From Tubulanus polymorphus (taxonomy: Eukaryota; Animalia; Nemertea), in NCBI RefSeq assembly GCF_964204645.1, contig NW_027437430.1:1-64000 (forward strand): 64,000 nucleotides of DNA. The letters run 5' to 3'. Of this stretch, positions 1 through 64,000 are shown piece after piece. Every line of letters begins with the position of its first letter. The first letter of the stretch is position 1. The translations under genes were made by a program, and so were the position numbers. Under the pieces are notes generated by a model, which ran no database searches, was not told where the DNA came from, and saw only the letters and a list, made by a program, of their open reading frames with translations.

Positions 1-6
1 TGTCGA

Positions 7-50
7 GCAAAAGGTTGAAAGCCTGTTTTGGTCGATGGCGAGTGACGTCA
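7..50 (+). repeat. Left terminal inverted repeat (44 bp)
   Basis: Reverse complement of 12066-12109 except position 40 vs 12076. Confidence 0.95.
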
Positions 51-709
51 CTAGTACAAATTCCGAGCGGTTCGAATCCCACAATACGCCAAAATCACTA
101 CGGCCGCTCTGAGCGCACATCGCATTTCAACGTTGCCGTTTAATAATTGTAAAATAACTAATAATAGTTTAAGTTTTATAAGGGTTAGAAGTACATTGTA
201 TTTACTGCTAGTGTATGTATATATCATGTACGGTTGCGAGAAATCCCTGCCCTAGTTAAACAGTAAGTCCACTAAATCTTTAAATTTTAAGTTGTTTAAT
301 GAAACTATTATTGTTTTAAATTGTTAAAACTGCAAACTATGGTTGTCGAAGATGCACCTTCTTCACATCCTTTGAAATCCTAGATAGCATCGCTGTCGGC
401 AAAGACCTTCAGGTCTGTCTTCAACGGCACATCGCTTTGGAACAAGCGACTACTGTGTTATCAAATCTGAACTAGGTAAAAAAATGTTCCCCAAAAATAA
501 AGACAAGTAAACGGATTAATTTGAGGTTTGAATGTTTTTGTTTATTTGTTGGTTCAAATCGAACCCTCGTCATCCTGATCTCCATAAATCTAAGAAAAGT
601 ATTCGCACACTTAAAACAATAAAATACGAGCAATAAGCAATAACATCAGACTGGAGTAAGTAACTTTACTTAATTCACAGATACAATCCTACACAAAACA
701 ATAGCTATT

Positions 710-951
710 CAGTGGCGGATCCACCCCTCTATTTTTACCGATGTAGCCGCAAATCTATGCGTTACTGAGTAAAAACCGAATGAAATCTTTCTATTAAGTA
801 ATGCTCAGAATGCACCTGCTTGCATCTATTTTTCCAAAAAATTTTTAGGAAGGGTCTTCGCGTTATCGGTGCTTGCTCTGGAATGGCTTACAGCCATCTG
901 TTGTTGCTTTCATTTGCCCCCCCCCCCTTCAAAATGCTGGATCCGCCCCTG
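710..951. mobile_element. Small non-autonomous element (MITE, hAT-like ends) nested in the large transposon
   Basis: Ends CAGTGGCGGATCCA ... TGGATCCGCCCCTG (13/14 inverted match); related ends at ~10885-11145 and ~26206-26337; no clear TSD. Confidence 0.6.
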
Positions 952-1084
952 AGTGCAGACAAAATGATCGACAAAGACATACAGAACTCTAAAACAACAG
1001 TTAACAATTTAAGCAACGATAGACAAAACAGATAGCTGATTACTTTACAAACCTGTTGTCAGAACCTTAATTATTTTTACATGT

Positions 1085-1965
1085 ACATACAGAGGACTGT
1101 TAACAATTCAACCAATGAAATTGCGATAGAGATACAGAACATACAGCTTTAACAGTAAACAATGCAACCAATGAAATTGCGATAGAGATACAGAACATAC
1201 AGCTTTAACAGTAAACCATGCAACCAATGAATTGCGATTAACTAAGACCTACGAGCAATTATCAAGTTTGATAATTGCTCGTAGCTAAGACATACAGGAC
1301 AAACAGGACTAACTTAATTGCGATAGACATACAGGACATACAGGATTAACAGTAGACAATTCAACCAACGAATTGCGATTAACTAAGACATACAGGACTA
1401 AACCACAGGACATACAGGACTAACAGTAGACAATTCAACAACCAATGAATTGCGATTAACTAAGACATACAGGACATACAGGACTAACTTAATTGCGATA
1501 GACATACAGGACTAACAGTAAACAATGCAACCAATGAATTGCGATCGCGATCACAAAGACATACAGGACAAAACCACAGGACATACAGGACTAACAGTAG
1601 ACAATTCATTAACCAATGAATTGCGATTATTTAAGAAATACAGGACTAACTTAATTGCGATAGACATACAGGACATACAGGATTAACAGTAGACAATTCA
1701 ACCAACGAATTGCGATTAACTAAGACATACAGGACTAAACCACAGGACATACAGGACTAACAGTAGACAATTCAACAACCAATGAATTGCGATTAACTAA
1801 GACATACAGGACATACAGGACTAACTTAATTGCGATAGACATACAGGACTAACAGTAAACAATGCAACCAATGAATTGCGATCGCGATCACAAAGACATA
1901 CAGGACAAACAGGAATAAACCACAGTAAATTGCGATAAAAAAGACATACAGGACTAACTGCAGTA
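1085..1965. repeat. Subterminal complex tandem repeat array
   Basis: Many GACATACAGGAC / CAACCAATGAATTGCGAT modules; a ~270-bp block (1303-1572) is repeated at 1640-1909 (period 337). Confidence 0.92.
1242..1291. mobile_element. 36-bp palindromic insert with 7-bp TSD (probable transposon excision footprint)
   Basis: CTAAGAC | CTACGAGCAATTATCAA-GT-TTGATAATTGCTCGTAG | CTAAGAC; interrupts the repeat unit TTAACTAAGACATACAGG, which is uninterrupted in sister units. Confidence 0.8.
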
Positions 1966-2736
1966 AATATATAGGGCCTTAGGAATGCAAAATTCATTCA
2001 TTTTGTCATTTGTAAACATTCCACAACTTATTTCATTATGTCATTTCCAGTTTTCAAAGGGAATTTTCTTAACTTCAGATGCCTCGAGGACATAAACATA
2101 TAGAAAGATCTGTCCCAAAAAAATGTCAAGTGTCTTTCATAGTGCAATGGGCCCTGGTTTCCACGTTTATATATCACATATAAAATTCTACAGAAACAAT
2201 CAATGAATAAGTGAAAATTTACGAATAACAAACAAGACATTCAAGCAGTTGAGTAAGTTAAAATGGGACCAATCTATATATATTATATATGGATTATACA
2301 ATTTAATCAGGGACAGCCTTGAACCGAGGTTGATGTGTCCATACACTCTCTTCATACACTCTCTGAACATGCATGTATGTATACTGCTGCCAATTGATGA
2401 TAAGTCAAGGATGTTGAAGTTCTAGACATGGTCAGAATCATCCAGAGACATCGGCACGCATCACAATAACTGATGATTTTGCAGTAACCTGTAACATAAA
2501 AAATCAAGCGGTAATCTATTCACAAAATATATTTTCCTGAAAGAAAAAACCTGAAATAGAGCACTATAAACACCAGTGCATATACATCGCTTCTTAACCT
2601 TATATATAATCGAGTAAATATATAGGTGACTAAGTGACGGTCATTATAGGCTTCTACGTTCACCATGGGAAATGAAAATATTTCTAACGTCAGGGATTCA
2701 TTCGAAACCCGATCAATAATATTCTATACAAACTAT

Positions 2737-5700
2737 TTAGGAAATCGGGTCACAATGAAAACAAAACCACCTGATATGTTCAGGAGGAGCCTCATTGATT
2801 GGAGCACATTTCCAATGATACCATCTATGGCAATTATCACATTCAATTGAGAATGTGGACTTTTTCTTAGGATTAGCATTGCAGTTTTTGTGGCAGACAG
2901 GGCAGGTTTCAGCAACTAACCGAGAAGGGGTTTTTTCAACTTTTGATGACAAAAGATTATCTAGTTTCAATTTTGCTAGGTTTTGGAGGCCTGCATTTCC
3001 AGGTTGATCTATAAGAATTTCTAATTCTTTTTCAGAATTGGAATTATTGATTTCTGTAATAGGAGAACTGTTGAGATAATCATCTCTATTATTATAATCG
3101 ATTACAATAGATTTTTTCTTATGATGATTATGTTCAATACGAATGTGCTTTTGAAGGAATGTTTCACTTGCATATGAATTAATAACCCCATCTGCCCAAC
3201 AAATAGCACATGAGATAGGTTTCAAAGATGAATGAGAAGTGGATATGTGCCTATCTAGTTCCCTGCGACATGAACAAAGATATGGAGGATTTATTTTGTC
3301 TTTAATACAAAAGGAACAGACAATACTTTTTTCAAATAAAACAGACTTCGAGTCATTTTTAACAACTGGTATTGACTTAATATCTTTTGGTTTGGTATCT
3401 TTTGATTTTTTTGGTAAGGATGATTTATTCTGACTTAAAATATCTGCTGAAAATTCGATATCATTGCCAGGATCTGGATCAGTGGAGTCTATGGTTTCAA
3501 TTTCTGATATTTTAGCTTTTTTACCTAGTTTGATAGCAGCATTTTCAACCATAGCAGAAAAGGATACACCTCTGTTAGCAGGTCTAATTATCTTTCGCCC
3601 TCCGTGTCTTGCATTCTCAGCATCTTTAGGCATTGTAACCTTAGGACAGTAAGGGTCTATCACTTCAAGTTCAGGAAGGTTTATGGCAACCTGATTGTCC
3701 TTGATTGGACCCTCAGCACGCCTATGAGCCATATTGTGAGGTTGTCGTTTGGCAGGTCGTCCGCTTATTAACTTAATTCCACAGTGGCTTTCATTATGTA
3801 AAATACTTAGAATGTGCCCTTTCCGAGCAGCATTGATATCATTCGAGCTAGCAATGTGGGAATGATCTTTTAACTTATCAATGAGGGTAGATGAAACAGA
3901 AATATTTTGTCGAGTAAAATTGTAAGTTGGCAGAGGCTCCACAATGTGGAATTTATATGCATCAATTAAAGCCTTCGTTGTGGTTATATTGTTTTTTTGG
4001 GCAAAACAGGCAAAAAGATGTTTGCAAAAATATGGTTGTCCAATCATTATAAAAGCTTCACAAGTACATATACCTAGTTTCAAATTGATTAAATGGCAAT
4101 TACCATCTACGTATGAAAGACAATTTTCAGGAACGATTGTAATAACGTAATTGAATAAGATACGACTGGATATTGAATCTAAATTTCCTATGTACCTTCG
4201 GCATTTTTTTGAAATGTCATATGAATGTTCCTCGGATATTGATACTTTATCGGGGAATCTTTCTTCTAAAACATCAAGCTGATTGAATGTATATTGAGTA
4301 TCACCATTGAAAAAATTATCATTATCTTCTAACCTATTTAAGTTCTTTCGTGAAGAACTCTTCACAACAAACCAATTAGTTTCTTCATCATATTTTAAAA
4401 TCTCATTATTCTGTAATAAATCAAAGGCTCTTTTGCAACACTTTTCTATCTTTTCAAGGTGACGTATATTCTTAACTCGTTGGTCAAGTTGCTTAAATTG
4501 GAGATTGTTCATATTTGTCGCTTTGATCTCATCATTAAAAACATTTTCAAACAGTAATCGTACAAAAGATGATATCAGTTTATTTAGGTGTCCACTTAAG
4601 TAGACATCATCTATTTGTTTGAATTTGCGCTCAGTAATATTATCAGTTAATAGCAAAGGGTTATTTCTGTTAGATTGGTCTGACTGATAAATTGATTCAG
4701 CATTGAATGCATCAGACCAAATTTGGGAATTAAACCAATTCTTCTTTAGGTAATCAATAAATAATGTTTTTGTATCTTGCGACATAAGGTCTAAAGAAAT
4801 ATCATTCTCAATAAAACTAATAAATGAATTGGCTATATCAGTTCTAGAGGAAGCATCCCATGATCTCATAATGCATTTGAAACCAGTTTCTAGAGGCTTG
4901 CAAAATAAGCGAAGTTCTTGATTTTCATTCATGAAGCGACGAATACACTGCAGGACATGAAAATTACATAGTACTGATTTAAGATTATTGTCAGATGCTC
5001 CTTGCTTTAGACTTGCATCTTTATCATGTTGTACAAAAGGACAAAATCTAGATGTTGATGAACATGGCTTGATTCTGAAAAAACCATTGCCATCATTAAA
5101 TATATAGAATTCAGATGGATGATTACATTTTTCGTCTTTACATGGTGTATTGGCTAGAACTAACTGGATGGTAGTTGCATGAGTAGCCCCCCCTTCATCA
5201 CTACTAATTGATGCAGCAGCAATACGTCCTTCATTTTTGTTGTCTGCAAAAGTTACAAATGAAGTTTTGAATTTCCACGAATTGAAATCATGTTTCACGT
5301 CAATACCAATGACAGATTGTCCAAAGTTGGATAAATGTTCCAGAGAACGAGGATCAGAGAGAATAATGTGATAATTACGTTTGAGTGTGGCATCCCCTCG
5401 TTGAAATAAAAGGACAGATTCATAGTTACCCTCTAATAATTTTTCAGTATTTCTCCAATCAGAACTTAGAATAGGTATTTCGTCTTGAGATTTCATATGT
5501 AATTTTATCGAAGATTTATCAATATATTTCAATCTATTTGAAATTTGATCTAGGGTATGGTCATGACCGGCGCCATCATTTACATTTGATACATGAAGGT
5601 TATTGTGAGCATTGGTGGCAGAAAGAACCTTCATTGCTGTGGCTTTCATCATGACTCTATTTTCATCCCATCTATCTCTAGTAGATAAATTAGGTCGCTT

Positions 5701-8484
5701 TTTAATTTGTAAAGGAATATTGTCATGATATTGACCATTAAGTGGTTTGCTGAAGATTCTCCACTTGGATAAATCAGTACTAAATAATACAAGTTTTGTT
5801 GCCCAATAACACATAAAATGAGGGTGAATTAATTTTTTTGGCTCAAACTGCTGCCTTAACTTCACAGGACGATCACGTTTATTCTTCAGCTTATAGTTGT
5901 AACAGTTGGAACAAAGTGTTTCACCATCAGCATTTTTCCTCCATTTGTTAGACATGGTAATGGAGCAATGAATACATTGTTTATCATTTAAAACAACGTC
6001 AATTTGACATGAGGGACAATTAGTGATGTTACTGGACATATTCAACTTTGAAAGATAATATCCACATGATGATTTACAAACTGAAGACTTTGACGAACAT
6101 TTTATGAGCATTTCTGCAGCCACAAATTGAGAAGTATCCTCAACAATTGGCTCAATAAATTCAAATTTATTATCTAATCTATGGGTTTGCCAATTCTTTT
6201 TTAATGTTAAGGAAGCTTTCATCGTTGTCTGGTTACCAACAAATGAAGGCCGCACATTCTTATGCAGACGAACTGTTTTTGTAAAATCAAAAGTGAATCT
6301 ATCGAAATAATATTTTGTGTCAGCACCAGTCATTACTTCCCCATTTTCAACCCATTCATCACTAAGTGGATTCTGGTTGTTGAGGTATTTCTTGATAGTG
6401 TCAATGGCTACCTGGTCATTTGTACCTTGGTCTGTACAATGAAAACTTTTATACTTCGTCTTACTGCCAGTTGAATGAAAAGCAACTTCAAGATAATGCT
6501 TTCCTCTCCTGATGCGATGGGAGATAGTAGTTTTAGAACCATTAATATGGGAAGTTAATGGTTCAGCTGAATTTAGAGTTAATGAGGATTGAGGATTCAA
6601 AATTGAGGATGTAGATTCAGGTGTAGATTCATTATTCGAAATTGGTGTAGATTCAGGTGTAGATTTAATAGTCAAAATTGGTGCAGATTCACTATTCGAA
6701 ATTGGTGTAGATTCATTAGTCAAAATTGGTGCAGATTCACTATTCGAAATTGGTGTTGATTCAGGTGTTGATTCATTAGTCAAAATTGGTGCAGATTCAC
6801 TATTCGAAATTGGTGTTGATTCATTAGTCAAAATTGCTGCAGATTCATAATTCGAAATTGGTGTAGATTCAAGTGTTGATTCATTATTCAAAATTGGTGT
6901 AGATTTAGATTTGGCTGTAGTTAAGACTGATTTGCTTTTTTTAGGGGCAATATAAGAGTCTGACATCTTTAATTCAGAACTAGCTAGTGTATTATTTGAC
7001 TCAGTTGATCGTTTATGTCTCTGTCTGCGAGATAATCGTGATATCTTAGAGAAAGTAGTACTATTAGCAGTAGGTTGAGATGACTTTGAGAAGAGTTGAG
7101 TAATATCAATTAGATGTTTCATAAGCCAATTAATCAATATCAATCTAACAAAATCAGAATAGTTAGAAATGTTCTTAAGATAAGATAATTCATTGGGAGA
7201 TGAAAATACACTTGAAATATCCTTTTCATAATAGGTTGCAATGCAAGCACCAATTAATGTAGCAGGGCCACAGACAGATGAACATGATTGGAGTGGGTAA
7301 TAACTAGTACAATTATTACTACATACATGCACTGAATTTTCAGTAACAAAATGAGGATCATGGAGGTGGATATAAACAGGATCAGGGCAATTCAAACCTT
7401 TCAAAACAGATCTTAAATGATTTTTAAATTCCCTTGGACAATCCCATGCTAGTGTATCAGCATAACACAGTTTGTTACTTTTTGGGTAAAAAACTGCTAG
7501 TGCATAATGATTGGCAACAACATGTCCATAAGAATTTAGAAATACGAAATCGTTTTGGGTGCCAACATGCAGGAAAAAAATTAGTTTATCACAACTTATG
7601 AGTGGATTAGGACCGAATCTTTTATATAAATTTGAAACATATTTCTTAGCATCAAATGTAAGTGGCATCATAAATGCATGAATATTACAGTACTGTTCAT
7701 TTATCATAGATGCAAAAGCATTTAACACAGATCCTTCAAACCATTTTTGATTAGTCATCGTCTGAAGTTCTGATACAGATACGCTATTATTATTACCAAC
7801 TGGAAATTGTTGAGAGGGTTTTAAGGAAAAGAGCATATTTGAAAATGCTTGAATCTGTTCCCAATCGACTGAATCAGTGGGGCTTAAAGGCTTACTATTT
7901 ACCCAAAGATTCATGGCAAAAAGATCTTGTTGTTTGGTTTTAGCATAATGTAAGAAAAGAAACCTATTAATCTGATCAATAGAATAGCAGCCTGTATCGA
8001 GTCTCACATGGATATTAATGGAAGGGTCACGGACAATCCTTGACTGCATCTGTGCTTTTATGTCCTCCAACTGATTTTTGTGGGGCATAGTGGGGGCATC
8101 ATCAGCCAAATGACATGAATTAGACATGTCACAAATTCTGAATGACGTGACCTTTGATGGCATAACAGGAGGAATTTTCAAAAACTGATAGTCATTGAGG
8201 CACATTTCTGTTGGATTGTAACTAAAATTTCTTCTACATACATGTTCATCATCAGAATCATTCTCATCACTATCATCAATTATGATTGGTTCGATACCTC
8301 CACCACCTGTGATACTTAGCTGTTTTTTGTTTTCCATCCAGCTATCTTCCTGCATCTTTAATCTTTCTATCCTTTCTTTCGAACTATCTTCCTGCATCTT
8401 TTCTGCTTCCTCTATCGTTCCTTCCGAGAAATTGTCACAAGCCGCGTCCTTTCCTTCTTCCTCCATTGTCCGCCTGAAATACAC
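2737..8484 (-). CDS. Multidomain MULE-like transposase, main exon: Ulp1/SENP (C48) protease, S/T/P repeats, GATA finger, DDE core, SWIM, 2x C2H2, PHD
   Basis: 1915-codon open frame. Protease: W(F)EGSVLNAF, NHYALAV, YADT, LQSCSSVCG. GATA: C-x2-C-x17-C-x2-C plus basic tail. DDE: IGIDVKH, QHDKD, CNFH, TDNITE. SWIM: CTC-x11-CKH. PHD: CPVC...CDNCHRWYHWKC...WFCFHC. Confidence 0.9.
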   Translation of the reverse strand: MYFRRTMEEEGKDAACDNFSEGTIEEAEKMQEDSSKERIERLKMQEDSWMENKKQLSITGGGGIEPIIIDDSDENDSDDEHVCRRNFSYNPTEMCLNDYQFLKIPPVMPSKVTSFRICDMSNSCHLADDAPTMPHKNQLEDIKAQMQSRIVRDPSINIHVRLDTGCYSIDQINRFLFLHYAKTKQQDLFAMNLWVNSKPLSPTDSVDWEQIQAFSNMLFSLKPSQQFPVGNNNSVSVSELQTMTNQKWFEGSVLNAFASMINEQYCNIHAFMMPLTFDAKKYVSNLYKRFGPNPLISCDKLIFFLHVGTQNDFVFLNSYGHVVANHYALAVFYPKSNKLCYADTLAWDCPREFKNHLRSVLKGLNCPDPVYIHLHDPHFVTENSVHVCSNNCTSYYPLQSCSSVCGPATLIGACIATYYEKDISSVFSSPNELSYLKNISNYSDFVRLILINWLMKHLIDITQLFSKSSQPTANSTTFSKISRLSRRQRHKRSTESNNTLASSELKMSDSYIAPKKSKSVLTTAKSKSTPILNNESTLESTPISNYESAAILTNESTPISNSESAPILTNESTPESTPISNSESAPILTNESTPISNSESAPILTIKSTPESTPISNNESTPESTSSILNPQSSLTLNSAEPLTSHINGSKTTISHRIRRGKHYLEVAFHSTGSKTKYKSFHCTDQGTNDQVAIDTIKKYLNNQNPLSDEWVENGEVMTGADTKYYFDRFTFDFTKTVRLHKNVRPSFVGNQTTMKASLTLKKNWQTHRLDNKFEFIEPIVEDTSQFVAAEMLIKCSSKSSVCKSSCGYYLSKLNMSSNITNCPSCQIDVVLNDKQCIHCSITMSNKWRKNADGETLCSNCYNYKLKNKRDRPVKLRQQFEPKKLIHPHFMCYWATKLVLFSTDLSKWRIFSKPLNGQYHDNIPLQIKKRPNLSTRDRWDENRVMMKATAMKVLSATNAHNNLHVSNVNDGAGHDHTLDQISNRLKYIDKSSIKLHMKSQDEIPILSSDWRNTEKLLEGNYESVLLFQRGDATLKRNYHIILSDPRSLEHLSNFGQSVIGIDVKHDFNSWKFKTSFVTFADNKNEGRIAAASISSDEGGATHATTIQLVLANTPCKDEKCNHPSEFYIFNDGNGFFRIKPCSSTSRFCPFVQHDKDASLKQGASDNNLKSVLCNFHVLQCIRRFMNENQELRLFCKPLETGFKCIMRSWDASSRTDIANSFISFIENDISLDLMSQDTKTLFIDYLKKNWFNSQIWSDAFNAESIYQSDQSNRNNPLLLTDNITERKFKQIDDVYLSGHLNKLISSFVRLLFENVFNDEIKATNMNNLQFKQLDQRVKNIRHLEKIEKCCKRAFDLLQNNEILKYDEETNWFVVKSSSRKNLNRLEDNDNFFNGDTQYTFNQLDVLEERFPDKVSISEEHSYDISKKCRRYIGNLDSISSRILFNYVITIVPENCLSYVDGNCHLINLKLGICTCEAFIMIGQPYFCKHLFACFAQKNNITTTKALIDAYKFHIVEPLPTYNFTRQNISVSSTLIDKLKDHSHIASSNDINAARKGHILSILHNESHCGIKLISGRPAKRQPHNMAHRRAEGPIKDNQVAINLPELEVIDPYCPKVTMPKDAENARHGGRKIIRPANRGVSFSAMVENAAIKLGKKAKISEIETIDSTDPDPGNDIEFSADILSQNKSSLPKKSKDTKPKDIKSIPVVKNDSKSVLFEKSIVCSFCIKDKINPPYLCSCRRELDRHISTSHSSLKPISCAICWADGVINSYASETFLQKHIRIEHNHHKKKSIVIDYNNRDDYLNSSPITEINNSNSEKELEILIDQPGNAGLQNLAKLKLDNLLSSKVEKTPSRLVAETCPVCHKNCNANPKKKSTFSIECDNCHRWYHWKCAPINEAPPEHIRWFCFHCDPIS
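6600..6910 (-). repeat. Coding minisatellite (48/60-bp units) giving ESTPISNSESAPILTN repeats
   Basis: Near-identical CAAAATTGGTGCAGATTCACTATTCGAAATTGGTG units at 6673, 6721 and 6781, with more divergent flanking units; all length variation is in multiples of 3. Confidence 0.92.
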
Positions 8485-8634
8485 ATTATCAACTCACTTT
8501 TTTTAGACATATGAATAGATAGAGTATGAAATTACCCATATAGGCCTAACATAAAACATGGGTATCTCTGAGTCATTTGCATTAAGTCATTTAGATTTGT
8601 AGGTACTAAATTAATTGAATTATGTTGTACTTAC

Positions 8635-10430
8635 ATTTCAGTATGGTTTAAACTAACATGGTCTAGAAGATCTTTCCAATTGGTGAATTCAACTCCGCAA
8701 AAACATGTCGAGTCAGCAGGATCCGTCTGTGGATGAATAACCTAATGTGGAAGAGCACATTAATCTGTTTTTGCTTCAACATCTAAGCAAAAATAACAAA
8801 AATGAACCCGCATCTCGCAGAAAGGGCATCAAACTTACATGTTCCACTGACTTCCTTTTTCTGTTAAATCTTTTAGTATTGTGACAACTTCTATTGTAGC
8901 ATCCCTGAATATGAAAACAAAGCTTTACAGCATAAATCATACCAATACCAATGAATTTCTATAATTTCATTTCGAGAAACATATTACTCACGTTCTTAGT
9001 CTGATAAAAAGGAGTAAATAATTGAGGCTTTAAACAAATAGCAACACCAGCCACATCAATTTTAGTCATGTACTGGAAAAAAAAGACAGATTTGTGCATG
9101 CACAGCCTTTAGGTAATTGTGAAATAAAAGTGACCAAACTAATATTAAATCATAAGTTCTTGAGATGATATGTACCTGGTCGAATGTGAAAAAGGCTCTT
9201 TGATCTTCACAACAGAATTGTTTCCTTGTATGATGCGCAACGTCAAAACTGCTATACTGGATTGAAGGATACAAAAAACTGTTAAAATATATCTAACTTT
9301 ATAAAGATAAATCACGTACAAATCACTTAGGAAAACAACTTTACCACTATTGTTGAATCATCCCATGCTCTTGCTTGATCATCCTTCAATTTGTTTTTTG
9401 CTATCAGCTATCAATATGATTCATTAATTCAATGCAAGGATTTTGAATAAAGTGGTTTCGTATTCAAGTTATAAAAACTAATTGCAAATCATTCATTTTC
9501 TAGGATATCAATGCTAAATGATTACCTTTCGTCGATGGACTGCTCTACTTCTTTGCATCTTTTCAATCTCATATGGAAAGTATTGAGGGCACCTGATTAA
9601 GAATCATTCATTATTTCCAGTACAATCATAAAATTTATGTAGTTTGCATACCTGGTAATTGGATAAAATAATGCAATTCTACGTACATTTCATCTTCATT
9701 TTTCAATAGCAGTAGTTCCATTATCCTGTTATTTATGAACTGATTTCCCTTACGGCTGGGGTGTAACAAGTCAGTCCTAGATCACAAAATTTAGAAAAAA
9801 ACAAGTTAGTTTAAATCGCGAAAAAATGCACATAACCTACTGGGCTTATTAAAATTAAACGATTACTTACGGTGAAAGGAGATCTCTTGAGAAGTGAAAA
9901 TCAACGAACTTTACACCAAGTGTAAAGCATTCGCGGTGCAGCATTTCATTGTAATGAAATATTTTTGTGTCAGCATCGAAACTTTAAAAAAGAAAGAAAT
10001 TTAAAAATCATTACATCGATCATAAATATAGTACTTCAAGAAAAATCTATTCTTGATACTTACTCATCACATCGAGGAAAAAGAGCTGGTACAATGATGG
10101 TCCCAGTACATTTATAGAGCAACAATCGAATTAATTCAACGTGTCTTCGCAGAACAATCTCAAGCGGGACATCACGCGTCATATTATTTGTTCCAACATG
10201 GACGATTAGTTGTTCCACATTCAGCATCTTCACCTTTTTCAATTCTGTAATATACAACTAATCAGTAACCCAATGAAAATGAACAATATAAATCAGTACT
10301 GAACCGAGAAATTACCTTCCATCAATGTTTCAATGGTTCCTCCGGGGCACACGATCCTTGTCCATTCAAATAAGCCTACACCATCTAGCCCAGCATACTT
10401 TAAAATGCTGTCTGCTACGAGACCAATACG
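8635..10430 (-). CDS. Ten upstream exons encoding an SGNH/GDSL esterase domain and a C2H2-like finger, predicted to splice in frame to the transposase exon
   Basis: Exons 10430-10316, 10244-10064, 9981-9871, 9776-9687, 9592-9526, 9407-9345, 9256-9176, 9072-8992, 8904-8839, 8741-8635, all GT-AG with matching phases. SGNH blocks: LVADSI, CPGGT, HVGTNN, DLLHP. Finger: CFCGVEFTNWKDLLDHVSLNH. The last exon (phase 2) joins the acceptor at 8473 in frame. Confidence 0.78.
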
Positions 10431-10884
10431 CTACAAAAAAGATTATTTGTCAGTCTCAGGCCAATATCACAGGGAGGTGTGAGAGAGCACACTGGTTACT
10501 GTAAGACCCTACTACATGCAAAAGAAGTGACACATATATGTATATCAATGTGATAGAATTGATTGAAAAAATTGTGCATAATAGTAGCTAGTGCCCAAAA
10601 ATAGAACACAGTGTTATTGAAGTGAAAATTTCTAAAATCCTCTGAAGCGGTGCTTATTTGGTAGCTACATGGGTATTCTAATTGAATAAGCATAAAGATA
10701 AGCGTGCACACACAGTAGCCTATGCATAAACAAGGGCCAGTTTCACCTTCACCTAAAAGTCCTGCAGTGTGAAGACTAACTTGTTCACCTAAACCACCTC
10801 TACCAGGCTGTGGAAGGCCTAACATCAGGCACTAAATTAAAAGATTCCTCTAAATCAAATTATCTATAAACATCCTCTTAATTG

Positions 10885-11145
10885 CAGGCAGACTGATTCA
10901 GGGAGGGGTGCAGCCCAAAATAGGGCATACATATCAGTATCATATATAATTAAAAATCAAAAGGGCACCAGATCATCAGAAAACATAATACCTATATTTT
11001 GGAAGTAGGCCTACAGAGAACATGTTTTGGAATATAAGCTTTTTAAAAATACTTGTTGATATTTTTAATTTTTCCTTTAAATTTCATTGCGACTTAAAAG
11101 TTTTAAGGGGTGTACACCCCTGTATACTCTCCTGATCTGCCCCTG
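10885..11145. mobile_element. Degenerate MITE related to 710-951
   Basis: Starts CAGGCAGACTGATTCAGGGAGGGG and ends CCTGATCTGCCCCTG, resembling the GGATCCGCCCCTG terminus. Confidence 0.4.
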
Positions 11146-12065
11146 AATTGCCACTTAACAAAATTTCTCAGCTTAATTGTTGGCTAACTAGCTCAGTGAA
11201 ACTGGGACCAGACCTAATGCATACACCCTCAGTGGCCAGGGCCAGGATTAAACAGTTAGGCTACGTATATAAATAAAGGAATGAAAAGTACTTATCCTGA
11301 AATTGGTTAGGCTATCTATCTGCAACAAGAAATACATTTTCATTGACTCTGAATACAGGGAACTACCATTCTTCTGTTTCGAGGCCTTAAAATTTATTGT
11401 TTATTTTTTGTTGCTGGATTTGGAATGGTTGTTGGAATATTTAAGGCCTAGTAGGTGGTGACTGTGTACGGGCAACATAGGCCTATACCCAGTGGCATGG
11501 CAATGGCATGCCACTGGGTACCCACTACTGCACTATAGTATACTGCCTACGGCTACTGCGACTGGTGGTTCGGTTGGCAGAAATTACTTGTTAACATGGG
11601 GGGGGGGGGAGGGGGGAAGTAAGCGTGGATGAAGACAAATTAATTTAGCCGAGTAAGTAGCAAGCAAGTAAAGTAGTGGCAGTACAGTAGGCCTAGCGAC
11701 AATGTGAGTGTGGTGGTAACGTGGCCGTGGTGGCAATAACAAGACTCCAAAACTGGCAAAAGCCAAAATTAAAAAGCCCTGCCGCCGCGCGGTCGCGACG
11801 CCTCGCCTGCACCACCGTGTACGATCCTCGCGGCGTTCACCAGTGTTACCCAGTGAGTTTTTTATAATCTTGCAATCTACCTCTTTTTTCAAACCAATAT
11901 TCCCACCAACTGGTCCGGAGACAAGCTTAACACGTTCGGAAAACATGATTCACAATCTTTTAATCAACAGCCAGCAAGAATACACTTGACAGAAAATTCA
12001 AATTCAGCGGTTAACCGTTAAAAGTGAGTTGTTTAGCTGTGGGAGTAACAAAAAGGCGATCTTGA

Positions 12066-12109
12066 TGACGTCACTAGCCATCGACCAAAACAGGCTTTCA
12101 ACCTTTTGC
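12066..12109 (-). repeat. Right terminal inverted repeat (44 bp)
   Basis: TGACGTCACTAGCCATCGACCAAAACAGGCTTTCAACCTTTTGC, inverted copy of 7-50. Confidence 0.95.
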
Positions 12110-12569
12110 CGCAAGCCGAGTGATGTTCCTCCTTAAAACAGTCTATATTTACACCTTTAATCACCAATGATCGTTAAGGTGATTATTGCAATTTAATCCT
12201 GTTCCATTGTTCTATATTTAGATGTTTGTTTTTACGTTCATCCATCCGTGAAATAAACACAATACATACAAAACTGCCGGCATGTAAATCGAATATATCA
12301 ATCAAAATTAAATCAAGTCCATGATGTTTTATTGCTAAATGTAAATAAACCTTTTATTCGAATGCAACAGTTTTTTTATGTCGGTTTTTTATGAAATAAG
12401 TATTCAAGACACACACACATATGTGATTATACAATTTGATTAATATTGGTTGACAGTTTTCTGATTGATAATTCCAACAACCGTCTTTGAATTTTAAGAG
12501 GCCTCTACTATAAGTGTCATTCAGTATGTTCTGTTTGTTTATTTCAGTAGTCAGTATAGATAGAGATCT

Positions 12570-15500
12570 ATGTATGTAAAGATGGCAGAAGCTGATGATT
12601 CAGTTAAATTGCCACTTACTGTGGATAAGATCGATATTAAATCTGCTACCAATAACCAGCATACGACAGTAGATACAAGCAGTTCAGGGGATTCTCCTAT
12701 ACCGCAGTCGCCGGCTGTTGGTCCATCTCCTCACGTGTTTGGTGGATCTCCTGGCTCGGTTGATCCTGTTCACGATTTACCACAAGAATTACTGAACGCG
12801 GGATGGAGACGATTCTGGAGTAAACGCGAAGGACAGCCTTATTTCTTCAATAAAATTACGAATCAGTCTTTATGGGAAATGCCAACGATTGATGGGAGAC
12901 CCGCAAAGGTATAGAAATTGTCTTTGAATCTTCCACTCTCAGCTTACTTCATTCAACTGAACTGACTACATTTTAGACTAAAATATCAATGACTTTATTG
13001 CAGCACGATCATCTGAGCGATCCACTAGGTATTCAGACATCTCCACCGGCGCAGTTAGTTCCAGGTTCAACACCAGTTGGTGAGAAAAGAAGAGCAAGCA
13101 CCGACCATGGAGGCAGTCCCCCTAAACGTCCTGCCCAAAGTATTGGGTAAGCCTTGTTATAATTGAATGTTCGTGAATGAAGATTGATAAAATTGAGTTA
13201 TTTCCAGGGTTCTTAATGATCAGGGAGTTACTAAATTGTTTCAACTTGATTTTCAGACCATTCTGGAATTTTGAATTACACAGCAATGTTATTATCTACG
13301 AACAACCGATAAAAGCGATTCCACCGCCTCATCCAGATATAGAAAATATGCGATTGCAAAGTATGGTGAAATTACGACAACAGTATCAAGAACTTTGCCA
13401 TTCAAGAGAAGGTAAATTTAAACTGTTGTTGCTCGCTTTCAAAAGCTACCATGGGTTGGCTTCTGATTACTTCTCTGCAAACTTCTGGCAAAATATTCCT
13501 GTTATCGGACAATTTGCTTATTATACCCAAACTATAGGCTTAGTACCTTAGATATTTTTGATATCCGAGTGGTGCCATCTGAGGAGCTAGCTGGCCAATA
13601 AAAGAGATTTTTGACAATTTTGAGAATTTTATTGGGTTTCTTAGGAATTGAAGCTCCGAAAGAATCTTTCAACCGATGGTTAATCGAAAGACAAATAATC
13701 AATAAAGATGAAGACTACATGTTCCCTAGTGACTGCGTACCTGAAATCTCTCAGTCAATGTACCGCGAGATTATGAATGATATACCGATCAAACTTGTGA
13801 AACCGAAATATTCCATGGACGCTCGCAGGCAACTGTTGAAATACGCGGAGGCAGCAAAAACGATGGTTGAATCACGGAATTCAACTCCGGAAAGTCGGAA
13901 AATAGTCAAATGGAACGCTGAAGATACGTTTATATGGTTACGCAAACAATCAAATGCTTCATATGAAGACTACCTTGTAAGTGTGATTTCATTCCTGGAA
14001 AATTCGCATTCTTCATACTCTGGGAAGATCGTTGAAAAAGATTTAAAAATAATATTTTTCAGGAAAGGTTGGCTCACTTGAAACGGCAGTGCCAGCCTCA
14101 TTTAACAGAAACGGCTAAAACATCAGTGGAAGGAATCTGCAGTAAAGTCTATCATTTCTCGTGTGAATACGCGAAGAAAATACGAGAAAAACATTGGGAA
14201 TTATTATCACAGCACAACATAAAACGTAAGTGCAAATTCATACATCAACGATTGAAGTTCCAATATAATTCAGGTGTGCGAAAAAGCTTTCATTTATACC
14301 TATTTTACTTGATTATTTATTGTTATTCTATCTAGCACCTGATAGTGAAAGTATTCCACCTATTAGGAAGGTAATGTGTTACCCTGTACTGCTATCAGTG
14401 CCTTGTCCGCGGTTACCATCACCTGAAATACAGTTCACCAATGAAGGAGTTACATTACGCTATAAATCGGAAACCATCAGAATAAATACGGATCATTTTC
14501 AAAAATTAGTAAGTAGTGATTTTTTGAATTATACGGACACGTAACATCGGATAAAAACGTAATCCTTGTCCGTTCATTCGTAGGAACAATTGTACAGATG
14601 GAATTGTAAAGATGATCCCAGATTCGATAATTATCTCGCTAGATGTTGGTGCCTGATGAAACGATATCAGGTACAAAAAAGAAACTTTTATGAAAAATTG
14701 TTCTAATTCAGTGAATATTCGGATTTAATGTAAGACTTGTTTTCTTTCAATGTTTTAGTCGATGTTTGGTATCGGTAATGAAGGAGTGAGTTTACAAGGA
14801 GCTTTGCCCGTGGCTGTATTCGAATGTTTGCACAGATTATTCGGTGTTACGTTTGAGTGTTTCGCATCTCCTTTGAATTGCTACTTCAAACAATTCTGTT
14901 CTGCATTCCCAGATACTGACGGTTATTTCGGATCTCGAGGGTCAGTATTGAAGAAGAATTCACAAATAGATTAAACATCTAAATCGATTTAGATTTTTGA
15001 TTTTTTTCTGAAACTAGATAGATCATTGAACTCTGAATTAATACCAGCTGTTCATCTTTTAGATCACTGCTGAAATTTCAACCAGTCAGTGGTTCATTTG
15101 AAGCTAATCCTCCATTCTGCGAAGAACTGATGGAAACAATGGTCGACCATTTCGAAGTATGTTTATGCAATTATTACTATAATAATTAATCCTATAATCA
15201 AAATGCTTTTATTTATCGAAATGATTGAATTTTGCTTGTAGAGTTTATTACTGGAATCGAGTGAACCGTTGTCATTTATCGTATGTATTCCCGAATGGAG
15301 GGATCCACCGACAGAAGCTCTTATTAGATTAGAATCTAGTCGATTTAACCGTAAACAATTAGTCATCCCTCCATTTGAACATGAATACAGACATGGCTTC
15401 CAACATATCGTAGCAAAGTAAGTTTTTGATTTTACCAGAAAATGATTTCCGGTTGTGAAGTTTTTACCGGGAAAAAGACCGCTATATTAAAATTTTTTCT

Positions 15501-15646
15501 GTAGGAATGAAACGAATATTAAAGCAATGCACGGAACTTTGATAATCTTCCTACAAAATGAAGCTGGCCTTTCTAAGTGGGAACCTACAGCGGATAGACT
15601 TCATGAACTACGGTTAGCATTTCGACCTAAAGACAGAGCTCATTGA
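12570..15646 (+). CDS. PCIF1: mRNA cap-specific adenosine N6-methyltransferase (PCIF1/CAPAM), multi-exon
   Basis: WW domain ([32 protein letters not shown]), FECFASPLN, catalytic EANPPF (~15100), [11 protein letters not shown]; short GT-AG introns; stop TGA 15644-15646; start ATG 12570 or 12582. Confidence 0.93.
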
Positions 15647-16144
15647 TGTGAATTCTGCTAAATTGATCGTTGTTCAGATTATCTATTTTACTCGTTTGCG
15701 CTAGTGCATGACATGACAGATATACAGAACACTAGCTCCGCATTGTTTCATAAAAAGACGAATAACTTGTGACGTGTAAATTACATAAAGCTAATTGGGA
15801 AATAAAATGATTGCAGTATTACAGCTCATAATTTTGCACGCCATCATTAAAAATGTAAGCATAATTATTATTGATACATGAGCACATGTATATGAGCAGC
15901 GTTATGATTACTGATATTTGAATATGTCCATGTCTATTACATTGGTTATCGTTACTGTAAATTAACAAAAGATGTAAATATTACATTTAGTGGGTTTAGA
16001 CATAACAATTGATACTGCCTCATAAAATGGCAGATTACTGGAAATAAGGGATATTTGAACCTGAACAGTTTCGATAAATGTAGTCACCTGTCATTGTTAT
16101 GTAGAAATAATCTGTGGTTATTTGAATGAATGACTAAATGACTA

Positions 16145-16312
16145 CAGTGGAACCTCGTTACAACAAATTTCAGAGACCAGAAAATATGTTCGTCATAACC
16201 AATAGTTCATTACATCCAGTATGAAATTTTTAAGATTATCCTATTTGGGATGAAATTCTTTGTAATAACCGATAAATTGTTATATGAGGTCATTATAACG
16301 AGGTGCCAACTG
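16145..16312. mobile_element. Tc1/mariner (pogo/Tigger-like) MITE
   Basis: TA|CAGTGGAACCTCGTTACAAC ... ATTATAACGAGGTGCCAACTG|TA; imperfect TIRs with TA duplication. Confidence 0.7.
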
Positions 16313-16406
16313 TATAGCTGTTCAAGATTCTGTGCGGTATTTCAATGGCAGCTTTTATATTGTGAATATTCTGAGTAATGTTTAACCTAATGGTCCAAAT
16401 CAAGCA

Positions 16407-16571
16407 GGGTTCATACTATAGATTTCTGACAATGAGATTATTGAATCAGTTGCATTATTGTCTTATTGGAATCATGACAAATTCTAAAAAATAAAAACAG
16501 TTTCTTCCCCTTAAGCAATAACCCAAAATTCGCCTATTCAATCAATAGATTGGTATTTGTAGTGTGAACCT
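16407..16571. mobile_element. Degenerate MITE
   Basis: Imperfect inverted ends GGTTCATACTATA ... TGTAGTGTGAACC plus inner ATTGAAT/ATTCAAT. Confidence 0.4.
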
Positions 16572-17915
16572 AACTCAATTTTCCATTTTATACTTATAAC
16601 TGATATATAACAATATTTTTCTGTGCCGCATTTGTCTATCTCAAAACATCTTGTTCGCCACCCTTTGTATTTATAGTTTTCTAAGTTGTAGTTTTTCTCT
16701 AGTTGTTATCATTATGCCAGATGGTTTTAATGTAAATAACTTTATTGTTTTGTACATAATTATATAATGTACATCATAATCAATCATATTCCTTCTGAAC
16801 AAATAATGCAGTGTATGTTGGATACTCATGATATCTTAGCTACTTGTATATGCATCATCTGCATTAATTTTTGTTTTCAGCATTTTATGCGATGTTTTAA
16901 ACTTGATAAATTTTATTGTACATATACTGAATACTATTAGTATTATGTACTCTTATATTTGGTAATTTTCGAAAGACAGGCCCAAGATTTTCTGAATAAA
17001 ATGAAGGATATCCTGCTGCATTTGGGGTCTTACACTAAGTGGTCTTATGATTGAAATGTACCAAACACTTTGGGGGAATTGGATTAAATCTAACAATATA
17101 ATTCCTGCTTATTATGTAGGACAGTTGTGTTATCGCAATAACAGGTTGAATGAAGCAATTTTTAAAGATGTATCTTTTATTTTAACTTTATACAAGCATT
17201 CTCATGTTCACATGTATGTGCTAATAATTCTATAATTTCGATTCCGGTTATTAGTTTCACCATTATTTTAGAGTGCAATATATCGTCCTTCATTGTAAAT
17301 TTTATATAACGATTAATTTAAAAACTTTAGTTCGTGTAAATAAAGATTAGATTTACAAGTAAGTTATCGACTTAGGTGTCATTAGTGTGGCTTTCTTCAA
17401 GAGGAGTCTATAACCATAAGTCAACCTCTGCTATACTGCCCATGTCAATGACCTATGACTGGTTTTAAGAGGTGTTCTTTCTGACCAGTGCCAAGACAAA
17501 TACACATGCTCCATTCACAGGGAATTGGGCAGGGATGGCAGTATATCGGAGGTTGAATGTAGGTAGTCGGTCAACACTGACTGACGTCGAGGGTAAATGG
17601 AAAATGAAAACTGATCAGTACCGGTATGTCGGTTTCGTAAATCCCATGAGAAGTTCATCCTTGCATAATCTGAATCGTCACAATCAATAATATCATAAAG
17701 ATAAATCAGATATAAAATATAAAATCAATTTTTTATTTCCATATCCAGGACTGGAAAAACAACTGATACAAAACAAAATGAAACATGAAATGGTGAACTA
17801 CATAATTGCCATATTCTTTGCAAGACACGACCTATGATACATTATTATCTAAGTCTATGATGTGCACGTGTTATATTTATGATTATTCTTATCCTCTATA
17901 CTATTGAGTTAAACT

Positions 17916-20900
17916 CTATTTGTAGTTGAATTTAACTTTGATCAAGTATTTCATTTTTATTTGGCTCGTGTCGTAGACGATAAACTCGTTATAATTCAGA
18001 GTATAACCACGTGGATTATTAACGCCAGTATCTTGAGCTTTACCCATTGGAACAATGATACCATCCGATCTGAAAGTTAAAATAGAATATCTCATCATAT
18101 AAGAGTTAAAAAGAAATTTTCATTGGATTATTACCGATGTATAGTAGTCAGAATATCGAGATATTTTACTTACGTAGTGAAGTCTGCAGTTGCATTTGGT
18201 GCTACGCTACCGAGACCTTTAACACTATGTTTACCGGCTGGGAGTTTGTTAGCAGTGTAATTAGCATTAAGCAACTCATTCACTCCTCCGAGAGCAACCT
18301 ATAATATATACTGTAATCATTAGTTCCATCATAATGATTACTTCATTGTTAGAAAATGCATGATTTCAATGAACTTACATCGCATAAAACGAGGAGACCA
18401 ATATTCTTAGATCGCGTCGTGAAACAATAATTGGCACTTTTGCTCGACATATCAGCAAAATAAACTCCTTTACCAAACTGAAATAGTGATGAAATAAACC
18501 TTTAGATGGATAAGTAATCATTGAGTTGAAAATGAGTTACTTATGATTAGCTTACCATGTAACCAGTAACCGGAGCTTCGGGTGGAGCAATACGTAAACC
18601 TTTCTGTAAGATTCCACACCAATTTGTTAGTCGTGATCCGTGCCATAACAATTTCCTATATGAGCAAAATTCAAACAATATCAATAGTTTTATTTGGTTT
18701 TTGCACTAGAATTGGAAACTGTAAAACTCACCTATTTCCGAGATCCTTCTTGAATTTCTCGGCCTCACCCTCTTTTTCGCATTCAAATACATCAACAATT
18801 TTCATAGAATAATGATTATGTGTATCGGCATGTGTGTTCTTTAGATAATCTTCTACCATCTATAAACAAACATTCGAATGTCAAATTTCTGGAGTGTTAG
18901 TTACAGATCAATTCTCGCTATAGTGATTCACCTACCTTGAAATCTGGAGAATCTTGATCCAGCGGTTTTAAGCCACATTTCAATGATTTATAATGTTGAT
19001 CAACTGGATTTTCATCACTCTTCGAGTCTTCTCGCAACATTTTCATCGCTATTTCTATATCACCCAAAGCCTAAGTGACATTTCAACAATATTATATCTA
19101 CCGATATATATGTAACTTAGAGAATATAACCAAAACAATCGATATACCGGTACCTCTAATAAGTTAGATTTCATCTTGACTTCTGCTTCAGTTTTAATCA
19201 ATGGAGGTGTACGCATGCTGGAAATTAATCATTTTTACACTTCATTTCTGACCCAGATATTTTTTCCTTTATCAGTATCTTGTTATTTGTGATCACGTAC
19301 CCGAAATCATGTGGAATTCTAGTATAAAACGCATCACAAGCGGCTACCAATCTACGACCGGTATCGTTATTTTGGATGCATGTTTCTATTTCTTTCAAAG
19401 CTGTGTAACCGGCTTTAATCTGAGCAGTCGTCAATTTACCTACATTATCAATCAAATACATTGAATAAAATGAACTTCAAATAATTGCAGGTAGATGTAG
19501 AAAAACAAAACTCACCTAATGGCGCCTTTTTAGCATCGTACTTCATTTCAACTACAGCATCTTCCATTGATTTAACATCACATATCAGGTTAATCAGAGC
19601 CTGAAAGTGAAAATACAACCAGTCAACAAATTCATACACAAACAAACAGTCAAACTCAGTTAGGTCTTTAACGGATAAGTCATCACATTAACTAAGTTAT
19701 CTATTTCTAAGTGCCAATTCGTATTTCCAAATCAATTCACTTCGCAAAATGAGCCATCATTTGGATAAGTCATCAACACAATGATTGTCCCAGCTACGAC
19801 TTAAGCGAGTTTAACTTTTTAACATCAGAGCTTAGTCTACTATCTATCCATATTGTACTACGGATTGCAGCACTAAACAAAGCTTTGCGCTGACCTGTAA
19901 GCGAATATCAATTTTCGACGCAGGGACATCTTTCTTTGGTTTGCTTTCATTCTCTTCTTTCACATTCTACATTGGAAAACAACTTAACACGTATACATAG
20001 CTGAACATATGAAAGCGAATATACTGAGATGTTGTATTAAACACAGTGTTATGTACCTCAGTACTGTAATCCATCTCTAACATATCATACTTCCCTGGAA
20101 CTTTAGTGAAAGCCTTACGACTGTGCCACTCATTTTTTGTTTTATCCTTGAACCTGCAAATGTAATCACCAGTTTTCTTTCCAATCGCTTACTTGATTGC
20201 ATTAGTTAGAAAATACAGTAAAGAGAGGACATACTTTGAACAGAATAATTGCTTTGCTTTCTCCACATCACTGCCGCACGGTGTGAGACTATTTTGTCCA
20301 TTTTTACCAACTCTTCCCCAACGAAACCAAACATCATATCGTTTTGCTTTGTCATCTTCCAGTAATTGACATATGTAATATTTGTTATTGTTATTTTTCA
20401 AATTTGTCTATAAAATAAAAATACCTCATGATTTTCAATATTCTAATACATGCACCGGTAGTTCAAACATTCATCCATAAAATGAAGTGAATTGCTCACC
20501 TGGTTCAGCATGGCATCATATATGTCATTGCCTTCACAATACACATGAGCAACACCTATCTTACTGTGGCATTCTGTATCAACCGGCGCTTTACCCTTGA
20601 TAACAACTGTCTTCACTAAAGAAATTCACAATTTTTATATTACCTATTGACAACGGATCGTAGCCAATACAACAACTTCAGAAATCCAGTAAATTCATAT
20701 TTACCTTTAGAGTCATCTTGCGCCATTCCAGATGATTTCGACCCTGCTGATTTTGCTACTCTACCACTTTTACTTGCACCACTTTTAGCATTAGATTTTG
20801 GTTTGATATCCTCACTACTTGCAGACGTCATTACTTCATCATTCTCTTCATCTTCATTTTCTTTCTTTACTGGAGAAGCAGCATCTTAAAAATTGATTTC

Positions 20901-22128
20901 ATTACATTTTTAGCATTAATCAATATTTGCTTTCTATGCAATTCGCATTTTCAATTTCACTTAATAGATACACAAGAAATCGATACCTGATTTTTTTCGC
21001 CGGATCGTTCGGATTTTTTTAGTTCCTGTATTTTCTTGTTCCATTTTTTTCATGTCAATGGAATAATTGCTACCGGAATAAGACAGTAATACGGTAGCAT
21101 TATCAGCCTGTTTCGCTTGTTCTAAAGCCGATGCTTGTTCGATGTTGTAAGGATTCCAGTCATTTCTATCATCTTCCCATTCCCACAAATAATACCCTAA
21201 AAACAATTAGAAAATATTTTCCGATTGAAAAAGAAAATTCATAACCCCAGTGAATTCATGTACTGATTATGGTTTTAATTCTTTAAGCGCAAGTATTTTC
21301 AATGGTTTCAAAACTGCTCTAAAGACTTTATTTTTCTACCCAGGCATCGGACTTCAAATACCGGTATTTCAATTGTAAACATTTTCTTTTATTAAATCAA
21401 CCACTGATTGTTTAAACATACTTTTCAATGTTTTAATTGCCTTAAAATGGTGTCTACCACTAAATAGGGCACAAAAGATGGCAATAACAATAGTGTTATA
21501 ATAATAATAATAAGCTAATATGTACCATCATCACTTGTGTCATGGTAAGTACACCGCACTCTCCGCTGCCAACCAGTTTTTTTATTTTTCTGAGTTCCTT
21601 TCGCGAAATTGATCAGTACAGAGACACCAGATATTGAGAGCGTAACCTAAAAAAACAAATATGATGCAACAATAAACTATAAACAGCACATTCAGAAAAC
21701 CAGAAAAATCAGCAGAATCACGCATTAAACTTACATCCTTCTTTTTGTTCTGATAGGCATTACATATTTGTGTATTGTGTTGATCTGAATATTTCGTCCA
21801 CTTTTCGTTATCTTCCCATTCCCAATGTAATGACAAATTCACTGATGGCTGTTCATCACCACTGTTCTTTGCTGATCTTGTTGAAGACCTTTGTTTTTTA
21901 CTGGGTGTTTCAGCTGCATCTCCCCCACCACCTTTCAATTCATAAAGTAAACAAAGCGCAAATTGTATAATCATTTGTTAAAAATAAGGCAATACGCCAC
22001 AATGAATGTATCTTTAAATGGGTCTCCAAAGAATTGTGAACAAAGTTTAATTTGAATTTGCGTTTATACCAAAAAGCATCAGTCTCGTCATTTTTACCTG
22101 TTGTTGCTTTTCGTTTAGGGCGTGGCAT
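17916..22128 (-). CDS. PARP2: Poly(ADP-ribose) polymerase, PARP2-like, with two N-terminal WWE domains, WGR, regulatory and catalytic domains; multi-exon
   Basis: [12 protein letters not shown] and [13 protein letters not shown] (WWE); [11 protein letters not shown]...WFRWGRVG (WGR); [24 protein letters not shown] (regulatory); [36 protein letters not shown] (H-Y-E triad present). Confidence 0.9.
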
Positions 22129-24327
22129 GATTCGATATTAACTACAGCGTGTTAAACTGTGTTGGATCTATCAGTGTGCCAAATTTCGCGACTAGAAAAA
22201 ACTCAAAACAGGACGATATTCGCGTTTTAATGACAGAAATTCATCGAAATTCAAACCAGATTCAGCACCGTGCGTGAAATACGTCATCGAAATACGCGTC
22301 GAATACGTCATCAGTTCGCGTGTATTATTGGTGACGCAACGCTAAATCGTGTACATGGACTCAGCGTGTAATTAGTGAGGGTTTGATTTGTTTACACGTA
22401 TTTAAACTGCTATGACACATGAGGTAAGCGTTAGTGGAGGTTTTTACTGTTGTAAATGTATTGAACTATTGAATAATGATGAAATCAGCGCCAAATCTTA
22501 ATAAAATACAATAGAAATCAACGTCAAATAGCGCAAGTCCTAGCACCACTCCCCCTCTCACTCGATTCTGAATCTTGCCCGAAAACTGAAGTCCTGAATT
22601 TTTGAAAAGCTGGAGGTATATCCGGGATACGTATTTTCTTGTTGTCATTTCGTCATATGATATCGCAAAATTCAGTTATACAGCAAATTCCTATCATGAT
22701 TTATCAAACCCTGTGGCTGTTAAATGTGGGCAATTTATATTAGGCCTAATATAAAAAAAGTAATTGATAACAACCCACACTCACTGACTCCTGCAGTACC
22801 AACCAACCATCATTTTACTAAAGAACTGTGTATTATTTATCTATTTACTCAAATTGAAGCCGTAGAGAGCAGCCCAAAATCATGATACAAGTAACCCATC
22901 AGAGAGTGACAGCGCTATCAGTCAATTTTCCCCTACTCCATGATTTATTGGCAGCTCTGAAAAACATAATCCATATAATAGGGGCCTTATAGATAATTCA
23001 GTATTTATCTATTAGTAATCACATTGTCATATAGATTTGTTTTATAATTTGCCAATCACAGAGAATATTGACCTATTGAAAAATAGTATATACACGTTTC
23101 AGTAGCGGTGTACTGATTAGGTATTCGTCACATGACTTGAAGGTTTGCAGTACTGGTGTAACTGGTGTCAACCGATCTGGTCAAAACAGGCCTTAAATTG
23201 AGATAGTTTCATTTGTGGAAGAGTAACCTATATAACAATAATAGTTATGGCGTATGTCAGGGTAGGTTTACTGAACGTTACTGTTACAATATGGTTGAGT
23301 GTGCAATATGCAGAAATCTTGTAAGTCTGAATTACAGTTGTGCTATACTAGTAAACTAGTGCTTTATGGTTTACACTCATGTGACACCTTAGTTTTATAT
23401 CGTACACAGTGCTGGCTCGCTGGCTGGCTCGCTGGCTGGCTGTCTGTGTATACTGTGACGTTATTGTCAGATGTCTTTATTTTAAAAATGTGAAGAATGT
23501 CACATGTGGGAGGACGGTAAAATATTTGCGAAGAGTTTTGTATTGTTTGGCAAATACGTCCATTGTGAATGTGACACCGGTTTTATCGCAAGTAGAATAG
23601 ATCTTCTTTAAGAAATACTTAAGTCTTAAATTCGATTTTGCGGTATGACAGATAATCCACTTGGGCTTTATAGTCATCTGAAAAAGTGTGTAAAAGTGTT
23701 AATTTTCTTATGTTTTTAGACTCAATTGCTAATGATAATTAGGCTTGTCATCCTTTAAACAACTCGATTTTATGGAATGACTGATAATCCACTTGAGCTC
23801 TTTATAGTCACCTGAACAGGTTTTTCTGAAGACTGAGCCTACTTTCCTATGAAAACTTTTTTGTCATTCGGTTATAATTCATTTTAGGCTTAAACCTGAA
23901 ATGGAAGTTTCAGCGATGTAACCTTGAACTGTGTGTATGATGAGACAGATGGTTTAGTAATAAAATTAATACTATGTGGGTGTCAATTCAAAGGTTAATT
24001 GACTTGAGGGCATCATCTTTAGTACATGGTTTTTCAATTCATTATGAAACTATTGGATGTGAAATCTGGTTTAGTCAAGCCGACGCCACTTTTTATGACA
24101 TAGAAAAAATTCATCGAACAAACAAAATGTAATCATTATAATTTGCTGTCAAATGAAATATTGAATGTTTTTGTCTGCGATACTGTGCTAGGAATAGGCT
24201 ATAATGAATGGTTTGAAGTTGGTGGATACGTAATGTTTGAATGTGTACGTACGAGGTATATGATTTTGTGTGGGGGGTAGGGCAGATAGATTCAACACCT
24301 GTAGCTTACTGTTAACATTCGTAAATG

Positions 24328-24427
<100 letters not shown>

Positions 24428-24913
24428 CTTTTCATTATATATGCCATGTCATAATACTTCTGATTATTTAAACCTGGTTCTTTAACTATTATTTATCCCT
24501 ACAGGAAGTAAATAGCAGATAAATGGAAGAACAAAGCGTTCAAAATGTTGCCTAGAATCATGAATTTCATCAGTATGCCTAGTCGTTAAGACAGTTGTGA
24601 TGTAGTCTCTTTATCGTCTGTTATTCCTCGACTAGGGTCATATCAGTATTTAGCCTACATTAATATGTAACAGAATGAACAGATTTCGAAATGGTGTCTG
24701 AAATATTTGAACATACCGACCGGTGTTTATTGTTAACATTTCTTCAGTCCCAACAACCGATTGAATTTAATCCGAAGAACTTCAAACAAATTTTTGCAGG
24801 TTCATCCCAAGAAATTACTCTTAGGCTCTCCAAACATTAATCGACTATGTGATCAGTTAACGTGGTTTAATCAGTGGTAAAGATGAAGTTGACCAGGATG
24901 CTAACGCAACACG

Positions 24914-35202
<10,289 letters not shown>

Positions 35203-38200
35203 CGCTGGTAATTTACGTTTCGAAAATCTCTACGGCGAATAAATGTCATCGCGCTTCGGTAAAAAGTGAGGTCGTTTTATCATCATCATCATCATCATTC
35301 TGTGAACTGGCTGTTAGGAACGTGCGTAGTTATAATCTCTCGATGTATGGAACGGAGGAACCGCTCTAAAACTGTCTTCTATGTGTACGATGTTTATGGG
35401 TAATAATTCTAAGAGTGATATAATATAAACCGTAATTCCTCTGTGATGAACGTTCAGCTTAACATGTGTAGTCTGTGATGAGACCGATAGTTAGTGAGTG
35501 CCTTTTCACGCCCTGAAAACTTGTTTTTATTTTTACTCCTGAGGCGAAATGAGAGAAATAACTTCGAGAACAAAATAGTATTTGATTAATCTTCCTGATG
35601 ACTGTAACGGCGAATCATTTCATTCAATTAATCGCATATTTTTGGATCAGATTATTTATTTATTTTCAGGAATTCGTTATTCTTGTAATAGCGCTGAAAA
35701 CTATTTTCTCTTGAGGCTGCCACCAGTATTAGAATTGTTCCATAAAACGTAAACGCTATTAAGTGGCAATCACTAAAATCCTAATGTTGATATTGAGAAG
35801 GTTATACAAGAGTGCCTGTCTTCGCGGATGTATCTTTTATAAGTTTTTAAACGTAATGCCTTCAGATAACGTAATGCTCATGACTTGTAAAACATTGAAA
35901 CCTTCAATTGCGTGTGCCATTTGGTCAGTATTTCATGATTCTGTAAAATGAGAGAATAAAAACGAGTCCATGCCGGTGTTTGAAATTCATTACAAGTGAA
36001 AACACACTATAAATATCCTAAATCCTAGTTTATGTCATATGTTTGATATGCTTGATATGATACAACAATGGCACTTATTGAGACTGTGTTTTAGGCCAGT
36101 GTGTATAGTAATGGGTCTATAATTTGTATTGTGTGGATGTCTGTATGTAACTAGTACATTGTGTCACTTTTAAGAAAAAGGAATGATATAAAAGAATGAA
36201 TGATCATGTATCGGAAGTGTATCTATGATACACATTTATATACATTAGAGTTTCAACTGAAAAAGTGAACTCCTTGGGTTCTATTGCAAGCTGCCAAACA
36301 TACATGTGCGTGTATATGATAATGTAACGATATAAGATTGTTAAAATTTGATAATATAAAATGAGGTATGATAATTGATATCAAAGAATTGCTGAAAAAT
36401 TGCCACTGATGAAATTTTTTTAAAGAATTAGAAGTATGGGTTCATTGATCAGGTATTCAAACTATAAGATTCTTAGCTGATTATGCCTGCTGTTATTAAA
36501 TGATGTGTATACTAATCAGTTGTCATTTAATCTTTATATTTTTCTATTTGAAAATTGAATACCTTCCACCATCGACGACGAATTTCTTCCATTTTATGTG
36601 AAAATGCTGATCTTTTTTTAAGGTTTTTTTTGTACAATTTACTAACATTCTCCTGAAATTGATGCGGTCGATTGTAACCATCCCGTCGAACTTGCTGAAA
36701 ACTGCTATATACACACAGTAACACACTGTACTTGGTGATTTGATAAACAGCAGAACTTATCAGTGTTTGAAATACTCAGAATTGAGACGATCAATCAGTG
36801 GATTGTGAGCACCCTCTATTGAGTTAGATATTCACCGAGATTTCGTGTCACTAATTTCTAATTCTGTTATTCGCTTAAAAGTTACATTCTTAGTTATTCA
36901 ATCCTATGCAGCGGATCTTTTTCAAATGCAGCGCTATCTTATTTTACACGATTTTCTGCTGTTATTGATTCATGCAATTATTTTAGATATTTCTGGCTGT
37001 CTATGCAGGTAATTTGGTTTATTTATGAATTCATGGATGTTTGATTTTATCCAGAATGAGATTTCTACATTATGCATTGTTCCCAATTCAATGATTTATC
37101 AGATGTTGTTTATTTTTATGTGTATTAGAAAACAAAACCAGTTTTTAAGAACCAACTTTTAATCTTGCTAGAGATGCAATGTGATTGGATTTATTCCCGT
37201 ATAAGTAATTGTTAACCAAATGACCATAGTTTAACCATTACAGGTATATCGCCACGTGAATGACTGATATTGCGAAATGCAGTTGATTTTATTGTAATTT
37301 ATCAAGTCTTAAATACGAGTATAAGATTATGAGTAGTGTACTTAGAGTAAGGATCAGTAACTCTTGATTCAAGATCTTTAAAGTCATGATGTTCTTTGTA
37401 AATGAGAATTATTTGATCCTTATTTTATTAGTGTTTAATTATGAATATGAACCAGGCTGATCGAAGCCTAGCTTTATCAACTACCTCACCTTGTTTATCC
37501 CCTGGTTGTAAATAAATGTTGACGTGTAATTTTGTCCGATTTTAACATATATGAATATGACTTTAATTTTGAAACCAATGGTGGTAATGTCCATAAAAAA
37601 ACGTGTATTCTATAATAATATATTTGTTGTAATGTTTTAAGCGTATTTCACATGTCCAAAGCTGCTTGTCGCTGTCATCTAATGTCATACGATCGACACG
37701 AATACGGCGACCTCACTCCTTGTGCACGTCTTCAGTGAACGTGGTCTTGTTTTGCTCTAGAAAAACTTTGGCTTCCAAACCAGTTATTGATGGTTGATAA
37801 GCTATGATGATGATAGAAGGTGCAGCATTCTGTTATTATTTGCGACGTCACTGGATTACTCGGTGATCTATGTACATGTTCTCCATCATGTGGCTTATAT
37901 TGTAAATACTAAATGCATTTTCATGTTTGTCTGTCACTGATATTTGTGTACTGAGCATTTAGTCACTACTGGAAATGGAAAAAAATATAAACCGTAATTA
38001 TAAGAAAAACTGGCGATTTGAACTTTTCTCTTGTTTGTTTTACGCTCTGCAGATGTCACTCCTTCCTAGCAGATTCAACTTCAGCTCACTTTAAAGTTCC
38101 GAGGGTAAGAATTGCAGGAAATCCTACTCTCTCTTCGATATTCGAATGATTTTAATCCATCAGAATCCCTATAGTAAAATACCACGCACTCAATTTCTTT

Positions 38201-39535
38201 TTATACAAACCAAAATAATTTATTGAGAAAAAAGTGCTTGTTGGACAAATAGTCATACAACCGTTTCTTTTAAGAGGTGTTTTTTCTAATTCTAGAAAAT
38301 AAATTAATGCAAATTATGTACAAAATAAATAGTTAAAATTGCCTTTTCCCGCCTTGCAGGGGTAAACTTAATATAACTTAGCCCTGGGGTTGAATATGTC
38401 ATAATTATATTACTTTGTCGATTTTAAGACTAAAACAAAAATAAAATCATATTTATCTAACTAAATACTATTCCACGGCACACAAAACTCAATATATTAT
38501 TACATTTGCGCCATATAAATCGTGTTAGCATATAGATAGTTTTAGGCATCTTCAAGATCCGATGGCATCCAAATCTAAAAGCGACGTATATAGTAAATAG
38601 CTGTACATAATCTGAGCAAATCTAGGTATTGAGATTCATTACATGAATAAGAAAATTATCTTTTTATCGAAAATGATAATTGATATTGTATACACTTAAA
38701 AAAAAAATTGTCATCAATAAACATCGCGTATATACCGATAAAATGTATACAAACAACCAAAACTCCGCAATAGACGTATTTACAGGTTTAAAAGTTTATC
38801 AAAAGTATAAAACGTATATCTCAAAATGTCTACAATTAACTACTCGTTATGAAAATATCATGAATCTACATGGTTTGATAATGTATGTACAATATAAGTT
38901 TGTTATCGATGAAAATGAAATGAATTAAATGCAATGTTTCCACAACCGTTAAGGAATGCGTCGATCACTCACTCGATAATGCATTCGATATCATTTTCAT
39001 TATGTAGCATCATTTCATACCAGGACCGCTACCGCCATTCTCTTGTTACCACTTGAGTATGGGATGTTTACTGCTAGAAACTGAGAATATAGTGGATTAT
39101 ATTTTCTCTACACGATATCCGCCGATCGTCAGCTAATTTTCTAATTTTTTACGCTACTGTGAGAAATAAATGCCACGAAAAACAGGTGGCCCGACATATT
39201 TTTTGTTATCAATTCGGAATGTGCGGCATTGACGTTATTCCCTTGTAGCGTACCCAGTAACCCTATTCTCACGTAAAGCTGGGGAATATAATATTTCTAG
39301 TCGAGGAATTGATGATCAATCGCCACCGGAAACCGCCGACTTCAGGCTATACCTTATTTCCTCCCAGTAAGCACCCCATATTGTCTTATAGTATAGCATG
39401 AGTGCAAATAACGTAAACAGATTCAATCATCTGACAAAACATATCAAAAAGTCATCAGTGTATACAAAATTATATAAAATCCATTGGTCCCTTGTTCAAG
39501 AATTGTTCAAGCTTTGTAGGCTTCAGCTATGCGTC

Positions 39536-42500
39536 TTATTGCGGCATAGGGATAGGAACAGTTTGATGGACGTCTGTACCAGCGCTTTGAGTCGCTAGGA
39601 GGCGTTGTCGTTGACGTTGTTTCTTGAGAAGGGATCTTTGTCCGCGCATGCATGAACTTTCTTCGTGTTTGTACAGGTAGCTCTTCAAGGCGAATGCTTT
39701 TCCACATCGACCACAAGTGAACGGTTTCAGTGAGGAATGAGTCTGAATATGCGCCCGCAAATTTGATTTATCGGCGAAAGATTTCGAGCAGATATTACAA
39801 GCGAACGGTTTTTCGCCCGTATGCGTTCTTATATGTCCCTGTAACAGCCACGGTCGACTGAAATTCTTTCCGCAGTAGGGGCATTTACACCCCTGAGCAT
39901 GGGTTCGTACATGCATACTGTAAGCTGGCATTGATACGTAGACCTTTTCGCAATGTGGACATTTTCTGGCCTTCTTGTCGTCGAGACTGCGGTGAGTTTG
40001 TCGGTGGCGAGCCAGGTTACTGGAAGTGCTGTAAGATTTTTCACACAAGTCGCACGGAAACGTTTCACCGCTGTCTGATGGAATAGTTGACTCGGGTGAT
40101 GTGGGAGGCGTACAGTCGATACTGAGATCACTGCTACTGTCACCTATTACTGGCACGTTGTGAAATTCCAGATGTTGTTCATCTAAACCAATAAGACTCT
40201 GGTGAATGTGGTCGTTCGCTCTTGTTGTCTTCTGATCTTTGGCCAATAATGTTTCCATTCTGTAGTCGAAACCGGAATGGGGTACATTTTGTTGCGGGAG
40301 AGTTGACGAGAAGAACCAATTGGTGTTGTATGGTGGAGGCATCGGAATGATATGTGGAATGCGAGTTGTCACTGGATGTTGATTATTTGGTGACAGGCAT
40401 TGTGTTGATGTTCGTACGATGGAACTTTCTTTGGTGGCGTAGTTCGATAAATCTAAACCGAGATGTAAAATTGCCCGGGCTGCAAAACTTCTACTCTCCG
40501 CTTCATGGGCTGGTAGATGTTTCTCATATATAACCTGGTCGTCGGGCGAAGGGGTGATTCTTTCGTACTTAATTTCATCTCTGGTCCACTCTTTATCACC
40601 TAAAAAGAAAATTGAAAAACATGTATGTATAGATATGTAAAAGCTCTTAAAAAGTGCATTAGCATACACTGGCTTCATAGTTTCTTCCGTGAGTTCCCTA
40701 GTTGTTCACGAGGCAACCGTTCTAACAAGATTCCCGAGAAATTCTTTCATGGTCCAATGGAATTTGTTGCGAATCTGCCTTTGTTCACAACTATAACTGG
40801 ATTCTTGATGGATTCTCCGACTTTGTTATCGTTTACTGAATTCGATTGCTTGTCAAAAAGGAAGAATAACAAAGAGCGCTTGTCGGAGTCTGGTCTCCAT
40901 GTTTCTGGACGATTTCGCTAGTTTTTTGATAGCGGTTATCGTAACCTAGATAAAACATATTACTGAGTCATTTCCTGAGGATGATTTGCTTTTTGAGACA
41001 ACATCGATACCGTCAACCTCAAACGGCCTAGTTTTACTGATATTACAACCAGGTGAAAGTAAATCCCTTTTAGATTATTTTTGGTCCGATATAAGTGAGG
41101 ATTCTAAACACAATTTGAAGAGCAACGCGGAACATAGGTCTCCAGAAGTGTTTTAACATAACATTTTCAACAAAACTTTTAACAAAACTTTTTCATCAAA
41201 TTTGATTAATTGAATTAATTTTAATCAAAGTTAATCTTACAGATTGAGAATAAACAATTTTCAAAGAGACCAATGTTTTTGCGAAATTAACTCTAAAATT
41301 AGTTTTTCAAGATGTGTTTTTTCATGAAGAAGTTCTCCATGTTCAGTCAACAACGCTCTAATCAGTATCGGCTAGCGGGGCAGGTCGATCGCCTGGACAC
41401 CCGGTTCCGAACGCTAACGGCGACTGTCTCCGAGACCGAAGGTCCGAGCGCACTAGCACACACCTAAGAAATTAGGTGAAGTTGGGTTTTTTTCTGTTTT
41501 CTTCAGCCGGATGATGAAAACCGATGCTTTCAGTTATTGCATAACAAACTGCTAGTAATAGACATACCGATCTATTCGTGTGGTTTTTTTCAGACGATCA
41601 ATCCCAATACAATGGATCTTAAAAAATCATGAAACCAGCATTATTTATGTATATCATCAAAAATACATGTTTATCATATATCTCATTTGATGCAACGATT
41701 GAAAATAATACTCATGGATTCTAGACACATATATTCTTGTTTGTGTAAAATCCGAGTCGACGGTGAAATAAATAATAGTTCTGGATGTAAATAAAGTAGA
41801 TGTAATTGACGAGTGAAGACAGTTGCATAACGGCGATGAGTGATGAATAAGCCTGATGTCGGTCTGAGTCCCGTCTGTCATCATTTACGCGTCAGTTGCC
41901 TGTCAATGTCAACCTCGCTGATCAACCTTATCTGGTGCTGACTGATGTGGTGCTGACCAACACCCTCGATCAATCAGCTCCGTCTGGCCAGTTTTTGTTA
42001 CAAAACCTTGCTATCAGATTATGTATAGTTACTTCAGCTATGGGGATAAGATTCTTCGGCGAATATCCCAGAAAGAGACACAAGATTCCGGTAACAAAAA
42101 AATGGGGGAATTACGTTACGAGGTCAAACTGACTGCACAGTTGCTTTCTCGTGTTACCGCTCCATAGGTAACAACTATTTTTTTGGGATAATAAATCATA
42201 TTCTACGATATAAACAACCGACTTTAGAGCCACCTGGCTTGGAAACGAAGGTAGTTACACACAAAAAAAAACCAGTCAGCTATGCACCTTTTTTGCTAGA
42301 TAATATCCCTAACGTCCATGGATCGACCTCGGAATTGAGTGGACAAAATATACGACGTTCCGAGGGAATGATATCATTTTCTATCAATGGATTTTATCTT
42401 AATGTGCGTCTGGGTTAAACGTGGTACTAAACGTGTTCTAAGTCCAGACGTTTTTAAAAACGTGTAAAGTTTATGCACGATCGGCAGTGATGAGTCACTT

Positions 42501-45133
42501 CACGCATTTTTATTTGAAGTTTGTTTAGCTGATCCAGCAGTGAGACGAACTGTAAACTTGAGGGACGAAATTATGAGTGATTTTTACAGGTGGGGCCCGA
42601 CACATGGGTTGAAAATAAATAGTTAGCTAACTGTTTGCGTAACTGGGGCCACATAGGATAAGATACATTGAACGGTGAACTGAGTTTTTAAAATGTCAGT
42701 AGAGTGGTTGATGAATATACATGTTCTCATATTCAAATAGATGCACCTCGCTTCGATTTACTGATTTTAAGATTACTGAAAACCTTCCATTTATTTCTAA
42801 ACCCACCACTCATGCTTTCAGTTATGAACAATATTAAGGGATTTTTACATCGCAGGTGAATGATGATACAAGATCGAGGCACTGATGGAATTCCCGGGGC
42901 TCGAAACGTCCATCTATCTCTGATAAAAGTGTTGGCCAGATGAAGCTTGTTTTTGAGTCGGGCATCAAGTGTTTTAGCGTGTATAATGTTGTTTACCCAA
43001 AGACGACATCATGGCCGGCATGTGTATCAGACGTTTTGAGTCATTCTGTTCAGAAATAACTCAGCCACTTGAGTCAGTTGCTCGCACGTGTTACTTGTAT
43101 CTGGTATACATTAATGTGTTTGCCTCCTCTCATTCATCTTCTTTGTCTAAGGTGGCTTGTCTTCGAGTGTTTCTTTCTTCGAGTTTTGAAAATCAAAGAA
43201 ATCACTGATTTTGCCACGCACATTTTTTTTCGTCGAGAATATTTATCTGGAATGCCGCACTAAATCCAAGTAGTTTGCAAACTAGGATGTAGTTTTTTAT
43301 TACCTGTCTCTGGCACACTTGTTAAGAACGAACGACCTGGTTTTTTTTTACTTTGGCGTTAATCCAATATCTGAATGGATAAAAACTCCAGATCCGGCCT
43401 AAACCACCTGCGTGAAAAGTTATGGCTAAATCCCTTCTATTCCTTTTTAAAATCTGCAACTTTTGTCAAATTCGTTGGTGAATAGTGTTTTTGTAACGGT
43501 GAGTAGCTGACTCCGTATGCGCACGATTTGAAGATGTTTTGAAGGTGGAATTAGAAAAATATGGATAAAATGAAGACGTATTTGGTGAAAAAACAAAGGA
43601 AATATTTTTGAACAGTTGCTAAGGTAAGCATTTCACCCAAGGTAGAATGGATTATGCAACGTTAACAAAATAATCATGGAAGGAATCGACGAACTTTATC
43701 GGAAGCTGTGAAAACATGTGATTTAAAAATTAGCGTGTTGAATGTAAACAAGATAATTTAAATCCAGACTCGACATTAAGTGATAACACGTTTGGACATC
43801 TATGATAGAAATATTAATCTGAAGTAGAAATGGTTGATAGTATGGCGCACAGAGAGTTTGCGCTGAGATTATGCCGAAAACCTCAAAGCACCGCAAACGT
43901 TTCTTTAATCTATAATATACTTGAGATTAACTTGAGTGGACCAAATTCAATGAACATGCTTTGTATGAATTTTACAGCGCTAACCGACAGTGGTGCGTGG
44001 ATAAGCTACTGAAGTTTTGGCAACTTGATAAAGAGAAATGCGCAGTATCAACAGTAATCCATTAGACGATATTTCACTTTAGGGAACGCATTCGCCTTTT
44101 CCCTAGGTTTTCTTATCAATCACTTATCATAGAAAATTCGGATTACATTTGCATTACTTTTCAAATATTTTTTGTTCCATATTTCTGGAGCAAACGGTTA
44201 TTTTTAATAAAATGATGAGCTGTAAGACGATTTTCTTTGTTTTGGCAAGCAGACAGTGTTCTCCGTCAATCAGTTTGTAACATGATAGTACTATCTTACT
44301 TTCCAGGCATCTGGAACTCTGTAGCATGGCAACTTGCCAAACATTCTGCAACTGCACAAAGAAACCAGTTGCGCCAACAGCATCAGTAATAATGACGTCA
44401 TCGAGATTATGGAATATAGACGCCGCTCACGTAACTTCAATCGATTTTAGATTAAAATATTCATTAATAGTAAGATCTAACAAATAGTAATATATACGTT
44501 TTCTGTTCTATGAAATATGGAGATTTCCACTTAGAAGGAAATGCCACGTTGTTTTTGTTTTGATGATTTCGCAAATAAAGAATTCCCGGTGGTTTCAGAC
44601 GCAATTTCCGCGCGGTGAACCATAAAACACCGCAGTGGATTACCATTGTGTCTTTATCTGACGCGTTACTTATCATGAAATGTTCAAATAATTAAAAAAC
44701 TGATTATGCAATCTCTTTTACTTCCTTTGATATATCACTCTCTAGAGGTATTCCATATTTCACGAATCTTGTTAGTTTATAACACTCACGGATTGTAAAA
44801 CGTTTCAGAGTCCATGATAGGAAAATCAAAAAGCGATCATTCAACATTTGGTTCTATTCACTTTGAAAACAGATAATCACATTCAAAGATGTTAAACCAA
44901 AAACATTTTCAAAACAAATGATTTTAAACCAGATTCATATTGAAAACAAATACCTCGATACTTTGCTTAGAAACTATCACTGAAATAGAGATCATATATA
45001 TTCACAAATATTGCAAATTTTGTAGGATGATCTTACCTTTGATAATATCATACGTTTCGAATCCATGTTCGCCGTCTGAAGATATTGAGTCTGATTTATA
45101 TCTTCTGTTTGTCAATAAAAACGCACGAGGCAT
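39536..45133 (-). CDS. scrt: Scratch (Snail superfamily) zinc-finger repressor; exon 1 45133-45037 (SNAG), exon 2 40599-39536
   Basis: Exon 1 [12 protein letters not shown]... ends AAAG|GTAAGA (phase 1), matching the phase-1 acceptor at 40599; five fingers including [57 protein letters not shown] (scratch-diagnostic). Confidence 0.92.
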
Positions 45134-46507
45134 GGCGGTAAGTTCACGCGAAAACTATCAACTACAGACTGAGTTCATCTGGTTTGAGTTGTGAGTCAAA
45201 ATTACTCAAAACTTATCTCAACAAGTGTCCCGCGCCGCCCGCTCCTCCTATCCGTACGCGCCAGTCACGTGACCGAATCCCAGCTTCCTGAGTGGATACA
45301 GCCAACACGTGCGGACTTTGCGATAACCGCCCAACAGTGGAAGCGCGTATATTTTGATAACCACCAGGGTCTAAAAACAATTTTCAGATGGTCATATTTA
45401 TCCGGTGAAGAGGTATCGAGACGAATTGCGAGTTAAATCCTTAGATTGGGTAATTCACGTCGAGTTGTATATGTAGGTAACCGTTTGAAAAGTGGTCCTC
45501 AGTCATCTTTCCGATTTATTCAGATAGTAAACAGATGTGGGTGTCAATCCGAGTGAGAGGACTCAGAATTTGTTGATTTAAAACAGACGATGAGATTCTA
45601 CCGGATAAAAATAACCCTGAAGTAAGAGGTAGACAAAGGGATCTGGTTTGAAATATTGATAGCTGTTTCATCATCGGCATTTGACGATACATTTTCAACC
45701 GGGGTCGTTGTGATATAGACCCTTCATGAATTCGAGTTGACAGCTTAACAAACGAAAACAAAATGAAACAAATAGTATATTTGACAACATTTACTTATAG
45801 AATTATAATTCTAAATTCGTATTCACGTTTCCCCTGTATTCAAAAAAAGTTCTCCTGAAAGTGAAAAATGTGTAACACCTCCGTCTTTTTTATTTCGAGA
45901 TTCTAATTCTTATTGAAAAAAAAAACTACGCAGATTGAACAGTTTTATCTACTATCATCGGTGTACGCGGTTTTATTGTATTTTTCTTAGAAATCATAAC
46001 AGCACCAGCCCTGCGTTCCCCTCAAAAATATGATAAGAAGGCACGTGGCGAGCATCATTAACATACTACTACATCAGCTGAAATTGGAACCATCTTGAGA
46101 GTTTATCCGTCATTTAGATTTTTTAAATGAATACCCGTGTTTACTGTAAAACATATTCGACACGCGAGAAACCGCGGGTAGACGGTCGTATATATACTTG
46201 ATGATGTGGGTTACTTGTGATTATATCTGCAGGAATTCTGTTGATTTGGGCGGTTTTTATATGCGTCGTCCATATTACGTTACCGGCGTTATATTATTTA
46301 AGGTGCGTTTTCAACCCCCGGAAAAAAAAGATGAACCGCAAGTTTAGTCACGACACTCCTCGGCGCAGTCACGAGCGTGCGTCCTCGCCAGGCAGGTCAC
46401 TAGTCCAACAAATTTTCCATTCGACAGTAATCGTAATCTGACCCAAGCAATCAAATGGGTCATAATTTAGATATATTCGTTTCTTTCTAGAAATGCGATC
46501 ATAAAAT

Positions 46508-46617
46508 CAGGGGCCGGTTGCCGAAAATTTGGTTAAAGATAATTTGCAGAAAAATACCATAGTAACAATGAATATCTTGTCATTGTGTTAACTCAACTTT
46601 TGAGCAACCGACCCCTG
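46508..46617. mobile_element. Small MITE-like inverted-repeat element
   Basis: CAGGGGCCGGTTGC ... GCAACCGACCCCTG imperfect inverted ends. Confidence 0.55.
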
Positions 46618-47051
46618 ATTGTCAAGTGTTCGAATGACGCAACTTTTACATCACTCGAGGTGTGAGTCTATGCATGCGTTCCCCGAGTACAATCGATATT
46701 GTATTCATAACACTTATCGTTGTTGGACATAAACAGTGAGACTGTTTTTTCAAGCGGTATTAGATTACTCTCTATCGACCCGCTGTTTTTACGTAAATCC
46801 CGACCCATTTGTTACCCGTGTTATAAAAACAATCAGTCAGTTGAGATTCTTCTGGTCAAGATAAGTTACCCAGCAACTTCTATCCTTCAAGTAACCGCCT
46901 GGGTCGTTGGTACAGAGACACGTTGCGTCGTCATTTTGTGAAAATCTTAAAAAGGACAGTTTACTTGATGATATGCATAAACCAAAAAACTGGAAAAGTT
47001 ATGTTTGATAGAATTTATTTAGGTAAAATTGAAAGTATATCATTCATTGTT

Positions 47052-49403
47052 TCACTGTTTTGTACATGTCGACTTCTCCGCATAAAATAACCCCCATCTT
47101 TGATTTCCGTTGTCACTGGCTCTTGTGATTTTCTCTTTCCATCCGTCGACAATATACAAATAATCAGACTCGCTAAATTCCTACAATTTAGAAGAAGACG
47201 CTTTCTGAACATCCACCGCCAGCCAAAAAGACAACACCAGCTTCACGTGTTTTTATACGTACTTTTATGAATTCGTCTTTGATATTTTCAGTTTTAGCAA
47301 CTTCATTTTTCAAAACATCCACAAACATCTGAGTTCTGTCTTCGGCCTTTACATTGACGAAACCGACTTCTTCTAAAACCTGGTACAATTATGGCCACAT
47401 TAATAAGAGTGAATTTCTGAAGACAATCAGTAGCTTGGATTATCTACGTACCTTTCCGTAAGCAGCTGGAGAAAGTAGTGTATAACCTCTCTGTTTCACA
47501 TATTTTTGAAATTGTTCAGAATGCGTCCCATCACTGCAGCAATAATCTGTGATCAACAGTTTTCCTCCTGGCTTCAGCCATTTCTTGAAATAAGAACATT
47601 GGATTGAAAAAATTAACTCAATCGCGATAACACAACTATGAGAATAATGGCAGTTTAAGGTATCGAGGCTCGTACCAAAAATGATGAAAACAAGGCGTGT
47701 TTATCTGGAATGTGTAGAATTGTATCACGGCTGTAAATCACATCAAATTCATTTTCTGGATATTGAACTTTAGTTGCATCGACCACTTCAAATAACACCT
47801 AATGAAATAAAAACCGCACATGAGCACTCAAGTTCATGGGGGAATAAAACAGAGTTTCATATCTTCAATATGAATATATACCTTCGTGTTTTCTGCTCTC
47901 TCTTCGTTTACTCTTTCGATACCGATGCTTATCATATTCCCTGATAAGTCAATACCTAAAACTTCGCAATCATAGTCCTAAAAACATTGAAATTATCGTG
48001 AAAATCGTGAAGAAAATACTAAATCGTGTTGCAGACTGGAGAATAATGCAAACTTACGTCTACCATTAGAAAGGCACTACCTCCTATACCAACTCCAACA
48101 TCTAATACTTTTTGACCTGGTTGCAGATTTAACATGGGCAAAAATTCCTATATAAACCAGAAAGAAAATAAATAAATCGTAGTGTTCCCTGAATAAAGAC
48201 TACCTTTATAGGCGTTACCTTTGTGGTTTCGATTCCTCCAGTACTGACAAAATGGTGACCGAATATCTTCTCATATCGAAGTATACCCTGTCTTGTGTAT
48301 TGTTGACCATCTAAAAATTCCATAAATGTTTTATATCCATGATAGTCATCTGCCAATCTAACTTTCTTCGCTAGGAAACATATTTGGTTCAATGTTCTTT
48401 CATGCTAGAAATAGGATCGTTTACATATTATGAGGCTTCATGATTATAACAAAAAGATAATCCCAGTAGATTTTTTACCTTCACGTAGGTTTGTAGAGAT
48501 CTTGCGAAAACCAATTCGAAACCGTAGTTACATCCGGTTTCAGTTTTGATACTGCATGATTGTAGAAGAGCGCAGTACGAAGCCAAATCTCTGTATATCG
48601 TTGGGTCACCCGTCACATGAACTCGTTTACCTAGACAAGGAATAACGGAATATGATCTATTCATTTGGCTATTTTTTTCTCAACATATTTCTCAACAGAA
48701 CGGTTTCTCTTACCAGCATTAAAACACGGTTCATGGAAAAAGAAATGACTTCCCTCTTTCAATGACCCAAGCAACGTGGACATCAAAGTTCTGCATTGTT
48801 CGTCTGTGAGAAACGCTAGCATAACATTTGAAAATGCAAGGTCGTACCTTTTTAAGTGAAAGTAGAAAAAAGAATTATATATCCATTGAAAATGTATATT
48901 AACAAATATTAGGATTTGACACAGCATTTGAAAAGTGCTTACTTATCTTGTTCCTTGGGCAGCTCGAGGACGTTTGACTCCACGAACGTTATATTTGATT
49001 TTGTACCATTACGCGCTTTATTTGCCGTTATAAATTCCGGTAGGAAGTCGACGGCAGTCAGAGACTGCGCCTTTTCTGATAGAACCCCAGTAAATCGACT
49101 GAAAAAAATCATTTATTAATGTAAATGACCTAAAATACATTCTAATGTAATCATTCATTATTCATATACGTCTAAGTTTGATTGGCAAAAAACATCATCG
49201 TGCAATTACTGAGCACCTAATGGAACTTACCCAGCACCGCTGCCAAGTTCTAGCACATTTTTGTCATTGAAATCAGGTAACAAACCCAGGACCTCTGCAA
49301 CCTCTTCGTTGCTTATCTGTTCACCATTATCTCCGAGTAATACCTGCTTCACGTTGCCATTCTTTACCAAAGATGTGAAAAAATCTCTTGCAGTGTCCGA
49401 CAT
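47052..49403 (-). CDS. PMT: Phosphoethanolamine N-methyltransferase (two SAM-dependent domains); multi-exon
   Basis: ATG 49403; VLELGSGAG (MT1); [58 protein letters not shown], final exon YIVDGWKEK...QRWGLF; stop at 47052-47054. Confidence 0.88.
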
Positions 49404-49508
49404 GGCAGCAGCAATAGCAGACAGATGTCACCCGTGAACTAGCACTGACAGCAGTTCATAATTAAAACATGGGACAAGGTTCATAGCGTAGGTCTACTGT
49501 GTATGAAC

Positions 49509-49559
49509 GTTGTACCATGGACTCTATACTGTAATTTGCTGTGTAGTCCATGGTTGTAC
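49509..49559. mobile_element. 37-bp insert with 8-bp TIR and 7-bp TSD (probable P-like remnant/footprint)
   Basis: GTTGTAC | CATGGACT...AGTCCATG | GTTGTAC. Confidence 0.65.
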
Positions 49560-51070
49560 CGAAGGTATATGAATTCAACAGTACACATGCGAACCGACTG
49601 ATTCTTTTCAAAGAAATATATTTCTTGTCTGTTAATCGGTGGTGGCTTTCGCATAAATCTACTGGGTAGAGTAGTCTTAGAACATCGGCTAGAGAACTCG
49701 GTTCAACGTAAATCCAAGCCTTGACAAAAAACTAAAAAAAACTGATGCCCTAATCTTCATCCTCATGAATAATTCCAGACGGCTCCATATGCCGTAAGTC
49801 CGTTCTTGGTCGATTTGTCTTGTTTTTAAAAGCAAGTTGTTTATATCGGGGAACCAGGGACTGGGATAATAGCTACTTATTGAAATAAATTCCATGTGTT
49901 TCTAAATGCATGACGAATCAAAACTCGCAGACGCCATCTACCGGATATATTGCCTTCCTCGTATTCATTCCATACACAATAATATAACAAACAATTCATA
50001 TATAAAAATATCGCGTTTATTTACATATTTATTGTTATTGACAACTGACATAATTTTCAGATGATTATTAGTATTTTGGTGTCGACTTGTATACGTTATG
50101 ATTGTATTCCAAAAATTAATTTTCATTATGCCACCAAACATGCTACGAAATATATTATAATAATGTACGTGTTTATATATCATGGTTTTATTTCAAGACC
50201 GAGTGTTGAAAAATAGAAAACATTTTCGACGGATGAGATGAATTTCATAACCCGTTAAAATGCGTCACTACCGACACCGAAAATACACTAATAACGACTG
50301 TACCTCGCGGGACTGACTGAAAATCCACACGACTTTCACAGGCGAACATCGGTCTCATAAGAGACGTCATTAGCACAGACAGGAAGGCACGGCACCTCCC
50401 TGGCACAGGTCAATATCAACGACGTTCAATTTGAACCGAACGTCGGAATGAATTGTCCCGGTATCTGTGGTTGCGAGAATAACTCGAATATTCTGTTCTA
50501 GTCTGTGCTCTGTTACCGCCATGTCGAAGCCGAAATGGACGTAGATCTCACGTCGAGGTATAACAACTTACCGCCATATTCCTATTATTACGTATATTAT
50601 ATTACATATAGAGTTATTCTATAATCCACATCTATTTTTATGTGCACATGTATAAAATAATTCAAAATATTCCCAAAAAATGAACATATTAACATTTATT
50701 ACAACAACAACAACATCTATCTCAACGTCAAATCTTTTTCGTAGATTTCGTTTTCACCAATGAAAATGACCGTTATATTGAAAATACATGTACGTATAGT
50801 CATGTATAAGCAATGATTTAGCGTGGTTTCTGTGCATGATTTCAAATGGACGAATCATTTTCAACGGCACCATTTACTTGCATAGTAAATTCCATTTTAG
50901 CAGATTGTATTTCTCCCGTGGTGGTGAAAACCGTTACTATAAAATATCATTTGTGACACAATGGTTAGTACATCTATATCAGAGAATAATGGACAGGGAA
51001 AAATTGGTACAATTGTTTTTGTACAAACGATATTTATAACAGCAGTGAAAGAGAGAGAGAGATATAGTGT

Positions 51071-54000
51071 TCAAGGAATGGTAGCGGAAATATGATTGAT
51101 AACTCCGTCGTTTCGTTTAGGTGCATTTCGGTTTTGTGTCTCGTCGTCTGCATAGTAAGTATCGTCGGTTCCGTCGCTGCGCGTATTGTTACGTTTTCTC
51201 AGCGGTGAATCGTCGCTGCTGTAGCCGTTGTTTTCGGTGCCGTACGTTTTCTGGTCGGACACGTTGCCGTCGAGAGCCGTATCGGAACCGTTTATCGTGC
51301 GCTCCGCCGGTTTTCTCGGTTTCAGCCAACTTCCGGTGATTGTGTATATACCTCCGATTACGACACCCTGAAAAAGGTCGAAACATCGAGTTGGTTAAAA
51401 TCAATTTTCTTCGCGAGAAAGAAACGTGCGAATAAATGAGCGAATATGAAATACGCTTACGATGAAAACGAAGACTCCACCAATGATGGTAACTGCCGAC
51501 TGGAAACCAACGCTATGCGAAATATACCCTCCAAAAAGTGGACCAATGAAGTACCTAAAACGAGCAGTTATTGATAATCAATGATACAGTTTCAGTACCG
51601 ATGAAACGACATCGACACCGTTATAATACATGTAATATCTTTCATTTGAATTACATGACACTTACCCAAACATGTCAGGGGCAAAAAATGCAGCTGAAAC
51701 TAGCGCATTTGTATTTATGTGTTCAGGGTAACCAACAACGAGCCTGAAAATATGGAAGAAATTCGATATATATCTAACTGTATGTTACCTCAAACGTATG
51801 GTAGAGCTAAGAGCTAATCAGATGTAGTAATTATCATGAATTCCATGAAATCGGACACATATCATATTACTAATTGGACAGCCACACGCACTAAGTCAGA
51901 GGGAGGTGCAGTTCCCATAATTGAAATAGCTGTTATATCTATTTGGTTATTACAATATCTTTCATTACCAACATAGCTTCAACATTAACAAGTGTTTAAT
52001 GGTTTCAGGTGAGAGAGCACTTACGTGGCATAAGCTAACATGTCAGCTGGGGTACCGATAGTCAAACCAACACAACCCAAACCAGCGACAAACATTCCCA
52101 AAAATATCATCCATAGGTCATTCCTGAAATATACGATAAACAAATCACACCATTATTAATGTTTGTTAAAGAGTCAGTGATGTCAATAACAATCTTCAAG
52201 AAAAACAGGTGAACTTACCCAGGTGTGACTCCAAATATTTGAGATTGACCAGTTAATACAATTCCAAGGGCGGAAAGGAATACACCAGTTATCATGAATG
52301 GTCGTCTTATACCCTAAATATAAACAGATATATGATCGATCAGACTCTTAATTACCAAAGGGATTATTCATTTTATATCATGCATATTCTACATAAAATC
52401 ACTTTCATATAATTCCACTCATAAATGCATAAATAAGAAGTATTTGGGTTGATTATGTGGCAATTATTTCATTTCAGGCAACCTATATATGACCAGCTGT
52501 TGTAGGTGGTGACAATGAGTCAGAGCTTCGACAGTCACGCTTTCGATGATACATATTATTTGATACTACAGTAAACTCGATATACCAGCCCACTTTTACA
52601 GCCCCATTGAATATTCATAATGCTTACCGTTTTATCCAAAACAAATCCGAAAATGACTGATCCGATGGCATATGTCAATATTGATACTAAATACACCAAT
52701 CCAATCAAAGAGGCTTCTAACTTGAAATACTGAAAATAGTAAAGAATAGATATTGATACCACTTTTTTTTTTTTGATACATGGAATATATTCAATCAGTG
52801 GCTAAGTTTTTAGATGGTTGAACCACATGCTATATTTAGTTTAAGACTAGGTTGATAAAGTTCATGAAGGATTATTGATCCATGATTTGTTTGTCCATGG
52901 TTGGATAAATACTTAGGTCTACATGTACATTTGTTGACAACGAATGTAATTTCAGACATGTTCAACTATTGTCTATTATTGAAAAGTCGTTGAATTTTCT
53001 ATTGCGTTGTATATCATACAGTGAATATGCAACAAATATGGACAATATTTTTAACACATTTTACATAAAAGGGTTTCAGAAAAGAGAATAGAATTAAAAT
53101 TTAATGTGAAGCTTCTATGAAGCTGAAGCTGATTCGGGTTGTTTGTATTTACAAACTCGATGTTGGTTCTGCGAGCAACCATAGCAACACATGCCTAGTC
53201 AAAATGGCAGCCATTGTTTCGTGAACTGCACGCACACTGTTCTGTGTATTCAGAAACACGTCTTACAGCTGTCACATTTTGCCCGACTATTTCAACCTCA
53301 TAGAACCACAAAAATATCAACTGTATACATATGAATTGTTCTATGCGCTTTACAGATTTGTAACCATTTTTGTTCGGGGTAAATTACATTGAACAGTACG
53401 GATTTTATTCTATTCTACATCAAACTATGAATGGATCAAATGTTGGAATTCATTATAATACATCGTTTGATGGTAGATGTCCCATGAGTCCTTTAAAGCA
53501 CATACAAAAGTTTCATGTGGGGCAATTATACGACGTATAAAACCAATTTTATTATTCATCGCTGAATAGGAGCAAATTATAAAATAGCTTTTTTATGATT
53601 TTATGCGTCACACGTTCAAAATACAAAACGCAGTACACACTGTACTGAACTGAACAAAGTTCTGCACTCAGTCTTAAAACACAAGTCGTTTTTTTAAAAG
53701 ACCATTGTGCACCGGAGAATGACGTAAGCGTTAGGTAGACATTTACCTTTTTTAAGAATAGAGCCAAAGTTGGTTCGGCAAATCCGAGTAGCACACCATG
53801 TAACATAATGACAACTGCTGCCATGAATATTGGACCGTGTCTGAAAAGACGTAGGTAGTCTCTGGGCGTCGTATGAGGTGCTTCCACATGGTCTACAAAA
53901 TAGAGAGATATAACGATTAATTATTTGCAAATGAAAATTAATTGACAATATCAATAGACTTAAATATTCCTTTATTTACCTGTATTTGGCATAATTGCAG

Positions 54001-57000
54001 TTGCAATTACAGTAAATGTAAACAACACTCCTCCCATAACCACAAATGGTGTCACGAAACCGCCAACCTGGTACAGAGCACCTCCTAAAACTGGACCCAA
54101 CATGGCTCCAATGCTGCTTACGCCAGCCGTCAAACCCTGAGAAAATGAAAAAACATTTTATGAGAATCAACTCAAAAGATTCGTTCGTGGAAATGTATAT
54201 TTCAATTCATCTGGATTTAGTTCGACGGTTGAGAGTTAGCGTTAACATCGGGTTCATTTTCGATGAGTTAACTCCGAAACTCAGAACTATGGAATTTGAT
54301 ACCGATAAGATACTTATGACGTACATAAATGGTACTCGTTTTATCTGGATACAGCGTAATACACAGTGCAGTACCAGTAGCCATGAACATTCCACCTCCA
54401 AAAGCCATAGTGAAACGAAGTATGAAGCTAAATGCAGTAAATACGGCACCAGGGGGTGCGTATTTCAAAAACCTGTCGATAAAACAACAAAAAATATTAA
54501 TACAAGTAACTTGGCGAACCAAACAAAGTGTAACGCATTCTTCGATTACCTCAGCAAACTTACCCAAATGCTATCACAGATATAGAGTTGAGAAAAGCTC
54601 CCGAAGCGAACATACATTTAACACCTATTCGAACCATCTGAAATATAATAAATGATTTAAAAGTTTTATTCATAGAAGTTTAATAATTTCCTAGTATATT
54701 CAGTTTAATTTGTTACGTGATGTAGTCACTTTTTTTCTTGTTTTCTTGGACATTTCCGAATAATTAGATCTTTCTAGTTGTAGAGGAATTTGTTTCATCC
54801 TTTTTTCTTGATTTATTTCAGAAAGATTGGGGAATTCTTTGCAGTTTGGGTGGAGATATAGGTTTGAGCAAATGTCGCAATTAAATTCACAGATTTCCAC
54901 TATTCTTCTGAGAATAGACGCACTTCGAAGAATATCGACACACAGAATTCAGACTGAACAGAAATGGTCATGAATTAATCTGTTCATTCATTATATATGA
55001 CCTACTATAGCTATTGCAGAAACTAAAGAATTATGTATATACAACATACATGACCCGCAGTATAATAGAAATCTGTTTGATCATGTCAGTACATTGAAAA
55101 ACAATGAATTCAACTAGAACACCTTCATGTGAACATACTTCTGGTATAGGAGATCTAATATTTATAGTTACTTATGTGTATAATGCGATCAGCTGCCAAT
55201 TTTTACAATATATATATAGAAACCACATGATGTTCAAATATCAATTCTATATCGATTTTGTGCAACATATTTATATATATATGAAACACCTGCCACTGTA
55301 TCATCGAAATACTGTTTTCAAAACGAAAATCAGAGATATGTCATGATAATCTCAGATTCTATTTATTTCGTGATAAGTTAACGTTCAGTTATTTTATTTC
55401 ACTATTTAAAAGGTTTTCATTTCGTTTCAATTTGATTTCAATATACCAGGAAGCAGTAGAACACCGTAGAAAGTGTTTTCTAAGAATAGCGATAATACAT
55501 AGTAGGCTTACAAAGGAATGTAATACGCTGTGTGAAGGGAATTGCTGATAAATTGTTGAGTAATGTCCAATACCAATATGTAGCCTGCATAATTAATTCA
55601 TTACTCGATATGTAATAATATTTTGTTTCCAAGAGATAATTGATTATCATAAGAAACTCAATAGACAATACGGACATCTAAGACAAAATACACTTAATAA
55701 TCAAAAAGAAATGGGTTCTACGCGATATTTATCTAAGTCGGCCACAAAATACCCGTAGTTTAACCCTGTCTTTATCAGGAACTATTGATTGAAGGAAAGT
55801 AAACAACATTTCAACAATGGCACAAAATGTTCCCGGTGTTAATGTCCAAAGTTCTCAATATGGTCCGATGTATATATCGACCCTAAATTTATCTGTTTAT
55901 GTTGACACAAAACTAATGAATATTCAAAATAAAGTCGACTTTATCGAAGTATCTACTAAATATTAAAATCAGAATATATAAACGCATTACATTAATCTAT
56001 AGCCTACAAGGAATTGTATTGAGAGGGATAACCAGGTCAATTAGAGTTTATTCAGTGGTTGAACGGGAAATGAGAGGTCGGGCAATAATTGATGCGCAGT
56101 TATCGTTATTTTTCGGGTATTCACATATCCTGGTCGCAAATGAGGCAGTATCACAAGGCTGGTATGCTATGATGGTATAAAAAAAATAATGGAAACTGAA
56201 CATATGTATACACTTAAGAGATACAAGCGATTTCATTAAAACAAAAACAATTTCTATCTTTCCTAGGGGCCACCGATGACATCTACGTTCATATTGCGTA
56301 GTGTCTGTTTATTTTACGATTGTATTGATCTGCGAAGGTGAAGTGAACACCCGAAGGTATACTTACATATATGCCGGAAAGAGTGACGGCTATGAATTCG
56401 CCTATGGGAAAGGCGGATATAACCCATCCTATTGTTCCAGAATTCAAACCCTTTTCCACCGCCTGAAATTAAAAGAAAATGGTCAATGAATTCTGGACTC
56501 CTGGAAAAAGATACATCGTAAAACACTCAAAATAATCATATGTATTTTTTAAAGTTTATTTCTTTTTATTCAGCTCAATGTCAATTCGAATTCAGTTGCT
56601 AATAAGCGGAAGTGAGAAACATGGGCATCAGGGTTCTGTTGTAAATTATCAGATAATTCATCAGCCCGGATGTGTTAAACTCGGGTGAGTCAAACACATG
56701 ACTAATCCTGATATCTCTAATTATACATACACACTGCAATATATAGTTACTAATTTGACTATTTTGTGATTAGGACTAAAGCCCCCCCCCCCCCCCGGAC
56801 ACGTTCTTTCCCAGGAGACATGAAATATAGCGTGTTACAATGGATAGATTCTCGTGTGACTGGTGGTGTGCTCACATAGCTCCGGTGCTGTCACAAATCG
56901 CCATGGTTACATTGTGAAGGGCTGATATGTATGTTTTAAAACTAATTGAATGTTTTTCACTTTAGAATCTTAAGCATTTATAACACTAGCATTCAACAGG

Positions 57001-57623
57001 CCTCTGCAACGCAGTCAAGGCTGGAATGAACAAGCCTATTTTAAATTCCACATTTATGACTGGAAAATGACGCATCGTTGGAGAATCTAAACATTCTTTT
57101 AACAGATAACGAAAACTTGCTAACCTCGTCAGCTGGAGGTTAGCAATCGTTAAGCACTCTAGGAATTTGACAATAGTGACCGAGAGGGTTCTTTAGGTTC
57201 ATATTCAAACTATTCAACTACCCGTATTCAAAAAAGAAGTGTTCTAGTTATCAGAACAATCATTCATGGAAAATAACCATATCGCCAATGGGGTCACGTG
57301 ATAATGGTGTATATAAGGTTATATCTTACCTCTTGCGGGTAGAAGGGAGCCAACATGAAGAAACAGAGGCAACCAAAGAACAATAGCAAGGAAAATAGAG
57401 CGATTATGCACATGTCCTTTTTCTTGTAACCGCAACATAATTTGTCCATGTGGTCCCCCTCCACTTCATCATTTGGGAGGAGATTCTCTTGAGAAGATGC
57501 CGAAGAGTCCGAAGATGTCGGAGAATTTAATTCACCATTTCCTAATGATGGGTTGATCCCGTTCTGAATGTTCAATTGCGGGCTTTCTTCGTCGATAAGC
57601 GTGATTTTTTCTGTCGTCGCCAT
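51071..57623 (-). CDS. SLC18B1: MFS transporter, SLC18B1-like; multi-exon
   Basis: MLAPFYPQE|AVEKG, RIGVKCMFASG, FILRFTMAFGGG, LGPVLGGALYQVGGFVTPF, GFAEPTLALFL, FIGPLFGG..SHSVGFQSAV; exon pattern typical of SLC18B1-like MFS genes. Confidence 0.78.
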
Positions 57624-60600
57624 TTTAATATTATATAGTTTTGCAGATATAAATCCTTCGTATAAATCCGTTTAGTTTATTCGAATTGTTTCAGGTCGAA
57701 TTGGAAGAGTTTTAGTTTCGATTACTAATCACAAGATGCCGGCTGATGATGATGCTGAAATATCGTACGATAAACGACCTTGAGTTGTCGGCGTCCGTTT
57801 ATTCCACTCTAGCTTCATAATTTCCTGCAATACGGATATAAAAGACGCATTTAGCTACACGCTAAGTACACTATTATACTGAGCTGTAAACTTACAGCGA
57901 AATAAACATCAATGGAGACTTTATAACTGGTTCTGAGCGAATATATATATGTATTAAAATCCAGACGCTTTTCGTTCCACACCCTGAATGTGCGAACTGC
58001 GTTACACTAGCGCCACATAGAATATACCAACTAAAACTGCACTCAGTACTGAAAATCATCAGCAGTACTGCTGTTGCTACACAACATATGACGATAAAAC
58101 CACACGCGTTCAGTACAACCAGTACGTGGGACGGGTATAATAGACACTAGCCTATGCGGTGCAGGACCCAGTAGCTTCGATCTAATTGCTATGAATTAAT
58201 AATCTAACTAATTGAATGGTGAATTTGAACGAGTGCTGCGAGGTCGGGCATTTCCGAATCGGACCCGAAACTAATGGGTTAATCTTCTGTCTAGACGCAG
58301 CGTTGATCTCACAGTAAATAAGACTCAATTCAATTCATGTAGCTCCTCAGAATCCTCGACCAAGTCAAATATATTCGTCGGTATAATGGGGTATAACAAC
58401 GCTTAAGATGCCTATCCCTTTCTTACTACAAAAACATACCTCTTCCATCATATTTTGAGAGAAATCCTCTAGCCTACAAACGACAGGCTACATACACTAC
58501 ACCACCTCCATAAGACATGTCTGAGTGAGACGAGACTTAGATGAGTGCCACGAGCTTTTGTACGCTCTTTTGTCCCGTTTCCCCATGAACTGCTATTGTT
58601 GTTATGCTGGGGCGGACTTTTAGGCTATTTGCGACATGTGGCTTTATTTATTAGTCAAAATGAATTTGTCCTAATTACATGGCATCGGAAAGTCGATGTA
58701 AATTCAATGCCGGCTTAAAGTCTTAAAGTAAATTCATATTAAATTCTGATTTCCTGTCGATTATACTCCACTCACTGAAAGTTGGAAATTGCTCGGATTG
58801 ACAAGATCGTAGTAACGTTAGAGCCTAAACGCATAGTGACAACATTTTTTAAACTCCAAAATCACTAGAGTTTAGAGTTAACCACACAGCACCACGATCG
58901 ACACCCCCACCTGGCGTACGAGGGGAATACGCCTAGTTTTTGAAATTAACATTCCCCAAGGATATAGGCCTATGATAGAAATCACCAGTAAAGAATCTAT
59001 GCGCTTTCGCCTACTTACATAACATCCGCAAGAAAGTTAGTCTTGATCCGTAATCTGTAAATGAATGCCGCTGTGATATAGGAGCACACTGGACTGACGG
59101 TTTGGTCACACCGAAGTTTACTGACGTATGGCTTGTGCATGTACAGACCTACGACGTCAAAGATTACTGATCCATTACGTCGATAAAAGTATAAGCTTAG
59201 TTTGGCAATATTCCATGTCGTAACCTGCGCGCGAAGATTTCAATCTAGATTAATTAATAGCTATTGAACAATAGATTTCTCGAAATTGCCTTCTACGTAC
59301 TGGGGGAGTTTCGTGGACTGTGACAGCACTTGTCATTGATCAGACACAACGCGTCATCGGAGCGAGACTGATTAACAGGTTTTTTTACAGTTTTTTGGGA
59401 AGAGTGATATCATTGAAAGATAAGTCAAACATATGATGACATTTATTGAACTCTTTTGAGAAGTTATTATAGAAGTTCAGCAAAATAAAAAATTATTTCG
59501 ATTAGCATGAGAAGAAGATCAATGTGTTGACATAAATTAATGTTTATTTTTCTAAATAAATTTAAACAACTTGTGATATTATGCAAGACAACAGCTGTAA
59601 TAATTTCTTCAATACTTCGTTATATCGAGATATTCATATTTTAAACTTTATGAAAAAAATCATAAGAAATAACAAAATCTACGCAAATCTATCCACTATG
59701 CAAAGATGAATAAATTTTAAATTATCTAATTTCCCAATATTCAATAAACAAATGGAAAATAGAATAGACAAAATTGCCTGGGACCTGCTGCACTGTCATG
59801 GCCTAGATTTAAGACCAGTCTAAGAAAAATCTTGTGAACATTTAAGACCATTTCTTAAGAATTGTTATGCAACTGAGCCCTGAAGGTCAGTTTGATTAAA
59901 GAACCGGGTTTTTAGTAAAAGAAAGACATTTAGTTATAACAAGCTATTTTCCACCGGATTTAGATCATACATGTAGTGTTATCATAATTCTGTGCAACAA
60001 TATTAACAATTCAAAATTTATGAATAACAAGGAGTATTTGCATTGTTTAGTAATTTTGACCAAGATCTATGGCTACACTGTCAAAAACCTATTTGTCTAA
60101 CAGGTTTTTTTAAGTACAAAAAATTTATTGGTCCACTGAAAATATTAATAGATAAAAATTTTTTATAAAGAAGACACCGTTGTCCATTGAATAAATTCGC
60201 TTGATTTAACCATGGACTATAACTATACCATTTTTCTATAAGATCTATAGAGTAGAAGTTGTTCTGGAACATGTTAGAAATTGTCATACGGTACTCAACT
60301 GACTTGAGTCATTAGTCAAACAATCATTGTATATGTAATTAAAGCTACTGGAACTAATACCTGGTACACATTGTATATCATAACTTAGATGTTACCGGCT
60401 TAAGCCTGACTTGTACCGGTACTGGTATGCTTACGTATTTCTCTTAACAGACTGTTCATTATGCAAAATACATTCAATTACATGAAAGAAGTCTAATGAA
60501 ATTCTTATTCTAAAACCATAATTTAAAAGATACAATTGTTTCACTATAAATACAGCTTATGCATGGACATGAATATTATAGACATTTAATGAAAATGGCA

Positions 60601-60689
60601 ATATTTGGCACTAAAAGTGATAAATTTTGTCTTTCGTAGCACCTCGATTTTTTCAAAATGCTTTTTATTCGATTGATTTAGCAGTGAGT

Positions 60690-63600
60690 CTATTCTGTAA
60701 GAACTTCATTAATCAGCTGTGAATCCTCGCCTAGTATCGAACACAACTCTTTCAAACGGTCTTGCATTTTAGGCATCCCGGACAGGGCAGTTTCCAGGTG
60801 AACTTTCTCCTCTTCAAGAGATACACGCGCAGCGCAATCAAACTGAACAAATTTCCAGCCACCTTCTCCATCAAACTGTAATAAGTGGCTGTGAAATTTC
60901 CTGAAACATACGAAACAGAATTTAGCGCTATGAATTCAACCTTCTCAATAATGGGTACAAAATACCACCCGTACTCACCATAACGATGGACGATGTGTTA
61001 TTGTAAGGAGAATAATTCCATTATCTTTTGCCGTTTGGTAAATTTTACTTTCGACGTCAATAGATACAGCACTTGTACATTCATCTAACAGGGCGAATCT
61101 AGGCCTGAAATGTGATACATACCGGTATCTATAGTCTACAATCTTTAGGTAGCGTGTACATCTATCATATCTCTACTTACTTGTGGTAGAAAAGTCGAGC
61201 CATTCCCATTCGCTGTTTTTCACCACCAGACAAAACATCTTTCCAATCACTCACCGCATCCCAACCTATCGATACATGCAAATATGTGCGTGTAAAATTT
61301 CATAAATCTCGATAAAACATAAAACAAAAGAAAAACTTTCGGTTTGAAACATTGACAATAGTGATTGATGCTTACCCCCTTCTCTATGAACGATATATTG
61401 TAAATTGACTATATCCAGAATGTTTTCCAAGTCGGAATCATTGTAACCTTTGCTGCGCATATCTTCTAATGTATCTGGATACATCACTTGGTCACGTAGA
61501 CTTCCGATAGACATGTACGGTCTGAAAACAAAAACCAAAACTTTCATTTGTACTCGTAAAATACCCTTCTCGAAGATCAGATTTTAAAGGGCAGGTTACC
61601 TCTGAGGTATATAGAACATTCGATATGGTGGTGGTTTATATAGATGTCCATGGTACACTGGCCACAATCCACTCAATATTCGAAATAGTGAACTTTTACC
61701 ACAACCATTCGGACCAGTAATCAATAAATGCATCCCTGATCTAACCTAGAATTAAGTGAGCTAACGTACAACACCTAGTCAACAGCATATTCAGGAAAAT
61801 ATATGTTTTGTACAAAAAATGCTAGTTATTCAAGTCAGGATAGAGCTATATACCTAATAAAACAATGTTGAAATTAATTTACCTCAAAGCTGAGACTATT
61901 GACCACTATATCTCCATTTGGAGTAATGATGGGTACATCTTCTAATACAATGTCTGTCTCTGTGTCTGTCACTTTTCCTGTGAAGAAAGAATTATCAAAC
62001 GTGCGCCATCTATCATGAATTGTCAAAATACATATTCAGTGGTACTCACCCCTCATAACTAGAGAGCTTTCAATCTTATCCTGTGATGTATTGTTTTTAC
62101 CGTTGGTTACAGTAGAGCGAACGTACTTCCCTTCTTTTACATCTTCAAATACGTTGAATAGATCAGCGACACGACTTGTATACCCGGCTAATTCAGTCAC
62201 CTGAACAATCATTTAAAAAATCACCACTCATAAATTTATAATCCAAGGCCATTATTCGTTTAGATAAATATCAATATTTACTGACATCTTTGTAAGAAGA
62301 AATGATGCGTTCAACCGCATCAGCTGAATTTATTAGTAAATTTCGAGCAGTTGTGAATGCCTTTGTTCGTTCGCTCACTCCGCCATCAGGATCATCATCT
62401 ACGTATGAACCTACAATAAAATTCACACAGTTTATAGGCCTAATCCCGTTTCAAGATCCTGGAAAAAACTGTGGGCCTACGCCTAAGAACTCCCAATTTT
62501 CAGTTTTCAACTATAAACCATTTTCATCAAAATTAAGTCAAAAACCGAAAATTCAGAGTTCATTATAAATTCATTCATTATTCATTATTATTATTATCAT
62601 TATCATTATTATCATTAGATTCCAAAATCATTTTGATGGATGGGTTTGACACTTGTGTCCTTATTTGTAACGCATTGCGAATATCTGCCTCTTCTAGTAA
62701 CAAAGTTACACACCATCAGCTTTAACAGCTTTAGCAGTAATTACAGGTACTGCAATTATCATCATTCCAGCTGTACTCCAGATATACTTCATCAGAAACT
62801 GCTCCAACATTATGTACCAAAGTTTCTTCGAAAATATCAAATTCATTTGTTCTGCCAGTAATTTGAAACCTTTAAACAACAAATTCATTTCAACCTGGAA
62901 CAAAATTAAATCGTTAACAGTAAGAATAATCATTAATGTTCTTTCACTAAATGATCGCAAGCGATGAGGTTTGTTAGGTTTTACCTCATGTCCAGCATAA
63001 AAGGCAATCTCTTCAGCATTAGCGATGATCCTCGAATGTAAATAACGCAGATATCCTTTTCTATTTGCTTCTTCAGCGACCAGTTTACCAAATGTTGGAG
63101 AAACAAATTTCAGTATTTGTCCAGTACATAAGACGACAGAAGTAGCTATAACTGCTGGTATTTTAGAACTAGCCCCACGACTACGCGCTAATTGAAACAA
63201 GGCAAAGTTAATAAGAGCTACATCTAATATGGGTTTTGTTAGATGGGAATACAAATGAGACAGAGTTGAGGTAAACATAGTAATATCCTCTGTAAGACAT
63301 TGATCAACATTGGCTAAACGTCCATCTAAATTGCTAACTCTATAATACGTCTGCTCTTTAAAATAAGCTCTATACGCATGTTTTACTAGTTTTGAACGTA
63401 AAGCAAGCGCTAGTTTGTTTTCAAAGAAGCGTATAAGACTGTTGATAAATGTTGCAGGAACAGCAATAAGTAACCATTTCATAACTTCAATAGCAAACTT
63501 CATCACATTTTTCTGGACAATAGCTTTCACAATTCTACCGTCCAATTTGGCAACGTAAATGGACAGAAAGGTGCGGGTAATTAATGAGGTGGTGTGGAGA

Positions 63601-63956
63601 ACCAGGATCCCAAATTCCTTTGACAGCGGTCCAGGTATCATTATCTTAATCAATTTCTTCAGCTGCTTTAAGAATAATTTATTGACAGCTGGTGAATTCT
63701 TCTTTTGTAGATTATTGGAAATAATTTGACAGTCATTTTTGTTTTCCGTTCGTTTGACGTTGTTTTGAATCGACGGCGAAGATGAAGATGTGATCTGATG
63801 ATTGTCGATGTCATCGCGTGACTTCCGGGTTCCAGACAGCAGGATCGGATATAGCTTTTTAACGCTGTATACCGCAAATATCGCTACCGCAGCACCCCCA
63901 GCCAGCTTCCCACAAGCGGCTTTATTTTTCTGACTCATTTGAAGCAGTCTAGACAT
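60690..63956 (-). CDS. ABCD2: Peroxisomal ABC half-transporter ABCD1/ABCD2-like; multi-exon
   Basis: [25 protein letters not shown] motif [13 protein letters not shown], Walker [63 protein letters not shown]; first in-frame ATG at 63956 (5' end near window edge); ABCD1 vs ABCD2 not separable in invertebrates. Confidence 0.9.
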
Positions 63957-64000
63957 CTTTGGAAGGGCAGAAGGACACAATTTCAAACATAATTTGACAG

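Follow-up and report, generated by a model that had tools for sequence, protein, structure and literature searches.

Rehavkus, a Repbase group now placed under MuDR/Mutator (Rehavkus-1_HR, -1_TC, -3_TC and others), comprises elements of 4.9-18.5 kb that generate a 9-bp target site duplication (TSD) and contain terminal inverted repeats (TIRs), one very long ORF encoding a PHD finger, and, between that ORF and the 3' TIR, a minisatellite; insects and a leech are the hosts published for them (Dupeyron et al., 2019, PMC6446971). Ulp1 domains have been reported in hydra and lancelet Mutator transposons, with the 'Ulp1 and PHD domains' of Mutator transposases having been aligned (Bao, Kapitonov and Jurka, 2010, PMC2836005); neither a GATA finger nor an SGNH esterase is reported for these metazoan MuDR entries. 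Plant KI-MULEs and VANDAL elements with Kaonashi (ULP1-like), for which an anti-silencing role has been discussed (PMC13317346), also pair a Mutator-superfamily element with an Ulp1-like protease, although there the non-TIR MULEs encode the protease in a gene of its own, derived from VANC. Beyond this superfamily, Ginger1 transposases have Ulp1 (or OTU) as a fusion partner, in some cases with a PHD finger as well, while SGNH/GDSL esterases have been recruited by retroelements, namely in ORF1 of CR1/L2/RTEX LINEs, some with a PHD finger, and as GDSL ORFs of LTR and Penelope-like elements (PMC3905857, PMC5408684).

Here, the window, a 64,000-nucleotide stretch of the genome of the nemertean Tubulanus polymorphus, was analyzed. 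Positions 7-12109 correspond to a 12,103-bp element that is very probably a cut-and-paste Mutator (MULE) DNA transposon with Rehavkus-like anatomy, one that is autonomous and transcribed and has been active very recently. Outside the gene that it carries, the following features were recognized:

7-50: TIR at the 3' end of the gene, 44 nt, its terminus recurring some 30 times in the genome
1102-1882: subterminal minisatellite between the stop codon and the 3' TIR, with units of 56, 77 and 166-171 bp
12066-12109: TIR at the 5' end of the gene, 44 nt, complementary to 7-50 at 43/44 positions (98%)

The 44-bp TIRs with a single mismatch described in the sequence-only reading were thus confirmed, the inner end of the 7-50 repeat containing the palindrome TGACGTCA. 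Because each terminus is found about 30 times across the genome, mainly at 97-100% identity over 124-160 nt, their pairing is not due to chance. In the 268-Mb T. polymorphus assembly, approximately 28 copies with both ends were found, and perfect 9-bp TSDs that are locus-specific were seen in 12 of 13 pairs of ends. The TSD of the window copy itself is not verifiable, since the contig begins 6 nt upstream of the element; those nucleotides (TGTCGA) mismatch the right flank, CGCAAGCCG. The number of minisatellite units differs among copies, and limpet homologues present a 3.7-kb array of 139-bp units at the equivalent position.

The 1,918-codon frame of the gene is intact in at least seven copies, and the young copies are mutually 99.8-99.99% identical over 8-12 kb. 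Internally deleted derivatives lacking the transposase core yet having the same ends as the full element form a subfamily, with 6,864-6,865-bp versions at three loci and one 5,730-bp version; diagnostic matches are identical in all four, and the flanks differ at the loci checked. Moreover, a nested, TA-flanked MITE is common to four copies at different loci. These amplified deletion derivatives and the MITE shared by four loci show that the element moved recently, and that it also mobilized its core-less derivatives. The earlier description of an intact, recently active element accordingly holds, and the element is present in multiple copies. Substitutions within Tubulanus are too few to gauge selection on the accessory domains.

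These same data bear on whether the locus is instead a domesticated host gene family or a segmental duplication with no mobility. NCBI annotates the locus as ordinary protein-coding, and crab homologues look domesticated. The single-copy host gene that had been considered as an alternative is, however, at odds with some 28 dispersed copies bounded by TIRs and locus-specific TSDs, with deletion derivatives that share the same ends, and with a MITE propagated along with the element. The TSD and copy data refute both of these non-mobile readings, to which we assign next to no probability.

Within the element lies a single minus-strand gene, the frame at 2737-8484 being open for 1,915-1,918 codons. 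Contigs assembled from RNA revealed 12 introns, all GT..AG on the minus strand, that join small 5' exons to a giant last exon; the joints are present in contigs of the RNA run (X4) and absent from both DNA runs (X1 and X2). The exons assigned in this manner, other than those of the SGNH and zinc-finger modules listed below, are:

2737-8472, minus strand: giant last exon, 1,918 codons, stop codon at 2737-2739, 5' boundary defined by RNA joint 8472|8634
8837-8903, 8991-9072, 9176-9256, 9345-9407 and 9526-9590, minus strand: five small coding exons with no recognized domain (RNA joints)
10753-10831, minus strand: 5' exon with an ATG at 10825 (RNA joints)
11292-12065, minus strand: 5' non-coding exon(s) and presumed promoter (RNA joint 10831|11292)

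The exon peptides are identical to those of NCBI model XP_074661724 (P0145), of 2,196 residues. The single gene with no visible stops or frameshifts that had been proposed is borne out by the open giant exon and RNA-supported introns. The predicted minimum of about 2,230 residues exceeds the 2,196 of the RNA-supported model, with some 2,250 being reached only via a downstream alternative acceptor. The term 'polyprotein' finds no support, as there is no sign that the product is proteolytically processed.

The region encoding the predicted DDE transposase was next considered, together with the motif that follows it:

4471-5463, minus strand: DDE transposase core, an RNase H-like fold with an all-alpha insertion
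5299-5301 (D1), 5023-5025 (D2), 4966-4968 (C of CxxH), 4957-4959 (H of CxxH) and 4630-4632 (E), minus strand: core residues
4018-4068, minus strand: SWIM zinc finger CxCx11CxH (C1754, C1756, C1768 and H1770 of P0145)

The Pfam MULE, SWIM and Peptidase_C48 models found no match in the protein. Nonetheless, an AlphaFold2 (AF2) model of the core (pLDDT 85.7) adopts an RNase H-like fold and places the catalytic residues (D1343, D1435 and E1566 in P0145, with CxxH 20 residues after D2) on the expected secondary-structure elements. HHalign linked the core to those MULEs of this genome that Pfam recognizes (96.5%, E 7e-10), while 10/10 ESM-Atlas fold neighbors belong to PF10551 (MULE) families. The SWIM residues occupy a beta-beta-alpha element of the model, atlas neighbors carry PF04434, and a crab homologue is named 'SWIM-type domain-containing' in UniRef. 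The core is thereby shown to be a DDE domain of MULE/IS256 type with an RNase H fold, and a SWIM finger comes after it. The fold, the D-D-CxxH-E layout (E in N-x-x-E-R) and the C-terminal SWIM are shared with canonical MULE transposases (PF10551 with or without SWIM; FAR1/FHY3, ZSWIM1-3) and IS256 (ISCth4), from which the Tubulanus protein differs in being too diverged for the Pfam model, in having a Cys/His-rich insertion between D1 and D2, and in being 2-3 times longer, with five extra module types.

Other DDE superfamilies able to carry SWIM or Ulp1 (Zisupton/KDZ, hAT, Ginger) were also weighed, since the top PDB fold matches include Hermes (hAT) and Ginger1 transposases carry Ulp1 and PHD. 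Assignment to one of these is most improbable in light of the 9-bp TSD, the exclusively MULE atlas neighbors and the HHalign result. In addition, the ISCth4 transposase was the best PDB match (VIA-align Z 12.2), above Hermes (9.9) and integrases (about 9), and there are no integrase-type GPY/F or YPYY features. Ginger1, moreover, has a Gypsy-integrase-type core and C-terminal accessory domains, whereas the Tubulanus core is MULE-type and its Ulp1 N-terminal. The Mutator relationship put forward from the sequence was thus upheld by the TSD, the TIRs, the core with its CxxH and the SWIM finger.

The remaining modules, apart from the SGNH esterase, are distributed around this core as follows:

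2752-2904, minus strand: PHD finger (ORF residues 1855-1905; Pfam PF00628, 24.2 bits against a cutoff of 24)
3130-3318, minus strand: two C2H2-like zinc fingers (ORF residues 1717-1779)
5848-5982, minus strand: GATA-type zinc finger (ORF residues 829-873; GATA-1/GATA-3 chains at E 7e-7)
5998-6510, minus strand: conserved pre-GATA block, directly N-terminal of GATA
6620-6905, minus strand: Ser/Thr/Pro-rich linker, a coding tandem repeat with periods of 24, 48, 60 and 108 bp
7093-8079, minus strand: Ulp1/SENP-like (clan CE) cysteine protease domain (alignment and fold)
7507-7509 (His), 7456-7458 (Asp), 7288-7290 (Gln) and 7270-7272 (Cys), minus strand: Ulp1 H-D-Q-C residues
8634-8739, minus strand: exon with an N-terminal C2H2-like finger (RNA joints; weak Pfam zf-C2H2 match, E 0.04)

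The PHD finger matches that of TAF3/BPTF (E 8e-7) and is conserved in limpet, priapulid and further homologues. The two C2H2-like fingers at 3130-3318, for which no Pfam match was obtained, keep their Cys/His pattern in limpet, priapulid, stomatopod and crab homologues. Pfam scored the GATA finger at 26.1-29.8 bits in homologues, one being above the 26.8 cutoff. The pre-GATA block, retained in all giant homologues, matched nothing in Pfam or the atlas. For the Ulp1 domain (AF2 pLDDT 79), the best Foldseek matches were Ulp1, SENP1/2/3/5 and NEDP1 (E 2e-8). In contrast to the Kaonashi proteases of plants, this domain forms the N-terminal side of the transposase polypeptide itself, in an element that has TIRs. 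The alignment of a crab homologue starts in the region of the 8634-8739 exon and runs onward. Every domain in the proposed order, SGNH, zinc finger, Ulp1, Ser/Thr/Pro linker, GATA, DDE, SWIM, two C2H2 fingers and PHD, was verified.

The SGNH module is encoded by the most upstream of the domain-bearing exons:

9685-9775 (block V, DLLHP), 9870-9981 and 10064-10244 (block III, GTNN), minus strand: SGNH/GDSL esterase exons (RNA joints)
10316-10430, minus strand: transcribed exon with block I (ADS, putative nucleophile Ser) and block II (PGGT)

Pfam PF13472 scored 35.0 bits against a cutoff of 32.9 (P0145:1-140), and the atlas neighbors are GDSL clusters (score 0.96). Searches for a link to LINE esterases returned nothing significant, the best PDB match being the OSK domain of Oskar (E 0.03). 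Whether the Ser exon is translated depends on the choice of acceptor, at 10430 or 16 nt further in. In the sole RNA junction visible (10753|10430), the exon bearing this Ser is 5' of the start codon; ATG 10825 does not share the SGNH frame at this junction and would represent an upstream short ORF. The SGNH exons may accordingly be a captured or degenerate 5' leader, with the protein of the main isoform starting after blocks I and II (NCBI isoform X1) or after the whole module (X2), leaving only one hydrolase. This possibility, which we rate at somewhat below even, is favored by in-frame stops just 5' of the Ser exon at that junction and a first in-frame Met only after block II, by the start of isoform X2 (MTKIDV) in exon 8991-9072, downstream of the module, and by the absence of the module from homologues outside Tubulanus. 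By contrast, all four signature residues (S, G, N and H) are intact in the genome, and the canonical acceptor 16 nt downstream, used by NCBI for a paralogue (model P0150), yields an ATG-initiated frame through ADS...PGGT. Older copies (86-95% identity) have also kept the module, and another part of the genome holds a relative, 49-59% identical, whose exon breaks are similar. As for the two hydrolases claimed earlier, the signature residues of both are intact in the genome, but in the visible junction the SGNH serine falls 5' of the start codon.

How far the element departs from described families was then considered. The novelty is smaller than initially claimed, because the anatomy reproduces Rehavkus hallmarks and the Ulp1 and PHD combination was reported in 2010; three features stand of that claim, all apparently undescribed: the GATA finger, the fusion to an SGNH esterase and the core signature of the clade. 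It is relative to published descriptions that the element is set apart from Rehavkus. The element could simply belong to Repbase Rehavkus or to the animal MuDR transposons with Ulp1 and PHD, families that are already catalogued, its full architecture then being deposited and only the host species new. Every element-level hallmark of Rehavkus is indeed present (9-bp TSD, single ORF, PHD, minisatellite, length range), as are the Ulp1 and PHD of the hydra and lancelet transposases, yet we find this account rather doubtful. In the six Rehavkus cores of the Dupeyron alignment, D1 lies in D-A/S-T-G-S, C/DxAH some 45 residues after D2, and E in S/N-x-x-V/I-E, whereas nemertean, mollusc, crustacean, sea-spider and priapulid homologues share G-x-D-x-K-x-D-F, QHDK, LCNFH 20 residues after D2, and TERKF; this difference in motifs and spacing was judged by eye. 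The signature strings occur 0 times in the supplementary alignments of Dupeyron et al. (PMC6446971), and no paper in the searchable literature associates a DNA transposase with either a GATA finger or an SGNH esterase. The open descriptions of Rehavkus likewise make no mention of GATA, SGNH or an N-terminal Ulp1, and the public homologues are all annotated as 'uncharacterized' or 'hypothetical'.

In the mechanism proposed for this Rehavkus-like MULE, the transposase would bind the TIRs and subterminal repeats via its zinc-finger modules (GATA, C2H2) and the pre-GATA block, and would excise and reinsert the element with 9-bp staggered target cuts, while the PHD finger may tether or target the transposition complex to chromatin. 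The Ulp1-like protease, with H-D-Q-C intact, would strip SUMO or another ubiquitin-like modifier from its substrate, perhaps host factors of silencing or repair, perhaps the transposase itself, favoring transposition either way. The SGNH module, the catalytic competence of which would depend on the alternative 3' splice site, is likely a lineage-specific addition in Tubulanus, and is unusual for a DNA transposon, the esterases recruited by LINE, LTR and Penelope-like elements all belonging to retroelements.

The element at positions 7-12109 is bounded by 44-nt terminal inverted repeats (TIRs; 7-50 and 12066-12109) complementary at 43 of 44 positions, as had been noted from the sequence alone. 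When the T. polymorphus assembly (G000; 268 Mb in 77 contigs, with the window being the first 64 kb of contig C13) was searched with these repeats, as the sequence-only reading had proposed, each terminus was found about 30 times, mostly at 97-100% identity. The termini pair into some 28 elements of 2.1-17.3 kb, internally deleted forms included, with 11 pairs measuring 11.6-12.6 kb or longer. A perfect 9-bp target site duplication (TSD), its sequence specific to each locus, flanks 12 of the 13 pairs for which both flanks were at hand, in line with the TSD of about 9 bp (8-11 bp) of Mutator elements; the window copy, with 6 nt of left flank at the start of the contig, lies outside this count. 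Its positions 1-6 (TGTCGA) do not match the last six nucleotides of the 9-bp duplicate expected from 12110-12118 (CGCAAGCCG), a mismatch that could have arisen through recombination between copies or because the assembly broke at a repeat. The inner ends of the TIRs (43-50 and 12066-12073) hold a palindrome, TGACGTCA, whose sequence is that of a CRE/ATF-type site; the limpet ORFs considered below have this 11-mer upstream as well, possibly by chance (E 0.48). A tRNA-like motif near the left end, GGTTCGAATCC, was rejected as a tRNA. Elsewhere in the window, three other features were recorded:

39536-40678, minus strand: ORF encoding a protein with multiple C2H2 zinc fingers
62706-63986, minus strand: ABC transporter exon, ABC_membrane_2 domain (E 5e-91)
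28425-29270, plus strand: ORF with weak similarity to ANF-receptor/OpuAC

Across 8-12 kb, identity between young copies and the window copy is 99.8-99.99%, with one of them showing 1 mismatch in 9,558 bp; overall identity falls to 96-98% in a few copies, which nonetheless differ by less than 2% at coding sites. The apparent intactness of the element was borne out in that a frame of 1,918 codons is wholly open in seven copies, with 1,770 codons being open in an eighth. An internally deleted form, giving the same diagnostic protein matches in all four cases, was found at the following loci:

G000:C11:12983883-12990747, non-autonomous derivative, 6,864-6,865 bp class
G000:C3:6469429-6476293, non-autonomous derivative, 6,864-6,865 bp class
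G000:C3:19918258-19925121, non-autonomous derivative, 6,864-6,865 bp class
G000:C6:22713138-22718867, non-autonomous derivative, 5,730 bp

This form has kept both the SGNH exons and the SWIM-C2H2-PHD tail, with an open frame of 299 codons, and lacks the catalytic core. Its left flanks differ among the three at hand. As such, a coreless derivative, present at several loci with differing flanks, was mobilised in trans. The putative truncated protein that it encodes might interfere with or regulate transposition. A further size class of about 4.77-4.79 kb, grouped by length alone, occurs four times.

Four copies at different loci also carry a nested MITE of 543 bp, with TIRs of about 60 bp and a TA duplication in the style of Tc1/mariner elements. 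The insertion site corresponds to window position 11443/11444, which is empty in the window copy. The MITE-bearing copies are:

G000:C8:10697912-10710557
G000:C5:22757431-22769770
G000:C1:1591498-1603913
G000:C4:7370739-7378309

Because one MITE is common to four loci, that sub-lineage was still transposing after the MITE had inserted. The recent activity suspected from the sequence alone was thus upheld by near-identical copies, TSDs, amplified derivatives and the shared MITE. The T. polymorphus element is a mobile element that has transposed very recently and also mobilises derivatives with deletions. The possibility that the locus is instead a host gene was rejected, given the TSDs and the copies.

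The single minus-strand gene described earlier as being without visible stops was found to be open over 1,915-1,918 codons at 2737-8484. In public protein records it appears as 'uncharacterized protein LOC141914437' of Tubulanus polymorphus, with isoforms of 2,196 aa (X1, P0145) and 1,995 aa (X2, P0001). RNA contigs from run X4, produced in the study that also yielded the assembly, lack 12 segments within 8473-11291, all with GT..AG ends on the minus strand, and none of the 12 corresponding joints was present in DNA runs X1 and X2. Exons were translated singly, and this exon-by-exon translation reproduces P0145; protein searches used the exons and the stored NCBI models P0145, P0150 (a Tubulanus paralogue) and P0001. 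Run X5, labelled 'RNA?', contains none of the locus and is uninformative on expression. The gene of the element is, accordingly, transcribed and spliced. The RNA contigs also extend into the nested MITE. No evidence was obtained for processing of the product as a polyprotein, as the gene had been termed.

Examination of the 5' exons revealed that splicing bears on the SGNH module. With the observed junction 10753|10430, in-frame stops lie just upstream of the exon containing SGNH blocks I and II (...VADS...PGGT...), the long ORF begins at the Met of ...TLME, which is also where isoform X1 starts, and the ATG at 10825 would give rise to no more than a short upstream ORF. Use of another canonical acceptor, located 16 nt downstream, would place that ATG in frame with ADS...PGGT; NCBI uses this junction for the paralogue P0150. 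Splicing at this acceptor was absent from the X4 RNA contig, and contigs do not give the frequency with which either acceptor is used. All four blocks of the module (ADS, PGGT, GTNN and DLLHP) are encoded, with blocks I and II being linked to an ATG solely via the alternative acceptor. The start of isoform X2 lies downstream of the entire SGNH module.

When the ORF and pieces thereof were scanned against Pfam, no match was obtained for MULE, SWIM or C48, and a genome-wide scan with PF10551 returned 75 canonical MULE sites, none of them in copies of this element, which thus falls below the curated Pfam threshold. With Pfam being silent on these three domains, they were established by profile-profile and fold comparison. 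HHalign comparison of a 51-sequence family profile with a profile of seven canonical MULEs gave a probability of 96.5% (E 7e-10), pairing D1, D2, the CxFH motif and the N-x-T-E-R region. In the AF2 model of the core (pLDDT 85.7, pTM 0.84), D1343 (P0145 numbering) lies in the first strand and D1435 just past the fourth, C1454 and H1457 begin the next helix, and E1566 begins the helix that follows an all-alpha insertion. LCNFH is found 20 residues past D1435 and the Glu lies within TDNITERKF, in agreement with the C/DxxH and N-x-x-E-R/S signatures of Mutator. The best solved structures in VIA-align were ISCth4 (Z 12.2, 11.5 and 10.2), an IS256-family transposase, followed by Hermes (9.9) and retroviral integrases (about 9); IS256 is regarded as a bacterial relative of Mutator. 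Likewise, the 10 nearest ESM-Atlas clusters are all PF10551 families, with or without SWIM, FAR1 or ZSWIM1-3 (TM 0.47-0.53 over 320-390 residues). The SWIM domain takes the form CxCx11CxH on a beta-beta-alpha element.

The DDE core predicted by the sequence-only reading is thus a MULE-type RNase H-like fold, as borne out by the HHalign match, the ISCth4 match and the atlas neighbours. Assignment to Zisupton/KDZ, in which the TSD is 8 bp, was rejected because the TSD here is 9 bp and all fold and profile neighbours are MULEs, while hAT and Ginger were discarded in view of TSD, copies and fold. The element belongs to the Mutator superfamily on the basis of TSD, TIR, fold, profile homology, CxxH and SWIM, and falls short at the Pfam threshold alone.

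The remaining domains of the predicted order (SGNH, ZnF, Ulp1, linker, GATA, DDE, SWIM, two C2H2 and PHD) were likewise tested one by one, and each was recovered. P0145 residues 1-140 match Pfam PF13472 (Lipase_GDSL_2) with 35.0 bits (cutoff 32.9, E 2.6e-8), and the closest ESM-Atlas clusters are GDSL families (score 0.96). The N-terminal C2H2 finger has a weak Pfam match (E 0.04), and alignment of a crab homologue begins in that region. In the Ulp1-like domain, H607, D624 (17 residues on), Q680 and C686 (six residues on) stand in the order of the Ulp1 catalytic residues, at spacings like those of yeast Ulp1. This His and this Asp do not vary among 17 homologous segments and are followed by YPxQxCxxxCG, with Gln six residues before Cys; the crab homologues and proteins P0071 and P0086 no longer have the Cys. 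When the AF2 model of the domain (pLDDT 79) was searched with Foldseek, 2hkp/1euv was matched at E 2e-8, and the top 30 or so PDB matches were all Ulp1, SENP1/2/3/5 or NEDP1. The modelled domain accordingly has an Ulp1/SENP fold (peptidase C48, clan CE) and is a putative isopeptidase.

The linker is a coding tandem repeat. The GATA finger, a CX2CX17-18CX2C treble clef, matches GATA-1/GATA-3 chains at E 7e-7; against a Pfam cutoff of 26.8 bits it scores 17.7, and its homologues reach 26.1-29.8 bits. Directly N-terminal of it lies a conserved block (5998-6510) for which no Pfam or ESM-Atlas match was obtained. The PHD finger, over the Pfam threshold, matches those of TAF3/BPTF (E 8e-7) and is kept in limpet, priapulid and further homologues, while the two C-terminal C2H2-like fingers are kept in limpet, priapulid, stomatopod and crab proteins. 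Comparison of pN/pS per domain between older and younger copies involved 0-17 substitutions per domain and had no power.

To place the core in a wider context, 1.84 billion representatives were scanned exhaustively with HMMER, yielding 141 relatives, 18 of these at E <1e-30. Giant relatives of 1,200-2,270 aa with 32-44% core identity were found in the limpet Patella caerulea (several paralogues), Oratosquilla oratoria, Scylla, Portunus and ENA/JGI assemblies, with shorter relatives in Palaemon, Halocaridina, the sea spider Nymphon and Priapulus. The Ulp1 block is conserved across these proteins, as is the whole stretch running from the pre-GATA block to the tail, and the clade is marked by the signature G-x-D-x-K-x-D-F, QHDK, LCNFH and T-[DN]-N-x-TERKF. 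One ENA protein of 2,251 aa (P0010) contains two tandem Ulp1-like domains (residues 90-435 and 654-963). Within Tubulanus, sister lineages of the same clade share 41-58% core identity, at G000:C6:15724736-15725935 and elsewhere; one of these, with 52% core identity, may represent a second autonomous family, given its unbroken frame of 1,787 codons. In the limpet, each homologue is encoded by a single exon, and a minisatellite of about 3.7-4.3 kb, made of 139-bp units, comes straight after the gene, a layout as in Tubulanus. A search of the 8-kb flanks did not reveal the TIRs of the limpet elements; the 3' ends may lie farther out. The minisatellites, each 139-bp unit of which includes the 22-nt palindrome TTAAAGGTGTTAACACCTTTAA, are located in two Patella caerulea DNA pieces:

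L073:13594-17263, minisatellite
L074:13603-17937, minisatellite

In crab proteins P0011 and P0157-P0160 (Scylla paramamosain and Portunus trituberculatus), D2 (QHENK), the CxxH motif (LYNFN) and the Ulp1 Cys are all lost; stomatopod P0003 (Oratosquilla oratoria) is also without D2 (QHGKN). The Scylla and Portunus proteins form one cluster at 90% identity. Loss of catalytic residues together with such identity across genera suggests domestication, and the crab homologues are possibly, judging from their sequences, domesticated transposase genes.

The SGNH module was found in none of the giant homologues outside Tubulanus, a word-indexed search returned Tubulanus paralogues only, and comparison with PDB sequences yielded only the OSK domain of Oskar (E 0.03). 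Sequences 31-59% identical to the module are, however, found in the same genome at G000:C7:9333841-9334270, with similar exon breaks, and at C4:9937169-9937456, with a core of 41% identity lying 17 kb downstream in the same orientation. By sequence, these may be older SGNH-bearing relatives of the element or the source of the module.

Among described groups, Rehavkus elements have a 9-bp TSD, TIRs of 26-400 bp, one ORF, a PHD finger and a minisatellite before the 3' TIR, and span 4.9-18.5 kb (PMC6446971, Table 1); Repbase files Rehavkus under MuDR (PMC4455052). The Tubulanus element has this same anatomy, its TIR and overall lengths falling within the published ranges and its 9-bp TSD, single long ORF, PHD finger and minisatellite before the 3' TIR all agreeing. 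By contrast, all of its catalytic motifs differ by eye from the six printed Rehavkus cores, in which the spacing from D2 to CxxH is, also by eye, about 45 residues as compared to 20 in the Tubulanus clade, and the clade signature strings are absent from the supplementary alignments (PMC6446971 supplement). Ulp1 and PHD domains on animal Mutator transposases are already on record (PMC2836005). In the searchable literature, neither a GATA finger nor an SGNH esterase was found in connection with a DNA transposase, and capture of SGNH/GDSL domains is described there for LINE, LTR and Penelope-like retroelements only (PMC3905857, PMC5408684), whereas the Tubulanus host is a DNA transposon. As such, the superfamily and the activity proposed in the sequence-only reading stand, while the novelty was overstated, given the Rehavkus-like anatomy and the earlier records of Ulp1 and PHD. 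The element is best called a variant within the Mutator superfamily with Rehavkus-like anatomy, and is a possible member of Rehavkus. What is notable is its intactness, its conserved multi-module transposase and its lineage-specific esterase fusion; translation of the exon bearing the SGNH Ser is uncertain.

A broader reading, offered tentatively and with doubt prevailing, would make the Tubulanus element the still-active founding representative of an undescribed deep Mutator clade of marine protostomes (nemertean, mollusc, crustacean, pycnogonid and priapulid). Such a clade would have a fixed architecture of C2H2, N-terminal Ulp1, the block without matches, GATA, MULE core, SWIM, two C2H2-like fingers and PHD, plus a 3' minisatellite, with SGNH having been gained in Tubulanus and the protease and reader modules serving as a built-in anti-silencing or chromatin-targeting device. 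Were this so, Tubulanus would offer the first case of a DNA transposon with an esterase module.

As for how the transposase of the element may work, the zinc-finger modules (GATA, C2H2 and perhaps the pre-GATA block) would recognise the TIRs and subterminal repeats, while the PHD finger would tether the complex to chromatin. Hoen reportedly suggested in 2006 that ubiquitin-like-modifier proteases act in transposition or silencing evasion. The Ulp1-like domain, with catalytic residues intact in mobile lineages, would remove SUMO or a related modifier, perhaps from host factors that act in silencing or repair, or else from the transposase itself; similar ideas were raised by Bao et al. 2010 (PMC2836005) and in plant KI-MULE work (PMC13317346). 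A related esterase in LINE ORF1 has been linked to lipids and membranes (PMC3905857).

Its intact copies, of which there are several, its natural non-autonomous derivatives and the evidence of transcription make the element a candidate for a transposition assay, and the family could perhaps serve as a genetic tool for lophotrochozoans. To our knowledge, few autonomous Mutator elements of animals are both intact and demonstrably young. The SGNH module extends esterase capture, reported in the searchable literature for retroelements only, to a DNA transposon, and the layout of transposase, SUMO-protease-like domain and PHD finger, kept across phyla, offers a concrete system in which to address the role of modifier proteases in transposition or silencing evasion.

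Follow-up and report, generated by a model that had tools for sequence, protein, structure and literature searches.

An SGNH esterase domain spliced to a putative Rehavkus-like transposase in a multi-copy element of the ribbon worm Tubulanus polymorphus

The window analysed in this work is a stretch of 64,000 nucleotides from the ribbon worm Tubulanus polymorphus (contig NW_027437430.1). A carrier element of ~12.1 kb was identified at window positions 7-12109. The element has a single gene on the minus strand and lacks reverse transcriptase (RT). The features of the element and the evidence for each of them are shown in Table 1. Both ends of the element consist of terminal inverted repeats (TIRs). 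Two other copies of the element exhibit 9-bp target site duplications (TSDs), which are GTATCAAAC and ATTTTCAAC. At the window's own copy, the contig start lies too close to the TIR for a TSD to be shown. At least 14 copies of the element were identified with 98-100% identity. The element in the window is read as an intact copy of a cut-and-paste transposon that is young and multi-copy, and this belongs to an overall explanation that we regard as likely. The transposon appears to have been recently active and is probably still mobile. The RefSeq models that are named 'uncharacterized protein' at about a dozen loci of T. polymorphus are copies of this one transposon gene.

Table 1. Features of the element in the window. 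Positions are those of the window, and joints are written as the two positions that are brought together.
Feature	Position	Strand	Evidence or description
TIR, 5' side of the gene	12066-12109		44-nt arm, 98% complementary to window 7-50; same end in other copies, with 9-bp duplications flanking
Proposed first coding exon, 22 codons (MFSERVKLVSGPVGGNIGLKKE)	11881-11946	-	ATG, phase 0, donor GAG/GTAGAT
Alternative 5' exon A, 28 nt	11292-11319	-	Joint 10831/11292 in X4; acceptor 11319 inferred from a loose end
Alternative 5' exon B, 79 nt	10753-10831	-	Joints 10831/11292 and 10430/10753 in X4; out-of-frame ATG at 10825
Esterase exon 1: strand beta-1, block I (ADS, nucleophile Ser), block II (PGG)	10316-10430	-	Joints 10430/10753 and 10244/10316; alignment to 4c1b and 32 relatives
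Esterase exon 2: block III (GTNN)	10064-10244	-	X4 joints, alignment, C7-family comparison
Esterase exon 3	9871-9981	-	X4 joints, RefSeq models, C7-family comparison
Esterase exon 4: block V (DLLH, Asp and His)	9687-9776	-	X4 joints, RefSeq models, 4c1b alignment
Linker exon 5 (CPQYFPYE...)	9526-9592	-	X4 joints; kept in C7 family
Linker exon 6	9345-9407	-	X4 joints
Linker exon 7, acceptor 9256	9176-9256	-	Joint 9256/9345
Linker exon 8, with the start of RefSeq isoform X2 (MTKIDVAG) inside	8992-9072	-	X4 joints, RefSeq models
Linker exon 9	8839-8904	-	X4 joints
Linker exon 10, CxC...HxxxxH zinc-finger-like motif	8635-8741	-	Joint 8473/8635; motif kept in C7 family
Terminal 5.7-kb exon, transposase body	2737-8473	-	Open frame; RefSeq models
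Ulp1/SENP-like protease region	7075-7842	-	Language-model features only (26 of 30 nearest clusters Peptidase_C48, score 0.94); no Pfam match
In-frame Ser/Thr/Pro-rich tandem repeats	6620-6905	-	24-, 48-, and 108-nt units; translation
GATA-type zinc finger, weak	5896-5976	-	PF00320 17.7 bits, below cut-off 26.8
Candidate DDE core	4912-5307	-	D in GIDVKHDF, D in HDKD, C(2)H (CNFH), E 33-36 residues on
SWIM-like CxC...CxH motif	4018-4068	-	Invariant in four homologues of one alignment; weak PF04434 matches in homologues
C-terminal PHD finger	2752-2904	-	PF00628 24.2 bits, cut-off 24
Subterminal minisatellites	1102-1882		56-, 77-, and ~170-bp units, between the stop codon and the 3' TIR
TIR, 3' side of the gene	7-50		Contig begins 6 nt before the TIR

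The exon chain was compared with the assembled contigs of sequencing run X4, which behaves as RNA (its library type is not on record), and three runs that behave as DNA (X1, X2, and X3) served as the comparison set for the joints. Twelve GT..AG joints (CT..AC on the forward strand) were identified in the X4 contigs and none in runs X1-X3. The esterase exons are spliced to one another and to the transposase exon. All joints of the ten small exons that had been proposed in a first-pass annotation made from the sequence alone are present in the X4 contigs, and the cumulative end phases recomputed by script (1, 2, 2, 2, 0, 0, 0, 0, 0, and 2) are the ones it had given. Its choice of acceptor 9256 over 9278 agrees with the observed joint, and so does its last junction, where donor 8635 completes a codon with 8473 and the transcript continues past 8473. 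When the exons were joined by script, the frame that begins at 10430 stayed open for 2232 codons until the stop at 2737. This joined frame and RefSeq XP_074661724 (P0005, 2196 aa; isoform X1 of LOC141914437) are identical from the 37th codon, an in-frame 'ME', onwards. RefSeq models on several element copies also have the same junctions.

The four SGNH blocks that had been recognised at first sight were recovered in exon 1 (ADS and PGG), exon 2 (GTNN), and exon 4 (DLLH), and the domain aligns with the zebrafish L2 ORF1 esterase (PDB 4c1b) across blocks I, II, III, and V. In the profile search, the RefSeq proteins of sister copies stood in for the joined form and the exons of the window were searched unjoined. 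Two sister-copy proteins with all esterase exons, P0004 and P0080, scored 39.2 and 35.0 bits respectively against PF13472 (Lipase_GDSL_2), for which the cut-off is 32.9 bits, so that the expected SGNH profile is matched. The Pfam search on single window exons (38 and 59 aa) returned no match because the pieces are too short. In the alignment of 33 domains, S30, N80, and H163 are invariant and D29 and G52 are nearly so. The Ser, Gly, Asn, Asp, and His residues are all present in the element, and the same residues are found in a diverged sister family (C7). The AlphaFold model of the esterase has pLDDT of 84.7 and pTM of 0.80. The Foldseek search with this model returned 187 PDB matches at E<=1e-3, and the best 50 of the 187 are all SGNH-fold. 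The best matches consist of GDSL lipases, PAF acetylhydrolase, TesA, and sialate O-acetylesterases with TM of ~0.65-0.70. The predicted structure shows the domain to be a bona fide SGNH fold. The esterase is apparently intact with all catalytic residues, as read from these alignments.

The Pfam search on the 1915-aa ORF returned only the PHD finger and the weak GATA finger, with no match to MULE, SWIM, or Peptidase_C48. The direct scan of the ORF with PF10551 (MULE) gave no match even at E<=10, and the located element copies carry none of the 103 PF10551 matches of the genome. The motifs of the candidate DDE core were placed by eye. An hhalign comparison with 12 canonical MULE ORFs from the same genome gave P = 7e-4 with a probability of 26%, and the alignment covers the second D and C(2)H. 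With untrimmed alignments, the PHD finger was the sole hhalign match. The atlas features for the core are those of MULE/SWIM (0.95). The AlphaFold model of the core, which was built from a 4-sequence alignment, is too poor for fold use (pLDDT 39.6). The element looks most like a Rehavkus-like member of the Mutator superfamily because of the TIRs, the 9-bp duplications, the C-terminal PHD finger, and the minisatellites before the 3' TIR. TSDs in the Mutator superfamily measure 8-11 bp, with 9 bp as the typical length. Regarding the in-frame splicing onto a transposase that the first-pass annotation had described, the splicing was observed, while the putative transposase is very divergent and unrecognised by the Pfam MULE profile. 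The gene would produce one protein via ~12 coding exons, where an N-terminal SGNH/GDSL esterase would be followed by a zinc-finger linker, an Ulp1-like region, a Ser/Thr-rich repeat, a GATA-like finger, a divergent DDE core with the SWIM-like motif, C2H2-like fingers, and a PHD finger.

The frame is closed by a TAG directly before 10430, whether one reads the genome or the junction of exon B to 10430, and within exon 1 an in-frame ATG is lacking until the final two codons. We propose that the full frame starts at ATG 11946, where the 22-codon exon would join 10430 in phase 0 to give a protein of ~2254 aa. The counterpart of this exon in the C7 family has equal length, phase, and donor (MFSERVQLVAGSNRSDVISRKE/GTAAAT), and the two exons differ with pN of 0.35 and pS of 0.60. 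RefSeq XP_074649046 (P0080) joins the 22-codon exon straight to RIGLVADS (MFSERV...KKE/RIGLVADS). The junction 11881->10430 is absent among the X4 joints listed. The exons that had been placed within 8473-10430 at first were correct, and what had been missed are the exon at 11946-11881, in which the start codon would lie, and exons A and B.

Exons A and B add 107 nt, bring in a stop, and break the frame. Both exons together place five out-of-frame ATGs and stop codons before 'ME'. Transcripts that include both exons would lose the full frame and give at best the protein from 'ME', which would be without the nucleophile Ser and the oxyanion Gly. The listed RNA contigs carry these frame-breaking exons, and the catalytically complete isoform is a proposed product. 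Unspliced X4 contigs span 10399-10782 and 11405-12023. The RefSeq models for the window locus begin at 'ME' or further downstream, and the RefSeq start codons at the dozen or so loci are probably placed too far downstream.

Two other start codons were considered. ATG 10825 (ORF MLGLPQ...) was rejected since it is out of frame via the observed junction and its ORF ends after 45 codons. It is in frame only with the unobserved acceptors 10414 or 10411, as in one Gnomon model on a damaged copy (P0010). The 'MWPN' start of P0004 was rejected since the sequence is not present in the window, and a host exon that reads into another copy is its probable source.

The best matches of the esterase outside the element are proteins of 300-600 aa that have a C-terminal SGNH domain and an ORF1-like architecture (E 1.5e-7 to 1e-3). 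One of these proteins (P0016) sits directly upstream of an ORF2 with APE and RT (RVT_1). Generic bacterial SGNH proteins are also found among the matches. The LINE-type esterases of the same genome share 25-28% identity with the element domain, and recent local capture from such an esterase was rejected since they are not close relatives. The esterase had at first been described as captured. The fusion itself stands, and a capture would be an old event where two families with ~71% synonymous difference share the fusion and no close donor is found in the genome. P0047 (959 aa, N-terminal SGNH) was rejected as a second fusion since it consists of SGNH and Schlafen domains, and P0021 was rejected as a relevant relative since it is a bacterial multi-SGNH protein. 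The word-based homologue search, a limited method that was applied to the whole ORF and also to the esterase region, returned only the element's own cluster and recovered no esterase-transposase fusion from other species. A degraded homologue in Priapulus caudatus (L026) has its parts arranged as in the element between Ulp1 and PHD, and the ~650 nt available upstream of its big exon show no esterase exon.

The C7 family exhibits the same exon structure and order of parts as the window element at 40-60% amino-acid identity. Overall, the element and the C7 family differ with pN of 0.28 and pS of 0.71, exons 0 and 1 included. For exon 1, pN is 0.20 and pS is 0.57, the sole indel is 6 nt, and both ADS and PGG are kept. 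These comparisons show purifying selection on the esterase exons in two diverged families, so that the fusion is old and maintained.

As a whole, the likely explanation is that the element is a young Rehavkus-like transposon with a maintained esterase-transposase fusion that starts at ATG 11946. It is improbable that the esterase is a decaying relic, where the product would be either isoform X1 from 'ME', without blocks I and II, or isoform X2, without the domain, and the upstream codons would be leader. Such a relic would agree with the listed RNA contigs, which carry exons A and B with out-of-frame ATGs and stops ahead of 'ME', and with the NCBI pipeline, which picked the 'ME' and 'MTKIDVAG' starts here and for most copies. 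However, frame, length, phase, and donor have been kept for both exon 1 and the 22-codon exon although synonymous sites are near saturation, the substitutions in exon 1 are those of a constrained sequence, and the in-frame start is used by one RefSeq model (XP_074649046). The first beta strand of the esterase model (residues 22-28) also sits almost wholly within exon 1, and a protein that starts at 'ME' would therefore be predicted to lose it.

Less probable again is that the domain is translated and kept as a non-catalytic binding module similar to the OSK domain of Oskar. The best sequence matches among solved structures are indeed the Oskar OSK domains 5a4a and 5cd9 (E ~1e-3), and the Pfam OSK profile scores 23 bits, which is below its cut-off of 27. 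To our knowledge, OSK domains are without the catalytic and oxyanion residues. In contrast, the five catalytic and oxyanion positions are present in the element and conserved in both families. The full-length alignment is also to an active esterase, that of ZfL2-1 (PMC3905857). Two separate adjoining genes for esterase and transposase, or a host esterase beside a transposon, are very improbable: short RefSeq models (118-268 aa) do consist of the esterase part only on other, partly truncated copies, but the RNA contigs show 8635 spliced to 8473, both parts lie within one TIR-bounded unit that has been copied together at least 14 times, and the C7 family keeps the same order of parts.

The ZfL2-1 ORF1 esterase suggests, by analogy, that the domain in a maintained fusion would most likely work for the element as a hydrolase directed at lipids or membranes. 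More doubtful is a further suggestion, where the transposon lineage may have long depended on an active esterase of LINE ORF1 type in its transposase, lipid or membrane chemistry may be a need shared by class I and class II elements, and the inclusion of exons A and B may decide whether the catalytically complete protein is made, loosely as in the P element. Why LINEs carry esterase domains has long been puzzling. A conserved esterase under selection inside the transposase of a DNA transposon suggests a benefit that is not tied to RNA or RNP biology, and the element would provide a second, mechanistically simpler system for the role of the esterase. The findings would also extend Rehavkus-like elements to Nemertea and document a putative transposase of ~2250 aa with an esterase, a protease-like region, and several chromatin- or DNA-reading fingers.

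The Rehavkus elements of the Mutator superfamily (Repbase; Kapitonov & Jurka, 2008) have a PHD finger, a minisatellite before the 3' TIR, and a 9-bp TSD (PMC6446971). Compared by description, the element shares all three of these features with Rehavkus. Rehavkus has been reported from arthropods and annelids, whereas the element is from a nemertean. The literature searched makes no mention of an esterase, Ulp1, or GATA part in Rehavkus. Nor did it report an esterase for any DNA transposase, MULE and Rehavkus included, and we have found no published report of this combination of esterase and DNA transposon. The element shares with canonical MULE/MuDR the cut-and-paste mode, the 9-bp TSD, a candidate second D with C(2)H and E, and the SWIM-like CxC..CxH after the candidate core. 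However, the element (12.1 kb) and its protein (~2250 aa) are far larger than those of the usual MULE. Plant KI-MULEs reportedly carry an Ulp1 protease, and the element has an Ulp1-like region as they do.

SGNH sequences have also been reported from other mobile elements. A platyfish Helitron has captured an SGNH hydrolase gene (PMC4021074), and both elements are DNA transposons that carry and multiply SGNH sequence. Judging from the title of that report, the Helitron carries a host gene as cargo, whereas the domain described here lies within the transposase frame and is kept between families. The Terminons of rotifers are giant retroelements with accessory GDSL esterase/lipase ORFs that have been proposed to help passage through membranes (PMC6431247). 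Both Terminons and the element are giant mobile elements with an accessory GDSL esterase. However, Terminons are reverse-transcriptase elements where the esterase is among the accessory functions, and the available part of that account mentions no transposase fusion (PMC6431247).

The occurrence of SGNH esterases in ORF1 of CR1/L2-type retrotransposons, which the first-pass annotation had taken as established, is documented by PDB 4c1b (PMC3905857). The ORF1 esterase of ZfL2-1 from Danio rerio hydrolyses esters and binds acidic phospholipids, and its role in retrotransposition is unclear (PMC3905857, PMC13343379). The element domain appears to be of the same SGNH subtype as this ES domain (PDB 4c1b; Schneider et al., 2013, PMC3905857). 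The alignment extends over residues 7-162 of 171 and takes in the ...HVGTN[DN] and D.LHPSR.G motifs. The identity is ~25-35%, and block I is ADS in the element whereas it is GDS in the LINE esterase. The esterase of the element is N-terminal, split by introns, fused to the putative transposase, and located within TIRs, whereas the LINE ES domain is C-terminal in a separate coiled-coil ORF1 protein.

The ten short exons that the first-pass annotation had placed on the minus strand, from 10430 to the junction with 8473, were reproduced by a local script with canonical splice sites. The recomputed cumulative phases (1,2,2,2,0,0,0,0,0,2) are identical to the annotated ones. The frame of these exons carries on into the terminal exon, and the joined frame has 2232 open codons from 10430 to the stop at 2737. 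Isoform X1 of LOC141914437 (2196 aa) in the NCBI gene models equals the joined frame letter for letter from codon 37. The exons were joined only in the local script (phases and RefSeq identity); searches were carried out by exon reference and with RefSeq proteins.

Features of the element in window coordinates, with the first exon of the sister family (locus L023, contig 7)
Feature	Position	Strand	Description
Inverted repeats (TIR)	7-50 and 12066-12109		44 bp
Proposed first exon, window	ATG 11946 to 11881	minus	MFSERVKLVSGPVGGNIGLKKE, donor GAG/GTAGAT
First exon, L023 counterpart			MFSERVQLVAGSNRSDVISRKE, donor GAG/GTAAAT
Exon A	11319-11292	minus	X4 contigs, between start exon and exon 1
Exon B	10831-10753	minus	X4 contigs, joins 10430
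Esterase/linker exons 1-10	10430 to 8635	minus	115, 181, 111, 90, 67, 63, 81, 81, 66, 107 nt
Terminal exon	8473 to stop at 2737	minus	5.7 kb
Minisatellites	1102-1882		Rehavkus-like trait

Four public sequencing runs of the nemertean Tubulanus polymorphus, the source of the window, were compared with window 7000-12150. Runs X1-X3 exhibit no joints and behave as DNA, and run X4 contains spliced contigs. X4 supports every one of the ten modelled introns with a joint that reads CT..AC on the plus strand and GT..AG on the gene strand. The acceptor at 9256, which had been disputed, is borne out by the joint 9256/9345, and the proposed junction 8635->8473 between esterase and transposase is found as the joint 8472/8634 (cut +1). 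The RNA support consists of contigs assembled from this single run of unrecorded library type; none of them spans the complete exon chain, and isoforms cannot be ranked from contig depth. There is one transcription unit within the TIRs, in which splicing connects the esterase exons with the transposase exon and preserves the reading frame.

Single window exons gave no Pfam match as the pieces are too short. The SGNH identity proposed for the exons was therefore checked with P0004 and P0080, RefSeq proteins of sister copies that include all esterase exons, and both pass the Lipase_GDSL_2 profile (39.2 and 35.0 bits, respectively; cut-off 32.9). The sequence matches among solved structures are the OSK domain of Oskar and the LINE ORF1 esterase ZfL2-1 of zebrafish (4c1b), where blocks I, II, III, and V of the latter align with the domain of the element over nearly the whole chain. 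A library-wide HMMER search identified 61 relatives. The 33-sequence domain alignment exhibits invariant Ser30, Asn80, and His163 and nearly invariant Asp29 and Gly52, and the annotated ADS, PGG, GTNN, and DLLH blocks occupy these conserved catalytic places in the nemertean protein. From this alignment, AlphaFold gave a confident model (pLDDT 84.7) that has 187 PDB matches at E<=1e-3, the best 50 of which are SGNH-fold entries. The esterase domain thus folds as an SGNH hydrolase and carries the complete set of catalytic residues.

The start of the gene was missing from the first-pass model. Exon 1 opens at an acceptor that is immediately preceded by an in-frame TAG, in genomic DNA as well as across the B->10430 junction seen in the RNA contigs. 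The first in-frame ATG of exon 1 lies in its last two codons ('ME'); because exon 1 has no earlier one, RefSeq isoform X1 starts there, without blocks I and II. Comparison with the L023 family revealed a conserved exon that probably supplies the start. Both families have a first exon of 22 codons in phase 0, upstream of the phase-0 exon 1. The first exon joined to exon 1 would give a protein of ~2254 aa with a complete esterase, and the first beta strand of the AlphaFold model runs from the last residue of the first exon into exon 1. The RefSeq model XP_074649046 (P0080) reads exactly ...KKE/RIGLVADS.... The 11881->10430 junction was not found among the joints listed from X4, and the predicted complete-esterase isoform is based on the family comparison and this one gene model. 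Exons A and B together add 107 nt and a stop, and transcripts that are unable to encode the complete esterase clearly exist.

In one X4 contig, the exon A acceptor (loose end at window 11319) is joined to foreign sequence that ends in ...CCCGATGTGGCCCAAC, and P0004, from a copy on contig 8, begins MWPNH/IGLVADS with a start sequence that is absent from the window. The absent sequence is probably a host exon spliced into another copy, giving a chimeric transcript. A 2143-nt X4 contig (record 30) matches the element at 11405-12023 with 5 gaps and then has ~1.5 kb unlike the window before the TIR. This contig may derive from a variant or recombinant element, or it may represent read-through from another location.

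The L023 locus (G000:C7:9327000-9336900 in the T. polymorphus genome) represents a diverged sister family in which the esterase and transposase exons have the same arrangement, at 40-60% amino-acid identity, with a related TIR at L023:8804. This copy also contains a ~1.6 kb tandem duplication, in which the region matching residues 339-767 of the RefSeq protein XP_074661724 is present twice. The window and L023 families were compared exon by exon, unjoined. The pN and pS values are 0.35 and 0.60 for exon 0, 0.20 and 0.57 for exon 1, 0.29 and 0.72 for exon 2, and 0.28 and 0.71 for all exons, so that non-synonymous differences are far below synonymous ones. The sole indel in exon 1 between the families is 6 nt, and neither family has lost any catalytic position. 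The esterase exons are thus under purifying selection. Together, these results indicate that the fusion is older than the split of the two families, which are close to saturation at silent sites, that the N-terminal exons have been translated, and that the esterase has been useful to the element. This speaks against the relic interpretation that the start chosen by RefSeq would imply.

Most outside relatives of the esterase are 300-600 aa long and carry their SGNH domain C-terminally. P0016, which is among the best relatives, belongs to a LINE because the next gene on its contig is an ORF2 with APE and reverse transcriptase. This context and the esterase domain reported in LINE ORF1 of ZfL2-1 (PMC3905857) show that the earlier statement, that SGNH esterases occur in ORF1 of CR1/L2 elements, is correct. 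It is a reasonable inference that the esterase of the element was derived from a LINE ORF1. The identity to outside relatives is low (25-35%). Recent local capture is excluded since the LINE-type esterases of the Tubulanus genome are no closer (25-28%).

At least 14 full-length matches to the esterase stretch, 98-100% identical, are present in the 268-Mb genome. Perfect 9-bp duplications flank two other copies (GTATCAAAC and ATTTTCAAC); the target duplication of the copy in the window is unreadable because this copy sits at the very start of the contig. In three other copies (G000:C6:11903136, C2:27091512, and C2:19705081), the distance from the left end to the esterase region is 338 bp shorter than in the window copy. 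This is a length polymorphism, probably located in the minisatellites or in the in-frame Ser/Thr repeat (6620-6905). Directly beyond the element, window 12104-16000 is 99% identical to G000:C3:3436283-3440192, and the 244-kb contig C13 begins 6 nt before the TIR of the element. C13 may be an alternative haplotype of the C3 region with a polymorphic insertion at its broken end. The neighbouring ORF at 12570-12914 on the plus strand contains a WW-domain-like stretch and presumably belongs to an adjacent host gene as its first exon.

Pfam recognises nothing in the 1915-aa ORF except a PHD finger and, weakly, a GATA finger. PF10551 (MULE) has at least 103 matches elsewhere in the genome, several in open frames of 800-900 aa, and none of the 103 lies on any located copy of the element. 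Despite this, there is evidence that the ORF is a Mutator-superfamily transposase. The length of the target duplication fits this superfamily, and residues 880-1560 are linked to MULE/SWIM clusters by their language-model features (score 0.95, 187 shared features). A SWIM-like CxC..CxH motif is invariant in four homologues. In a profile-profile comparison with 12 canonical same-genome MULE ORFs, the second catalytic Asp is aligned, as is the C(2)H motif after it (P = 7e-4, probability only 26%). Structure prediction for the transposase core gave no usable model (pLDDT 39.6). A degraded, ~30-44% identical homologue with stops and a 6-kb insertion was identified in Priapulus caudatus (KQ715501.1). 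Its order of parts is the same as in the element (Ulp1-like, GATA-like, core, C2H2, and PHD), which places the element family in Nemertea and Priapulida at least. The ~650 nt covered upstream of the large exon of this homologue show no esterase exon. Intronless LINE-type SGNH ORFs are also present in the T. polymorphus genome, and thus canonical MULEs, LINE esterases, and the hybrid element coexist there.

Translation would start at 11946, and the protein would bear an active hydrolase at its N-terminus that may act on or bind lipids or membranes by analogy with ZfL2-1. A Ulp1-like region, seen in language-model features only, would follow. As speculation, the esterase might be released by self-cleavage, and inclusion of exons A and B might act as a switch.

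The proteins of the element are already in RefSeq as 'uncharacterized'. The best literature fit is Rehavkus, a sister group of MULEs; the traits described for it in PMC6446971 (PHD finger, minisatellite before the 3' TIR, and 9-bp TSD) are all present in the element, the match being one of description. No esterase in a MULE, Rehavkus, or other DNA transposase was found in the literature searched, with Repbase outside its scope. The nearest precedents are the LINE ORF1 esterases, the GDSL ORFs of rotifer Terminons as described in PMC6431247, and the host SGNH gene carried by a Helitron (PMC4021074).
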